Below, one piece after another: positions 1 to 64,000 of a stretch of DNA of 64,000 nucleotides. The DNA is from a bacterium (GTDB lineage Bacteria > Pseudomonadota > Alphaproteobacteria > Rs-D84). Where the stretch lies: positions 5,995 to 69,994 of the forward strand of contig JAAVBP010000009.1 in the NCBI GenBank assembly GCA_014803525.1, given 5' to 3'. The notes under the pieces are model-generated. The model was given only the letters and a program-made list of their open reading frames with translations. It did not search any database and was not told where the DNA came from. Numbering within the stretch: the stretch's first letter is position 1; every line of letters begins with the position of its first letter. The translations under genes and the position numbers were made by a program.

Positions 1-2847
1 TTTGTTCTTTGTTTTGTCCACCGGCAGATACCGTTTCAGATACCGCCCGGTCGGCGAATCGGTTGCAGCGACCTGCTCTGGCGTACCAACGGCGATCACC
101 TGGCCACCGGCGGCGCCGCCTGTCGGCCCTAAATCGATTATCCAGTCGGCCGTCTTAATAACCTCTAAGTTATGCTCTATTACTATAACAGTATTTCCTT
201 GTTCTACCAACTCGTGCAATACAGATAGCAACATTTTTATATCTTCGAAATGCAAGCCCGTCGTCGGTTCGTCCAGGATATACAGTGTCTGCCCCGTGCT
301 GCGCGCCGCCAATTCTTTGGATAATTTGATGCGCTGCGCTTCGCCCCCCGACAGGTCCAGCGAACTCTGCCCCAGTTTGATATAATCCAATCCCACACGC
401 TTTAACAATTCTAATTTACGCGCAATTTGTGGAACATTGATAAAGAAACGATATGCTTCGTCCACTGTCATATTCAATACATCGGCAATAGACTTACCTT
501 TGTACTTTACAGCCAATGTTTCTTCGTTATAACGCGCACCATGACACTTGTCACATTCGACATATACGTCGGCCAAGAAATTCATTTCAATCTTTATCTG
601 GCCGTCACCTTGGCACGCCTCGCACCGGCCACCCTTTACATTGAACGAGAATCGGCCTGATGTATAGCCGCGGGCCTTGGCCTCGGGCAATCCCGCAAAG
701 AAATCACGAATATTGGAAAACACACCGGTGTATGTCGCCGGATTACTGCGCGGCGTACGGCCGATTGGCGATTGGTCAATATCAACAACCTTGTCTATAT
801 TTTCCATACCACGGATAATGTCATGCGCGCCGATTTCCATCTTGGAATTATACAGCGCACGCATCAATGCCGGATACAATGTTCGCAATAACAATGTCGA
901 TTTACCCGACCCTGATACACCAGTCAATGCAATGAATTTCCCCAGCGGAAATTCAACATCCACATTTTTCAGATTATGTTCTCGCGCCCCATGCACCGTG
1001 ATTGATTGCCCATTACCTGCGCGACGCGACTTTGGCACATCAATCTTTTTCTTGCCCGACAAATATTGTCCCGTCAACGATTCTTTATTCTTAATCACCT
1101 GGGCGGGCGTGCCGGCCGCGATAATACGACCACCATTTACACCAGCGTTCCGCCCAATATCAACCAGATAATCCGCCGCACGCATTGCGTCTTCGTCATG
1201 TTCAACAACGATAACCGTATTATCCTTGTCACGCAGCATTTTCAGCGTATCAATCAGTTTATCATTATCACTTTGATGCAGGCCGATTGACGGTTCATCC
1301 AAAACGTATAACACGCCGGACAGACCACTGCCGATTTGGGACGCAAGTCTGATACGCTGCGCTTCGCCCCCCGACAGCGTTCCCGCCATACGCGACATGG
1401 TTAAATACCCCAGGCCAACGTTTTTTAAAAACTCTAATCGGCTAGTAATTTCACGCAAGACTATACGCGCAATGTCGTTATCTTTCTGGGACAGATGATT
1501 CGGCAAATCGTTAAACCAATCGGTCGCGTCATCCACCGCCATTTCACAGACATCCATAATATCCATGCCGTTTATTTTCACACACAACGCCTGGATATTT
1601 AGACGTTTCCCATGACACATCGGGCACGGCTTTTCAGACTGATATTTGGCCAAGTCTGCCTTTGTCGCCTCGGAATCCGATTCGCGCCAGCGACGTTCAA
1701 TATTTGGAATCACGCCTTCATACGGTTTTTCATAAACAAAACCATTCCAATTTATCTTGATTGGTTCATCACCACTGCCGTACAAGATCAAGTTCTTTTG
1801 ATCTTCGGTCAATGTATGCCACGGTTTGGTCATTGGGATTTTATATTGTTTATGCAGCGCACTTAACAAGTGATCATACTGACTAAGCATACCACCACGC
1901 GACCATGGCGCAATCGCACCGTCCAAAATCGACTTACTGGGGTCTGGAACGACCAAATCTGGGGACATATTTAACTGCACCCCCAAACCATCACACGTTG
2001 GACAGGCGCCAACCGGCGCATTGAATGAAAACAGACGCGGTTCAATCTTGGGCACTGTAAAACCACTGACCGGGCATGCATAGTTTTGCGAATACAACGT
2101 ATCTTCATTTGTATCCAACCGACGCACCAAAACAGAACCTGGCACCAGACGCAAAGACCCTTCAAACGACGCATACAGGCGCGAACGAAATTCGTCCACA
2201 TCCGCATCCCCCGCCGGCATGGCCAGGCGATCCACAATCACCATAATATTGTGTTTTTTATTCTTGTCCAATGGCGGCACAGACGATAAATCATATAATT
2301 CGCCATCAATAATTGCGCGCTGATAGCCCTGCTTTACCAAAAATGCGATTTCTTTTTTATACTCACCCTTGCGGTCACGCACCAATGGTGCCATAACATA
2401 AATTTTTGTACCCGCCGGAATTTTCATGGTCCAATCGACCATTTCCGATATAGATTGTGATTTAATCGGCAGGCCCGTCACCGGCGAATACGGCACACCA
2501 ATACGCGCCCATAACAGCCGCAGATAATCATAAATTTCCGTCACCGTACCAACAGTTGAGCGCGGGTTTTTCGATGTTGTTTTTTGCTCGATCGATATCG
2601 CCGGCGCCAATCCCTCTATCAAATCCACATCCGGCTTTTTCTGCATATCCAAGAACTGGCGCGCGTATGACGACAAACTTTCGACATATCTGCGCTGGCC
2701 CTCGGCATAAATGGTATTAAATGCCAGCGAAGACTTGCCCGAACCAGATACACCTGTAAAGACCACCAATTTATTTTTTGGTATGTCCAGATCAACATTT
2801 TTAAGATTATGCTCGCGTGCGCCGCGAATTTTTATCACGTTTGCCAT
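1..2847 (-). CDS. uvrA: Excinuclease ABC subunit A (UvrA); the C-terminal last few residues are cut off by the window edge
   Basis: Minus-strand translation from the ATG at 2847 reads [17 protein letters not shown]. Both ABC signatures are present, and the C-terminal block reads [39 protein letters not shown] then TPEQVAANPTSYTGRYLKR. The ORF track only shows antisense ORFs here because the true ORF has no stop inside the window. Confidence 0.9.
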
Positions 2848-3056
2848 TTTCTTCACCAAATATAGATATTTTACCAAAAATTTCAACCAAAAGGGCAAAA
2901 AATATATTTACCTCACCATGTATAAATCCCCAACAATAAACAAATACACGAATTTATACTGGCCAATCATATACACACCGCCGCATTTTGTCAATTATTT
3001 TATCAAACGATAAAAGGGGGCCAACCGACCCCCAACTAATAAAAATCCCGTCCATA

Positions 3057-3971
3057 TTATTCTGCATCTGCCACAGTATCCGAATCATCCTTTTGTTCTT
3101 CATCGGATTTTTTGGCACCGCCCGTATTTTTCAGCAATGCGTCCGCATCCATCTCTATACCAGTTTTTCTGGTATGTGGCGCACCAACCTTGTCAACAGA
3201 CGCACCATCAACCCAAATATCTATACCACCGGCATTTCCAAATGTGGCCCGATACCCATTACCATTGGGCACATAGTAAACATCACCTGGTACCAAAACG
3301 CGACTAAATACAGTATTGCCACGCCCATCTTCAATTTTTACCCATGATTCGTGTACAGCCTGCAAAATTATACGCGACGAATTACGATTTTCCGTACCAA
3401 AACGTTCGCGAACAGTTTTGGTAAACTTTGGCTCTGACACGGTCTGGGTCGTTACCACCTCAACAACATCTGATTGAACATCTGGAACCGGTTCCCCACG
3501 TTTCACAAACATACCCAAAGCTAAAACCGTCAAAATCACCAGTCCAGCCACCGCGATCAAAACCCATTTCCATTTGCGGCGCACGAATGCCATTGCACGC
3601 TTTGCAACACCCGCCCCAGGTATCGCCCCCCCTGACGCACGCGCCGACACATCAGCCGAATCATCCGACAATCCATCACCAACGATACCCATTTCACGTT
3701 TTATCTTGGCAACAACCTCGTCCGGGTCCAGCCCCAATTCCATTGCATAATTACGTGCAAAGCCCAATATATAAACCTGTTCTGGGATCGCAGCATAATC
3801 ACCATCTTCCAACGCTTGCAGAAACTCTTCACGTATGCACAGCTGCTTGGATATTGTCGGTATTTCACGCTTGCGCCGGCCGGTTGTACGCGCATTACGC
3901 AACATTTCGCCCGCAGTCAATTCAACCGGTGCCGATGTTTCAATCTCATTTATATTTGTATTTTCGTTCAT
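3057..3971 (-). CDS. RodZ-like cytoskeleton/HTH (XRE) protein with a C-terminal DUF4115-like domain
   Basis: It has an N-terminal HTH (TAGEMLRNAR...IPTISKQLCI...YILGFARNYA), a central transmembrane segment (WVLIAVAGLVILTVLALGMF) and a C-terminal beta-rich domain. The start is moved to the internal ATG (MNENTN), which has a GGGGAA ribosome-binding site; the track ORF begins at an upstream TTG. Confidence 0.55.
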   Translation of the reverse strand: MNENTNINEIETSAPVELTAGEMLRNARTTGRRKREIPTISKQLCIREEFLQALEDGDYAAIPEQVYILGFARNYAMELGLDPDEVVAKIKREMGIVGDGLSDDSADVSARASGGAIPGAGVAKRAMAFVRRKWKWVLIAVAGLVILTVLALGMFVKRGEPVPDVQSDVVEVVTTQTVSEPKFTKTVRERFGTENRNSSRIILQAVHESWVKIEDGRGNTVFSRVLVPGDVYYVPNGNGYRATFGNAGGIDIWVDGASVDKVGAPHTRKTGIEMDADALLKNTGGAKKSDEEQKDDSDTVADAE

Positions 3972-4010
3972 ATTGATTATTCCCCTGATATTCAACGCCC
4001 ATCATAGAAT

Positions 4011-4953
4011 CTATATATTTAATTCGCAACCCCAAAATTTACAAATTTCTGCCTTTAATTCCGCAACATCCGTTATGGAATTCACACGTATGCGAAATTC
4101 CGCAGAATTTGGCATGCCGGCACTGTACCACGCGGCATGCTTTCGAAACATCGGCACCGCAACAGATGCACCATAATATTCCACCGCATATTCCAGATGC
4201 CGCAATACAACATCCCCAACATTATTTGGTACCACACCACCCGACAAAGTACCAATCAACCATGGCCGCCCCATCAGTGCCCGCCCAATCATCACACCAC
4301 AATAACCCAATTCACCTGCACGAACCAGGTCATCCGCGGTCTTGATATCGCCATTTGCAATAATTGGAATCGAACATCCATGCACATCCGGATGCACCGC
4401 CGGGCCAACATATAATTGCGCACGTGTCCGTCCATGCAACGCAGCAAAACGCACACCAGAATCAGCGGCAATTTGTATCAGTTCACGCCAATCACGATGT
4501 GCATCATCCCACCCCAGGCGGGTTTTAATAGATACCGGAATATCAACCGCGCGAACAACCGCCCGCATTATATCGCCCGCCAGTTTATGATCGCGCATTA
4601 AAAACGCACCCGCACCCGCGCGCGTTGCAACCTTTGGCACAGGACATCCCATATTTATATCAATCCAGCGCGCCCCACTATCGGCCAACATTTTTGCCGC
4701 AGTCGCCATCAAATCTGGATCTGCACCAAATATCTGGGCACCAACAGAACCTTCTGCACCATACCGATCAAAATTACGCAGGCAATTTTTATGTTGTCCG
4801 ACCAAAGAATGACACGAAATCATCTCTGTCACCAGTGGGGCTTCGGGTGCAAACTCGCGCAGGATACGACGAAATGGCCGGTCGGTCACACCGGCAAGCG
4901 GTGCAGCAAAAATTTGATTATTAGTAAACATTTGTGATATAATGCCAGACATG
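4011..4953 (-). CDS. dusB: tRNA-dihydrouridine synthase (DusB-like)
   Basis: FAAPLAGVTDRPFRRI, IDINMGCP, TRLGWD and HGRTRAQLY motifs match the Dus family. The start is either MSGIISQ (4953) or MFTNNQ (4931); the upstream 55 codons of the track ORF are not coding. Confidence 0.8.
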
Positions 4954-5277
4954 AATGAAAAAATCAAAAATTTCTTTGGATTTATCGCACGCGCCTGGTC
5001 CGGCGGCATTCGTGGCAAAGTCGGCATTTTAATTGCAATATTTGCTGCATTTATGTTTATACGTATATTCTGGGGCGAGGTTAATATACAAAAATTCGTC
5101 ATAAATATATGGCGCCTGAACAGTGAACAGCAACAACTGGCCCGGGAACAAAATAAACTAGAAGCGATGCAGCGTCATATATCCCTGTTGCAAGGATACA
5201 GCCCCGATTATATCGAAGAACTGGGGCTGAAATACCTGAACATTGGCGATGCAAACTTTAAAACACTTAAACTGTAA
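4942..5277 (+). CDS. ftsB: FtsB/DivIC-type septum formation initiator
   Basis: About 110 aa with an N-terminal transmembrane segment (ILIAIFAAFMFI), a coiled coil (LNSEQQQLAREQNKLEAMQRHI) and a DYIEELGLKYLN tail. The start is probably MNEKIK at 4951. It is divergent from dusB and overlaps it. Confidence 0.55.
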   Translation: MPDMNEKIKNFFGFIARAWSGGIRGKVGILIAIFAAFMFIRIFWGEVNIQKFVINIWRLNSEQQQLAREQNKLEAMQRHISLLQGYSPDYIEELGLKYLNIGDANFKTLKL

Positions 5278-5278
5278 T

Positions 5279-5752
5279 TTAATTCAGATATAGTATAACC
5301 CCGTTTAAATAAGCGGCAAATATCAGCCATAATATATATGGAATAACCAGGTATGACGCACTGCGATTAACCGGCCGGAATGCACGCATCATCTTTATCG
5401 ATATTATAATCAACGCCAAAATTACCACGAATGCGGGCAAAACCTGATGCAGCCCAAAGAATAAAAACGACCACAACCCATTCAGAACCAGTTGCAGCCC
5501 AAACAACAGGTACGATCTTGTTTTAGCAGACCCACGCCGCGGACTGTTCATAATCAAGAACAACGCAATTCCCAATATTGCATACAATACCGCCCAGGCC
5601 GCACCAAACACCCATCCATCCGGCGTCATAACAGACTTGTTCAAAATATTATACCACGCATCGGATGTGCCACTGGGCGTAAACATTATGCCAAACAGCC
5701 CTGGCAAGAATGCTAACACCACCGCGAATATAAACTTTAAAATTTTTTTCAT
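5279..5752 (-). CDS. tspO: TspO/MBR family tryptophan-rich sensory protein
   Basis: 157 aa with five predicted transmembrane segments. Family motifs are present: WYNILNKSVMTPDGWVFGAAWAVLY, LVLNGLWSFLFF and VIPYILWLIFAAYLN. Confidence 0.8.
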   Translation of the reverse strand: MKKILKFIFAVVLAFLPGLFGIMFTPSGTSDAWYNILNKSVMTPDGWVFGAAWAVLYAILGIALFLIMNSPRRGSAKTRSYLLFGLQLVLNGLWSFLFFGLHQVLPAFVVILALIIISIKMMRAFRPVNRSASYLVIPYILWLIFAAYLNGVILYLN

Positions 5753-5973
5753 TTACCCCCCCTTTCTCACCCAGGATTATACCACCCAATCCCCCACAAT
5801 GCGCACAGGAACCTTTTCAGAAAAAATATTAGAATTTATTTTTACCATGTGTAATAATGTATAACGGAGCTGAGAAGGCGCACACACCCGGTCCAAACGG
5901 ACCGGGAAATATTTTAATAATAAAAAACGGACCACCAAATTTGGTGGCCCGTTTTTTATATTTTACCCAGATT

Positions 5974-6336
5974 TTACTGTTCGCAAACTTCTACGGCATA
6001 CATCGCTTCGCCATCAACAGTCGGTTCCGCACCCAATACACGATAACAATTTACATCTACACCTTCAACTGTGCCAGCCGGAACAACGTCGATATAAACA
6101 TTTTCAACATCTGCGATGATTTCTTCGCTTGGGTTTACAGACAAGAACACCGCGTTCTTACCCGCATTGCGAATTGCATCAAATTCCGGAACAACCGGGC
6201 ATTTCGCCAAGAAATCACCACTTTCGCCAGTCGCGATTTTTTCGCATTTCTGACCCAGAACTTCAACCGAGTTATCTTTGCTGCAGCCAGCCAACAATGC
6301 GCCACACAGCAGCGGCAATACCAATAATTTTTTCAT
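5974..6336 (-). CDS. Small lipoprotein (signal peptide plus lipobox LAGC), function unknown
   Basis: MKKLLVLPLLCGALLAGCSK is a signal-peptidase-II-type signal. The protein is acidic with no recognisable domain. Confidence 0.5.
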   Translation of the reverse strand: MKKLLVLPLLCGALLAGCSKDNSVEVLGQKCEKIATGESGDFLAKCPVVPEFDAIRNAGKNAVFLSVNPSEEIIADVENVYIDVVPAGTVEGVDVNCYRVLGAEPTVDGEAMYAVEVCEQ

Positions 6337-6570
6337 TATATTTCTCCTTTCACTTTTAAGTAAGAACTATTACGCCCCCTGCTTTTTGCCACACCCGATC
6401 AACCCTACGGATTCATACAGATGCGGTAAATCACTTGAGTTAACACAATCATAGCCATTAAAAAATCACCCCGCAACAATTATTTTTAAGAAATATAGCC
6501 TGACATCATGCACAAAAAATATACCAACTGACTTGAAATTGACAAATTTTTATTATACAATAACCCCGAT

Positions 6571-6647
6571 GCGCCCTTAGCCCAGCTGGATAGAGCATCG
6601 GATTTCTAATCCGCAGGTCGCAGGTTCGAATCCTGCAGGGCGCGCCA
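6571..6647 (+). tRNA. tRNA-Arg (anticodon TCT), CCA encoded
   Basis: Cloverleaf: acceptor GCGCCCT/AGGGCGC, D arm GCCC-AGCTGGATA-GAGC, anticodon stem TCGGA/TCCGC with loop TTTCTAA, T arm GCAGG-TTCGAAT-CCTGC, discriminator G, then CCA. Confidence 0.9.
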
Positions 6648-6654
6648 TAAATTT

Positions 6655-6682
6655 AAACCGGCCTTGTGCCGGTTTTAATTTA
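6655..6682. terminator. Bidirectional intrinsic terminator (AAACCGGC-CTTGT-GCCGGTTTT)
   Basis: GC stem with T-runs on both strands, immediately 3-prime of tRNA-Arg and 3-prime of the minus-strand tRNA-like fragment. Confidence 0.6.
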
Positions 6683-6713
6683 TGCTGTGCGTCCCAGGAT
6701 TTGAACCTGCGAG
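6683..6713 (-). pseudogene. Degenerate inverted copy of the tRNA-Arg 3-prime half (T arm plus acceptor), a tRNA-like fragment
   Basis: The minus strand reads CGCAGGTTCAAATCCTGGGACGCACAGCA. The neighbouring tRNA-Arg 3-prime half reads CGCAGGTTCGAATCCTGCAGGGCGCGCCA. No matching 5-prime acceptor strand was found, so it is not an intact tRNA. Confidence 0.4.
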
Positions 6714-6889
6714 GCAAGCAGGTCGAACCGCCGCAAAAAGGCAGACGAACGTATGCCGGTTTGCATCAGCAAATTTTGCAAGGTCGGCGAAGCCAATCCT
6801 GCAGGGGCACCCAGCATGGCTAACAAATAATTTTTTTACTATTGAAAAAAAATTGTATTTCACATAAACTAATGCATTGAACAGCAGAG

Positions 6890-7099
6890 ATGTGTGTTCG
6901 GGGCCTTAGAAAGCCTTAGATCATTCGGTGCGAAACGGCATCGTAAATCTTTATATCCGGTGCCATCGCACCGTTGCAACCCCGGCAAGTGCCGGGGGGC
7001 CGTCGTTATAAAACAGGGTTCACCTAAAAGCGTCGGGAATCACTGATGATCTGATTTTTCTAACCCCCCGGCCACCAAATCTGTTTGGTGGTTTTTATT
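6890..7099 (+). promoter_or_regulatory. Structured leader upstream of the Cys-rich gene pair, ending in an intrinsic terminator (possible riboswitch or attenuator; class not recognised)
   Basis: Nested hairpins are GGTGCGAAACGGCA...TGCCATCGCACC and CCCCGGCAAGTGCCGGGG. The leader ends with CCACCAAATCTGTTTGGTGGTTTTTATTTT only 27 nt before the ATG at 7127, and a ribosome-binding site AAGGGGG follows the terminator. Confidence 0.35.
7072..7099 (+). terminator. Rho-independent terminator (CCACCAAA-TCTG-TTTGGTGG plus T5)
   Basis: Perfect 8-bp stem followed by TTTTTATTTT on the plus strand. Confidence 0.7.
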
Positions 7100-7126
7100 T
7101 TGATGCACAAAAAAAGGGGGACATCA

Positions 7127-7990
7127 ATGAACAAAATACTAATTATCGGCGCATTTATACTAATCCCATTTATTAGCCATGTATATGCGGGCGAACATAA
7201 GGCCGGTGCAGATAATTCGTGCTTTTACGACAGTAATCCAGGTAAATCGAAGTGGCACTACTATTTTTGCGGCAAGGAACCCATTGACAAAAACAACAAA
7301 ATAAAGTGCAGCGGCAAAGAGTACAAAGGCGCCGATAGACTAGACGGCGAAAAACCCAATGGAGATATGAAAAAACAGTTGATGAATCATGAAGTATTCA
7401 CTTTTACCACCAAAGAAGAAGATACATACTGTTGTTGCGGCGGGACAAGCAACACTGCCGGCCGCTTTGAAAAAGCGAAAAACACCCAGAACTGTTATAC
7501 AGACGACAAACCCACAGAAGAAATAAAGAACTTGGGAAATGGCAAGGCATGTAAAATGCTGACATATAAAACAGTGTGCGGCGATACACATACGATCGAC
7601 TGCAACACACCAGAAAACGAAACATGTGGCACAGGATACATATGGCGTAATAACGAATGCGCACCAATATGTGGAGGCGACACAGTATACGAATCGGAAT
7701 ACACAAACACATGCATAATATGCAAAACCACCGTATACCAGGGAATTTTTGGCGACGCGCAAAACAAATATTGCAAACGATGCGACAAAGACACCGAATT
7801 CTTTAATCGCACAACAAAACAATGCATAAAAAAATCAACATTGATGGCACATTCCAAATTGGCAATCCATGAATGCTGGCAATGCCCAACAACCAACACG
7901 CAAAAACAATGTGTCCAAGCGGTAACAAACCACAACACCACAGGCACCCCAATCCCCGACAACATAAAAAAGATATGCAACCTAACCTAA
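7127..7990 (+). CDS. Secreted cysteine-rich protein, paralogue A (family unknown)
   Basis: Signal peptide MNKILIIGAFILIPFISHVYA. About 30 Cys. Blocks shared with paralogue B: DNSCFY, YYFCG, FTF, CCCGGT, TYKTVCG.T.T..CNTPE.ETCGTGY.WR, C..C.TT.YQGI, YC..CD.DT.FF.R.TK.C and CWQC. Confidence 0.75.
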   Translation: MNKILIIGAFILIPFISHVYAGEHKAGADNSCFYDSNPGKSKWHYYFCGKEPIDKNNKIKCSGKEYKGADRLDGEKPNGDMKKQLMNHEVFTFTTKEEDTYCCCGGTSNTAGRFEKAKNTQNCYTDDKPTEEIKNLGNGKACKMLTYKTVCGDTHTIDCNTPENETCGTGYIWRNNECAPICGGDTVYESEYTNTCIICKTTVYQGIFGDAQNKYCKRCDKDTEFFNRTTKQCIKKSTLMAHSKLAIHECWQCPTTNTQKQCVQAVTNHNTTGTPIPDNIKKICNLT

Positions 7991-8101
7991 TAGCCAACAC
8001 AACCGCACCACCAAGGACAAAAAAGCGTTTCAAAATCCTGTTGAATAAAGTTCTGGTTTTCAGTAAGATACCATAAACAAAACCTGAGAAGAGAACCAGT
8101 C

Positions 8102-8923
8102 ATGAAATATTTGTCCGCTACAATTGCCGTATTAATGTTAATAACACCGGGGGCATTTGCCAGAAATTACAAGCACGCATCTGATAATTCGTGTTGGTAC
8201 GAAACAGAGTATGGCAAAAAAAGCACTGGCGACAACTGGGGATACTATTTCTGCGGGCCAATGGCACAAAAATGTGACGGAAAAAAGCACAAAGGGCATG
8301 ACTTTGCAAAATCTTATATGGATATGGAAATGTTTACGTTTAAGAATAAACGTACAAATGAACCCAATTCATTTTGCTGTTGCGGCGGCACTGAAACCAC
8401 TAATGGTCAATTTGTGGCCGCGGATTCAAAGTCAGGCAACTGCTTTGTCGGTGATCCCATAGAAGAAAAAAAGCCCCTGGGCAACAATGAATTTTGCACA
8501 AGACGAACCTATAAAACCGTTTGCGGTGGCACATATACTGTTGAATGCAATACCCCAGAACCCGAAACATGCGGCACGGGATACGTGTGGCGCGACACGA
8601 CAAAGTCATGCGCACAAATATGTACCGACGGCCAGGTGTTTGAAGAATATACAAACAAATGCATCTCTTGCGAAACAACCGCATACCAGGGAATCGCAGA
8701 TGAAATGCCCAAACTGTATTGTATGAAATGCGACAGGGACACCCAATTTTTTGACAGACAAACAAAAACGTGCGTATCCAAAAAATCAGGCAACTTTATG
8801 GAACGTCAAAAAATGATCCTGCAAAAATGCTGGCAATGCGCAACACTGGCAGACACCACAAAATGCGTTACAGCCAACGGGGAACCAACCGATTCCAGTG
8901 TTAAATCCAGCTGTCAGTTGTAA
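8102..8923 (+). CDS. Secreted cysteine-rich protein, paralogue B
   Basis: Signal peptide MKYLSATIAVLMLITPGAFA. Same cysteine framework as 7127..7990. There is no terminator between the two genes, so they are likely co-transcribed. Confidence 0.75.
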   Translation: MKYLSATIAVLMLITPGAFARNYKHASDNSCWYETEYGKKSTGDNWGYYFCGPMAQKCDGKKHKGHDFAKSYMDMEMFTFKNKRTNEPNSFCCCGGTETTNGQFVAADSKSGNCFVGDPIEEKKPLGNNEFCTRRTYKTVCGGTYTVECNTPEPETCGTGYVWRDTTKSCAQICTDGQVFEEYTNKCISCETTAYQGIADEMPKLYCMKCDRDTQFFDRQTKTCVSKKSGNFMERQKMILQKCWQCATLADTTKCVTANGEPTDSSVKSSCQL

Positions 8924-8940
8924 TCAAAAACACAAAAAAA

Positions 8941-8966
8941 TAAGCCCCATTCCGGGGCTTATTTTC
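8941..8966. terminator. Bidirectional intrinsic terminator (AAGCCCCATTCCGGGGCTT)
   Basis: GC hairpin flanked by A-run and T-run, between convergent genes. Confidence 0.6.
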
Positions 8967-9582
8967 ATTCTTTGATCTGATTTTTTAAGTGAAACAATTC
9001 GATAAACATGTATATATCTGACGCAGCAAACATTAATAAAATTACCGCTAACAAATATACCATCGCCACCGCCCCGACAATCGGAAAGAACATCAACAAC
9101 ACGGTCAACAAAAACAATACCACCGCCACAGTTAAATCTAGTGCATAATGTCCAATACGCGCACGCGCCATATTGATCGCGAATATCAATGCCTTGATCG
9201 CCTTGAACAATAACAACGCAATAAACACATACACCAGTCCAACCGAAGAATCCATCGGATAAACACAAAACAAAACACCCAAAACAATATTCATTAAACC
9301 AAATATAACATCTATCCAACCACCACCAGGCGCACGTGACACAGTAAAGCCTGCAATTGTACGATACAGACCAAATAAAATCAAACCAACCCCAATCACA
9401 AATGTCATCATCGACAGCATTGCAATCGGCCGGAATATCATAAGTACAGCCGCAAAAAACAGCAATGCAGCCTCGCATATCAGTAATGGCGCACTGCGAT
9501 TATACAGGCCCTGAATATATTCATAAACAGGATTAACTTTTTTATTTACCGTCTTGTCTTTACGTGTTTTATTTTTTTGCAT
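8965..9582 (-). CDS. HdeD/DUF308-like multi-pass membrane protein
   Basis: 205 aa with six or more hydrophobic helices after a basic N-terminus. GGGGG ribosome-binding site 8 nt upstream of the ATG at 9582. The overlapping 8924..9478 ORF in another frame is rejected. Confidence 0.6.
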   Translation of the reverse strand: MQKNKTRKDKTVNKKVNPVYEYIQGLYNRSAPLLICEAALLFFAAVLMIFRPIAMLSMMTFVIGVGLILFGLYRTIAGFTVSRAPGGGWIDVIFGLMNIVLGVLFCVYPMDSSVGLVYVFIALLLFKAIKALIFAINMARARIGHYALDLTVAVVLFLLTVLLMFFPIVGAVAMVYLLAVILLMFAASDIYMFIELFHLKNQIKE

Positions 9583-9652
9583 ATAACGCCCCCATGTTTA
9601 AATATTACACACAAATATTATATCACACAGGGACGTAAATACCTTTAGGCAC

Positions 9653-10594
9653 CTATTCCGCTGCGCGGCGCGCCATACGACGCTGATGCAGCGACATGCG
9701 CGCATATATAATCCAATAAAACGGTTTCGGCACACGATAAAAACGCGCCAACGCAACCGCCAGATTCTTTTTTATAAAATAATCATCACGCGGTTGGAAT
9801 TTTCCATCAGGGAATATGCGGCGACGCCATAAAAATTCTATCACCGCCAGATCCGCAATACGTGCCGGGTCTGGTTGTGCCCCGGTCAATCTTTTATATT
9901 CACGCAAAATCTGCCGGAATAACGCACGATTACGCCCCAAATACGGCAACACAAAATCACGCCAGCGTTCATATAATCCACCACTGCAAAAATCAAATAC
10001 ACCACAAATATTTCCATCATTATCCACAACGGAATTAGCACCCTTCATCCCCATATGAATAAAGACAATATCATTTTTATCTATCGGCGCACCCGTAATA
10101 CGCAGGTAATTACGCCAAAAACATTTCATCTGCGCCGGCGTCATAAAACGTGACAAAAAGTCTTTGACCTCGTCCCAATCACAATACGGTATATATCCCG
10201 CCGCACCCGGCACACGATGACACAGTTCGTTCGTATTCACACCATGCAGTTCGGCCAAAAATCCGGCATATGTCCGCGCCAGATTATCCTGACGCGCGCG
10301 TTGCCACGAAAATTTATGCCACGACCATTTATTCCCCATTATCATATCATGAACAGCAAATATATATTTCCCATCCTGAACAATTTCAACATTCGGAATC
10401 GGAACAGATATGTTTGGACGAATAAAGTTACACAAATCCGCCTCTATTTTATAGATATCTGCGTCACGATGCGGGAAACGACATATTTTATTTCCAACAC
10501 GAAACGCGGTAGAATCCGTACCCGCCCCAACAAATTTAATCTTTTCTCCTGGGAATTTTCGTTCCAAAAAAGATTGTATTTCATCCCTGCTCAT
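9653..10594 (-). CDS. Aminoglycoside/choline-kinase-fold phosphotransferase family protein, probably a pseudokinase
   Basis: Has the APH-fold N-lobe (KFVGAGTDSTAFRVG) and a DFG-like GVFDFCSGG. The catalytic HGD..N block reads IHMGMKGAN, so the catalytic Asp appears replaced. Confidence 0.65.
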   Translation of the reverse strand: MSRDEIQSFLERKFPGEKIKFVGAGTDSTAFRVGNKICRFPHRDADIYKIEADLCNFIRPNISVPIPNVEIVQDGKYIFAVHDMIMGNKWSWHKFSWQRARQDNLARTYAGFLAELHGVNTNELCHRVPGAAGYIPYCDWDEVKDFLSRFMTPAQMKCFWRNYLRITGAPIDKNDIVFIHMGMKGANSVVDNDGNICGVFDFCSGGLYERWRDFVLPYLGRNRALFRQILREYKRLTGAQPDPARIADLAVIEFLWRRRIFPDGKFQPRDDYFIKKNLAVALARFYRVPKPFYWIIYARMSLHQRRMARRAAE

Positions 10595-10608
10595 ACCTTG
10601 CCCTTTTT

Positions 10609-11904
10609 TTACTCATCAGTGTCAGCAACCACAACACCTAAATTTTCCGCACTCAGCTGACCCATCGCAGCCAACACCGCAAAATACGCCGCCACCTGAC
10701 CATGGCGGGCCCGCGCCAATGCAACCCGCGAATTCAACAGTTCCTGTTCCGCATTCAGCACATCCAGGACCGTTCTGCGTCCACGCGATTGTTCCGCACG
10801 CGTCCCATCTAACGCCAATTTATTTGCATCAACCGTGGCATTCGCCGCCGTTATCGCATACGTTTGTGCGTCATACGTATTCCACGCCTGATGCAATTGT
10901 TCTATAATTATACGACGCATGTCAATAGCCCTGTTCTGGATCCCGGCAACGGTACTGCGAACCTTGTCCACATTTGCAGAAGCCGTTCCCCGATCATACA
11001 GTGGCAAACTGACATAAACGCCAACGCGGCCATCACGCAATTTATCCGCAATAGGAATGTCATTTATCTGCATTGCAGACGCCTTGACATCAACCGACGG
11101 CAATCTGGACGCACGCGCAACAGTTATGCTTTCACGGGCGGCGGCCTCTTGCGCGGCCAACGCGACTAAGACTGGATGATGTTTTATGGCATATTCCTCT
11201 GCCGAATCCACCGATGCCGGAAACAGGTGCTGAACGCGTGCCAGACTGATATCCGTATATTTTTTTTCATCTTTACCATATATTCTTTTAAATGTCTCTA
11301 TTGCATTATCATATTCGGCACGCGCATTGTTGGTTTGATACTTGGCACTTTCCAGGCGGGCAGACGCCTGGGCCACATCGGTTGATGTCAGCGCCCCAAC
11401 CTGTTGCCGTGCCACACATTGATCATAATATTGCTGCAAAACGCGCTGATTATTTTTGGATAAATCCATTACTTCCTGGGCATTTAATACATTTATATAT
11501 GCATTTATCGCATCTAAAAAGACACTTTGCTGGGTCGCATACAATGACGCCGTACTGGCGGCAAGATTACTTTTGGCACCCTTTATTTTTGCGATTGTTG
11601 AAAATCCTTGGAAAATATTTTGTTGGAACGTTGCACCAAATTCAGTGGGCGTGGTATCAAACGTTTGGTCAAATACTTTGCTGCGCGCCAACCCCGCATT
11701 TGCATTCACCCCCAGGTACGGTCGTGAACCCGTCCGCGCCAAATCCAAGTCTGCATTGGCACCATCTACCGCCGCACGAGATTCCGATATAACCGGATTT
11801 GAATCATATACTGATTGCAATGCAGCATACATATCCGCACGCGCCACGCACGGCATCATCCCAATAATAAATAACCCCAGACAAAATGTTATTTTCATGT
11901 TCAT
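10609..11904 (-). CDS. TolC-family outer-membrane efflux protein
   Basis: Signal peptide, two-repeat alpha/beta architecture, and a typical TolC N-terminus (LQSVYDSNPVISESRAAVDGANADLDLAR). Confidence 0.85.
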   Translation of the reverse strand: MNMKITFCLGLFIIGMMPCVARADMYAALQSVYDSNPVISESRAAVDGANADLDLARTGSRPYLGVNANAGLARSKVFDQTFDTTPTEFGATFQQNIFQGFSTIAKIKGAKSNLAASTASLYATQQSVFLDAINAYINVLNAQEVMDLSKNNQRVLQQYYDQCVARQQVGALTSTDVAQASARLESAKYQTNNARAEYDNAIETFKRIYGKDEKKYTDISLARVQHLFPASVDSAEEYAIKHHPVLVALAAQEAAARESITVARASRLPSVDVKASAMQINDIPIADKLRDGRVGVYVSLPLYDRGTASANVDKVRSTVAGIQNRAIDMRRIIIEQLHQAWNTYDAQTYAITAANATVDANKLALDGTRAEQSRGRRTVLDVLNAEQELLNSRVALARARHGQVAAYFAVLAAMGQLSAENLGVVVADTDE

Positions 11905-11919
11905 CCTCCCATTTCTTTA

Positions 11920-13011
11920 TTACAAAGTTGTTTTAAATTTTTTAATCGCAATTATCCATACGCCAATTCCAACAATCACCATCACAAACGCATGACAGGC
12001 AAAATAAGACCAATCAGGCCCCTTTAAAATAATACTGCGCACCATATAGGAATAATGGCTTAGCGGATTTATCTGGCTGATGTACTGCAAAATCAACGGC
12101 ATATTTTCCGTCGGCACCAAGGCTCCAGATAACATCAAAGCCAAAAACGCAACAATAACAATTCCCAGCAGTGCCTGTTGCTGGTTCCGGGTATATGCAG
12201 CCAACAAGACCGCAACGGCGGACGCCGGCACACAAAATGCCAAAAATCCCAAAACAAACATTAATCCCGAGCCTATAAATGGCAAATGAAATACAATTAA
12301 TCCCATAAATAAAATCGACAGCATTATCAAAAATGACATCAAAATATACGGAACCACCTTGCCCACGATAATATCATACTTTGATATCGGATAGGACATC
12401 AGGGTTTCAATGGTGCCACTTTCTTTTTCTTTGGCAATTGAAATTGTTATCAAAACCAAGATTGCAATAAATACCAATATTGCAATCATCGCCGGCACCA
12501 TAAACCATTTGGTATTTAATTGTGGATTAAACAATATTCGTATATCAAATACAATCGGCTGGGCGGCCGGGGCAATATTTGATTCCAACATAGCATGCGC
12601 GGCAACACCTTGCAGATACGCCTCTATGCTTTGCGCCTTTAAAATGTTCATTGAATCTATTAAAACCTGGACCACGGCACCATCACGCATTCCACCACGG
12701 GTTAGCCCTCCATCCGGCGCAACAATTGCAACATCGGCCGCGCCTGTTTGCACCGCGCGAACTGCATCTTTGTCTGTATCCGGCGCCCGCACAAACCACC
12801 CAGAACCAATGGCATGGTTATAAATTTTTTCTATCATAACGTCATTTGTACCAGAATCCACTGCCAGACGCAGGTTTTGCGCCTCTAACGTAATTGCGCC
12901 AGACAACACAACCAACTGTACCGCTGGCATTATCATAACCGCCGCCATTAATACCGGATCACGCAACAGCGCGATAGTTTCCTTCTTTAAAAAGCCAAAA
13001 AACTTTTTCAT
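11920..13011 (-). CDS. ABC-2 family transporter permease (YbhR/YbhS-like)
   Basis: A large periplasmic loop followed by six C-terminal transmembrane segments. Its start overlaps the upstream gene by 4 nt. Confidence 0.8.
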   Translation of the reverse strand: MKKFFGFLKKETIALLRDPVLMAAVMIMPAVQLVVLSGAITLEAQNLRLAVDSGTNDVMIEKIYNHAIGSGWFVRAPDTDKDAVRAVQTGAADVAIVAPDGGLTRGGMRDGAVVQVLIDSMNILKAQSIEAYLQGVAAHAMLESNIAPAAQPIVFDIRILFNPQLNTKWFMVPAMIAILVFIAILVLITISIAKEKESGTIETLMSYPISKYDIIVGKVVPYILMSFLIMLSILFMGLIVFHLPFIGSGLMFVLGFLAFCVPASAVAVLLAAYTRNQQQALLGIVIVAFLALMLSGALVPTENMPLILQYISQINPLSHYSYMVRSIILKGPDWSYFACHAFVMVIVGIGVWIIAIKKFKTTL

Positions 13012-14126
13012 TCCAATGTCCTTTTAAACCGCATTAGACATAAAACCATCAACACCAATGCCAAAACCACCAACATTACAAAAGGCACCCATAAATCCGC
13101 AATTGAACTGCCCTTTAGGAATTGATCGCGCGTTATATCCATATAAAATCGCGCCGGAAACATCGATGAAAATAATTGATATCCGCGACTCATATATTCC
13201 ACCGGAAAGAAAAATCCAGACAGCACGATGGTTGGCAACAACCCAATTATACACGCAAATTGGATCGCAACCTCTTGCTTGTGCGTTGAAACCGATATAA
13301 ATAACCCTATTTCTAAATAACCCAAGATAAACAGTAATGTCGCCAATATCAATGTTGCATAATTCCCCATAAACGGTACCCCAAACACAACACGCGCAAC
13401 AACAAACACCAAAACAAATCCGACAAAACTTAAAATCGCATATGGTAAAACCTTGCCTATTATTATTTCCAGCGTGGTCGCCGGTGTAGACAACAGCATT
13501 TCCATAGAACCACGTTCCCATTCACGACAGACCGTCAATGTCGTCAACATTATTGCCACCAACGCAATTATTACCGCCGATAATCCCGGCACAGAAAACC
13601 ATCTGGAATTCAATTCAGGGTTAAACAAATATCGTGTTTTAAAAGACAATCCACGCACCGCAATCGGCGCATCCAATATCTTGGCTGTCGCAATGCGATT
13701 AATCGTATTCATGTAATTTGTCACCGCCATAACAGACGAATTATCCGTTCCATCCAACAGGATTTGTACATGCGCCACACCACCACCCAAGACATCTTTT
13801 TCAAATCCGGTTGGAATTGAAACCATGGCACGCGCATTCTCGTCGACAATATCATCAAAACCCTGCTCTGGATTATCTATTGCATACGGATGAAAATAAT
13901 TTGAACTGGCAAAGGTTTCCATCAATCTGCGTGAACTTTCCGTACGATCAGCATCATGATACGCCATATCAATGGATCGGACATTAAATTCTATGGAATT
14001 CCCCAATATCAATACGATTGCCAGCGGTAACATCAGTGCCATCAGCAACGTGAACGGATCACGAAATATATGCTTAAATTCCTTTGAGAAAATAGCACGT
14101 GCCCGGCGCACGGAAAATCGTGTCAT
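13008..14126 (-). CDS. ABC-2 family transporter permease (second copy)
   Basis: Same architecture as 11920..13011. Overlapping start and stop. Confidence 0.8.
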   Translation of the reverse strand: MTRFSVRRARAIFSKEFKHIFRDPFTLLMALMLPLAIVLILGNSIEFNVRSIDMAYHDADRTESSRRLMETFASSNYFHPYAIDNPEQGFDDIVDENARAMVSIPTGFEKDVLGGGVAHVQILLDGTDNSSVMAVTNYMNTINRIATAKILDAPIAVRGLSFKTRYLFNPELNSRWFSVPGLSAVIIALVAIMLTTLTVCREWERGSMEMLLSTPATTLEIIIGKVLPYAILSFVGFVLVFVVARVVFGVPFMGNYATLILATLLFILGYLEIGLFISVSTHKQEVAIQFACIIGLLPTIVLSGFFFPVEYMSRGYQLFSSMFPARFYMDITRDQFLKGSSIADLWVPFVMLVVLALVLMVLCLMRFKRTLE

Positions 14127-15031
14127 CGATTATCACCTTCTACCAGTTTTATAAAAACATCCTCTAACGACGGGGATATTTTCGTAATGTCAAAATCAGC
14201 CTTGTATTTCATCAACGCGCGCGATACATTCACATTAGTATGAAATTTAACATGCCAATTACGACCATACGGCTCACACATTTCCATGTCTTTGTCCGCG
14301 ATTAACATTGCACCACCGCGCGGTGCAAAGTTGTATAACGTATCCCCAAACGCAGTGCGTTTTAATTCCGCGGGCGATGCCGCTGCAACAATCTGTCCCG
14401 CGCGCATCAACGCTATACGGTTACAATTTTCCGCCTCGTCCATATAATGCGTTGTAACAAAGACCGTTTTTCCAGCCGCGGCCAAATCTTGAATCAGCCG
14501 CCAAAATCTGTTCCGCGCAACAGGCGCCACACCGGCGGTCGGTTCATCTAAAAATATAATTTTAGGGTCATGCAATAATGACACACACAATGCAACCTCT
14601 TGCTTTATCCCACCAGGCAAATCCTTGACAACCGTATTTAAATTTTCTGAAAAACCGATAAAATCCAGTAATTTGGCACGATTGGACATGTATACATCAC
14701 GTGATAATCCGCGCATCGCCGCCGCAAAATCAAAGTTTTCCCCAACCGACAGGCCATCATATAACGTAAAACGTTGGGACATATAACCGACCTTTTGCTT
14801 TATTATATTTTCGCGTCCCGGAATAAATTCCGCCCCGTCAATGATAACCTTGCCGCGACTGGCCGGCAACAGTCCACACAACACGCGGATCGTAGTCGTC
14901 TTGCCCGCGCCATTCGCCCCCAAAAATCCAAATATTTCCCCAGGCGCAACACTGAACGAAACATCGCGCACGGCATAAAAGTCCCCAAATATTACAGACA
15001 AATTGCGAACATCAACAATCGGTTCTGTCAT
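14123..15031 (-). CDS. ABC transporter ATP-binding protein
   Basis: Walker A GANGAGKTT, signature motif and Walker B IIFLDEPTAG. Confidence 0.85.
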   Translation of the reverse strand: MTEPIVDVRNLSVIFGDFYAVRDVSFSVAPGEIFGFLGANGAGKTTTIRVLCGLLPASRGKVIIDGAEFIPGRENIIKQKVGYMSQRFTLYDGLSVGENFDFAAAMRGLSRDVYMSNRAKLLDFIGFSENLNTVVKDLPGGIKQEVALCVSLLHDPKIIFLDEPTAGVAPVARNRFWRLIQDLAAAGKTVFVTTHYMDEAENCNRIALMRAGQIVAAASPAELKRTAFGDTLYNFAPRGGAMLIADKDMEMCEPYGRNWHVKFHTNVNVSRALMKYKADFDITKISPSLEDVFIKLVEGDNR

Positions 15032-15756
15032 CGCACACCCCCGCGCACCAAAAATAATTCATCAAAATTACGCACATCATATTGCCGCAGCAAATCAACC
15101 GGCGCCCCCGTATCCAGAACACGCCCCGATTCCATTAACACAACATCACTGCAACGTTCGGCCTCGTCCATGTATGCGGTGGTCAATATTATCAACATAC
15201 CCTTTGATAAAGATGCATGTAACAGGCTCCAAAATTCGCGCCGACTAATTGGATCAACACCGTTTGTAGGCTCGTCCAACAACATAACCCGCGGCGATCG
15301 CAGCAATGCGCACATCAACCCCAGCTTTTTATACATCCCCCCCGACAGATTCCCTGCCGGTCTGTCCAAAAACTTTTCCAATCGCGTCAGTTGTAGCAAC
15401 TCTTGCGTGCGGGATTTAAACTCCGCATCACTGATACCATACAACTGCTTAAAGAAATCTAAATGTTCCGCCACCGACAGATCCGCATACAAACTTTGAC
15501 TTTGTGGCATGTACGCGATATTGCCACTAAAATCTGCAAATTTTGTTTTACGACCATCAACCAGATATTCTATATCACCAGCGCCCGCCTGCATCAAATG
15601 CAACATTATTCGAAACAGCGTTGTTTTTCCTGCACCCGCCGGCCCAATAACACCATACAGACGCCCTGTTTCAAAATGCATCGACACATTATCCAATGCC
15701 CGCACCGACTTGAAATCTTTGATCAGATTCGAAATATTTATTTCAATTTTATTCAT
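15028..15756 (-). CDS. ABC transporter ATP-binding protein
   Basis: Walker A GPAGAGKTT, signature LSGGMYKKLGL and Walker B VMLLDEPTNGVD. Confidence 0.85.
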   Translation of the reverse strand: MNKIEINISNLIKDFKSVRALDNVSMHFETGRLYGVIGPAGAGKTTLFRIMLHLMQAGAGDIEYLVDGRKTKFADFSGNIAYMPQSQSLYADLSVAEHLDFFKQLYGISDAEFKSRTQELLQLTRLEKFLDRPAGNLSGGMYKKLGLMCALLRSPRVMLLDEPTNGVDPISRREFWSLLHASLSKGMLIILTTAYMDEAERCSDVVLMESGRVLDTGAPVDLLRQYDVRNFDELFLVRGGVR

Positions 15757-16555
15757 TTCCCAGACTGCTTTCGATTGTCATCCCGGCCTTTAACGCCAAA
15801 TCTGAATTATCGAAACGAACCTTTATCCCATATACCAGACGTGTTCGTTCTGCCCGCGTCTGAACATTTTTCGGGGTAAATTCTGCCTGTTCATTAATCT
15901 TGATAATTTTACCATGAAATTTACGATCGGGGGCCTCTGGCAATATACCAACCACACTGTCCCCAACACGCAATTGATACAGCATGTTATATGGCACATA
16001 AAAATAAGCCCATATTTCATAAGGATTGGCCAACGACAACAAAACCGTACCTGGGGCTACAACCTCGCCCGGTTCACGAAATCGCGTCACCACAACACCG
16101 TCTGTTGGGGCCGTCACCTGGCACCACCCCAGTTTTAAATCGTTATCTTGTTTATTACGTGTTAAAACATCAAATTCTGCCTGGGACATATGTCCACGTT
16201 CGGTCAATGCACGCGCACGATCAAAATCATTATCTATCTGCGTCGCCAATATTTTATATGTATCACAACTAAGTTCCATTAAGGTTTGCCCACGCACAAC
16301 CATATCACCTTCGGCAACATATATATCTGAGATATCAGATGCCACACGCGCAGTCATCATGACCTTGGTGGTTTCCAGCGTCCCCGCATACATAAACGGC
16401 TTTGCCGACATAAAATATTTTATTCCAACCGCAATCGCACACACCAACGCAACCGCGGCAACAATATACGCCATTCGACGTGCTTTCTTTTTATTGGCAA
16501 TATTTTCATCCGTATACTGCACGGACGTTACAGTATCCTTTTTTCCCTTTGGCAT
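15749..16555 (-). CDS. HlyD-family membrane-fusion (periplasmic adaptor) protein
   Basis: N-terminal transmembrane anchor, coiled-coil hairpin and beta-barrel domain. It is first in an operon with the four ABC genes and TolC. Confidence 0.8.
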   Translation of the reverse strand: MPKGKKDTVTSVQYTDENIANKKKARRMAYIVAAVALVCAIAVGIKYFMSAKPFMYAGTLETTKVMMTARVASDISDIYVAEGDMVVRGQTLMELSCDTYKILATQIDNDFDRARALTERGHMSQAEFDVLTRNKQDNDLKLGWCQVTAPTDGVVVTRFREPGEVVAPGTVLLSLANPYEIWAYFYVPYNMLYQLRVGDSVVGILPEAPDRKFHGKIIKINEQAEFTPKNVQTRAERTRLVYGIKVRFDNSDLALKAGMTIESSLGNE

Positions 16556-16882
16556 TTCTCTCTCCTGGGTATTTATTAAAATACAGAATGTTTTTCCATT
16601 TTAATAAAAGCCACATATATTTCAAGCAAAATTCACACAAAAATAACAGAGAATCCGAGTTAGCAATTTATTTCTATTACAAGGATACACGCAGGCTCGC
16701 ACCGCAACCGAGAGATCTGTTCAAACAGGACAAACAACAGTTTGCGTTCGAAAACAAGTAGGTGAGACAAATGCAATGTAGTCGAACCGTTACGGTTTCC
16801 ACGCAGACGCGAAGCGTCGAGAGAATCATGGGGCCCGTCCTAACATAAAATTAAAACCGCCCATACGGCGGTTTTAATTTTA

Positions 16883-16895
16883 TGGTCGGGGCGAC
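16883..16895 (+). other. 13-nt copy of the tRNA-Pro 3-prime end (TGGTCGGGGCGAC), att-like direct repeat
   Basis: Identical to 26714..26726, the CCA end plus acceptor stem of tRNA-Pro on the plus strand. Confidence 0.5.
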
Positions 16896-17084
16896 TATGA
16901 GTAGTTGAGGACAAGCCCAAAGGGCGCCGTTCGAAAAGTCACGAATGCCGCGCAGTCTCGGCGGGCATAGCACGACGGACGAGCGACCTGTTCGAACACA
17001 AACCAACGATTTGTTGTTCGTATTCAGGATTGTCACAACCAAATTTAATAAAACGGGCACCACTTGGTGCCCGTTTTATTAAAC

Positions 17085-17093
17085 CTGGTCGGG
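17085..17093 (+). other. Second, shorter copy of the tRNA-Pro 3-prime end (TGGTCGGGG) directly 5-prime of an X repeat
   Basis: Same orientation as the tRNA-Pro end. Preceded by the hairpin AATAAAACGGGCACCACTTGGTGCCCGTTTTATT. Confidence 0.4.
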
Positions 17094-17448
17094 GTGAAAA
17101 CAAGTAGGCAAGACAAGCAAAGCGCAGTCTAGCCGTCACGGTTTCCCCGCAGGCACGAATGTGCCGAGGGACACGTTCGAACATAGCAAACGACAGTTTG
17201 CGTTCGAATCATGGATCCGTCCTAACATAAAATTAAAACCGCTCATGCGGCGGTTTGAATTTTATGGTCGGTCAGTATTATGTTGCTACGAAACGAATAC
17301 AGGAACCCCATTTTCAGCGATTTACAGCGAATTTCGCACATCGCAACCACACAAAAACGCCATATTTCCGCACTTTTTATCCAAAAATCCAGTAAAATAA
17401 CAGGGAATTTATTATGTTATATCAAAAAAACAACCTATCTCTACAGAC

Positions 17449-20400
17449 TTATTTCAACTGGCGCAAATATTGTTTTATAAATGCTAGATTGTTCCTAAAA
17501 CCACCTAAACCGCCATCAGCATGAGTCTGTGGAGCATAGGGGAAATACTTGTTAATATCATTAATATCTATAGACTTAAAATCATTCAATGTCGCAACAA
17601 TACCTTGGCCTCCCAAACTTTCGCGTCCCATTGTTTCCAAGACCATTTCTGTATTTCTTAAATCACCAACTTCAGAATCCAAAATATTCGCAATTTGTTT
17701 TAATTCAACAGAATCATAGTGGCGAATAATATCATCACCGCCTTTATTGAACCAACCGTCGCGCCCAATACCGCCAAAGAATTCCCATTTACCGGTCGGA
17801 ACATTTGTTTTACCTGCGGTTCCCGTGGATATATAGAACGGTAATTTGATATCGCCAACTTTTACCATACATATTGCGCGCCCATGTATTGCGCCAACGT
17901 CACTAAGGCTTTCAATATATACTGGACGACCATGTATATCCCCCAAAGTACGACCAATTTTACTTTCCAAACTAGCGAGATTCGGATTTGAAATTGTGCG
18001 TGTTAAGGTACGGCCTCTGATGTTTAAGCCTTGTGCAATGGCATCATCACGCGTCATTGCAATTACGATATGGGGCGATGATTCACCATAACCAAGGGTA
18101 TCTAAGGCGACCGCAAAATCTCCTTTCGCAAAAGTAATATTTGCCATAGTTTCTGCAGTAGACGCTCTCATCGGGGACGATATATATACATTTTGATCTG
18201 CATATGTCTTATTTATGGGACCTGCCCTGGCCAAACGATTTTCAATAATCTGTCGATTGGGGGATGGCGCATTATTTGCGGGTTTGACTGTTGTGGCTGT
18301 TGCAGATTTAGTCGCACCAGCCGAATATTTCGGCTTCTGTATAAATGGGAGCAAGCTTTCATAGCTTGCTGAATCTTCTACTATTGCAACCATATATTGA
18401 TTACCGCGTTGTATTTTCCCAGCATAGATATTCTGTGCCTGCAGACGCGCAACTATTTTATCTGCCTCCTCTTCGGATGCGACGGCTTTACGGAACTGTC
18501 TGACACCAGCAGAATTTTGGTTGGCCGCAGATTCAAATAAATCATTCAGCCCCGTACGCGCACTCATATTATCAAGAGAGGTGTTTGTAGCACGGTTAGC
18601 AGATTTTAATCCGCTTAGATAATTTGTTATATCATCAGTGTTGCTTATAAACTGATAATTGCGCCCAGGTGTAATTTTCATATATCGATTAACCTCCTCA
18701 ACACTTATGGAACGAAAGTTTTCTATTACGGCCACTGGGCCACGCCCCCCCAAACTCTGACGCCCCAAGGTTTCCAAAACATATTCCGTATTTCGCAAAT
18801 CGCCAATCTTGTCATCTAACATTGTAGCAATTTGTTTTAATTCCTCAGACCCATAATGATTTAAAATATCGTCCAAATATCCCTTATTAAACCAACCAGA
18901 TTTCGGGTCAATTCCGGCAAAGAACTCCCATTTTCCTGTTGGAATATCCGTCTTGCCTGCTGTACCCGTGGATATATAGAATGGAATTTTTCGGTCACCA
19001 ACCTTTACCATGCATATCGGACGACCACTTATTACCCCAACATCATTAAGACTTTCAATATATACTGGCGTGCCATGTATATCACCTAATGTCTGACCAA
19101 TTTTACTATTCAATGTGGTCAGATTAGAATTGGAAATTTTACGCACTAATTTGTTGCCATTGACAGCTAGCCCTTGCGCTTCGGCATCAGCACGAGTCAT
19201 TGCGATTACTATCTCGTCCGCATTACTTGCTCCCTCTGTATTCAAACTTACCGCAAAATCCCCTTTAGCCCGAATGTGTCGTACAGCATCACTCGCATCA
19301 ACATTGGAGGCCGGCGCAGATATATATACATTATGTCCTTCATACACTTTGTTGACAGGACCAAGTTCTGCAATCTCGTCCTTAATAAATTCACGACTCA
19401 AAACGACGGGGTTCTCCGCCTTGCGTGCTTCTTCTGCTTTGCGAGCTTCTTCAGCTTTACGAGCTTCCTCGGCCTTGCGTGCTTCTTCAGCTTTACGCGC
19501 CTCTTCTGCTTTGCGTGCCTCTTCAGCTTTACGAGCTTCCTCGGCCTTGCGTGCTTCTTCAGCTTTACGCGCTTCTTCAGCTTTGCGAGCCTCTTCAGCT
19601 TTGCGAGCCTCTTCAGCTTTGCGAGCTTCCTCGGCCTTGCGTGCTTCTTCTGCTTTGCGTGCTTCTTCTGCTTTACGAGCTTCCTCGGCCTTGCGTGCTT
19701 CTTCTGCTTTACGAGCTTCCTCGGCCTTGCGTGCTTCTTCAGCTTTGCGAGCCTCTTCTGCTTTACGAGCATCGGTGGCTACTTCAGACTCACGATGTGC
19801 CTTGGATACATCATCAGCCTGGCGTTCCGCAACAACGGCCGTTTCAGCATTATTAACAGCATTCGCATTATCAGCGACATCGCCTGCACGGGATGCCGCG
19901 CGGACGGTATCATCCGCGTGGGATGCAGCACCGGCCGCACCGCGTCCCCCATTGCGCAATGCTGCGGTGGCACGCGGCAGTTTCTTAACACCCCAGCTGA
20001 CCACGCTCTTTATAATACTGGCCAATTGCAGTGTTAATCCAACCGCACGCCAAATCTCTTCGGGCTGCCATGATGACATTCCCTTATTATTTGCACCGGT
20101 AGATGTGCCGTTTTTCATTAAATCTTTATAAAACCGTGAATTTGGTTGTATCAACCCAGCCAAACGTGCCAATTCGTTATCAATTCCATTTACAACCGCA
20201 TCTGGCAAATCATTTGCCAAATCAGCCATACGCTGTAAATCACGTTTCAGCATACTTTCCGCGCACGATGCATCGTTGCACTTTCTGCTCTCTGCCAGAA
20301 ATTCATCACCGGCATTTTGCATACGGCGCGTAGCTTCAAATTCTATTGCGGCACCGGCTGTTTCCACTGCCAGTAACGCCAATGCCGGCGCGCCAGCACC

Positions 20401-22371
20401 CCCGGTTGCCACAGTCAACACCACGCCAGCCGTCGCACCTGCTGCAATAATCAACAATTGTTCGTTGTTTTGTAAATCTTTTGCATCCTCAGCACTGGGC
20501 ATACGACAAACCTCGCCATCCCAATATATAGTTTTACATTTTGCACATGTTGCAGCATTTGTTGCCATTAACCTGTTGCACGCCTCCTTGCCCAGGTACA
20601 TACATTCGCGACCGTTATACTGGCCCCCTAGCACCTTGCAATCTATATTTTGCAGACTGCCTTTGTGCAGAGCGTTCTCAAATTCCGACATATCGTCAAA
20701 TACAAAGTCAACCTCTTGATTGCCATTAATAGTGCAACGCAACACATCATCCGTGGACCCCTTGACACTATGCCCTTCAATCTTTGACATTTGACGTGGG
20801 TTTTGAACACAAGAAAAGCTTTTTACGCCACTTTTAACGTTCTGTACATATTTACGCAAACTGCCCTCTATTGTTGGGACCGCCTGAAACTGGATAGCAC
20901 CGGAATAAAAATAATACGAATCAATGCCCGGGATTTCTTTGATTTTATTCTTGCCGCCGCTGTCACCGCCAATTGTAACAAAGACACACTTTCCATTTTC
21001 CCACTTTACGTTATACCCAAGCTTTTTAGCGGTTTTTGCGAAGTTACCATTACACGTTGCAGCAGATATTTTTGTACACTCATTTATCCCCACGCCGCCA
21101 TATATTCCATGGCAAATTGAATACATTACCGATGTCTGAATCATTCCATCAAAAGATTCCTTCACATCATCGAATTTAAATTCGTAATAAACCACCCCGT
21201 CTGTTGTAGCGCATTTTATATAATCGTCATTCCAACTGGTTCGACGATCATTTTGACATACAATTGTATTGCCGTGTTTTACCCGCGCATATTCCTGGGC
21301 TAGTGCAATCGCCTGCATTATCTGAATATTTGTGCTGGAAAAGGCATCAGTTATGCAATATTCTTTCTTGCCGGTTTTGCCTTTGTCTGCACCACAAACC
21401 GCGCGATACATATTACTGTGCTGAAATTCGTCTGTTCCTGGATTACAGACACACTGGTTCTTTGAATGCTGAATAATACTGCCTGTATGTTTACAGTTAT
21501 TTGTATTTGCGTGTTGCTTGCAAAACGCAGTACACAACGCTAATGTATTATTTTGCGATGTTTCCGGATGCATACTGGTGGGACATGCAACGTTTTTGGC
21601 AGCACGCGCCATAGATTCCTTGGCTGCATCAACCTCTGTCGTTTGGGCGTTACAGATACATTCTTTGGTACTGTGCCGCATAACAACATTTGTCACCGCA
21701 CAATTTTCGCGTGTACCCTTGGCCTTGCAAAAGTCGAGACATTTAGCAGATGTATTATTGTCTTTGTTTTCTTTGTGTATGCTGCGCGCACAAAGTGGTG
21801 TTCCAACGGGTATAGGCGTATTGCACGCGCCACCACGCAAGTCATAATTTCCTTTGCACACCAACGCCATACAGGTACAACTGTAACTTTCGTTACGTTG
21901 AAATACAACCTCGCCCATGGCGATATGCGAAGAAGTACATATATCCCCAACACGGGTTTTATCTGTAATAGAGCTTAATTTGTTCGGATTTTTACCATTT
22001 TCATCCAATCCAGGACAAAATCCACCAAGCGCATTTTCATCTACTTCATTGCCGGTATTATTCAACAGTGCCGTCACAAAATTCCGACAGGTTTCAAAGC
22101 CGTTTGCGTGATATGTATTCAGGCCACCCGCACGGCATATTGCAAACAGGTCTGCGATTGATACGGCACCAGTTTCCGGATTCATCAATGTAATATACTT
22201 TTGCGCCATTGCTATCTGACGTTTATCATCAGTAATAAAATCCGGTATCGTAGCCGCCAGATTTTCAGCCGTAAATATATATTTTTGTTCGGCATCCGCA
22301 TAAGTCTTGGGCGCACCAAATGCCGACACTATCATAATCAGTGATAAAAACGCCAGGGCTATTTTCTTCAT
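17449..22371 (-). CDS. Giant secreted/surface multidomain protein (1640 aa) with a Cys-rich N-terminal part, a Gly/Ala-rich hydrophobic segment, about 20 KAEEAR repeats and a tandemly duplicated ~280-aa C-terminal domain
   Basis: Signal peptide MKKIALAFLSLIMIVSAFGAPKTYA. Two ~55-aa Cys modules (C..FCK.....NC...CNxxT.E). Hydrophobic LLIIAAGATAGVVLTVATGGAGAPALALLAV. C-terminal domain A (~aa 1000..1290) and domain B (~aa 1400..1646) share GDFAV, IVIAMTRxDA.AQGL, GDIHGxPVYIESL, ICMVKVGD, PFYISTGTAGKT, PTGKWEFF and GDLRNTE.VLET. The start is set to MKK at 22371; the track ORF starts 6 codons upstream. Confidence 0.8.
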   Translation of the reverse strand: MKKIALAFLSLIMIVSAFGAPKTYADAEQKYIFTAENLAATIPDFITDDKRQIAMAQKYITLMNPETGAVSIADLFAICRAGGLNTYHANGFETCRNFVTALLNNTGNEVDENALGGFCPGLDENGKNPNKLSSITDKTRVGDICTSSHIAMGEVVFQRNESYSCTCMALVCKGNYDLRGGACNTPIPVGTPLCARSIHKENKDNNTSAKCLDFCKAKGTRENCAVTNVVMRHSTKECICNAQTTEVDAAKESMARAAKNVACPTSMHPETSQNNTLALCTAFCKQHANTNNCKHTGSIIQHSKNQCVCNPGTDEFQHSNMYRAVCGADKGKTGKKEYCITDAFSSTNIQIMQAIALAQEYARVKHGNTIVCQNDRRTSWNDDYIKCATTDGVVYYEFKFDDVKESFDGMIQTSVMYSICHGIYGGVGINECTKISAATCNGNFAKTAKKLGYNVKWENGKCVFVTIGGDSGGKNKIKEIPGIDSYYFYSGAIQFQAVPTIEGSLRKYVQNVKSGVKSFSCVQNPRQMSKIEGHSVKGSTDDVLRCTINGNQEVDFVFDDMSEFENALHKGSLQNIDCKVLGGQYNGRECMYLGKEACNRLMATNAATCAKCKTIYWDGEVCRMPSAEDAKDLQNNEQLLIIAAGATAGVVLTVATGGAGAPALALLAVETAGAAIEFEATRRMQNAGDEFLAESRKCNDASCAESMLKRDLQRMADLANDLPDAVVNGIDNELARLAGLIQPNSRFYKDLMKNGTSTGANNKGMSSWQPEEIWRAVGLTLQLASIIKSVVSWGVKKLPRATAALRNGGRGAAGAASHADDTVRAASRAGDVADNANAVNNAETAVVAERQADDVSKAHRESEVATDARKAEEARKAEEARKAEEARKAEEARKAEEARKAEEARKAEEARKAEEARKAEEARKAEEARKAEEARKAEEARKAEEARKAEEARKAEEARKAEEARKAEEARKAEEARKAEEARKAENPVVLSREFIKDEIAELGPVNKVYEGHNVYISAPASNVDASDAVRHIRAKGDFAVSLNTEGASNADEIVIAMTRADAEAQGLAVNGNKLVRKISNSNLTTLNSKIGQTLGDIHGTPVYIESLNDVGVISGRPICMVKVGDRKIPFYISTGTAGKTDIPTGKWEFFAGIDPKSGWFNKGYLDDILNHYGSEELKQIATMLDDKIGDLRNTEYVLETLGRQSLGGRGPVAVIENFRSISVEEVNRYMKITPGRNYQFISNTDDITNYLSGLKSANRATNTSLDNMSARTGLNDLFESAANQNSAGVRQFRKAVASEEEADKIVARLQAQNIYAGKIQRGNQYMVAIVEDSASYESLLPFIQKPKYSAGATKSATATTVKPANNAPSPNRQIIENRLARAGPINKTYADQNVYISSPMRASTAETMANITFAKGDFAVALDTLGYGESSPHIVIAMTRDDAIAQGLNIRGRTLTRTISNPNLASLESKIGRTLGDIHGRPVYIESLSDVGAIHGRAICMVKVGDIKLPFYISTGTAGKTNVPTGKWEFFGGIGRDGWFNKGGDDIIRHYDSVELKQIANILDSEVGDLRNTEMVLETMGRESLGGQGIVATLNDFKSIDINDINKYFPYAPQTHADGGLGGFRNNLAFIKQYLRQLK
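19407..19771 (-). repeat. Coding 18-nt tandem repeat, about 20 copies, translating to (KAEEAR)n
   Basis: GCTTTGCGAGCTTCTTCA-type units with synonymous wobble variation inside the giant ORF. The plus-strand ORFs 19115..20131 and 19174..20037 are antisense artefacts of this repeat. Confidence 0.9.
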
Positions 22372-23324
22372 TTCAATACCCCCGTGCATTTTTCAGCGAT
22401 GGTTGCCACTTTCTTTATCGCGCTGATTTGCGTTGCATTAAATACCGTCGCCGTCGCGGATGCCACCGTGGTTGCACCAGACAGGACATTTGCCGCCGTG
22501 TTTAGATTTTTTTCTTTCTGTTTGCCCGCATCCGTATTATCGTTGCGCGTTTTATCCGTATTTGCGATTGCCGATGTTACCGTACCCGCCGCACCGGTTG
22601 TTGCGCCGACAATCGATGATATCATCGCACCTTTGGCCCGATTGTTTATCTTTGACACATCAACATAATCGTATTCAGCGCAGGCAGCGATAATCTCTTG
22701 CGCCTCTGATACGTCTTCGCCATTGACGCGTGCCTGCATCATAGACTGGCGCAGCTGACTTACCGACGCTTTGCAATCATCAATTTGCGCCTTTAAATCC
22801 TTATCGACCTTATTATTTCCGGCGATAATCGCGCCCGCCACATTGGTCGCAGTACTGCCCGCAATCAGGCCAGTTCGCCAATTACCCAGACGCTTTGATT
22901 GTTTGGTCAGTTTTTCAATTTCATCTTCGATGTCCCGCTTTTCGTCTTTGTTGGCGTCATAGTAATCTTGCATCCGGGCCAATATTTCCGCCCGATTGAT
23001 TTCCGGTGTCGGATTTCCGCGTGTTATTTCTTTTAATTTTTCCAACTCTTTTTCAAGATTTGCAATTTGTTTATCTTTGTTCACCTTTACAATACCAACA
23101 ACGGTTGCACCCGCACCGGCCGCCGTACCAACCGCAGTCACCGCCGTGTTTATTCCAGCCATCTTTTTCAAATCGGCTAATTCATCATCAATGCCAACAC
23201 ATGCAGTATATGTCGCCCGCAACGCATCATCCAATGACAAAATATCAGCATGCGCAACAAGCGGCATAAAACAACACAATAAAGCAACGAAACGCTCTCT
23301 CATTTTTCCCTGGCCGACTGGCAC
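22368..23324 (-). CDS. Secreted coiled-coil protein with four Gly/Ala/Thr-rich hydrophobic segments
   Basis: Signal peptide MRERFVALLCCFMPLVAHA. Segments AVTAVGTAAGAGATVVGIV, TGLIAGSTATNVAGAIIAG, ISSIVGATTGAAGTVTSAIA and LSGATTVASATATV alternate with charged coiled coils. It lies immediately upstream of the giant gene and its stop overlaps the giant gene's start. Confidence 0.6.
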   Translation of the reverse strand: MPVGQGKMRERFVALLCCFMPLVAHADILSLDDALRATYTACVGIDDELADLKKMAGINTAVTAVGTAAGAGATVVGIVKVNKDKQIANLEKELEKLKEITRGNPTPEINRAEILARMQDYYDANKDEKRDIEDEIEKLTKQSKRLGNWRTGLIAGSTATNVAGAIIAGNNKVDKDLKAQIDDCKASVSQLRQSMMQARVNGEDVSEAQEIIAACAEYDYVDVSKINNRAKGAMISSIVGATTGAAGTVTSAIANTDKTRNDNTDAGKQKEKNLNTAANVLSGATTVASATATVFNATQISAIKKVATIAEKCTGVLK

Positions 23325-23406
23325 ATCTATACGAAGGGATTGTTGTAATATTAAATGGGTTGATTTTCCGACTTTTTTTGTTTATAATTTTGGAACAATA
23401 AAAGGT

Positions 23407-24003
23407 TCATATTTTTGAAACAAGGAACCTGGTTATCGTCGGTGGACTGACCCGAATTTTACGTGCAATTTCCCGCTTTGATACACCTGCCGCATACATA
23501 TCCAGAATTAAATTCTCGTGTCCATCTAATATATGGGTCGGATTACGCCCGCCCGCCGGTCGCCCCAGTTTTACACCCCGCATTTGCAGGACGGATAGTG
23601 CCTCCTTGGTTCGCTGGGCGATTAAATTTCTCTCTATTTCTGCGGACAGGCCGAATGCAAACGCTAAAACCTTTGACTGAATATTGTCCCCCAATTCATA
23701 CCCATCTTTGACCGTGTACAGGCGTGCGCCAATTTTCATACAATGTTCCAAAATCCGCATAATCATGAACATCTTTCGCCCAAGACGCGACAGTTCGCTG
23801 CATATTATCACGTCACCCGGTTGCAATCGGCGCAGCATACCACCTAGCGCACGTTCCTCTGGCTCTTTTGTCCCAGATATGCCGGAATCTTCTATATATT
23901 TATCTATGCAAATTCCCAGTTTCGCGGCTTTCGCCTCTATCCCTAGTTTTTGATTTGCGCAGTCTTGTTTGTCGGTTGAAACCCGAATATAGCCATATAT
24001 CAT
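23407..24003 (-). CDS. Small serine recombinase (resolvase/invertase, Hin/TnpR type)
   Basis: MIYGYIRVSTDKQ catalytic serine motif. SELSRLGRKMFMIMRILEHC. C-terminal HTH. About 60% identical to the 57479..58114 protein. Confidence 0.85.
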   Translation of the reverse strand: MIYGYIRVSTDKQDCANQKLGIEAKAAKLGICIDKYIEDSGISGTKEPEERALGGMLRRLQPGDVIICSELSRLGRKMFMIMRILEHCMKIGARLYTVKDGYELGDNIQSKVLAFAFGLSAEIERNLIAQRTKEALSVLQMRGVKLGRPAGGRNPTHILDGHENLILDMYAAGVSKREIARKIRVSPPTITRFLVSKI

Positions 24004-24449
24004 TCAGTGCTCCTTTTATTATCAAATCCAAAGAAATGGTTGCCGGACATTTTGTGGCCGCATATTTCTGTCGCAATCGCCGACAATGTTGAATAAGGCT
24101 TGCCGTTATATGTAAACCTATCATCTGCCAGAACGCGCACGACATGTTCCGTACCACGGAACTTTTTCACTAATTCAGTTCCTGGCTTTAAATGATATTT
24201 AACCTTGTGCGAGCGTCCGCTATATAACTCCGGATCCTTGGCATATTTGTACAAGCGGCTCAAATGTCGTGATTCTATTTTGTATCCCATTTGTTCGCAT
24301 TGAATTTTGTGCCATAAAGGTTTCATCTGGGGCTTGCCGCCAGTAAAGTAATGTCCCCATAATTGCGTTATCTTTTCCTTAGGCATCGCCCGTAAATCCG
24401 CCATATTTTTAGGCAATTCGCCGCAATATTTTCTTAATGCCATAGCCAT
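24000..24449 (-). CDS. Hypothetical protein translationally coupled to the resolvase (possibly a DUF2924-type recombinase partner)
   Basis: 149 aa. Its stop overlaps the resolvase start (ATGA). Ribosome-binding site AAAAGGAC. The DUF assignment is from memory of the recombinase-adjacent family, not verified. Confidence 0.45.
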   Translation of the reverse strand: MAMALRKYCGELPKNMADLRAMPKEKITQLWGHYFTGGKPQMKPLWHKIQCEQMGYKIESRHLSRLYKYAKDPELYSGRSHKVKYHLKPGTELVKKFRGTEHVVRVLADDRFTYNGKPYSTLSAIATEICGHKMSGNHFFGFDNKRSTE

Positions 24450-24559
24450 GTCCTTTTTGTTGCAATTACTGCTTACGTCGCCCCATAAGTCAAGTTAATA
24501 AACCACTGGACTTCTCTCGCTTTGTAAGCACTAATGCCAGCACCCAAGAGGAAAAAAAC

Positions 24560-26191
24560 ATGCAAATTGTTAACTGTGCCGTATATGTTAGAAAATCCAG
24601 CGAACGCGGATTAGACCAAGAATTCAACAGTCTGGACAACCAGGAATTGGCCTGTAAATCATATATCGCATCCCAAACATTCCAAGGATGGCAGTATTTC
24701 AAAACATATAGCGATGGCGGTATCTCTGGCGGGACAATGGCGCGACCGGGGCTGCAAGAAATGCTGAGTGATATAAAAACAGGCAAGATTCAATGCGTAT
24801 TGGTGTATAAAATTGACCGCCTGTCACGCAGCATTTATGACTTTAAGAGCATGATGAAAAAGGATTTTGAACCACATAACTGCAATCTGGTCAGCATTAC
24901 ACAGAGTTTTGACACAAACACAGCCATGGGGAAATTGACACTGAACATGCTACTGTCGTTTGCAGAGTTTGAACGAGAGGTTGCCAGTGAACGCGTCCGT
25001 GATAAAATGCGCGCAACTAAATCAAAAGGCCTGTGGGTCGGTGGGGTGCCGCCGCTGGGCTATGACGTACAATTTGGAAAATTGGTTCCAAATGAAACCG
25101 AGGTTCCATTGGTCAAAACCATATTTGAAACGTATCTAAACAGCACCGGTATACTGGACTGCCGCAATCGTATTGCCGCACTTGGCATTCGGGGCAAAGC
25201 CTGGCAAACCCGAAAAGGCGAAATGCGTGGTGGCCGGGAAATGACCGCGAATATCATTGAACGGGTTTTGAAAAATCAAATTTACCTGGGCAAACTGCCC
25301 AACAAATCAACCGGCGAAGTCTTTGATGGTAAACACCCAGCCATAATCGACAAAACGCTGTTTGACGCAGTCCAAGCTAAAATCCAAGCAAACAACAATC
25401 ACCCAGGTTCCGGATATCGCCTTGGGACGGCATTATTACACAACAAAATACAGACCGCAGACGGAACCATCCTAAAGAATAAATCCGGCCAGAAAAACTA
25501 TAACTCACACCGGCGGTACAGATACTATTACGGTGGCGGCGTATCCCTGCCTATGGGGGATATTGACGCCATTGTAATCGATACAATAAAAAAGTTCCTG
25601 GATTCAGACCTGGGGTGTTTTAATGATGAGAAACGACTATGCTTCAAACAAACCGCGTTTTCACCAGAGCTTATCGCCCCAATGATTGCCAAGATTGTGT
25701 ATTATTGCCAAAAACTGGTAATATTTATAAACATTGCAGACCTAGGATACCTGACCCAATTCCGCAACACAGGTCCTATAAATACAAATAACCATCCAAT
25801 GCCGTGTGCTATATCGGCCGATGGAAAATACGCCATAATTGAGACAGACGTTATTATATCCAGTCGAACATGCATAAACCATCGAAACAGTGGCGGCAGT
25901 CGGGATTTATTAACCAAAACCGAAAACGCAACAATGTTAATCAAGGCCCTGGGATACGCATGGAAATACAAGCAACAATACGAAAGCGGAACCGGAATTC
26001 GTGAACTGGCCGAAACAGAAAAACGCGACCAGCGCACGATTTACAAATACTTAAATCTGGCATACCTGTCGCCACGGATTATCAATGATATCATGGACAG
26101 CAAAATCCCACCCCACATCAACCTGCAGACCTTGTTCCAGATTGCAAGTAAGTATGATAATTTCGCGGAACAGGAACGGGAGTTTTATTAA
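24560..26191 (+). CDS. Large serine recombinase
   Basis: Resolvase-type N-terminal domain (VYVRKSSERGLDQEFNSLDNQ, DRLSRS). Recombinase domain GLWVGGVPPLGYDV. Long C-terminal extension. GAGGAAAAAAAC ribosome-binding site. Divergent from the resolvase pair. Confidence 0.85.
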   Translation: MQIVNCAVYVRKSSERGLDQEFNSLDNQELACKSYIASQTFQGWQYFKTYSDGGISGGTMARPGLQEMLSDIKTGKIQCVLVYKIDRLSRSIYDFKSMMKKDFEPHNCNLVSITQSFDTNTAMGKLTLNMLLSFAEFEREVASERVRDKMRATKSKGLWVGGVPPLGYDVQFGKLVPNETEVPLVKTIFETYLNSTGILDCRNRIAALGIRGKAWQTRKGEMRGGREMTANIIERVLKNQIYLGKLPNKSTGEVFDGKHPAIIDKTLFDAVQAKIQANNNHPGSGYRLGTALLHNKIQTADGTILKNKSGQKNYNSHRRYRYYYGGGVSLPMGDIDAIVIDTIKKFLDSDLGCFNDEKRLCFKQTAFSPELIAPMIAKIVYYCQKLVIFINIADLGYLTQFRNTGPINTNNHPMPCAISADGKYAIIETDVIISSRTCINHRNSGGSRDLLTKTENATMLIKALGYAWKYKQQYESGTGIRELAETEKRDQRTIYKYLNLAYLSPRIINDIMDSKIPPHINLQTLFQIASKYDNFAEQEREFY

Positions 26192-26496
26192 CTCTTGAGA
26201 TTGGACTTTATAAAATCAATAACACGCGTTTTATATTCGTCATCACCATTTAAAACACTGATATTTAGCCGTGTATCAAAATTTGTCTCAGCCGAGCCTT
26301 CTTGCACATCAACAACCCTTATTACAACCTCTGGTTTCACCCCTGTTTCATCCTGGTAAGTCAACGCCAACTGCTTGGCCCTTTCATTAAGTTTGTTCTC
26401 TATTATTGACGGATTTTGCTTTATTTTTTGTTTTGCTGCATTCAGTATATCTTTTTCTATTTTTTTTGAATCAAATTTTGTTGTAACTTTAAACAT
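26188..26496 (-). CDS. Hypothetical small protein (102 aa), convergent with and overlapping the large serine recombinase
   Basis: AGGAGAAAAC ribosome-binding site 6 nt before ATG (MFKVTTKFDS). Lys/Glu-rich. No recognised domain. Confidence 0.45.
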   Translation of the reverse strand: MFKVTTKFDSKKIEKDILNAAKQKIKQNPSIIENKLNERAKQLALTYQDETGVKPEVVIRVVDVQEGSAETNFDTRLNISVLNGDDEYKTRVIDFIKSNLKS

Positions 26497-26713
26497 GTTT
26501 TCTCCTATATTTATCACGGTACATATAGGTATTTGAGCTAACATTTTCAACCCCAATTGACTCCGCGAAAATGGGCATTGTATACCTTCTGGTATATTAT
26601 GGGCAGATTTGCGTATATTCGGTGAATACCAGAGTCAATGCATTTCGCAAATGCCCGCGTTTTGCGGCGGACACATAAAAAAAGCCGCGACAATGCGCGA
26701 CCTTTCTAATTAC

Positions 26714-26790
26714 TGGTCGGGGCGACATGATTCGAACATGCGACATCTTGCTCCCAAAGCAAGCACTCTACCAGACTGAGCTACGCCCCG
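26714..26790 (-). tRNA. tRNA-Pro (anticodon TGG), CCA encoded
   Basis: Minus-strand cloverleaf: CGGGGCG acceptor, D arm, anticodon stem CTTGC/GCAAG with loop TTTGGGA, T arm GCATG-TTCGAAT-CATGT, acceptor CGCCCCG, then A and CCA. Confidence 0.9.
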
Positions 26791-26887
26791 AAACAGAACC
26801 GATTATAACAAGTTTTTTCTAAAATGCAAATATTTAGCGCGATTTTATGCTTGTCTATAAATATAAAACTGTACTATCATATAATCG

Positions 26888-27874
26888 ATGGTAAGGATTG
26901 TCTGCTTTTTTACATTGATAATATCGTCTATTGCGCCGGTGATGGCCGTGACCGCACGCAATACCAGCGCACGCAGCGCAACCGCTTCACCTGCCGCCGC
27001 ATACAATTACAATTATATGTATCCATACCTAAACAATCAGATGAAAACGGATTTAAACCCCGGCGTCACACCCGCCCAGGGCAGCAATCCTATCAATGTT
27101 ATAACACGCACGGAAAAACTGTCATCAGATCGACGCGTTGTCCCACGCACCGCACGCAGTGCCACAAAAACCGGCACATCCGCAACCACGACACGCAGCG
27201 CCACCCCCACAGGCGGCACAACATATGCCGCACGCAACGCCCAGTCATCATCCACACGTCGCGTCGTCGCACGCAGTGGCACAGCATCCGCCCCAATACG
27301 CAGTACACGCACCGACGCAAGCAAGGTCCAAGCCATCACAAACAACATTAACACCAATGTGTATACCACCACAGACACAGCAATATCGTCCGCCAGATGC
27401 TTGGCAGACTATATAGAATGCATGAACGGGTATTGCGCACGCGAAAAAACGGCATATAACCGTTGCTATTGCAGCACAAAATTGACCCAGATAGACGCCC
27501 AATACCAGCCGGCCATAGATAGCCTAATAAAACAGATTTTACAACTGCAGAGTTCGAACACATGGTCCGAAGCCGAAATGAATCAATATTGGATGGATAC
27601 AATCGGCAAATATACAGGTGATAATTCATGGGCAAATCTGGACGAGGCATTAAATATCGACTGGGCCAACACGGAAAGTCGCGTCCGTGGAGCACAGGCA
27701 TTTGCAACCGGCCATGAATATTGTGCCCAGCATTTACGCGGTTGTGCATATATGGCATCAAACATGCGGGACGCATACCGTTCTGAAATCGCGCGCGATT
27801 GCGCATCATATGAATCCGGCCTGATGAAGATTAAAAATGCGGCCGAAAGTATAGTGGAGGCATACAGTGACTAA
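26888..27874 (+). CDS. Secreted hypothetical protein with a Ser/Thr/Arg-rich low-complexity region and a Cys-containing C-terminal domain
   Basis: Signal peptide MVRIVCFFTLIISSIAPVMAVTA. Repeated RSAT/TRSAT motifs. A possible sigma-70 promoter (TTGTCT-17-TACTAT) lies upstream. Confidence 0.55.
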   Translation: MVRIVCFFTLIISSIAPVMAVTARNTSARSATASPAAAYNYNYMYPYLNNQMKTDLNPGVTPAQGSNPINVITRTEKLSSDRRVVPRTARSATKTGTSATTTRSATPTGGTTYAARNAQSSSTRRVVARSGTASAPIRSTRTDASKVQAITNNINTNVYTTTDTAISSARCLADYIECMNGYCAREKTAYNRCYCSTKLTQIDAQYQPAIDSLIKQILQLQSSNTWSEAEMNQYWMDTIGKYTGDNSWANLDEALNIDWANTESRVRGAQAFATGHEYCAQHLRGCAYMASNMRDAYRSEIARDCASYESGLMKIKNAAESIVEAYSD

Positions 27875-28703
27875 ATTTTTAGGTATTGAATATGGACGTG
27901 GCGCAACCGCCAATATAGTAGAAGGCGGCCCAGCATTGGGCCCGGCGGCCGTGCAAAAAATGTTTCCAGATGCAGACTGGACAATTGTAACCGCACCGGA
28001 TGTGTCCGCCGCCGAATGCATGGCAGATCGATTTGGCGATGCATTTGAGGTTCATAAGAAGATATATGCCGCCACACCGCACGGCCATCACATATTGATT
28101 GGCGGCGACCATTCTGTAAACTTTGGACATTTTGTTGCCTTGGCCGATCAAATACCGGACGAAGACCTGTGCCTGGTATATATTGATGCGCATTTGGATA
28201 TACACACCCCAGAAAGTTCAACCGCAGAGGCATCCGGCGCCCCACACGGAACAAATGTTCGCGCAAACCTGGGGATGGGCGATTCGCGTTGGATGACACT
28301 GATGCATAAATTCCCTGCCCTGCGTCCGGAAAACCTGTTTTATTTGGCCAGTCGGTCTTATGAACCATCTGAAATACAATTTGTTCGTGATAATAACATT
28401 TTCATGCGCACAGCCGACATATTACAAAGTGAAGATGATTTGGAAGACGCGATCGCCGAAATTCGTCGTCGCCTGGACGGCCGTCCGTTTGTGGTTTCAT
28501 TTGACTTTGATGCGATCGATCCAAAATATTTCAAGGACGTATTGGTTCCAGAAGATGGTGGTATCAGCATGGATGCCGCACGCAGATTGACGCGCGAGTT
28601 TTCAGATGCGCACAGCTTTGAATTCGTAGAATACGCACCAAACGGTGATGCACCAACCGCCGACGCGGTCCGCGAACTGATTAATATTGTTCTGAAAAAA
28701 TAA
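27867..28703 (+). CDS. Arginase/agmatinase/formiminoglutamase (ureohydrolase) family protein
   Basis: Metal-binding motifs are present in order: GGDHS, DAHLDIHT and SFDFDAIDP. Confidence 0.75.
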   Translation: MTKFLGIEYGRGATANIVEGGPALGPAAVQKMFPDADWTIVTAPDVSAAECMADRFGDAFEVHKKIYAATPHGHHILIGGDHSVNFGHFVALADQIPDEDLCLVYIDAHLDIHTPESSTAEASGAPHGTNVRANLGMGDSRWMTLMHKFPALRPENLFYLASRSYEPSEIQFVRDNNIFMRTADILQSEDDLEDAIAEIRRRLDGRPFVVSFDFDAIDPKYFKDVLVPEDGGISMDAARRLTREFSDAHSFEFVEYAPNGDAPTADAVRELINIVLKK

Positions 28704-28707
28704 AGAA

Positions 28708-29625
28708 TTATCGCGTATACGTATCCAATTTTACCAATACATCACGCAATTGCGATGATGGATTCACATGCGCCAAATGCATGGCAGCATCGATATCCGC
28801 CTTGCCAAACTGCGTAGACGCATTTTCAACCAGTGACGCTAGTTGTTCCGGATTTGCTGCCGCATCTTCCATCTTACGATATAGTTTGCGCGCCCTATAC
28901 GATGCGGCGCCATACAGCGTGCGATACGTGCGCCCATAATCAATCCGACGCCCACCGCGCCAATTACCACCATGCATTTCCGGGCCAAGGGTTGTAAATA
29001 TCTCATATCTATTTTCGCGTACTGCGTTACCAACATCTTTTTCTTCCCCGGCCCACGACGACAGCATATATTTCACCGACCCAAGTGACGCCATATACAA
29101 AGGATTATTATCTTTACATTCAGCCCGATATGCCGCAAAAGCTGCTGGAATTTCATACCATGGACCATGCGCCGCATTATACTTATCCATACGAAAAACT
29201 TTCAGTGCATATGATGCCCCGATTTCCGGAAAAGATATACGACAAACCGTCGCAATTGCGCCACGCCAAGGCTCGCTGTCCGGGTCTGGCGCACGATTAC
29301 GACATTCCACAACACAAGGCGTACCAAACAACGCACTCAGCCCGTTCCACTGCATACTAAACACAGTCTTATGCGATAATAATTCCCGGCGATTTTCTGA
29401 AATAAATTCCGCAATATTCAAATGAAATGCCGCCGTCACATCTGCACGGTCCTGTGGCGCAATGCGCCCGCATAATTCCGGTGGCAAGCCACCTAAATCA
29501 GGCGAGACATTAAAGTTTTCTAAAATATACTGCAGCCGCGGCAACGTCAGCCACGTATCATGCCGCAACAAATGTGTTAAAGATGTATATTTAAACTTTT
29601 TCATATCACGCACACTATGTGACAA
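28708..29625 (-). CDS. Hypothetical protein (305 aa)
   Basis: Long ORF with coding-like composition and no recognised motif. Confidence 0.5.
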   Translation of the reverse strand: MSHSVRDMKKFKYTSLTHLLRHDTWLTLPRLQYILENFNVSPDLGGLPPELCGRIAPQDRADVTAAFHLNIAEFISENRRELLSHKTVFSMQWNGLSALFGTPCVVECRNRAPDPDSEPWRGAIATVCRISFPEIGASYALKVFRMDKYNAAHGPWYEIPAAFAAYRAECKDNNPLYMASLGSVKYMLSSWAGEEKDVGNAVRENRYEIFTTLGPEMHGGNWRGGRRIDYGRTYRTLYGAASYRARKLYRKMEDAAANPEQLASLVENASTQFGKADIDAAMHLAHVNPSSQLRDVLVKLDTYTR

Positions 29626-29638
29626 ATTTTATACAATG

Positions 29639-29833
29639 TCAATTATTCATTTCTTCGCACATTCGATTATGGCGATATATATTGCGCGCCAAATCATCAC
29701 TGATCACATCCCAGTCCGACGCACGGCCATAAATCGGTTGACATGGACATACGCCCCTATCAATCGACAATTGTGTATTTTTCGCGCAGGACGTTACGAA
29801 TATCAGCGGCACTATGACTAACAACCTCTGCAT
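29639..29833 (-). CDS. Possible small lipoprotein (64 aa)
   Basis: MQRLLVIVPLIFVTSC signal and lipobox. GGAG ribosome-binding site 8 nt upstream. Overlaps 29760..29987 in another frame. Confidence 0.3.
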   Translation of the reverse strand: MQRLLVIVPLIFVTSCAKNTQLSIDRGVCPCQPIYGRASDWDVISDDLARNIYRHNRMCEEMNN

Positions 29834-29987
29834 TTATATTCTCCATTTGTTTTAATAAATAAATCCGGGTCTGAAGCCCGGCACTTAGCGCATCCGCGCG
29901 CGCACGGGCACGCCCAACATGCACCCCAACGGTATACGCACAAATAACAACCGTCACAACCGATGTGACTATATAAATGTAACGCAT
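29760..29987 (-). CDS. Possible small membrane protein (75 aa)
   Basis: AAGGGGGAG ribosome-binding site before the ATG. One transmembrane helix followed by an amphipathic tail. Confidence 0.3.
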   Translation of the reverse strand: MRYIYIVTSVVTVVICAYTVGVHVGRARARADALSAGLQTRIYLLKQMENINAEVVSHSAADIRNVLREKYTIVD

Positions 29988-30102
29988 TTATTCTCCCCCT
30001 TAATATTATGTGTATTATGGATTTTTCTGTTGACATTATTGAAATGCCTAGCCTAATATTCCATCCAAGATAAACGTTATAATTTTTATAAAAGACATAT
30101 CT

Positions 30103-30783
30103 ATGAAGCGCCACATTTTATTTCTTGCCGCAATTGCATTGTTCTGCATACCCCCCGATTTGGCCAGGGCCGCTGCCACCGTATCTTGCACCCAACACTA
30201 TTCTTGCGATGGCAAAACTATTAAAGGGACACGCGGCACATCCGTAAATTGCGAAAACTATACCGAAACATGCTACCCACTCAATACTAGTGACCTATCA
30301 CAAGGATATTATAAGGTAATAAACTGTACATCTTGCAAGGGAAGCTATACTAAGCAAACACACAGTTCAACCACGGAACCTATTTGCCCAAACATTACCA
30401 CAACCTCTTGCGATTATTGCACATGCAGCTGTCAAACAACCTGGACAACCAGTGGCGCCAATACAGGATATGAAAGAAGAACGCATAATGGCAGCAGCGC
30501 GTGCGACTGTAGCGGCAGTACCGCAAAATGCACCGTAACAACGATGGAATACCGCTGTGCTGCTGGATATTATGGCACCGCAAATTCAACCGGCACGTCT
30601 GGGTGCACAAGATGCCCAGCGGCCACAAATGTCTTTACCAACAGCGCAAAAACCACCAAAGCACAGGGCACCACAAACGATGGCGGCAGAGAATTACTAA
30701 GCAGTTGTTACCTGGCACCTGGTACGTATTACGATAATACCGGAACATTTATGATCCCCAGTGGCAAAACATGCCCATATTAA
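30103..30783 (+). CDS. Secreted Cys/Thr-rich protein, a third Cys-rich protein with a different framework from the 7127 and 8102 pair
   Basis: Signal peptide MKRHILFLAAIALFCIPPDLARA. 24 Cys. Thr/Ser/Gly-rich. Confidence 0.6.
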   Translation: MKRHILFLAAIALFCIPPDLARAAATVSCTQHYSCDGKTIKGTRGTSVNCENYTETCYPLNTSDLSQGYYKVINCTSCKGSYTKQTHSSTTEPICPNITTTSCDYCTCSCQTTWTTSGANTGYERRTHNGSSACDCSGSTAKCTVTTMEYRCAAGYYGTANSTGTSGCTRCPAATNVFTNSAKTTKAQGTTNDGGRELLSSCYLAPGTYYDNTGTFMIPSGKTCPY

Positions 30784-30804
30784 AACAATCCCCATATTAA
30801 ACAA

Positions 30805-30833
30805 GGCGCCCGTTCTGGGCGCCCCGCTTTTTA
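30805..30833. terminator. Intrinsic terminator (GGCGCCCGTTCTGGGCGCC plus T-run) between convergent genes
   Basis: 9-bp GC stem, followed by CCGCTTTTTACT. Confidence 0.6.
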
Positions 30834-32099
30834 CTGATTCATGGACCCAAAAAAGTCCGAATTTGTTTTTGTCATTCGCAATTTATCCAGCAAGAACTCC
30901 ATGGCCTCTAACGTACCCATCGGATTAATGATACGACGCAAAACATACATTTTGGACAGCAAATCCTTGCCAACCAACAGATCTTCTTTGCGCGTGCCGG
31001 ATTTTGTGATATCAATCGCCGGATATACGCGCTTATCAGACAGCTTTCGATCCAGGATTATTTCGCTGTTGCCGGTACCCTTAAATTCTTCAAAAATAAC
31101 CTCGTCCATCTTGGACCCTGTATCGACCAATGCCGTTGCGATAATTGTCAGGCTGCCGCCACCTTCGATATTACGGGCGGCACCGAAAAAGCGTTTCGGA
31201 CGCTGCAAGGCATATGCGTCAACACCACCGGTCAAAACCTTGCCACTTGACGGCACAACCGTATTGTATGCACGCCCCAAACGCGTAATGGAATCAAGCA
31301 AGATAACAACGTCTTGGCCCGCCTCTACCAAACGTTTTGCCTTTTCTATAACCATTTCGGCGACCTGGATATGACGCGCGGCCGGTTCATCAAATGTGGA
31401 TGAAATAACTTCGCCCTTAACGCTGCGTTGCATATCTGTCACTTCTTCGGGACGTTCATCAATCAACAGAACAATTAATTTTACATCTGGATAATTCGTC
31501 GCAATCGAATGCGCAATGTTTTGCAGCATAACCGTCTTACCGGTACGCGGCGGCGCAACAATAAGACTGCGCTGACCCTTGCCGGTTGGCGAAATCAGAT
31601 CAATCACACGCGCAGACAGACTGTGCCCCTTGTCTTTATCGCCCTCTATTTCCATCTTTAACTGTTCGTCAGGATACAATGGTGTCATATCATCAAAAGA
31701 CACACGATGCTTTAACTTCTCTGGATCGGCGCCATTTACACGCTCAATCGTTTCCAATGCGAAATAGCGTTCTGATTCGTTCTGTGGTGCCTGAATCTGC
31801 CCCTCTACATAATCGCCTGTTTTCAGGCCATACTTTTTAATCAACGCGGGCGATACATATAAATCATCGGGCCCCGCCAAATAATTACTTTCCGGTGCGC
31901 GCAGAAAACCAAAACCATCCTGCATACGTTCCAGAACACCATCGCCGATTAATGTAACATTATTATCGGCCGCATGCGCGCGCATTACGGCAAAACGTAA
32001 TTGCTGAACATTTAACTGGGCCGGATTTTCAATCCCCATATCTTCGGCCATTTTCAACAGCTGCTTTGGCGATTTCGCCTTTAGTTCATTTATATGCAT
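30831..32099 (-). CDS. rho: Transcription termination factor Rho
   Basis: N-terminal RNA-binding domain. P-loop APPRTGKTV. Walker [14 protein letters not shown]-terminus [22 protein letters not shown]. Confidence 0.9.
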
Positions 32100-32260
32100 A
32101 ATAAAACCCTTTATTGGAAAAAACGAGCCATGGAACCACGCTCTTTACACCATGTATTATAACACAAAAAGCACCAAAAAGTCAAGTTCAGCGTTTTTCC
32201 CTTGCTTTTATTAGGTTTTCCTGCTCAAATCCAGTATGGAATTAACAAAAAGGAAGTGAT

Positions 32261-32725
32261 ATGGCAGGCAGCATAAATAAAGTTATACTGGTTGGAAACG
32301 TAGGACAAGATCCCCAAGTTCGCACAATGAACAGTGGTCAAAAAGTGGTCAGTTTTTCACTGGCGACATCGGAACGCTGGCGCGACCGTCAATCTGGCGA
32401 ACAGAAAGAACAAACCGAATGGCATCGCGTTGTGATATTTAACCCGAATCTGGTAGATGTTGCCGAACGCATGTTGCAAAAGGGAACGAAACTGTACCTG
32501 GAAGGTTCATTGAAAACCCGCAAGTGGCAGAACCAGCAAGGCATGGACGTTTATACAACCGAAGTTGTATTAAATCCGTTCATGGGCCAGATGGTTATCT
32601 TAAGCGGTGTTAAGGCAATGGATGGTGGCATGCCGGGCGAGTATGGCCCTGCCCCGTCTGCGGCGCCGATGGCCCCACGTGAAGAAATTTCTGTGGCCGA
32701 AATCGGCGACGACATTCCGTTTTAA
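32261..32725 (+). CDS. ssb: Single-stranded DNA-binding protein
   Basis: OB-fold N-terminus NKVILVGNVGQDPQVR. Gly/Pro-rich linker. Acidic tail ending DDIPF. Confidence 0.9.
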   Translation: MAGSINKVILVGNVGQDPQVRTMNSGQKVVSFSLATSERWRDRQSGEQKEQTEWHRVVIFNPNLVDVAERMLQKGTKLYLEGSLKTRKWQNQQGMDVYTTEVVLNPFMGQMVILSGVKAMDGGMPGEYGPAPSAAPMAPREEISVAEIGDDIPF

Positions 32726-32750
32726 ACGGAATGGAGGAGCCGAAGGGGAT

Positions 32751-32829
32751 GAAAACAAGTAGGCAAGACAAGCGATAGCGTAGTCGAGCCGTCACGGTTT
32801 CCCCACAGGCACGCAAGTGCCGAGGGACA
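32751..32829 (+). repeat. Third copy of the X repeat element, inserted at the ssb 3-prime end with a 13-bp duplication
   Basis: GAAAACAAGTAGGCAAGACAAGCGATAGCGTAGTCGAGCCGTCACGGTTTCCCCACAGGCACGCAAGTGCCGAGGGACA. Flanked by GACATTCCGTTTT (32711..32723) and GACATTCCGTTCT (32826..32838). Confidence 0.6.
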
Positions 32830-32845
32830 TTCCGTTCTAAAAAAA

Positions 32846-32873
32846 TCCCCCATTTGGGGGATTTTTTTTATTT
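32846..32873. terminator. Bidirectional intrinsic terminator (ATCCCCCATTTGGGGGAT with A and T runs)
   Basis: Perfect 7-bp GC stem. A8 upstream and T9 downstream. Confidence 0.7.
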
Positions 32874-33074
32874 ACGTACCGCCCACCACAGGGCCCACAA
32901 CCATCCAACACCGGTCCATCCGAACAGCCAGCTGGCCACACGAACAAAGCCCATATCCGTTTTACTCTTTTTTGTTTGTCGCGCCAACCACGCCGGTGCC
33001 AGTATTATTATCATCAATACCACCGCGGCCCCGACATATCGCGCATATAACAAAATTTCTGACGGTACTTGCAT
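32868..33074 (-). CDS. Possible small membrane protein (68 aa)
   Basis: Two hydrophobic helices (AAVVLMIIILAPAWL and WLFGWTGVGWLWALWW). Ends at the terminator. Weak support. Confidence 0.3.
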   Translation of the reverse strand: MQVPSEILLYARYVGAAVVLMIIILAPAWLARQTKKSKTDMGFVRVASWLFGWTGVGWLWALWWAVRK

Positions 33075-33134
33075 TTTGTTTAATCCTGCATTCCTGGATT
33101 GCCGCGGTTATCCGGGCAATCCAGTCTTCATTAA

Positions 33135-34433
<1,299 letters not shown>

Positions 34434-34513
34434 TCAGATTTTTTAGCTTGCCTTACCCAGCTAATTTGTAGAACAATAAGAGCACATCTAAAGAGAAAAA
34501 GAAACAAAAAAAT

Positions 34514-37500
34514 ATGATAAAAAAGCTATTTTCTTTTATTTTCTGCCTGGCGCCGGTTGGTGCAATGGCGGCAACGGTTGACCTGGTTCCGGGGGATGGA
34601 AATGGAAATATAGAAATCCCCAGCACGCAATATCCGGAATATCCGACCGGATTAAACATACCCGCAACAGGTAACAGTGCGGTTATTCAAAACGCCCTGA
34701 ACGATGATGGGACCACAAAATATATAGCCAAGTATTTGTCACTGGGCAATAATGGGATGAATGTGGCAAATCTGTCAGTTGGGGATTATGCATCCGGCGA
34801 AATCGGCTGGGGCGAAAAAGGCTTCTTATATATAGCAAATGATACGGCATCCAGCACCGCAGATGGATTCCTGATCAGTTCAACGGGAAGCGTTTCTATT
34901 GCAACTTTGTTACGCGTATTATCTGATCAATCGTTAACCATTGCGGGTACAACCAATACACTGATTGATCTAAGCGTTGGTGACGGCACAACAAACAGCG
35001 GAATTCAAAATGCAGGTGTTTTAAATCTGACAAATATTGACGGTTTTGTCGCAGGATCGCCAGTTTCCAATACCGGCAGCATCTTGGCCATCGATGCAAA
35101 CACGGTAAACATGCAATCACTTGACACAACAAATGGCAATGTGACGGTCAATGCAAATGAAGCGGATGCACTAAAAATATCGGCATATATCCAAAATAAT
35201 ATAACCAGTGGCGGCGCCGCAGAATCAACGAAACTTACGGCATATAATATGACCGTTGGCGGCACAATACAAAATGGTTCCGGGACAATGGATATTACAA
35301 TGAATGGCGGAAACCTGCTGGTGGGTGGTTCCATTGAAAACAAGTCCGGCAGTGATATGAACATCACCTATTCCGATGCATCCATTACCACATCAACAAT
35401 ATCGGTAAACGGCGCCATCACAAATGAAGGTAATTCGTCATCTATGGTAATCAAAACCGGCGGAAACCTGAATATATCTGGCCAGTATACACCAGAATCC
35501 GGCGAACCCACATATGGCAATGCATCAATTGTAAATGGGGGTAATTTGTACATTGATGTTGGCGGAACAATAACGCTGAATAACGGTTTTGATATCAGCA
35601 CAATGGCCCAGACCAATACGTTGGAAATCAAAACAGGCAAATTGACCGTCGGAAACAGTGACGCATCACATTGGCTAGACCTGTTTTCAAACAGATTGAA
35701 TAAATATGTGCTGAACATAACAAACGATTCGCTAAATTTGGGCACAACCGGCATAACCAACGGGTCTGATAACAACGCAAATGCCAATATGACACTAAGC
35801 GCACAGAATGTAACGGCCGGCCTGGTTACAAATAACGGCGACAAGTTATATATTGCGTTACCATCACTGGATAACAACGGGACCGAGGTTGTAAATCCAA
35901 TAACCGGAAACATTACGATTACCGGTAATGTTACAGGGAATTCGGGTGTAACGACCCTGGCTGCGGGCGGAACACTGGGAACCGGCGCGGTTAACAACAG
36001 CGCCACAATGAATCTTAGCGGCGAAGGCGGTACAACCATTGCATCTGTTTCAAATTCTGGAACATTAACAGTATCATCATTAACCAGCAGTACCGGCAAT
36101 ATTAATATCATTGGTGACGTTACAAATACCGGCAATGCAACAATTACATCACGCGCAATCACAATTGGCGGCAACATCGTAAACAATGCCGGGAATTTAG
36201 CCATATTAGGATCTGATGATGGCACAGGGGCCGCGGTCAACCTGGGGGCATTAACAGCGGCCGGCGGTCAAACAACATTGAACGCACTGGTCGGGCAGAT
36301 AACCATGAATGGAAATTTGGATGTTACCAGTGGTGGCCTGAATATGGGTGGCGCAACAACCAACCTTGATGTAACAGGTGCAACAACGGTAAATGGGGAC
36401 ATTACATTGGCTGCAATTGATAACAGCACCATTTTACCGGCTGGGACAATGAATATCAGCAACAGTGGCACCCAAAAATTTGTTCTGACATCCACCGATG
36501 GAATAACGGTTGGCGGTAATATTCTGGCCACACAAAATGATTTTGCGCGCACGGCCCAGTTTGTAGCAAAAAACCAGTCTGACGGCACCGTCCAGAAAAT
36601 AACCGTCGGTACATCTGATACAAATGGAAATATCACAGCCACAGGGCGTGGTCATCTGATATTCGGTGACGCAGGAAATCAATCCGAACTAACCGCCACG
36701 GGTACTGTTTCTGCTACAAAATCTAATAATAATATCGGCAGCATTGAATTTTATGGCAACCAGACAACAGTTGGCGCCTTGGCCGGCGACGGCTTATTCA
36801 TTGCGCATGGAACAATGAATGACGATGATGCCGAAACATCCATTACGGCAACAACCGGGAATATAAATATAACCGACGCAATTTACTTTAATAATCCGGC
36901 AACCGACCCGTCAACCGGATTGATTATCAAAGACACCAAGAATTTTACACTTAACACGAACAGCGGCAGCATTGGTGTCGGTGGAATTGAATTAACCACA
37001 GGCAACACATTAAAACTGGATTCTGCATCCAACCTGGCGGTAACAGGTACAATTGAAAATACAGGCAACCTGACGTTACAGGCGGCGGAACTGGCATTCC
37101 TGGCCCAGGATTTGACCAACAACGGCACAATCAAAATTGATGCCGCAACAATTGATATGCAGGATATAACGAATAATGCAGCGGCCGACCTGGTCGCTAG
37201 GGATATCCGTGCCGGCAATATTACCGCAAACGCGAACAGCGCCATGACCATTACATCCGATGATTTGGCGGCGGGTGCACTGGATATCGCAGAAAGCGGC
37301 GTTGTAAATTATGATGTAGGTGACGCCACATTCACAGGCGCCATAACTGTAAACGGGAATATTGTCCAGGGTACACCGGACAATACAGATGGTGCATTGA
37401 ATATAATACGCGCAACAAATCTGACCGCCGATTCATTAAATTTAACCGGCAGCTTTATCACGAAATCTGGTGCGGGCGTATATGATTTTAAAAACAACGT

Positions 37501-39787
37501 TACCATATCCGGGGACATAAGCACAACTGGTGGCCAGACACATATTTTCGCCAGAAACGGTAAATTAACCGCAAAAGATATAAATAATACAGCAACATTA
37601 ACACTGTCCGGCGCGAATGGCATTGATATCACAGACACCATTGCATCCACTGGTAATTTAACATTAGATTCTGGCACAGGCTTGACAACAGCAGATACAA
37701 TTTCGTTGGCCGGCACAACAACATTATTGGGCACAGGGTTAAGCACACCGAACACATTCGCGCAAAATACACTGTACCAAAATTATGGCGGCACATTGAT
37801 GGGCGGTGATGTAAATGTTATATCTTCTGATTATACAATAACGGCATCTGATGTGGCCCTGGGCAGCCTGGCGCAAATATATGGCCACATGACATTGAAT
37901 ACCAGTGATCTAAGGGTTGTCGATAGTATTGATGCAACAGATCTGCGCGTTGCAGCAAACCCGTCGACAACATGGCTGACGGTCGATGTTGGCGGCAACG
38001 TTTCAGGCAACACACAATTCATCGGACTGGGTCACATGAAAATTGGCGGAAATTATACATATAATTCCAACAGCAACCTGATGATGGCAATATTGTCACC
38101 GAACGATGCCGGACGTGATTATTGGGCTGATATTAGCATGACCGACGATCAAACATTCGGTCAGATAACAAATCGCAGCCCAGACGCCGAACCGTTAATA
38201 TCTGTGGGCGGGACATTTATCACAGATTTGACAATGAATTTCTCTGATCGGGCGGGTCTACAGAGCAATGGCGAAATGGGTGTCGAAATATTCGACATGA
38301 TTGACCAAGGAACCGCAATATGGTTACTGAATGCCCAAGGCGGCATCCGCGAAGAAGGATCAAAAATTCGCAATATTGTGGTTAAATTCTGTAATGCCGA
38401 CGGTACGAAATGCTTTGATTACTTTAAACCCGCGGTTGGTCTGAATGAAACAGGTACGGATCTGCCGGCATACATATCCGTACGCGACACGACCAGCGAT
38501 GGTATCGCCGACAGCCTGTATCTGGTATTTGATCCGCGCTTTGGCGGCCCGGTAGAGGTGTTTAAGATCCAACCAATTGTCGGTCGTGAAAATGACCATA
38601 CAAAAAATGAATATCTAACTGCGGGCGCACTGGACGATATGATTGCAGGCGGTCTGGCCGATGCAAAATTCAATAATCGCACCCCGATAGAGGCGATCCC
38701 GGTCGCATTTGCCGGCACGAACATGGAAACCGCCGCAAATGAAATCTATAAGCGTATGGAATATTATACCGAAACACATGATGGCCACAGTCTGGCCCGT
38801 ATCAGCCGCCTGTTCCAGCCACGCGAAACAGAACAGATATCGGGCGCAATTGTGCTGAATGAACATACATCTTTCCGCGATTTCGAAGACCACATGCTGG
38901 ACGAATTTATCTGGAATCGCAATCGCAACCTGCGCAAGGCCTGGGGTGAATTTGACTTTGGCTTGGTCCGTCAAAACACCTCCGATGACGAGCGCGCGTC
39001 TGCGAACCGTTTCAGTTTTACCGGTGGATATGATTGGCAGGAAACCCAAACCCTGATATTGGGTCTGGCCGCGCGTGTATCCCACACATCCGGCAACAAT
39101 AATACCCATATAGACTTAAGCTATATCCCAGGCCAATCGATTGCCGGGAATGTCGATATAGATGTTGCGGATACAGATTTTGGCGTGGGCGCATATATGT
39201 TGAAAAACATGGGGACCAAGATGCGGGTATACGGCAACGCATTCTTGGATCTGCACTGGCTGGACGTGACACGTAATCAGACATATATGTCATCAATATC
39301 CGGCGACACTACTGCATTTAGTCTGATATCCGAATGGGGATTGATGCACGATTGGTTAAACCAATATATTGTTGGCAATGCATATGCACGCGTCGGGTAT
39401 AATTTTGGATTCTCGATGACGGAAGAAGCGGCCGGCGATGAGTATCTGAAGCTGAAATCAGATGGTTACTTTATCGTAACACCGGGATATACCCTGACCG
39501 CCCAAAAGCGTATATATCCGTCCCCGTGGTTCCAGATGCGCCCCTATGCGTCCGTCGGTGTCGAATACGATGTATTGGGCGCACCGGATAATGCGAAATA
39601 CAAGTTTGCGGCGGCACAAAACTTTACAAAATATGATATCGAGATTGATCCGCTGTGGGCAAATATCGGTGGCGGTATGGAATTCCTGTCGGTGACGGGC
39701 GTCCAGGTTGGCCTGGATTACCGGTACCAGTATAATGCCGACATCCAAATGCATAAGATAAAGTTGTCCGGATCATACCGCTTCTAA
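34514..39787 (+). CDS. Large autotransporter (type Va) outer-membrane protein with a ~1450-aa Gly/Asn/Thr-rich beta-helical passenger
   Basis: Signal peptide MIKKLFSFIFCLAPVGAMA. Repetitive passenger (NGTIKID and GNLTL motifs). C-terminal ~280-aa beta-barrel with alternating hydrophobics, ending ...KLSGSYRF. Confidence 0.85.
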   Translation: MIKKLFSFIFCLAPVGAMAATVDLVPGDGNGNIEIPSTQYPEYPTGLNIPATGNSAVIQNALNDDGTTKYIAKYLSLGNNGMNVANLSVGDYASGEIGWGEKGFLYIANDTASSTADGFLISSTGSVSIATLLRVLSDQSLTIAGTTNTLIDLSVGDGTTNSGIQNAGVLNLTNIDGFVAGSPVSNTGSILAIDANTVNMQSLDTTNGNVTVNANEADALKISAYIQNNITSGGAAESTKLTAYNMTVGGTIQNGSGTMDITMNGGNLLVGGSIENKSGSDMNITYSDASITTSTISVNGAITNEGNSSSMVIKTGGNLNISGQYTPESGEPTYGNASIVNGGNLYIDVGGTITLNNGFDISTMAQTNTLEIKTGKLTVGNSDASHWLDLFSNRLNKYVLNITNDSLNLGTTGITNGSDNNANANMTLSAQNVTAGLVTNNGDKLYIALPSLDNNGTEVVNPITGNITITGNVTGNSGVTTLAAGGTLGTGAVNNSATMNLSGEGGTTIASVSNSGTLTVSSLTSSTGNINIIGDVTNTGNATITSRAITIGGNIVNNAGNLAILGSDDGTGAAVNLGALTAAGGQTTLNALVGQITMNGNLDVTSGGLNMGGATTNLDVTGATTVNGDITLAAIDNSTILPAGTMNISNSGTQKFVLTSTDGITVGGNILATQNDFARTAQFVAKNQSDGTVQKITVGTSDTNGNITATGRGHLIFGDAGNQSELTATGTVSATKSNNNIGSIEFYGNQTTVGALAGDGLFIAHGTMNDDDAETSITATTGNINITDAIYFNNPATDPSTGLIIKDTKNFTLNTNSGSIGVGGIELTTGNTLKLDSASNLAVTGTIENTGNLTLQAAELAFLAQDLTNNGTIKIDAATIDMQDITNNAAADLVARDIRAGNITANANSAMTITSDDLAAGALDIAESGVVNYDVGDATFTGAITVNGNIVQGTPDNTDGALNIIRATNLTADSLNLTGSFITKSGAGVYDFKNNVTISGDISTTGGQTHIFARNGKLTAKDINNTATLTLSGANGIDITDTIASTGNLTLDSGTGLTTADTISLAGTTTLLGTGLSTPNTFAQNTLYQNYGGTLMGGDVNVISSDYTITASDVALGSLAQIYGHMTLNTSDLRVVDSIDATDLRVAANPSTTWLTVDVGGNVSGNTQFIGLGHMKIGGNYTYNSNSNLMMAILSPNDAGRDYWADISMTDDQTFGQITNRSPDAEPLISVGGTFITDLTMNFSDRAGLQSNGEMGVEIFDMIDQGTAIWLLNAQGGIREEGSKIRNIVVKFCNADGTKCFDYFKPAVGLNETGTDLPAYISVRDTTSDGIADSLYLVFDPRFGGPVEVFKIQPIVGRENDHTKNEYLTAGALDDMIAGGLADAKFNNRTPIEAIPVAFAGTNMETAANEIYKRMEYYTETHDGHSLARISRLFQPRETEQISGAIVLNEHTSFRDFEDHMLDEFIWNRNRNLRKAWGEFDFGLVRQNTSDDERASANRFSFTGGYDWQETQTLILGLAARVSHTSGNNNTHIDLSYIPGQSIAGNVDIDVADTDFGVGAYMLKNMGTKMRVYGNAFLDLHWLDVTRNQTYMSSISGDTTAFSLISEWGLMHDWLNQYIVGNAYARVGYNFGFSMTEEAAGDEYLKLKSDGYFIVTPGYTLTAQKRIYPSPWFQMRPYASVGVEYDVLGAPDNAKYKFAAAQNFTKYDIEIDPLWANIGGGMEFLSVTGVQVGLDYRYQYNADIQMHKIKLSGSYRF

Positions 39788-39791
39788 ACAA

Positions 39792-39816
39792 AACGCCCCA
39801 CCCGGGGCGTTTTTAT
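39792..39816 (+). terminator. Intrinsic terminator (AACGCCCCACCCGGGGCGTTTTT)
   Basis: GC stem plus T5, directly after the autotransporter stop. Confidence 0.7.
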
Positions 39817-39888
39817 CCCCCCCCGCAAAACAGTTGACACTAATAACATTTGTACTATAATCAACTAATAACAAAAGGGGATGCATAT

Positions 39889-40953
39889 ATGTCAACAACA
39901 GGTTTTTATGCCGGCAGTTTTAATCCGTTTACACGTGGCCATATGGAGGTTGCCGCCCGCGCACTGGAGCATGTAGACCGCCTGATTATCGGCGTTGGTG
40001 TAAACCCGGCCAAGCCCGCACATGCCGCAGGCACCGACGCAATCATCGGCTCTATCAAAAACTGTGTTGAGTCATATAGATTCTCTGACATAATTCGTGA
40101 TGCGCCTGGCGTACGCGCAAACCTGGCAGCAAAATATATAGAAGATCCGGATATTATTCGGGTTGTGGAATACACAGGATCAACCGTTGACGCCGCATAT
40201 AACATGGGATGCCAGTACTTGGTTCGCGGCGTGCGCGCCACTGGCGGCGATAAGGTATATGAGCAGAATCTGGAAACAATAAACCAGCTGTTGTGCGATA
40301 CAAAAAAATATGATTTAAAAAACATAATTATTTCAACCGAGGTAAAAGATGCCCATCTTAGCTCTTCTAATGCGCGCGCATTAGCCGCATGTGGTGAGTT
40401 TGAGGCACTGAAATCAATATGCTATCCATGTGCGGTGGAACATATGGCCACAAATTACCTGCGCGCCAAAGGGTTGCAGCCAATGCCATCGGACGGCTAT
40501 CACAACAACACCCATGTCGCATGCATGATAAATTGGATAAATGCCGCCGGCGGTAAAAACATGGACTTTGCAGCGTCTGTACACGACGCGGCCCCATTGC
40601 CCGCATTGGTAGAAAAACATCCAGATATTGCGAATTTGATACTGGCGACCGACCACACTGGCGAATGTGATATAAAGTGCACCTGGGACGACGATGCCAA
40701 ATTGTTCCACGATGCGGATTTATCCATTTTATTCAGCCGACATTACGGATGGTACGCATACCAGGTATTCTGTGAATACAAAGACAGATTTTCAATTCCC
40801 GAATATGCAAACGGCCGCATTCAGGTCTTAAACAAACTGTTACAGACCGAATACAAAACAGACTATTTCAAAAGGTTTCAAGCCGACGCAATTCGCAATA
40901 TAAATTGGGAAATCGCATATTGGCGCAAACGATTGACACAGTGTTCGCGTTAA
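39889..40953 (+). CDS. Cytidylyltransferase-fold (CoaD/PPAT-like) protein fused to a ~170-aa C-terminal domain of unknown function
   Basis: N-terminal GSFNPFTRGHMEV (the T/HxGH nucleotidyltransferase motif). YLVRGVRATGGDKVYEQNL resembles the CoaD LIRGLR..DFEYE block. The C-terminal part carries His/Asp clusters (YHNNTHVACM, SVHDAAP, ATDHTGE, FHDADLS). The start is moved to MSTTGF. Confidence 0.6.
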   Translation: MSTTGFYAGSFNPFTRGHMEVAARALEHVDRLIIGVGVNPAKPAHAAGTDAIIGSIKNCVESYRFSDIIRDAPGVRANLAAKYIEDPDIIRVVEYTGSTVDAAYNMGCQYLVRGVRATGGDKVYEQNLETINQLLCDTKKYDLKNIIISTEVKDAHLSSSNARALAACGEFEALKSICYPCAVEHMATNYLRAKGLQPMPSDGYHNNTHVACMINWINAAGGKNMDFAASVHDAAPLPALVEKHPDIANLILATDHTGECDIKCTWDDDAKLFHDADLSILFSRHYGWYAYQVFCEYKDRFSIPEYANGRIQVLNKLLQTEYKTDYFKRFQADAIRNINWEIAYWRKRLTQCSR

Positions 40954-41043
40954 TAATCAGTTATCATACCACGTACGAACCAGTTTTCGCGGGCGGTTGA
41001 AGGGTGCCGACACCCACACGGATACCGGATGACGAGTAACGAA

Positions 41044-41069
41044 AAATCGCCCTTTCGGGCGATTTTTTG
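41044..41069. terminator. Bidirectional terminator-like hairpin (AAAATCGCCCTTTCGGGCGATTTTTT)
   Basis: 7-bp GC stem flanked by A and T runs, between convergent genes. Confidence 0.5.
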
Positions 41070-41078
41070 TAAATCAAT

Positions 41079-41150
41079 TAGAATGATGCAGATATGAGAA
41101 ATCCCGGCAACGTAGTGTACAAGACGTACATGAGTTGCCGGGATTGCGCA
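41079..41150. repeat. Hairpin repeat element H (copy 1): 11-bp stem ATCCCGGCAAC/GTTGCCGGGAT around the conserved loop GTACAAGACGTACATGAG
   Basis: Shares the 18-nt loop core and a TTAGAATGA leader with 53573..53670, while the stems differ but remain complementary. Confidence 0.5.
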
Positions 41151-41172
41151 TAGATGCGTTATTATAATCGAT

Positions 41173-44100
41173 TTACCCTTCGCCGTTGCGCTTCTTTTCT
41201 GGCATATCATGCATCGCAAACTGTGCCAGATATTTTTTCAGCTCAGTCTTGTACTGATTATTCGCCTTGGCCATTTCAACCAGCATGTCAAAGTGCGGAT
41301 TGTTTGCGCTGGCGGCCTTGAAACGCGATTCTGTTTTCAAGAAATCTTCCAATGCCACCGTCGTTGCAGTCGGCGAATCCATCATCAGCGGGTTTTCGCC
41401 CTGCTCTACGCGTCGTGGGTCAAAACGATACAGCGGCCACGCCCCGGTGTTTACCATGTCGGCCTGATGTTGCGGTCCATTCTGCAATGCGTATCCGTGT
41501 GCAATACACGGCGCATATGCCAGGATGATTGATGGACCGGGATAGCTTTCTGCCTCACGAAAGGCTTTTATTGCCTGGGCCTGGTTTGCACCCATGGCGA
41601 TTTGTGCCACATATGCACCAGACATCATCGCAATCATGCCCAAATCTTTTTTCGCATGTTCTTTACCGCCGATGGCGAACTTCATACTGGCGCCGAACGG
41701 TGTAGATTTGGACTGTTGCCCACCGGTATTCGAATACCCCTCGGTATCCAGAACCAGGATATTCACATTTTCACCGCTGTGCAGAATATGATCCAAACCG
41801 CCATAACCGATGTCATACGCCCAACCGTCACCACCGATAATCCATACAGATTTATCAACGATTTCGCCAATCAAGCTCTCGGCAAGTCTCGCACGTGGCC
41901 CATCGATTTTAGCCAGTTTTCCGCGCAGTTCATCCGCGGCCACGCGCGCGTCACTACCGGTCTTATCAAACAATTCTTCGACATTTTCAAAGCCCAGTTC
42001 GAACAATAATGATTTCAGCGTGTCGCGTTTCTGATTCAGCGCAAGGCGCATCCCCAAACCGTATTCCGCATTATCTTCGAACAATGAATTAGACCATGCC
42101 GGCCCACGACCATTTGCATCCGTTGTCCACGGTGTTGTCGGCAAATTCGCACCATAGATAGATGAACAACCCGTCGCATTCGCAACAACCATGCGGTCAC
42201 CGAATAATTGCGCCAGCATACGAACGTACGGCGTTTCGCCACACCCCGCACATGCGCCCGGGAACTCGAAATAGTTTGGCAATAATTCCAAATGTTTTGG
42301 AATATTCAGATTTAATTTTTCGCGCGGGAATTCCGGGAATTTTTCGGCCGCATCGAACTGCGCCTGTTCGCGCATACCAACCTCAGCCGCCGCCTTTAAT
42401 GACAATGCCTTTACCGGGCAATTATTCACACAGATATTGCACCCTGTGCAATCCGCCGCAGAAATATTCAGCGTAAAGTACATATCCGGCCCCAGTTCTG
42501 GCGTCTTCATCGGAACGACAATGATACCTTCCTTGCGGGCGGCATCGGCCTGCTCTGCTGTCAAGGCCTTGATACGAATAACCGCATGCGGACACAGCAT
42601 TGCGCATTTTCCACACTGGATACATTTATCCAAATCGCACGCAGCAACCATGTCGGATACGGCACGTTTTTCATACTTCGATGTGCCAACCGGATACTGA
42701 CCACCACCAAAAGCGCCATCTACACGGAAACGTGATACCGGTATTGCGTCACCACGCTGCGCGGCAATCTCGCCAAGTGTCCCCGCGATTTCCGCCGGCG
42801 CATTGTGTGTCATCGCCGGGACAAAGTCTGGCGCATTTTCATCAATCGATGATGGCAGGTTTACCTTCTGCAAGAATTCGGACGCCCTGTCAACCGCAGC
42901 CCAATTGGCCTGAACGATTTCCATACCCTTTTTCTTATATGTTTTTTCAATTGCAACCTTGGCCGCATCCGCCGCGACAGATGGGTCAATCACATGCGTC
43001 AAATTAAAGAAGTTCAGCATGATGAATGTGTTAATACGATTCCCCAGTCCCAATTCACGCGCCGCACGGTTCGCATCCAATACGTAAACATTTGCACGCA
43101 TACGTATCAAGTGCTCCTGGGCATCACGTGGCAGGCTTGCAAATGCTGCGCTTGGGGTCATGGACGTATTAATCATGACCGTACCGCCCGCGCGCAACCC
43201 CTTAAACACATCAAAACGTTGCGCAATCATAAAGTTTGAAACGCTGATGAAATCCGCGACTTCAATCAAGTACTGACTTTTAATCGGGCTGTCCGAAAAA
43301 CGAATATGCGACGCCGTAAGTCCCCCCGACTTCTTCGAATCGTATACCGCATAAGACTGGGGATATAAATCAGAATTTTCGCCAACGATTTTCACGATAT
43401 TTTTAACCGCGCCAACCGTACCATCCGAACCAATACCATACAGAATGGCCGTTTTGAAATTCGGATCTTCGACCGCGAATGCCGGGTCTGTTTTCAAAGA
43501 CAAGTTCGTCAAATCATCGTCAATACCAACCGTGAAATTATGTTTCAAAGTATCACGCATCAGGTTTTCATACACCGCCTTGACATCGCGCGGTTTAAAT
43601 TCCTTGGACCCCAGGCCATAACGCCCACCAAACACTGCCGCCGCGTCACCGACAACAGTCTTGACATCTTGGTACAGCGGTTCGCCAAGTGCGCCTGGTT
43701 CCTTGGTACGGTCCAGCACCGCAATACGCTTTACCGATTTCGGCAATGCCGCCAAGAAAGCGTCGCGCGGGAACGGGCGATACAAATGAATTTTCAGCAG
43801 CCCCAGTCCCTTTGGCAAATGCGCCAGTGTTTCCTCTATCGTTTCGCACGCGCTGCCCATTGCGACGATAACATTTTCAGCATTTAGGTCACCAACATAG
43901 TCAACCAAGTTGTACGCACGACCAGTGAGCTGGGCAAACTTATCCATACATTCCTGCACGATTTCAGGTGTTTTATCATACAGCGGATTTGCAGCCTCGC
44001 GCCCCTGGAAATAAACGTCCGGATTCTGGGCCGTACCACGAATTGTCGGCCGATCCGGGGTCATACCACGGGCCCGATTTTCAAGAACGAGTGCATCCGG

Positions 44101-44679
44101 GATCATTTCATGCAGCACTTCGTCTGGCACGCGCGTTAAACGCGATTCTTCGTGACTGGTACGGAACCCGTCGAAGAAATGCAGGAACGGAACACGACTG
44201 CGCAGTGTTGCCGCGTGTGCAATCGCGGCCATGTCGGATGCCTGTTGCACATTGTGACTGGACAATAACGCAAATCCCGTCTGGCGCACAGCCATAACGT
44301 CACTGTGGTCGCCAAAGATTGACAACGCATGCGTCGCAAGTGCGCGCGCCGCAACGTGCATAACGAACGGCGTCTGTTCACCGGCGATTTTATACATATT
44401 CGGAATCATCAGCAACAGGCCTTGGGACGCAGTAAACGTGGTCGCGAGCGCCCCCATCTGCAACGCACCGTGCATCGCACCGGCGGCACCTGCCTCGGAC
44501 TGCATTTCAATTATCTGTGGGATTGCACCCCATATATTCTTTTTATGTTGAAACGACCATTCATCCGCCAGTTCGCCCATCGTACTGCTGGGCGTAATTG
44601 GATAAATTGCCGCGAAATCCACACATCTGTATGCGACGTCGGCCGCCGCCCAGTTTCCATCAACTATCAATTTTGACAT
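41173..44679 (-). CDS. nifJ: Pyruvate:ferredoxin (flavodoxin) oxidoreductase, single-chain PFOR
   Basis: 1168 aa. N-terminal PFOR domain I (VDGNWAAADVAYRCVDFAAIYPITPSS). Two 4Fe-4S ferredoxin motifs (CIQCGKCAMLCP, CTGCNICVNNCP). TPP-binding GGDGWAYDIGYGGLDH. Confidence 0.9.
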   Translation of the reverse strand: MSKLIVDGNWAAADVAYRCVDFAAIYPITPSSTMGELADEWSFQHKKNIWGAIPQIIEMQSEAGAAGAMHGALQMGALATTFTASQGLLLMIPNMYKIAGEQTPFVMHVAARALATHALSIFGDHSDVMAVRQTGFALLSSHNVQQASDMAAIAHAATLRSRVPFLHFFDGFRTSHEESRLTRVPDEVLHEMIPDALVLENRARGMTPDRPTIRGTAQNPDVYFQGREAANPLYDKTPEIVQECMDKFAQLTGRAYNLVDYVGDLNAENVIVAMGSACETIEETLAHLPKGLGLLKIHLYRPFPRDAFLAALPKSVKRIAVLDRTKEPGALGEPLYQDVKTVVGDAAAVFGGRYGLGSKEFKPRDVKAVYENLMRDTLKHNFTVGIDDDLTNLSLKTDPAFAVEDPNFKTAILYGIGSDGTVGAVKNIVKIVGENSDLYPQSYAVYDSKKSGGLTASHIRFSDSPIKSQYLIEVADFISVSNFMIAQRFDVFKGLRAGGTVMINTSMTPSAAFASLPRDAQEHLIRMRANVYVLDANRAARELGLGNRINTFIMLNFFNLTHVIDPSVAADAAKVAIEKTYKKKGMEIVQANWAAVDRASEFLQKVNLPSSIDENAPDFVPAMTHNAPAEIAGTLGEIAAQRGDAIPVSRFRVDGAFGGGQYPVGTSKYEKRAVSDMVAACDLDKCIQCGKCAMLCPHAVIRIKALTAEQADAARKEGIIVVPMKTPELGPDMYFTLNISAADCTGCNICVNNCPVKALSLKAAAEVGMREQAQFDAAEKFPEFPREKLNLNIPKHLELLPNYFEFPGACAGCGETPYVRMLAQLFGDRMVVANATGCSSIYGANLPTTPWTTDANGRGPAWSNSLFEDNAEYGLGMRLALNQKRDTLKSLLFELGFENVEELFDKTGSDARVAADELRGKLAKIDGPRARLAESLIGEIVDKSVWIIGGDGWAYDIGYGGLDHILHSGENVNILVLDTEGYSNTGGQQSKSTPFGASMKFAIGGKEHAKKDLGMIAMMSGAYVAQIAMGANQAQAIKAFREAESYPGPSIILAYAPCIAHGYALQNGPQHQADMVNTGAWPLYRFDPRRVEQGENPLMMDSPTATTVALEDFLKTESRFKAASANNPHFDMLVEMAKANNQYKTELKKYLAQFAMHDMPEKKRNGEG

Positions 44680-44746
44680 GTCATATTTCCTTGGTAACCA
44701 ATATTGTACACTTGCGAAATGATACCCCTAAAATACCATTAAGGCA

Positions 44747-44776
44747 AGTGAATTAAAACAGGGGCAAATGCCCCCA
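44747..44776 (-). terminator. Intrinsic terminator for ctpA (GGGGGCATTTGCCCC plus T-run on the minus strand)
   Basis: Located 5 nt after the ctpA stop. Confidence 0.6.
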
Positions 44777-44780
44777 TTTT

Positions 44781-46232
44781 TTATTTCTGTTTTTTATCCG
44801 TATCAGACTTTTCCGCACGGATGTCGGTCTGCGGCAGGCTTTGCGTTTCCGTGCCAACCGGCATGTTCGGATCAGCCGGCGCGGCCACAGCACGACGCTG
44901 AATTTTATCCAATGCACGCACCATATCCATAGCGCGCTGTAACTGATAATCCATCGCATCTTTCTCTGCATCCGTCAGTTCTTGGTCCGCATCACCATCT
45001 TTATCTTTGTCTTTCTTATCGGCTTTCTTTTTGGCCGCATCGTTTTTCAAAGAATTTTTGAACGACGCCTCAGAGTACAGGCTCTCTTTCTTTTCCAGAA
45101 CCTCTATCTTGCTCTGCAGGACTTCGATATCTGGCGTAATCCCTTCGTTCTGAATAGAATGACCCGACGGCGTATAGTAACGCGCAATTGTGATATGTAT
45201 CGCCGTTCCATCCCCCAGGGGCTTTTGCTGTTGCACGCTGCCCTTGCCAAAGGATTGGGATCCCATAATCAGCGCACGCCCGTTATCCTGCAACGCGCCG
45301 GCCACAATCTCTGACGCAGATGCCGATCCATGATTAATCAGAACAACAACCGGCTTACCCCCCGTCAGATCACCTGGCGTTGCATACGCACGGTCAATGT
45401 CATTTTTCTCTTTGCCACGGGTCGATACAATTTCACCCCCGTCCAAGAATGCATCCGATACCTCTATTGCGGCGGTCAGATATCCGCCCGGATTATTACG
45501 CACATCCAAAACATAACCTATAACGTCTTTCTTTTCCAAAGCATCGATCGCCTCTTTCAATTCTTTGGTTGTTGTCGCACCAAAGTCCGAGATTCGGATA
45601 TATCCGATTTTTGCCGGATTTTCCGAATCATCATCCGCCAATGTTTTATCCTCAAACTTTACCGACTTTACCTTAATAATCGCACGCTTTAACGTAATAT
45701 CACGCGGTTCTTCACCATCAGATATAACCTTTAATTTAACTTTAGTTCCCGGGCGCCCCTTCATTTTTTGTGTCGCCTGGTTCAGGGTCAAATCAAACAC
45801 CTGTTCATCATCAATATGCGTGATGTAATCGCCGGCCTTGATCCCGGCATGCGCCGCCGGCGTATCGTCAATCGGCGCAATAACACGAACCGCACCACGA
45901 TCACTGGTAATCTGAATGCCCAAGCCCCCAAATTCACCATGCGATTTATCGTTAAAGTCTTTGAAATCATCCTTGGATAAATATGAAGAATGCGGATCCA
46001 GCGCACCCAGCATACCACTCATTGCGCCTTCTAACATCTTTTTCTCGTCTGCTTCTTCAACAAAGCTATCTCGTGCAACCTCAAACACCAGGGCCAGTTT
46101 TTTCAGCTCTTCATAAATCTGCTCATCTGTTAAATGAACAACCGGTTCTTCTTTTTTCTTTTTTACATCCGGCGCACAAAAGCCCGCAACCGGAACAATT
46201 ACAGCCAATAAAACCAGCAATTTCTTAAACAT
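44781..46232 (-). CDS. ctpA: Carboxy-terminal processing peptidase (S41 family, PDZ-containing)
   Basis: Signal peptide, PDZ domain (GLGIQI...DDTPAAHAGIKAGDYI), S41 catalytic region (GYIRISDF...GGYLTAA, SASASEI) and a long acidic tail. Confidence 0.85.
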   Translation of the reverse strand: MFKKLLVLLAVIVPVAGFCAPDVKKKKEEPVVHLTDEQIYEELKKLALVFEVARDSFVEEADEKKMLEGAMSGMLGALDPHSSYLSKDDFKDFNDKSHGEFGGLGIQITSDRGAVRVIAPIDDTPAAHAGIKAGDYITHIDDEQVFDLTLNQATQKMKGRPGTKVKLKVISDGEEPRDITLKRAIIKVKSVKFEDKTLADDDSENPAKIGYIRISDFGATTTKELKEAIDALEKKDVIGYVLDVRNNPGGYLTAAIEVSDAFLDGGEIVSTRGKEKNDIDRAYATPGDLTGGKPVVVLINHGSASASEIVAGALQDNGRALIMGSQSFGKGSVQQQKPLGDGTAIHITIARYYTPSGHSIQNEGITPDIEVLQSKIEVLEKKESLYSEASFKNSLKNDAAKKKADKKDKDKDGDADQELTDAEKDAMDYQLQRAMDMVRALDKIQRRAVAAPADPNMPVGTETQSLPQTDIRAEKSDTDKKQK

Positions 46233-46443
46233 AGCCCTTCCTTACATTTTCCCTGTGCGCAACCACACAAATACACCCTGGGCACAATCATAGAACAAAA
46301 CACAAAATGCTGCAAGCATGTTTTTCACCAAACCACTTGACAAAATCGCATTTTTGAACTATATAATTAATACTATAAATATACGATTTATGACGTACCC
46401 AAATCAAACTTTGGATTGGGCAGAAAAATTAAGGGGGGCTAAT

Positions 46444-47178
46444 ATGACAAAATCATCAAAAAAACCGAGAATTAAAAACAGAATCGAAAAAAATAAAGAA
46501 ATTATTACCAATATGTTAAGCGGCGGCGATACTGTTAAGCGATTAAACAATGTCAATTGGATTCGTCATGAGCTATCATATACAGAACCGCGCACATTGT
46601 TCCAAATGCCGTCCAAAGAACAGGCGGCACATTTGGATTTCAATAATATGAAAAACATTGGAACCGCGTATGATTACATTATTGCCAACGCATCTCTACC
46701 GATTACAAGCAATGAAATATACAGAATCCACAGCATTCTGTGCGAAGGCACGAATATTATCGGCGGCATTCAGCGCACAACAAACAAAGTACTGCAATTA
46801 AGCGACAGCGGTTGCCGATTTCATGCGCCCGACCAGCGGGAAATTATGAGCCGCTTAAACGACATTGTATATCAGCTGAACAATCCGCAAACAGATACAT
46901 TAACACGTGCATTTGAAACGCACTATGAATTGATTGCACTGCAACCATTTGACGATTTCAACAAACGTACAGCCCGCCTTATCATGAACTGGATATTAAT
47001 CCAGGGTGGATACCGTCCCATTATCTTTAACAAGCGCACAGACAAACAAAAGTACATTGCTGCAATTGCCGCAATGAACAACGGAGATCGGAAAAGCTAT
47101 ACCACATATATGAATCAAATGCTGGTGCGGTCACAAGACGACATTATCAAACAGTTGAACAAGTCAAAAATAAAGTAA
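46444..47178 (+). CDS. Fic/DOC family protein with a degenerate Fic motif
   Basis: The motif region reads ALQPFDDFNKRTAR. The canonical motif is HPFx[DE]GNGRxxR. His is replaced by Gln and the Gly-Asn-Gly core reads Phe-Asn-Lys. AAGGGGGG ribosome-binding site before ATG (MTKSSKK). Confidence 0.6.
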   Translation: MTKSSKKPRIKNRIEKNKEIITNMLSGGDTVKRLNNVNWIRHELSYTEPRTLFQMPSKEQAAHLDFNNMKNIGTAYDYIIANASLPITSNEIYRIHSILCEGTNIIGGIQRTTNKVLQLSDSGCRFHAPDQREIMSRLNDIVYQLNNPQTDTLTRAFETHYELIALQPFDDFNKRTARLIMNWILIQGGYRPIIFNKRTDKQKYIAAIAAMNNGDRKSYTTYMNQMLVRSQDDIIKQLNKSKIK

Positions 47179-47184
47179 AAAGAA

Positions 47185-47215
47185 ACATCCCCCGATTTTT
47201 CGGGGGATGTTTATA
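47185..47215. terminator. Bidirectional intrinsic terminator (CATCCCCCGATTTTTCGGGGGATG)
   Basis: 8-bp stem between the convergent Fic and kinase genes. Confidence 0.7.
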
Positions 47216-47231
47216 TACACTATATCCTGTT

Positions 47232-48140
47232 TTATTTTTCCAATGCCTCTATCTCGCGCATGACGCCACGCATAAAGGCAACCTTGTCTTCGTTGTTTTT
47301 AACACTTTTTTCATTTGCCGGATTCACACGCAGGTCATCGGCCGCCTTAATAAACCGCCGCAACAACACCGTCATCAGGCGATATTTCATTATCTTTTTG
47401 ACTTCTTCACTGTCGGCATCTGGCATATCGAACAGGTCGGTATTGTGAATACTAGTGTATTCTTGGTATATACGCGCACCAACCCCCAATTGCATTGCCA
47501 CAGGTGAAAATATATCACGATAGATAAAGTGATAATCCGCCTCAGCAAAATCAATAAATGACAAACGACTGCGATCCGCATCATACAAAACATTTCCAGG
47601 ATTTAAATCACAATGTGACCATGCCGGACGCGTTGTATATTCAAACATTCCTATTTCATTGCGAACTCTGTCCATAAGGCGCATTTCATCATTTGAAAAC
47701 CAACGCGCCATTTTATTGTTTATAAAATTATCCAAGCGCGCAAACTTTATTTCATCCGAAATTTTATGTTTTTGCCAATCTTTGACTGGCCGCACCTCGT
47801 TCATATCGACCAGGAAATTCGCTATACTGATAACAATTTCCACCTTTTGACGACGGCTTAATTTTTCAAACAATTGGGCTGTCAAGGGCTCGCCAAACGC
47901 ACGTTCTTCCAAAATCTGATATTCGGCATCGTTTATGAACACCATTTGTGGAATATTATATACCGGATTTCCAACACCACGAATTATATCAATATTATCC
48001 TTGGTTTTGCGCTGTTTCGCCAACCATTGTTCGCGCGCCGCATCCCCCAGACGTGGCAACGGACGCTTTAATACATATTCACCATAATAAGAAACATAAG
48101 ATTCGCGGCCATGCGGCACTTTTTCAATGTTTTCAGTCAT
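47232..48140 (-). CDS. Phosphotransferase (APH/choline-kinase fold) family protein, catalytic motifs intact
   Basis: Catalytic loop SHCDLNPGNVLYD (HxDxxxxN) and IDFAEAD (DFG equivalent). Confidence 0.7.
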   Translation of the reverse strand: MTENIEKVPHGRESYVSYYGEYVLKRPLPRLGDAAREQWLAKQRKTKDNIDIIRGVGNPVYNIPQMVFINDAEYQILEERAFGEPLTAQLFEKLSRRQKVEIVISIANFLVDMNEVRPVKDWQKHKISDEIKFARLDNFINNKMARWFSNDEMRLMDRVRNEIGMFEYTTRPAWSHCDLNPGNVLYDADRSRLSFIDFAEADYHFIYRDIFSPVAMQLGVGARIYQEYTSIHNTDLFDMPDADSEEVKKIMKYRLMTVLLRRFIKAADDLRVNPANEKSVKNNEDKVAFMRGVMREIEALEK

Positions 48141-48156
48141 TTTTTACCTCCGAATA

Positions 48157-48258
48157 TATGCCTAATCCAAAGGACCGTTTTTGGTGGCATTTTTTATTCC
48201 CAGCACACGCCCAGAAATCAGCCAGTTTTTCATCACCGAATATGCCTAATCAAAACGG
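48157..48258 (-). promoter_or_regulatory. Two tandem copies of an ATATGCCTAATC(C/A)AAA...GGTGGC(A)TTT..ATT motif in the 5-prime region of the kinase gene
   Basis: Copy 1 is 48157..48174. Copy 2 is 48238..48258. A third copy at 52479..52497 lies 100 nt upstream of the 50824..52380 gene start. Confidence 0.35.
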
Positions 48259-48326
48259 TGGCTTTATTTCTGTGCAAATTCCCTGTTCATACAGATATAT
48301 TTATACAAAATAATCCCTTTGTCAAT

Positions 48327-49406
48327 CTATTGTTCCGGCTCTTTAAACAAGTTTGCCGGATCAACAGCTTTGTTACCGCGTCGCACTTCTAGATACATTT
48401 CCGGCTTAGACGCATCCATGCGCCCAATAGGCTCGCCCGCCAAAACATCCTGGCCGATGACAGCATCAATACGTCCTAAATTTGTCATAACGGTATTATA
48501 TCCATTTTTATGAGACATAATTATAACCTTGCCAAAACCTTTGAAATTATCGGCAAACTTAACCTCGCCATCGGCTGGCGCCATAACCAGCGCATCCCCG
48601 CGCGTGCGAATGCGCCACCCGTCTGAATTCAGCCCCAGGGCCGTCTTCTCGCCAAAGCGGACGGTTAACCGACCATGCACCGGCGTATTTAATTTTCTTT
48701 TTGAAAAACGCGCATCACCAGACATCTTGGAACTCCCCACCCCGGCAGACAGTTCGGAAATATTTTTCGCGCGCGCCGACAATTCACGCAATTTTTTTCG
48801 CACTGCCGCCTGTTGATTTTTTAATTTTTCATTTTGTGCCGCACGCTGGCGCAACAGTTTATCCAGTTGGGTCTTTTCGGCCACGTACTTTTTTGCCGTC
48901 CGATCCAGCTTTTCTTTTTCAATTGCACGCGCATCACGCGCAGCGGCCAACTCTTTTATCTGAACCTCGGCACGTTGCATTTCTTCGTCAAAGCGTATCG
49001 CCGCCCCCGACAGCACCGCCGATGTCAACGCATATTCATGCATGTCATCTGTATTGAAACTGGGGTGCGACGCAACGAACAAAACACTGGCCGCGGCATC
49101 GGCAATACGTTCCCGGTTCGCATCTATTTCCCGGCTTAAACTATCGATTTTCGAATCTAATTCCGTGATTTTTTTTGCAATTGCACCACGCTGTTCTTCC
49201 AGCGTGCTAACCTGGTCGGCGGCCCGAACCAGTTTCTTTTTTGTTGCCTCTACATCACGTTCTGACGACTTTACCTGTTGGCTTAATTTTTTATCCTGCT
49301 GTTCTGTCTGCTTGATCTGGGCATTAATTTTAGCAAGCTCGCTGGCCCCATGGGCCGGTGCGGCCAATGTAATCGCCATTGCAAAGATCAAGAACACGCG
49401 ACGCAT
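48327..49406 (-). CDS. EnvC-like murein hydrolase activator (coiled coil plus degenerate M23/LytM domain)
   Basis: Signal peptide, ~220 aa of coiled coil, then a C-terminal LytM-like domain (GWRIRTRGDALVMAPADGEV...VIIMSHKNGYNTV). Confidence 0.75.
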   Translation of the reverse strand: MRRVFLIFAMAITLAAPAHGASELAKINAQIKQTEQQDKKLSQQVKSSERDVEATKKKLVRAADQVSTLEEQRGAIAKKITELDSKIDSLSREIDANRERIADAAASVLFVASHPSFNTDDMHEYALTSAVLSGAAIRFDEEMQRAEVQIKELAAARDARAIEKEKLDRTAKKYVAEKTQLDKLLRQRAAQNEKLKNQQAAVRKKLRELSARAKNISELSAGVGSSKMSGDARFSKRKLNTPVHGRLTVRFGEKTALGLNSDGWRIRTRGDALVMAPADGEVKFADNFKGFGKVIIMSHKNGYNTVMTNLGRIDAVIGQDVLAGEPIGRMDASKPEMYLEVRRGNKAVDPANLFKEPEQ

Positions 49407-50617
49407 TATTTTCGCACCACCCGCAAGAATACTTTCTTGCCCTTTTGAACCATATGACTGTTAGCCGATGCGATTTCGGCACGCGGATCCGTTATCTTTT
49501 GCCCATCGATTTGAATCCCCCCCTGCTCTACCATACGGCGCGCCTCTGATTTTGATGTGAATAACCCGGCTGCACACAGGAAATCAACAACCCCCATATC
49601 GCCCGGCATTTCAATTTCAACCATTGGCGCATTATCGGCCGCCGCGCCACCAAATAATGCCGCTGCTGCCGCCGCCGCATCATCTGCGGCCGCGGTGCCA
49701 TGCGCAATCTCGGTCGCGGCATGGGCCAAAATCTTTTTCGCCTCGTTTAATTCCGCCCCTTGCAATGCTGACAGGCGCGCAATTTCATCCAGCGGAATTT
49801 CTGTAAATATTTTCAAGAACTTTTCCACCAAATCATCCGGTGTATTGCGGAAGTATTGATAATATTCATATGGCGACGTTTTATCTTCATTTACCCAGAT
49901 TGCGTTACCAGCAGACTTTCCGATTTTTTTGCCATTGGAATCGGTGATCAGTGATGTAGACAAAACAAATGCCTCTTTCCCTAATTTCTTGCGTATCAGT
50001 TCAATCCCCATAATAGCATTACCCCACTGGTCCGCACCACAGGTCTGCAATACGCATCCATAATTTTTATACAGTGTTAAAAAGTCCACCGCCTGGAACG
50101 TCATATAGTTAAATTCCAAAAATGTCATGCCGGTTTCCAAACGACGCTTTACACTTTCCATGGACAGCATGCGCGGCACAGTGAAATCAGTGCCAAAATC
50201 GCGCAGGAAATCCAAATGCGAATAAGTTTTCATCCAATCATAGTTATCAACCATAATTGCATCCGACGCCCCGTCACCAAAATGAAAGAATTTAGAATAA
50301 GATTTTTTTAATCCTGCGATATTATGGGATAAAACCTCTTCAGTCATCATGGGGCGACCACTGTCACGGCCCGACGGGTCGCCAATACGCCCCGTCGCGC
50401 CACCAACCAACATAATTGGACGATGGCCATATTTTTGCAGCCATCGCATCATCATCACCGGCACCAAATGCCCCACATGCAGCGAATCCGCCGTCGGATC
50501 CGATCCCAAATATGCGGCAATTTTGCCATTATTCAACGCATCATTCAGCGCATCAATATTAGAAACCTGGTTTATAAATCCGCGTGCTGACAGTTCACGC
50601 AACAATTCATTTTGCAT
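49406..50617 (-). CDS. tyrS: Tyrosine--tRNA ligase
   Basis: HIGH motif (DPTADSLHVGHLV), KMSKS-type KIGKS and a C-terminal S4-like domain. The start is set to MQNELLRELSARG, which aligns with the TyrRS N-terminus and has an AAGGG ribosome-binding site. Confidence 0.9.
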   Translation of the reverse strand: MQNELLRELSARGFINQVSNIDALNDALNNGKIAAYLGSDPTADSLHVGHLVPVMMMRWLQKYGHRPIMLVGGATGRIGDPSGRDSGRPMMTEEVLSHNIAGLKKSYSKFFHFGDGASDAIMVDNYDWMKTYSHLDFLRDFGTDFTVPRMLSMESVKRRLETGMTFLEFNYMTFQAVDFLTLYKNYGCVLQTCGADQWGNAIMGIELIRKKLGKEAFVLSTSLITDSNGKKIGKSAGNAIWVNEDKTSPYEYYQYFRNTPDDLVEKFLKIFTEIPLDEIARLSALQGAELNEAKKILAHAATEIAHGTAAADDAAAAAAALFGGAAADNAPMVEIEMPGDMGVVDFLCAAGLFTSKSEARRMVEQGGIQIDGQKITDPRAEIASANSHMVQKGKKVFLRVVRK

Positions 50618-50823
50618 AACATAACCCTTTATCAAGTATGATAATATCAGAGTTTCCGCACCCGCGCAACTTTTTCATTTACCACACGCACATAATTCGA
50701 CTTTATTTCCAGCCCACCACAAATCCCAAAAATATTTTTGTTATAAAAAACGTATTACCACCGTCGTCTAACTTTTTTATGATACGCTTGATTCAAGCAG
50801 CCCCCCCCGAAAACTGGGGATTT

Positions 50824-52380
50824 CTATCTCCATTCAGCCGGAACACTATCATAATCAGACAGTTGAAGGTCGCCATAATAACATTCCCGAACCGCCCAAT
50901 TATCCGTCGGTATATCGGACCAGATTTCATACAACGGCGTGCCGTTTATTCGTGCCGATGGGCCGGTTAAATTTGTGCAATTATAAAATGTTCTAAAAAA
51001 CATTCCGGTAACCGCATCGCCAGATATATTTCCGAACAGATCGGCTGGAATTTCGCCGTCCAGATTATGACAGCCACTGAATGTAGCATCAAACATATAC
51101 GCCGCAGGTGCACCGGTTGGTGTCCCAAACAGCTTTGACGGGATAGAACCGGTTAGGCCATAACAGCCTCTGAAAGTGCTGTCAAACATGCCGTATTGTG
51201 GCGCACCGGTCGGGCTACCGAATAATCCGGACGGAATCTCGCCCGACAGCCCTACGCAGCCCGAAAAAGTATAAGCAAACATAGATACAGCTATATTGCC
51301 CGATATGTTACCGAATAGCCCGGATGGAATTGCATCTGTCAACCCTGCACAATCAGCGAATGTAAACTGAAACATGCCGGTAGCCGGCGCACCGGTCAAG
51401 TCGCCGAATAATCCGGACGGAATCTCGCCCGACAATTTTTCACATCCATTAAAAGTATAGCTGAACATATACCCAGCCGGATTGCCGGACAATTCCCCAA
51501 ACAGTCCTGGTGGAATTTTACCGGATATATTTTTACAGCCTGAAAATGTCTTTTCGAACATTCTGTATTGCGGTACTCCGACCAATTCGCCGAACAGCCC
51601 GGCCGGTATTTCACCGTTCAGTTTTGTACATCCTTCGAAGGTACTGGCAAACATGCCGGCTCTGGGTTGGCCGCGTATACCGGCGAACAGTTTTTCCGGA
51701 ATAGGCCCGTCCAGATTTGTGCAATTTTTAAATAAATTTGCAAATTCTGGCAGTTTGGGGCCGCTATCGGTATTTATGGCCGGGAATATTTCACCAAGTG
51801 ATCCGCGTATTTTCGATATATTCAGGTTCTCGCTAAAAGATATTACTGTGTAATAGTATGCCGTTGCGCGTCCACCAATGCTGATTTCATATTTTCCGGG
51901 CGCATCATACGTGTGCGTATATGTTGACAGTGTTGTATTATGAGGGCGCAGAATTTTATCTTTTTTTCCGTCGCCCCAATCGACCATGAACGTGCCAGCC
52001 GCACCGATAGAAAATTCAAAATCAGATGTATTATCAGTCGTGGTTATAAAAAATTTAGGTTCTATTTTCACCAGACGACTCACTGCCGCGATTGACGCAT
52101 CCGTATCAGCGGCATATTTGGTTGCGTATTCTGTATGCTGATAACCCGTGATTGTGTGCCGGTTAAGTTCTTTGTTCGTTATATCCACCATCCCCAACAA
52201 GTATTCCATATTGGCAGCAATCTTTGGATTTACGATAGCGGGATTATACGGAATCCAGACACCCCATTGTTGCTCTATCAATTTATGAATGTATTCCACA
52301 TTCACCATCTGACCAGCGTGAGTCGGGACACTAAACAGTAACACCATACAACATGTTAGCAACAGACGAATTTTCCGCAC
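50824..52380 (-). CDS. Secreted protein built of about eleven 24-residue repeats (MFxxTFxGCxxLxGxIPxGLFGxxxGxP), reminiscent of BspA/LRR-type surface proteins
   Basis: Signal peptide RKIRLLLTCCMVLLFSVPTHA. GTG start with a GGAGGGG ribosome-binding site. An N-terminal ~200-aa non-repeat domain is followed by the tandem repeats. Confidence 0.7.
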   Translation of the reverse strand: MRKIRLLLTCCMVLLFSVPTHAGQMVNVEYIHKLIEQQWGVWIPYNPAIVNPKIAANMEYLLGMVDITNKELNRHTITGYQHTEYATKYAADTDASIAAVSRLVKIEPKFFITTTDNTSDFEFSIGAAGTFMVDWGDGKKDKILRPHNTTLSTYTHTYDAPGKYEISIGGRATAYYYTVISFSENLNISKIRGSLGEIFPAINTDSGPKLPEFANLFKNCTNLDGPIPEKLFAGIRGQPRAGMFASTFEGCTKLNGEIPAGLFGELVGVPQYRMFEKTFSGCKNISGKIPPGLFGELSGNPAGYMFSYTFNGCEKLSGEIPSGLFGDLTGAPATGMFQFTFADCAGLTDAIPSGLFGNISGNIAVSMFAYTFSGCVGLSGEIPSGLFGSPTGAPQYGMFDSTFRGCYGLTGSIPSKLFGTPTGAPAAYMFDATFSGCHNLDGEIPADLFGNISGDAVTGMFFRTFYNCTNLTGPSARINGTPLYEIWSDIPTDNWAVRECYYGDLQLSDYDSVPAEWR

Positions 52381-52478
52381 TTTTACCCCTCCGCCCCCCT
52401 GCCTAAAAAAAAGGGAGGTTTGTTTTCGTGTAAATACTATAAAAAAATTCCCCGTAAATCTAGTGTTTTTTTGACCAA

Positions 52479-52497
52479 AATTATGCCTAATCGAAAC
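52479..52497 (-). promoter_or_regulatory. Third copy of the ATTATGCCTAATCGAAAC motif upstream of the repeat-protein gene
   Basis: Same core as 48157..48258, same orientation relative to the downstream minus-strand gene. Confidence 0.3.
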
Positions 52498-53081
52498 CTC
52501 CCTTTTTTACGGCATCCTACCCATCACAATGGCCCATATAATAAATAAATTTGGACACTGTTCGTATGATATTTTTTATTTTATATGCATAACTGTGCAT
52601 ATCATTTATTGACAGCATTCAAACACCCCGGTATATATTATCCCTTGCAACAGGATAAAAATATGATATAATTCCTATCGCATCGGCGAGAGTCGATGTG
52701 AGGCATCTAAACCTCTTGCGAACACGTGCCGGGGCACGTTAAATTACCTCTGGCCTTATTTTTGGTTGGAGGGCGATGAAATACACAGAATAAGTCGCGC
52801 TATCTTGTTTGCATAGTTTAGAACCTCCAACCGCTTGATTTTCATGTGGTTATTTTTTTACGTTGAAAAAATACGGCGATATAAAAGATCCCCGTTAATG
52901 GATTCGACGCAATAAAACAACATTATTGGGCATGTTGCTTCTTGCCGTCTTCTCATCTCCAATCACAAAGAAGTAGCTATGCAACATGCCCGACCTATGT
53001 TATTATGCAAACAAAAAAAACAATCTGGCCCGGCGTGGCTACCCCCGGCTCTGGCATAAAAAATGCCGGGCCGCATGGATC

Positions 53082-53507
53082 TTAATACCCCTTGTACAAA
53101 TTATGATGAATAGCATACATCTTTAAGTCTGTTTTCAGATGCCCCGTATAAATCATTCCAAAATTACGCAATGTACGACGCATACTGTATTTAAACAACA
53201 AACTGTCCAGACTTAAACTGCATACGTCACGCAATTGCGATACCAAAGTATTAATTTCAGCATCCGTGGTCGGCGGCACCGGAAAAAACAATGTCCACCC
53301 CAAGCCATATGCAATCGGCATACCGTCAACATTTTTAAAGACACGCAAACGCTGTCCCCGCTTTACGCGTTCAAAATTCTCATTCGGTATTGTCGCCGAC
53401 ACACGTTCACCATGGCGATTCCAAAAATCCAAATATCCATCATAACCCGGCGTTACCACCGCAATTTTATATTGCTTCATAATATCACCCCATAATAAAT
53501 CCGGCAA
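53082..53507 (-). CDS. Hypothetical protein (141 aa)
   Basis: ORF with no recognised motif. A possible alternative start is MKQYKIAVV. Confidence 0.4.
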   Translation of the reverse strand: MPDLLWGDIMKQYKIAVVTPGYDGYLDFWNRHGERVSATIPNENFERVKRGQRLRVFKNVDGMPIAYGLGWTLFFPVPPTTDAEINTLVSQLRDVCSLSLDSLLFKYSMRRTLRNFGMIYTGHLKTDLKMYAIHHNLYKGY

Positions 53508-53572
53508 CCGCCGGATTTTTATAAATTTGCCAGAATGCCATAATCAATTAGCCATCCGATTCCTGGGAAACT

Positions 53573-53670
53573 AATTAGAACGGCCTATCGTAAATTAGTT
53601 AGAATGAGATAAGTGCGCCGTTGCCGACAAGCGTAATGTACAAGACGTACATGAGCGCGTCGGCAACAAG
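53573..53670. repeat. Hairpin repeat element H (copy 2): stem GTTGCCGAC/GTCGGCAAC around the loop ...TGTACAAGACGTACATGAG
   Basis: Same 18-nt core and TTAGAATGAG leader as 41079..41150. Directly 3-prime of tsf. Confidence 0.5.
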
Positions 53671-53686
53671 CAATTGTCCATTATAA

Positions 53687-54556
53687 TTAATTTAACATCT
53701 TGGCGACTTCGTCGGCCAAATTATCCTCTGCCTTTTCGATACCTTCGCCCAGCACATAGTATGCAAAGCCCGCCAATTTACCGCCGGCCTCGGCAACTAC
53801 TTCCTTAACTGTCTTGCTTGGGTCCATAACGAACGGCTGTTCTTCCAGAACGGATTCCGCATACCATTTTTTGATGCGGCCTTCGACCATCTTGTCAACA
53901 ACCTGTTCCGGCTTACCCGCGGTAACCCCAGATTCAATGAATACTTTCTTTTCGCGTTCAACGGCGACCGGGTCAACATCGGCGATTGTCATGAATTCCG
54001 GCTTGTTCGCAGCAATATGCATCGCGATTTTGGAACCGATTTCATCGATTGCCGCACCATCGCCATTGATTGCAACGGCAACACCAATCTGGCCCATACC
54101 CGGCACCATGGCGTTGTGTACATATGTATAAATATGGTCACCAGATACCTTTGCAATACGACGCAGTGTCATATTTTCACCAATCGTGGAAATTGTCGCC
54201 GCGATATCGTCTTTGACCGCCGCCAGTGTAGAATCAAAATCGCCCTTCAGTTCCAATGCCTTGGCCGCAACATTTGCAACCAATTTCTGGAACAAATCGT
54301 TTTTCGCAACAAAGTCTGTTTCCGCGTTCAATTCAACAACGCAACCCAAACCGTCGCATTTTACAACCGTAACCAAACCAGATGCCGCAACACGGCCGGC
54401 CTTGGACGCGGCCTTTACAATACCTTTCTGGCGCAACCAATCGGCAGCAGCCTCAATATCTCCGTTGTTTTCAGTCAACGCTTTTTTACAATCCATCATA
54501 CCTGCGGATGTTTTTTCACGCAGCTGTTGAATCAGTTTTGCTGTAATTTCTGCCAT
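53687..54556 (-). CDS. tsf: Elongation factor Ts
   Basis: N-terminal UBA-like LREKTSAGMMDCKKAL. Full-length EF-Ts. Downstream of rpsB as usual. Confidence 0.9.
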   Translation of the reverse strand: MAEITAKLIQQLREKTSAGMMDCKKALTENNGDIEAAADWLRQKGIVKAASKAGRVAASGLVTVVKCDGLGCVVELNAETDFVAKNDLFQKLVANVAAKALELKGDFDSTLAAVKDDIAATISTIGENMTLRRIAKVSGDHIYTYVHNAMVPGMGQIGVAVAINGDGAAIDEIGSKIAMHIAANKPEFMTIADVDPVAVEREKKVFIESGVTAGKPEQVVDKMVEGRIKKWYAESVLEEQPFVMDPSKTVKEVVAEAGGKLAGFAYYVLGEGIEKAEDNLADEVAKMLN

Positions 54557-54635
54557 TGTTTTCTCCCATCATTAATTATTATTTTTGAAACATGCCGGGG
54601 CGCGCAAATGGACGCCCCATATCGGCACACTTATA

Positions 54636-55487
54636 TTATTTATCCGCCTTTTCGGCCAGTTTGCCACGACGTTCTGCACGGGCTTCGGTCATTTTGGACT
54701 TTGCATGCGCTGCGCGTTCTTTGGCATCGGCTTCGAATTCGTCGGCCGCAGCTGCTTTCATGTCGGATTCGACTTTTTTACCGGCGGCACCGCCCAGACG
54801 CTTTTCAATACCGGACAGGATTGCGTCTACGAACAGGTCGCAGTACAGCTGTGTCGCGCGCGCCGCGTCGTCATTACCCGGCACCGGATAGTCAACCATT
54901 TCCGGATTCGCGTTTGTATCGCAGATTGCGATTGTCGGGATATCCAAAGTTTTCGCTTCGCGAACAGCATTCATTTCGCGCGGAACATCGATTACAACCA
55001 TCGCCTGGGGCGTGCCGTGCATTTCCAAGATACCGCCGAAAATGCTACGCAGTTTTTCAACTTCTTTGGTCATAACACCAACTTCTTTCTTGGTCAGGCC
55101 CAATTTATCGGCGTTTGCAATGTCCGCTTCCATCTTCTTCAAACGACGAATAGACTGAGAAACCGTTGTCCAGTTTGTCAGCATACCACCCAACCAGCGG
55201 TTGTTAACATAATACTGGCCGCAACGTTCCGCCGCGTCTTTTACAATATCTTTGGCCTGGTGCTTGGTCGCAACAAACAGGATTTTACCACCGGCGGCCG
55301 CGATTGCCTCCAGTGCAACCAGACTGCGATGCAACAGCGGTGCTGTCTTATTCAAATTGATGATGTGAATCTTATCCTTGACCCCATAAACATACGGTGT
55401 CATCAGCGGGTTCCAGCGACGTGTGTGGTGACCGAAATGTACGCCCGCTTCCATCAGCTGTTTCATAGTAAATGTTGGCAATGCCAT
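54636..55487 (-). CDS. rpsB: 30S ribosomal protein S2
   Basis: MALPTFTMKQLMEAGVHFGHHTRRWNP. The start is moved to the internal ATG at 55487; the track ORF extends 27 codons further upstream. Confidence 0.9.
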   Translation of the reverse strand: MALPTFTMKQLMEAGVHFGHHTRRWNPLMTPYVYGVKDKIHIINLNKTAPLLHRSLVALEAIAAAGGKILFVATKHQAKDIVKDAAERCGQYYVNNRWLGGMLTNWTTVSQSIRRLKKMEADIANADKLGLTKKEVGVMTKEVEKLRSIFGGILEMHGTPQAMVVIDVPREMNAVREAKTLDIPTIAICDTNANPEMVDYPVPGNDDAARATQLYCDLFVDAILSGIEKRLGGAAGKKVESDMKAAAADEFEADAKERAAHAKSKMTEARAERRGKLAEKADK

Positions 55488-55674
55488 GATTTTATCCTTT
55501 TTTCTGTTGTTATCCTCACCCAGTGCGCTTATGGCCGAAATATACATATACGGACAGAATGTTGGCACATGGGCTGTGTTCTTCGCATAAAATGCGTACC
55601 GCGATCATAGCGCAAGTGCCACAGAAAATCAAGACTTTTTTGACACTTATTTACATATTGACAAAACCGCAATT

Positions 55675-57510
55675 TTGTGTTTATATTTTACACAAAACAT
55701 GTTTATTGTACGCAATATTTTAATCACAGCCACGCTTATCGCACCTTTTGCGACATATGGCGCCACACAAAAAAAATGTGATGATGAAACATATAAGAAA
55801 AGTCATCCATATGAATGTCGAATAACAAATAATTATATGATTGGCGCGGGGATTATTGGCACGGCGGCCATTGCCGCGGGTGGTATGGCGTTCGCCGGTG
55901 GTGGATCAGGTGGCGGTGGCGCCGGATCCGCCCCCGCACCCACCCCCACAATAAACACATATAATTACGTTGGGGCCGATGTGACAGAAGCCCACCTGGC
56001 CGCAATTACAACAGGTGCACAATACACCCAGAATCAAACCCAATATGACACAATACGTCTGGGCTATTCCCTGGCCCGCGGATTTACCGGCAAAGATGTA
56101 AGTATTGCCGTAATGGATTCTGATTCATGGCATGGGCGCACAGTCACCGCCATTGCCGCCGGCCCAATTGCACCGGATGCCACCGTGACCAGATATGCAA
56201 TCGCCGACACAGAAAACACTTTCATGTCATATGCGGAGATCGGTAACATAATCCGCAACGTCGACGCAGATATTATTAACGCCAGCTGGAATTCACAAAT
56301 GCGGGCAACCGATATTAAATCCAGCACCCAGATCGCGCATTTAACCCACATCTATTTCATAGATGGTCTCAAAGCCGCCGCCGAACGCGATGCCATATTC
56401 GTATGGGCCGCCGGAAACGAAGGCGCGACACAATCGGGGGCATTATCCGCCCTGCCCCGGGTTGTTCCGGAATTAAACGGCCACTTTATAAACGTTGTCG
56501 CATGGGATGATAATACAGGTGCATTGGCCGAATACAGCAACGCATGCGGCACAACAATGCAGTACTGCATCACCGCCCCAGGCACAGATATTAACGCGAA
56601 CGGACGCAATGTTTCCGGCACATCTTTTGCCGCGCCCATGGTATCCGCCGCCATTGCCACAATAAAACAGGCATTCCCATACATGACCGCACCCCAGATA
56701 ACAGATCTGTTATTAACCACGGCGCGTGATATCGGCACCCCCGGCGTGGATGCAACATATGGCCACGGTATGCTGGACCTGGAACGCGCAACGCGCCCCG
56801 TAGGCACCCCACTGGTACCATTAAAGGGCGGCGGAAATGCACAATTACAGACCGCACGTGTTTCCGGCACAATCGGTAAAAAGATTAATAATACAGGTTT
56901 AAAATTGGCATTTATCGATGATTACGGACGCGCATTTCAGACAGACCTGCGCAAACATATCAAGATATCAAACTACAGTCGCGGATATGAAATGCTGCGC
57001 CACCCAAATAAACGTTCCGCATCGGCCGGCCCAATTGAATTCGGGTTCCGACACAGCGAATTCTTGGCCGCCGACGGATGGTTGGAAACAGATGCACACA
57101 ATACCATAACCTTTATCGCAGTTAATAAAGAATTTTATATCCCGCATAACAGCAAAATATTTATACGACCCGAAGTTGGATCCGCACACCCACGCGGCCG
57201 CACAGATTCCATCATTACCAAATTTTCCAACATATATACCGCCAACATGTCTGTGGGAATAAACCGTGGTGATTGGACATTTGGGGTGACGGTACCGGAC
57301 ATGATACTGGACGGCAACATGTACATGAATATCCCACAGGGACGTGATGAAAACGGCGATATAATATTCAAAAACATAAAAACATCCTTAACCGGTGACG
57401 CCCCAATTGAATACTCGGTATCATATAAATATATAACCGCCGCATTTGTGGATAACCCCATCGGCACAGACGAATTTTTTATTCTAGCCCGGCGCGCAAT
57501 CGCCTTTTAG
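55675..57510 (+). CDS. Subtilisin-like (S8) serine peptidase with a Gly-rich linker and a ~190-aa beta-rich C-terminal tail (a possible short or truncated autotransporter-like domain)
   Basis: Catalytic triad blocks are VSIAVMDSDS (Asp), WHGRTVTAIAAG (His) and GTSFAAPMVSAA (Ser). Ends in ...AIAF. The probable start is MFIVRN at 55699. Confidence 0.8.
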   Translation: MCLYFTQNMFIVRNILITATLIAPFATYGATQKKCDDETYKKSHPYECRITNNYMIGAGIIGTAAIAAGGMAFAGGGSGGGGAGSAPAPTPTINTYNYVGADVTEAHLAAITTGAQYTQNQTQYDTIRLGYSLARGFTGKDVSIAVMDSDSWHGRTVTAIAAGPIAPDATVTRYAIADTENTFMSYAEIGNIIRNVDADIINASWNSQMRATDIKSSTQIAHLTHIYFIDGLKAAAERDAIFVWAAGNEGATQSGALSALPRVVPELNGHFINVVAWDDNTGALAEYSNACGTTMQYCITAPGTDINANGRNVSGTSFAAPMVSAAIATIKQAFPYMTAPQITDLLLTTARDIGTPGVDATYGHGMLDLERATRPVGTPLVPLKGGGNAQLQTARVSGTIGKKINNTGLKLAFIDDYGRAFQTDLRKHIKISNYSRGYEMLRHPNKRSASAGPIEFGFRHSEFLAADGWLETDAHNTITFIAVNKEFYIPHNSKIFIRPEVGSAHPRGRTDSIITKFSNIYTANMSVGINRGDWTFGVTVPDMILDGNMYMNIPQGRDENGDIIFKNIKTSLTGDAPIEYSVSYKYITAAFVDNPIGTDEFFILARRAIAF

Positions 57511-58114
57511 CACGATGTTTTGAAATACCGTTTGTTTCCATAAATCGGTTAAGCGTATCACGATGGACACGTAACCGCCTGGCTATTTCATATTTGCTGT
57601 TCCCGTCACTTAGCTTTTGCACAATATATTTCTCACGACCGGTTAGTTTGCATGTATTTGCACTGCCACGCGGTCGGCCGACCCGCTTTCCTTCGGCCCT
57701 GATACGCGCCAACGCCTCTTTCGTTCGCTGGGAAATCAGGTTACGTTCTATTTCAGCTGATAACCCAAAGGCAAACGCCAAAACCTTGCTGGTAATATCC
57801 GACCCCAGACGATAGTTATCTTTTATTGTCCATACGGCCGCACCAACATCCATGCAATGGTGCAAAATACTCATAATCTGTAATAAATTACGCCCTAACC
57901 TAGATAACTCGGACGCGATTATCAAATCATCTTTCTGAATTTTCTTCAAAAGACGCCCCAGTTTTCTTTTATTTAAATCGGACACCCCAGATATTGTTTC
58001 TTCTATCCAGCTGTCTATTTTTAGATCATTTTTCTTGCAAAAGCATTGTATTTCAAATTTTTGGTTTTCCGTGGTCTGATGATCAGTAGATACACGAATA
58101 TACCCATATACCAT
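57479..58114 (-). CDS. Small serine recombinase (resolvase/invertase), paralogue of 23407..24003
   Basis: MVYGYIRVSTDHQ. The SKVLAFAFGLSAEIERNLI block is identical to its paralogue. C-terminal HTH. Its 3-prime end overlaps the S8 gene stop by 32 nt. Confidence 0.8.
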   Translation of the reverse strand: MVYGYIRVSTDHQTTENQKFEIQCFCKKNDLKIDSWIEETISGVSDLNKRKLGRLLKKIQKDDLIIASELSRLGRNLLQIMSILHHCMDVGAAVWTIKDNYRLGSDITSKVLAFAFGLSAEIERNLISQRTKEALARIRAEGKRVGRPRGSANTCKLTGREKYIVQKLSDGNSKYEIARRLRVHRDTLNRFMETNGISKHRAKRRLRAGLE

Positions 58115-58305
58115 AATATTAATCCTTTTTGTCTTGTGGCATAAAAAACTTTGCCCTCCGGACGGACGCACACACATACTGTTATAACAGATTGTTTTCA
58201 CTGTGTAATTAGTATTTAACAAAAAATTATCATAAATTAAACAAAAAACTTGTGTTTGCGCAACTGGCATCCTAATATACCAATATTGAATGGAAGGTCT
58301 GTCAT

Positions 58306-61300
58306 ATGCATAAAAGAACGGGTGGCACAAAAGACACCACACAACGTAAATTATTTCGTATACTCAACAGATTACGCACATCCAGCCCACTGTACAAAAT
58401 TGTAATTGTGGGCATATCGACATTGGTTATTATCGGCGCAATAATTGTGGCAATTTATTCACGCGGATCCGCCGACACCGCAAAATTTAAGATAACCGTT
58501 AATCAACCAACCGTCGCCACGTTCCAAGACAACGCAGTTGCAGACTTTGTAGGCCCGAACGCCATCCCAGAACCAAACAATAATCGCAAGATCGGTGCCC
58601 CCGGCGAACTGGTTATTTCTTATGACCAGATATCCGGTCCATATGCACCGGTATTCCGAATGGATGTCTCAGATGCAGACATCACCGCAAATGTTAGACT
58701 GGCCCCCGCCATTGCCGGATCATGGCGCCGCATCGGCCCCAGCGCATTGGCATTTCGCCCAGCCCATAATTGGCCCGCCAATACACGTTTTTCGGTCAAA
58801 ATCAATCCAACACTTATCAATTCAGACGTTCGTACTAATAAAACAGGCGCGTCTTTTACCACCCCAGACGCCCGCGCCACCGTCGACAGCTTTAATGTAT
58901 ATCCGTCATCAACCCCACAATCGGTTATCGGGATTGCAATTGTGTCTTTTAATTACCCCGTAAACACCAATAAGTTTGCAGAACGCGCAACAATGCGCCT
59001 GGACGGCAAGTCTGTTGATTTTACGGTAAAATTTGACCGTTTCCACAGAACAGCCTTTCTGGTCACATCACCAATCAAGATTGATAACATCCCCCAGATA
59101 TTAAGACTAAAGATCAATCGGATCCCATCTGAGAATGCTGATTCCATGACCCAAAAAATAACCGCCAATGTCACAATCGATGCCGCCGACAATATATTCA
59201 AAGTATCCGACATTGAAACAACCGTTGCCGATGATATGGCGGGGATCCCGCGGCAAATATTGTTGATTAATACAACATCACCCACGGATTCAACCGCCGA
59301 TTTATCAAAATATGTTGATTTATATTTATTACCACGCAATCGCAACGACGAAGATACAGATGGCCCCACACACAAATGGGCAGCGGACGAAATAACAAAC
59401 ACGGTTATAAAACAGTCTAAAAAAATCCCGTTACATCAAATAGATTTTAATACCCCCAATGGCATATATCAATATGCATTCGCGTATAACGTGTCTGAAC
59501 AGGAAGATCGTTTCTTATACGCTATGGCCAAGGCAGGTATGCCATCTTCGTATGATTTTACATTAAAAAATGATACCGGTCGCGTTCTACCAGTGCCATA
59601 TCCCCAGCGCAGCGTGAAAATCGCCGGCACAGGTGCATTACTGGCCATGGGTGGCGATAAAAAATTGGCGATATCTGCACGTGGTGGTACAGATGCGGCA
59701 TATATCAACCTGTACAAAGTGAAATCGTCAGAAATAAATCATTTAATATCCCAGACATACAATATCTTTGGCGATATGGAATTTAAATCATGGTCTTTTG
59801 ATGCATATGACATGTCGGTTGTATTTAAAAAGAAAATCGGATTTGCAGATACGTCAATGACAGCCGTCAATTATGCATCTGTGGATTTGGGCGACTATCT
59901 GGACAGAACGCACGCCGACAAAACCGGTATATTTATCGTTCAGACCGGCCCAACCCAATCCAGCGCAGATTACAGCGACCGCCGCCTGATATTACTGACG
60001 GACCTCGGCATCCTGCGCAAGGTGAATATGGACCAAACGTCCACAGTATTTGTATCATCAATAACAAATGGCGCACCCGCATGTGATGTTGAGGTATACG
60101 TCCTGGGACGTAATGGTAATTCAATATGGGCCAGCCGCACAAATGATATGGGCCGCGTGGATATTCCCGCCCTGCCCTGGAATGAATATAAAAATGAAAA
60201 AGCCCCGGTTGCAATCGTTGCACGTCATGGCAATGACATATCATTCATACCATATGACATATATGATCAGCGTGTTGAATATTCCAAGTACGATATCGAA
60301 GGTGTCTATGCATCCAATACAAATAACATCAATGCGTTTTTATTTACAGACCGTGGAATTTATCGCCCGGGCGAAAACGTTGTCATTGGCGGAATTGTAA
60401 AAACACGGTCTTTTAAATCAATTGCCGGAGTCCCGGTCCAGTTGAATATTCGTGATGCCCGTGGTCGCATTATCTTGGAAAAAATATTTTCTTTGAATGC
60501 GGACGGAATGTTTGATGCAACATTTGATTTGGGCGACGATACGGCCCTGGGCGAATATTACGTACAGATGTATTCACTGAACGCAAAGAATAAAATCCAA
60601 GACACATTGGGAAATGCCAGTTTTTGGGTATCAGAATTTACACCAGACAACCTGAAAATATCGGCCAATCTGAACAGCGATAATACAAACGGTTGGATAA
60701 ACCCAGATGAAATATCGGCAACCGTAACACTTCGCAATATGTTTGGCACACCCGCCACCAACCGACGTATCGGCACACAAATTATATTAACACCAATGCC
60801 CTTTAAATTTGATAAATATCCGGAATATAAATTTACAGACAACTTTATATCCGGCACAGATCTGTCATCAAATGCAGCCGCCCAGACGATTTCCGTCGAA
60901 ACCAACGACACCCAAACAGATTCAGACGGCATCGCACAAATTAATGCCGCCATTGGGGCCCAGATATCAGATAATGTAACATATGGCCTGACCATGATAA
61001 TCCGCGGATTCGAAAGTGGCGGCCACAGTGTTCAGACCATATTAAAGGCACGTGTCGCCACATCTAAATACATTGTCGGATGGCATGCAAATTCTGATTT
61101 ATCATATATTAATCGTGGTGCCACGCGCAGTGTCAATATCATCGCAGTGGACAACACCGGCAACCAAACATCGGCGACAGATTTAAAAATGCGCATCATT
61201 AAACGCGAAAACTTAACCAGTCTGATCAAGGACGCATCCGGATACTATAAATATCAAACGGTATCACGCGACAAGGTAATCGCTGAAAACCCAATATCAT

Positions 61301-64000
61301 TGGGCCGCAACGGCATGGATGTAAATCTGGATACGGGTACCCCCGGCACATATTATATGCAGGTTATTGATGCTGGTGACAATATGTTGGCTAATATTGA
61401 ATATTTTGTGTCTGGCGATGAAAACACCACTATGCAATCAGATATGCAGGCAGAATTAAAAATTAAACTGAATTCAACTAAATACAAACCAGGCGATGAA
61501 ATTAAGGTTGGTGTTACCGCCCCATATTCGGGTTACGGATTGATCACAATAGAACGCGATAAAATATACGCAGCAAAATGGTTTCGCGCCAGCACAACCC
61601 AATCGGTCCAGACAATAACAGTTCCGGCAGAATTCGAAGGCACCGGATATGTAAACGTTTCCTTTGTCCGCGATTTGAACAGTCGGGATATATTCACAAC
61701 ACCGTACGCATATGCTGTCGCGCCATTTGCCAGCGACACAACACACCGCACAATTGATATAAAACTAAGTGCACCAGATATTGTCACAGACCATAAACTG
61801 ACTGTTAAATACGAAACAAATCGTGACGCACGCATTATGATATTTGCTGTTAATGATGGCATCCTGCAGGTTGCGAAATATTCCATGCCCAATCCAATCG
61901 CGCATTTTTTTAAAAAGGCCGCCCTGCAGGTGGAAACGTATCAAACACTGTCGCTGATTTTACCTGAATATAAAATACTGCGCGAATTTGCCAAGACCGG
62001 CGGTGGCGATTACGATGGTGGCATTGCCGAAAATGGCGCCGCCACAAACCCATTTGCACGTCGCACAGATGCACCGGTTGCATTCTATTCCGGAATTATA
62101 AATACCATTGCAAACACGCCCGGCGAAATTATGTTTGATATACATGCCAACTTTAATGGGAACCTGCGCGTATTTGCAGTGGCATCCGGAACATCGGCCG
62201 TGGGCGCAACCAACAGGGATGTACGTGTTCAATCCCCAATAATTATGACAATTAACGCACCGACAACCGTCGCCCCCGGTGATACATTTGACATAAATAC
62301 CGTTATATCTAACCTTAGCGGGGATGACCAAAATAATATAATAAATGTGAATGCCACCGCCACGGGCCCAATAACATTGGATAAAAATACAGCGTCCGAA
62401 TTCAACATCCCAAAGGGTGACGAACGCCTGTGGACATTTGGGGCCGCGGCCGCAATGCAACCGGGCGCCGCAGAAATAAATGCAACCGCAAAAATGACGA
62501 ACATTCCAACGATGCATGGCACCGCCACATTATCCGTACGACCACTGACCCCATTTACAACAGATATTCATGCAGGTATTTTAAACAGAAAATCTACAAC
62601 ATTACCGATATCCGGGCCAAATATGTATTCAGATGGCACAACACGCCGAATATATATATCTTATGGCGCAGATGCATTGATACGGCCATTGGTTGAATAC
62701 CTGGGGCATTATGAGTGGAATTGCACAGAGCAATTGGTGTCACGGGCGATACCATATGTAATATTATCCGGCCCAGATACAGATGCCCAGATTGCAAAAA
62801 CAATCTCAGACCTAAAAAATCGTCAAAATGGCAACGGTTCATTTGCAATGTGGCCGGGAGACACCCCCAGTGCACGCGACACAGAATCAGATGCATCAAC
62901 CGCATACATAACCGCATACGTGGCTGAATTCTTGACATTGGCACGCGAACGTAACATCGATATACCAACCGATATGTTATCACGTGCGCTGGATTACCTG
63001 CGCACATATGCGGGCGCACCAATCAACACACCAATCGATGCCGATGCACATGCATTTGCAATATATGTGATTACCGCAAATCAATATGTCACAACAGCAT
63101 ATATCAACATGTTCGAAGAATGGGTGGACAAAAACATCCCAGATTGGCGCACACGTCTGATGGGCACATACATCGCCGCAGCATATAAAATCATGCATCA
63201 GTCTGATTATGCAGATAAAATTATCGGGCAATATAAATCAAATGACGCAATAAAATATACATCTGTCTTTGATAACACAATTGCAAATAATGCGATGCAT
63301 CAATATATTATGCGAAAATACTTTGCATCCGCGGCCGCAATGCCAACAGATACCCAAATGGAATATATAAACCGTGGCGAATACACTTCATTTACCGCGG
63401 CGGCAATTATCATGGGACTGGGGACGGGTACGGTAAATACCACCCAAACAATCGCCGATGCGGTAACCGTAACCGCAGATGGCAAACTAATCAAATCCGC
63501 AACCACCCCAGGTAATTTTGTTGGCGATATTCCGCAAAATACAAAAAAGATAGAAGTCAAATGCCCAGAATGCGGGACCAGCACTTCTTTGACATGGACC
63601 GTAATCGACCAAGGCTTTCCCACAGCCACATCATCGCGATCTGATGGAATTGATATCATCCGCGAATACTATGACATGGATGGAAATCGCATAACCCGTG
63701 CGAAAATCGGCGACCGCATTATGGTCAAGATATTTGTACGCACGACACGCGGCACATCCGTCGTATCATCGGCCGTGATAACGGATTTATTGCCGGGCGG
63801 ATTTATTCCAGACACAACCAGCCTGGATGGAACATACGATTTTGCAGAGGTACGTGCAGATCGCGTGATAATATACACCACCCTGGACCGCACAGAATCC
63901 GTATATTCATACACGGTCCAGGCAGGCACCACGGGACACTTTGCAATTCCACCAATTCGCGCAGAATCAATGTATAATGCGGCCCTGGGCGCGGTGGGTA
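58306..64000 (+). CDS. Bacterial alpha-2-macroglobulin family protein (partial; continues past the window end)
   Basis: ATG at 58306 with a GGAAGG ribosome-binding site. N-terminal signal anchor. Continuous >1890-codon ORF. Thioester motif YEWNCTEQLVSRA. MG-domain beta-sandwich repeats. Absent from the ORF track because it has no in-window stop. Confidence 0.85.
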   Translation, partial: MHKRTGGTKDTTQRKLFRILNRLRTSSPLYKIVIVGISTLVIIGAIIVAIYSRGSADTAKFKITVNQPTVATFQDNAVADFVGPNAIPEPNNNRKIGAPGELVISYDQISGPYAPVFRMDVSDADITANVRLAPAIAGSWRRIGPSALAFRPAHNWPANTRFSVKINPTLINSDVRTNKTGASFTTPDARATVDSFNVYPSSTPQSVIGIAIVSFNYPVNTNKFAERATMRLDGKSVDFTVKFDRFHRTAFLVTSPIKIDNIPQILRLKINRIPSENADSMTQKITANVTIDAADNIFKVSDIETTVADDMAGIPRQILLINTTSPTDSTADLSKYVDLYLLPRNRNDEDTDGPTHKWAADEITNTVIKQSKKIPLHQIDFNTPNGIYQYAFAYNVSEQEDRFLYAMAKAGMPSSYDFTLKNDTGRVLPVPYPQRSVKIAGTGALLAMGGDKKLAISARGGTDAAYINLYKVKSSEINHLISQTYNIFGDMEFKSWSFDAYDMSVVFKKKIGFADTSMTAVNYASVDLGDYLDRTHADKTGIFIVQTGPTQSSADYSDRRLILLTDLGILRKVNMDQTSTVFVSSITNGAPACDVEVYVLGRNGNSIWASRTNDMGRVDIPALPWNEYKNEKAPVAIVARHGNDISFIPYDIYDQRVEYSKYDIEGVYASNTNNINAFLFTDRGIYRPGENVVIGGIVKTRSFKSIAGVPVQLNIRDARGRIILEKIFSLNADGMFDATFDLGDDTALGEYYVQMYSLNAKNKIQDTLGNASFWVSEFTPDNLKISANLNSDNTNGWINPDEISATVTLRNMFGTPATNRRIGTQIILTPMPFKFDKYPEYKFTDNFISGTDLSSNAAAQTISVETNDTQTDSDGIAQINAAIGAQISDNVTYGLTMIIRGFESGGHSVQTILKARVATSKYIVGWHANSDLSYINRGATRSVNIIAVDNTGNQTSATDLKMRIIKRENLTSLIKDASGYYKYQTVSRDKVIAENPISLGRNGMDVNLDTGTPGTYYMQVIDAGDNMLANIEYFVSGDENTTMQSDMQAELKIKLNSTKYKPGDEIKVGVTAPYSGYGLITIERDKIYAAKWFRASTTQSVQTITVPAEFEGTGYVNVSFVRDLNSRDIFTTPYAYAVAPFASDTTHRTIDIKLSAPDIVTDHKLTVKYETNRDARIMIFAVNDGILQVAKYSMPNPIAHFFKKAALQVETYQTLSLILPEYKILREFAKTGGGDYDGGIAENGAATNPFARRTDAPVAFYSGIINTIANTPGEIMFDIHANFNGNLRVFAVASGTSAVGATNRDVRVQSPIIMTINAPTTVAPGDTFDINTVISNLSGDDQNNIINVNATATGPITLDKNTASEFNIPKGDERLWTFGAAAAMQPGAAEINATAKMTNIPTMHGTATLSVRPLTPFTTDIHAGILNRKSTTLPISGPNMYSDGTTRRIYISYGADALIRPLVEYLGHYEWNCTEQLVSRAIPYVILSGPDTDAQIAKTISDLKNRQNGNGSFAMWPGDTPSARDTESDASTAYITAYVAEFLTLARERNIDIPTDMLSRALDYLRTYAGAPINTPIDADAHAFAIYVITANQYVTTAYINMFEEWVDKNIPDWRTRLMGTYIAAAYKIMHQSDYADKIIGQYKSNDAIKYTSVFDNTIANNAMHQYIMRKYFASAAAMPTDTQMEYINRGEYTSFTAAAIIMGLGTGTVNTTQTIADAVTVTADGKLIKSATTPGNFVGDIPQNTKKIEVKCPECGTSTSLTWTVIDQGFPTATSSRSDGIDIIREYYDMDGNRITRAKIGDRIMVKIFVRTTRGTSVVSSAVITDLLPGGFIPDTTSLDGTYDFAEVRADRVIIYTTLDRTESVYSYTVQAGTTGHFAIPPIRAESMYNAALGAVG

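Follow-up and report, generated by a model that had tools for sequence, protein, structure and literature searches.

The window, by which we mean the whole 64,000-nt stretch of DNA that we analyzed (contig JAAVBP010000009.1 of GCA_014803525.1, positions 5,995-69,994, forward strand), carries an ssb gene on the plus strand (32261..32725). Its 154-aa product has PF00436 homologues at 81-97% identity and ends in ...AEIGDDIPF, and the last codons of the open reading frame are GAC ATT CCG TTT TAA. The end of this gene occurs twice. The 13-mer GACATTCCGTTTT at 32711-32723 has a second version, GACATTCCGTTCT, at 32826-32838, and the corresponding 15-base versions, GACATTCCGTTTTAA (32711-32725) and GACATTCCGTTCTAA (32826-32840), differ by one change. 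TAA and one more A follow both 13-mers, so that the ssb-end repeat comes to 16/17 nt and D-I-P-F-stop can be read in both. The earlier note on this DNA had described the 13-bp repeat, and it is real: a sequence search of the whole 64 kb returns only these two matches. Chance does not account for the repeat: five related lineages show this pairing at their own ssb ends.

The repeat is part of a longer array on the plus strand. Local alignment to the downstream DNA delimits the segment of the functional ssb 3' end that is duplicated (D1, GCCGAAATCGGCGACGACATTCCGTTTTAAA, 32696..32726). A perfect 21-nt palindrome, CATTCCGTTT-T-AAACGGAATG (as a whole, CATTCCGTTTTAAACGGAATG), runs across the stop codon (32713..32733), with its partner arm at 32724-32733. 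The alignment then places the left part of a spare ssb end (D2a, GCCGAAGGGGATGA, 32739..32752), which holds the codons for AE-GD and the GA of the next D. Downstream of it lie a structured element, X (32753..32827, AAACAAGTAGG...CCGAGGGA), which folds into two hairpins and scores 95.4 bits with our covariance model (E 2.9e-22), and the right part of the spare ssb end (D2b, CATTCCGTTCTAAA, 32828..32841), located by sequence and alignment. A bidirectional intrinsic terminator (32841..32868, stem at 32846-32860 plus T run), whose homologue follows the ssb stop directly in locus L050 of a relative, is the only one found 3' of ssb. X thus lies between the repeats with the terminator after it, as had been claimed. 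Its size had been put at ~100 nt, a figure that has to be corrected to 75 nt, the length defined by 22 other copies. The stretch of 27 nt that separates X from the ssb stop (32726-32752) does not belong to the element. X is outside the translated open reading frame, and because the terminator ends the ssb transcript beyond X, the element is probably co-transcribed within the 3' UTR.

When X is deleted in silico, the DNA after the stop reads GCCGAAGGGGATGA^CATTCCGTTCTAA (in longer context ACGGAATGGAGGAGCCGAAGGGGATGA^CATTCCGTTCTAA; ^ marks a junction here and below) and translates as ...AEGDDIPF-stop. D2a and D2b are contiguous in ssb, and X splits D2 in the second Asp codon, GATGA^CATTCC. The spare ssb end measures ~31 nt, and D1 (32696-32726) and D2 (32739-32752 plus 32828-32841) agree at 25/28 aligned bases with one 3-nt gap, an alignment score reached by 1/2000 shuffles. 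The second 13-mer is therefore a composite, made of the last two bases of X (GA) and the first eleven bases of D2b. The spare ssb end is an untranslated duplicate of the last ~10 codons that sits between the true stop and the terminator.

Two minor points concern the sequence GGGGATG (32745-32751) in the spare copy. We considered it as a second inverted copy of CATTCC, with the linker as a guide, and dropped this idea, as removal of X gives direct ssb codons (GDD). Where the spare copy has GGGGATG, ssb has GGCGACG, and both changes give better pairing with CATTCC (32828-32833) across X, resulting in a 6-bp stem that closes the element. This stem may reflect selection for a closing helix, or chance. 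The X-free junction of the spare copy would read GGGGATGA^CATTCCG.

The boundaries of X were set from 22 distinct sites, and its fold was derived from an alignment of 19 copies. P1 (GAAA/UUUC), P2 (GGC/GCC), P3 (GAC/GUC), and P4 make up domain 1, while domain 2 consists of P5 (CCC/GGG) and P6, a hairpin of free sequence. Standard pairs fill 96% of the paired cells, compared with 30-45% for slid partners. The covariation score of 0.224 compares with 0.095 for shuffles (0/500 reach it) and 0.014-0.061 for slid controls, and compensatory double changes occur in eight pairs. P1, the helix that spans the left junction, is invariant and so lies beyond covariation testing. The RNA fold has a z-score of -7.4, the DNA-parameter fold is modest (z = -2.35), and the sequence is ~90% conserved across genera. 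X has no coding capacity. Rfam 15, including its ribozymes, group II intron D5-D6, and tmRNA, gave no match to X up to E 10, returning terminator look-alikes only. In a scan of a genome collection with a 20-nt X motif, nearly all copies came from uncultured alphaproteobacteria of the gut (Candidatus Enterousia and its relatives), and a scan of JGI metagenomes with X gained only three useful loci.

In the window, the covariance model finds three X copies, one longer relative (X'), and one X2-type relative, all on the plus strand. X copy 2 (17098..17171, 90% identical to the ssb copy) occupies the site TGGTCGGGGTGA^CACGTTCGAAC in an antisense remnant of a tRNA-Pro 3' half. X copy 3 (16752..16824, 77% identical) has the T-loop-like flanks GCGTTCGA^ATCATGGGGCCCGTCC. 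X' (16895..16986, 92 nt, E 0.004) is flanked by GGGGCGA^CCTGTTCG, and the 63-nt X2-type relative (16653..16715) lies at the center of the palindrome AACAGAGA^TCTGTT and is of the same type as the element at the ssb sites of L013, L051, and L055. X, X', and X2 share the right-end domain CRCAGG-hairpin-CCGAGNGA and are one structured repeat family of Enterousia-like gut alphaproteobacteria. Our literature search found no account of miniature elements that target T-loops, and none of Enterousia repeats. Viral contigs, scanned twice with X motifs, yielded zero matches, which leaves no evidence for X as a phage attP arm.

Could X be a host RNA module, that is, a structure in 3' UTRs and tRNA trailers or a small RNA that is under selection and is not mobile DNA, with the repeats as by-products? 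The strong covariation, the conservation across genera, the RNA fold, and the position before a terminator, which entails co-transcription, all fit such a module. However, X is present or absent among close relatives and occurs in multiple, tandem, and nested copies; it interrupts T-loops and the antisense tRNA-Pro remnant; and different elements are found at the same site. We consider this explanation very unlikely, with the qualification that mobility and an RNA role of X are not mutually exclusive. We also considered X as a T-loop intron, as a two-piece tmRNA-like gene, or as a remnant of group II intron D5-D6. These candidates were rejected, as neither ARAGORN nor Rfam lends them support and the upstream gene copies are already complete.

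The insertion sites of X follow a simple rule. The two bases to its left are GA at 22/22 distinct sites, preceded by GGTTC (GGTTCGA in all) at 16 of the 22, and the right flank begins with ATCC, CAYT, or similar, usually ATCC. The usual site, GGTTCGA^ATCC, is the sequence of a tRNA T-loop (the target of the family can also be written as GGTTCGAATCC-like), and all T-loop insertions of X are in the sense orientation. X has an intact tRNA gene 65-186 nt to its 5' side and on its own strand at 14 loci; these genes are for Ser, Gly, Lys, Gln, Pro, Tyr, Arg, or Glu. When X is removed from the tRNA loci, its flanks join into an intact T-arm, acceptor 3' strand, and CCA. The rejoined flanks are 90-100% identical to the adjacent tRNA from the 5' strand of the T-stem up to 42 nt past the gene, and the rejoined T-loops carry that tRNA's own variant (GAATCC, GAGTCC, or GATTCC). 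Exact repeats of tRNA 3' ends span 20-54 nt, and the duplicated length at tRNA loci ranges from ~20 to >60 nt. Most X copies are thus inside a spare partial 3'-end copy of an adjacent intact tRNA. Besides X, about 13-90 nt separate the copies at ssb and at the short tRNA units, and no integrase is found there. In L024, X' and X stand in tandem within one T-loop, and in L048 a further small hairpin is nested within X. In L021, X lies within a full-length tRNA-Gly, but only next to a second tRNA-Gly that is intact.

Several of these loci have features of their own. L021 contains a ~1-kb tandem duplication (3900-5150, minus strand) with two tRNA-Gly(CCC) genes. The first has X in its T-loop and is followed by a free-standing partial 3' copy that has no X and is flanked by the inverted repeat GTACGC/GCGTAC; the second is intact, with the usual X unit downstream. 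In L048 (~1566-1695, minus strand), where X is 3' of tRNA-Glu, the nested 28-nt hairpin CCCATAAAAATCGTTAGATTTTTATGGG is flanked by a 14-nt direct repeat, GATAAGCGA(T/A)ATCG, and looks like a genuine insertion of another tiny element, with flanks resembling a target-site duplication. Just upstream of X, a module called 'Y', in which two GGTTCGA motifs enclose a short hairpin that covaries (GCAAC-GAA-GTTGC, GCGAC-GAAA-GTCGC, and variants), is seen in the window at 16556-17448 and in the type-B linkers of L020, L027, L028, L030, L035, and L037. This module, too, may be a mini-insert, one whose insertion restores the GGTTCGA^ target.

These sites bear directly on how the repeat at ssb arose. The earlier note had taken the 13-mer pair for the target-site duplication of X: an element of ~100 nt would have transposed into the ssb end, and a 13-bp staggered cut would have produced a classical duplication that regenerated DIPF-stop. 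Near-identical 13-16-mers do flank ~100 nt that are lacking from the empty loci L050 and L056. However, a survey of other copies for target duplications, which the note had proposed, found none such at the 22 tabulated X sites, with only the invariant GA on the left. Moreover, the 27 nt to the left of X hold ssb-derived sequence, X lies within the second copy, the duplicated length varies at tRNA loci, and the same D2a occurs in L055, which carries a different element. A target-site duplication of this kind is highly implausible. The duplication made by X itself is nil or at most the 2-bp GA, which X's own end also carries, and a 2-bp GA duplication, as from a serine-recombinase crossover, is indistinguishable from no duplication.

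Orthologous ssb loci in relatives show what the site looks like with and without an element. Empty sites, at which the stop is followed directly by spacer and terminator, are found in L050, L056, L008-11, and L012, and L050 shares the synteny of the window (ssb, immunity ORF, enolase). The comparison with empty sites had been named as a check, and its outcome supports the earlier view that a non-coding mobile element was inserted at the ssb 3' end. Filled sites have the order D1, palindrome arm, D2a, element after GA, D2b; they occur in L013-18, L051-54, and L055, all with X2-type elements, and L057 has a truncated version of this layout. X and X2 are found at the identical GA^ position of ssb in sister lineages that share the D2a deletion. 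In L002-7, only GCCGAGGGA (the last 9 nt of X, being the 7 nt between the copies and the following GA) lies between the stop and D2b. A 13-mer pair without an insert, named in advance as the finding that would contradict an insertion, does exist there, but because the intervening bases equal the last 9 nt of X, it is a deletion remnant and not a pre-existing repeat.

The age of the spare copy can be read from the same loci. D2a is identical at 13/14 bases between the window and L055 and has the same 3-nt deletion relative to ssb. Since this deletion is common to both and the elements differ (X in the window, X2 in L055), the duplication predates the split of the two and is older than, and separable from, the present X. 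The idea that the insertion regenerated the gene end thus holds in part: ssb keeps an intact end because that end exists twice, but the second copy did not come with the present X. Within a lineage, D1 and D2 resemble each other (27/28 in L013) far more than either resembles its counterpart in another lineage, and this points to concerted evolution. The base before GGC in D2a follows the lineage's own ssb in L013 and L051. The palindrome arm co-varies with the Ile/Pro codons in the five filled lineages (ATT CCG/CGGAAT; ATT CCA/TGGAAT; ATC CCA/TGGGAT; ATA CCA/TGGTAT) and is absent at empty sites, and D2b has a partner arm of its own in L055, L013, and L002. On the ssb neighbor-joining tree, filled and empty loci are intermingled, a pattern compatible with recurrent loss through D1-D2b recombination, with recurrent gain, or with both. 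A 177-aa 'long SSB' (P0025, L049) was considered as a fusion with an element and set aside, since it comes from a 0.6x-coverage contig with a frameshifted, L012-type empty locus and is an assembly or gene-calling artifact.

The mosaic at 16556-17448 offers a second comparison of this kind. It holds TGGTCGGGG(C/T)GA, which is the tRNA-Pro 3' end in reverse complement. In L033, a matching series of hairpins and elements abuts the functional tRNA-Pro without interruption. The window and L033 are collinear up to TGGTCGGGG(T/C)GA, after which the window has X copy 2 and CACG-TTCGAACAT and L033 has CATGATTCGAACAT. The functional tRNA-Pro of the window (26714-26790, minus strand) lies ~9.5 kb off, beyond an island bounded by TGGTCGG. 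This island of ~9.5 kb (17272-26713), absent from L033, fills the interval between the partial tRNA-Pro 3' copy (TGGTCGG at 17265-17271) and the functional gene. It encodes a 1646-aa protein with a long EARKAE tandem repeat at 17449-22389, followed by a small resolvase (23407-24003), a DUF2924 protein (24000-24449), and a large serine recombinase (24560-26191). In this arrangement, the spare tRNA-Pro 3' copy in the window is an att-type product of island integration, with X within it.

An integrative mini-cassette has to be weighed as well. Here the whole block of gene-end copy, palindrome arm, D2a, and X would be mobile and would recombine with gene 3' ends through 13-50 nt of shared sequence, the repeats being att cores, in a manner likened to tRNA-targeting islands or to hairpin att sites (CTXphi, integron attC). 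The duplicated tRNA segment spans the T-arm to CCA and beyond, as at T-loop-class integrase sites, which were reportedly compared by Williams in 2002. The inverted copies adjoin the real gene end, the interspersed filled and empty states on the ssb tree would be expected of a mobile block, and linker motifs recur in units at different tRNAs. However, X is inside the second copy and not between an att pair, whereas a hairpin att site predicts an uninterrupted second copy, and there is no integrase adjacent at ssb or at the short tRNA units. Furthermore, the lineage-matched base of D2a in L013 and L051 and the vertical inheritance of D2a in the window and L055 favor a local origin with concerted evolution. 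A mobile block of this kind is doubtful, if conceivable.

The inverted copies of gene ends beside the true end (the ssb palindromes, L036, and tRNA-Arg) are unexplained by simple insertion. At tRNA-Arg(TCT), a downstream unit (6689..6813, plus strand, within window 6648-6813) has the layout seen at ssb: terminator, inverted copy of the T-arm and acceptor (6689-6710; 22/28 by count), GCAGGTCGAA (6718-6727), insert, and direct 3'-end copy (6795-6813). The insert of ~67 nt is unrelated to X and does not end in GAGNGA. For the 3' halves of tRNAs, inverted copies exceed shuffles at some loci only (23/28 in L036, 16/19 in L021 and L031). It has also to be asked whether the insertion itself makes the duplicate, with an element nuclease breaking the T-loop or the ssb tip and with fold-back or template-switch repair at hairpins then producing direct, inverted, and direct copies. 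This is the order observed at ssb in five lineages and at several tRNAs, the palindromes are centered on terminator loops or the stop codon, and spare copies are rare at tRNAs without inserts. Yet the second direct copy at ssb begins upstream of the end of the inverted copy, which is not the mirror geometry of two template switches; the inverted copy is no better than shuffles at most tRNA loci; and the island accounts for the spare copy of tRNA-Pro. We regard duplication by insertion-triggered repair as unlikely. The association of X with spare copies is in part an ascertainment effect, because the X-bearing tRNA loci were found by an X search. Nine tRNAs that were not picked via X, a small sample, gave one weak match to an uninterrupted spare copy, and this scarcity hints that duplication and insertion may be coupled rather than independent.

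Taken together, we propose that the members of the X family are very small mobile elements with a specific target site, which persist only where the end of an essential gene is present in a redundant copy, a reading to which we assign a probability of about 0.6. It is carried by two precise pairs of filled and empty sites, ssb in the window versus L050/L056 and the tRNA-Pro position in the window versus L033. The ssb target, GA(C/T)GA^(C/T)ATTCC, resembles the T-loop site TTCGA^ATCC. The C-terminal tail of E. coli SSB is a hub for partner proteins. An insertion at the functional ssb target would cut off the last three residues (IPF) of this tail, and where a tRNA T-loop or the SSB tip exists just once, an insertion in it would presumably be lethal, so that only insertions in redundant 3'-end copies would persist. 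The spare copies may go back to short tandem duplications of a unit with a hairpin, or they may be att-type repeats that island integration has left behind.

With lower confidence, X may travel in single-stranded form, with cutting and joining confined to one strand and to the position after GA, as in IS200/IS605 or REP elements. GA^AA pairs with UUUC in P1, which never varies, and GGG pairs with CCC in P5, so that the two helices might bring the ends of X together on one continuous strand, GGTTTCCCC. We favor single-strand movement because there is no duplication, the target flank is conserved, the hairpins are conserved by structure, the ends are joined by P1/P5, and a 75-bp duplex circle is sterically implausible. 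The same steric argument led us to set aside a serine-recombinase crossover at the 2-bp GA, which fits the junctions and for which such enzymes are present; we keep it as a caveat only. tRNA-primed reverse transcription, in which a copy would start near A58, was rejected, as the inverted repeats run on through trailer and terminator, which does not agree with a primer that ends at the mature CCA. A scan of ~40 open reading frames of the window and tblastn over 348 kb detected no HUH/Y1 transposase, tyrosine integrase, or reverse transcriptase, which is a weak negative, and tblastn with IS200, IS608, and RAYT queries gave no match in the relevant loci. More tentatively still, X, X', and X2 could form a previously undescribed 60-90-nt class that homes to T-loops and look-alikes and whose insertion is coupled to re-creating the gene end as direct and inverted copies, possibly via a host- or island-borne enzyme acting on hairpin DNA.

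How does X compare with known small elements? The miniature elements of IS200/IS605 (PATEs) and the REP/REPIN sequences (Y1 HUH, RAYTs) are, like X, tiny and non-coding, with hairpins conserved by structure and not by sequence. They too insert 3' of a short fixed sequence in a fixed orientation and without target duplication, and insert in tandem at the regenerated site. The GTAG and imperfect palindrome of X domain 1 are, we assume, reminiscent of REP heads. However, no cognate transposase was found for X, its two hairpins are unlike each other, counter to the usual IS200/IS605 ends, and the T-loop is not known as a target there. Three of five features expected of a single-strand element are present in X; the other two are a Y1 HUH transposase (TnpA or RAYT) in the genome and cleavage sites that pair with an internal guide, for which P1 and P5 would be candidate pairings.

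Rickettsia palindromic elements (RPEs), compared by description only, are small structured repeats of reduced alphaproteobacterial genomes, as X is. The RPEs of Ogata et al. (work of 2000 and 2002) are said to insert into genes, including RNA genes, with no known transposase or typical target-site duplication. RPEs are in frame and translated with the host protein, whereas X is found in untranslated spare gene ends and T-loops. tRNA-targeting islands of the T-loop class, with tyrosine integrases, resemble the X loci in duplicating the T-arm to CCA and leaving the gene intact, and the tRNA-Pro island of the window is classical in this respect. The X loci differ from them in the short spacing (15-90 nt between the copies at ssb and most tRNA loci), the lack of an integrase, and the position of a small element inside the T-loop of the second copy. 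Direct repeats of gene 3' ends bracket inserted DNA at ssb and at the tRNAs, and the bracketed DNA holds a recombinase only in the tRNA-Pro island. Classical MITEs (such as Correia and ERIC) are, like X, short non-autonomous repeats, and casposons give rise to duplications of 14-15 bp at tRNA or EF-2 gene 3' ends, to which a target-site duplication at ssb would be similar. X differs in having neither terminal inverted repeats of its own nor a duplication of fixed length. A transposon that makes target-site duplications would show a repeat of fixed length at every copy and would lie between the repeat copies, and X does neither.

We rate X as a small non-autonomous bacterial mobile element with an unusual target, the T-loop and its look-alike in the SSB tip. 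By analogy, it would be nearest to the IS200/IS605 miniatures and REP elements in its working and to RPEs in its lifestyle, with a gene-end duplication like the att sites of islands. A 75-nt selfish element can thus occupy the ends of indispensable genes (tRNAs and ssb) without killing the cell. X also defines a conserved, structured, and unannotated repeat family in poorly known gut alphaproteobacteria with reduced genomes, and annotators should beware of decoys, since a 'DIPF-stop' or the 3' half of a tRNA that follows a true gene can be a mere copy. If the coupling of insertion and gene-end duplication is true, it would be a new strategy of mobile DNA, a self-rescuing invasion of essential genes. 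If the two are uncoupled, X would still serve as a natural marker, and a precise one, both for spare sites of the att kind and for DNA recognition that is specific to T-loops.

Some further features of the ssb region and the window deserve mention. Between ssb and enolase, the window has a 68-aa open reading frame (32868-33074, minus strand) with a weak match to PF14373 (superinfection immunity) below the curated cut-off, and this frame is kept in L002 and L050. The region 3' of ssb is a variable spot at the strain level: L013-15 and L017 have an SSB identical to that of L016 and L018, and the sequences of the two sets part right after ...GGGTTTTTCATAGGATA 3' of the ssb terminator. Beyond the terminator, one strain set has an EcoRI-like methylase and a gene with an SNase domain, and the other has a 512-aa open reading frame on the opposite strand. 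A further mobile region may lie at window positions 53000-64000, where small open reading frames that have no Pfam match surround a subtilase (55675-57510) and the third serine recombinase (57479-58342). Finally, two open reading frames are very large, 41173-44679 (1168 aa) and 34514-39787 (1757 aa), and the latter, which has an N-terminal signal-like sequence, looks like an autotransporter or adhesin.
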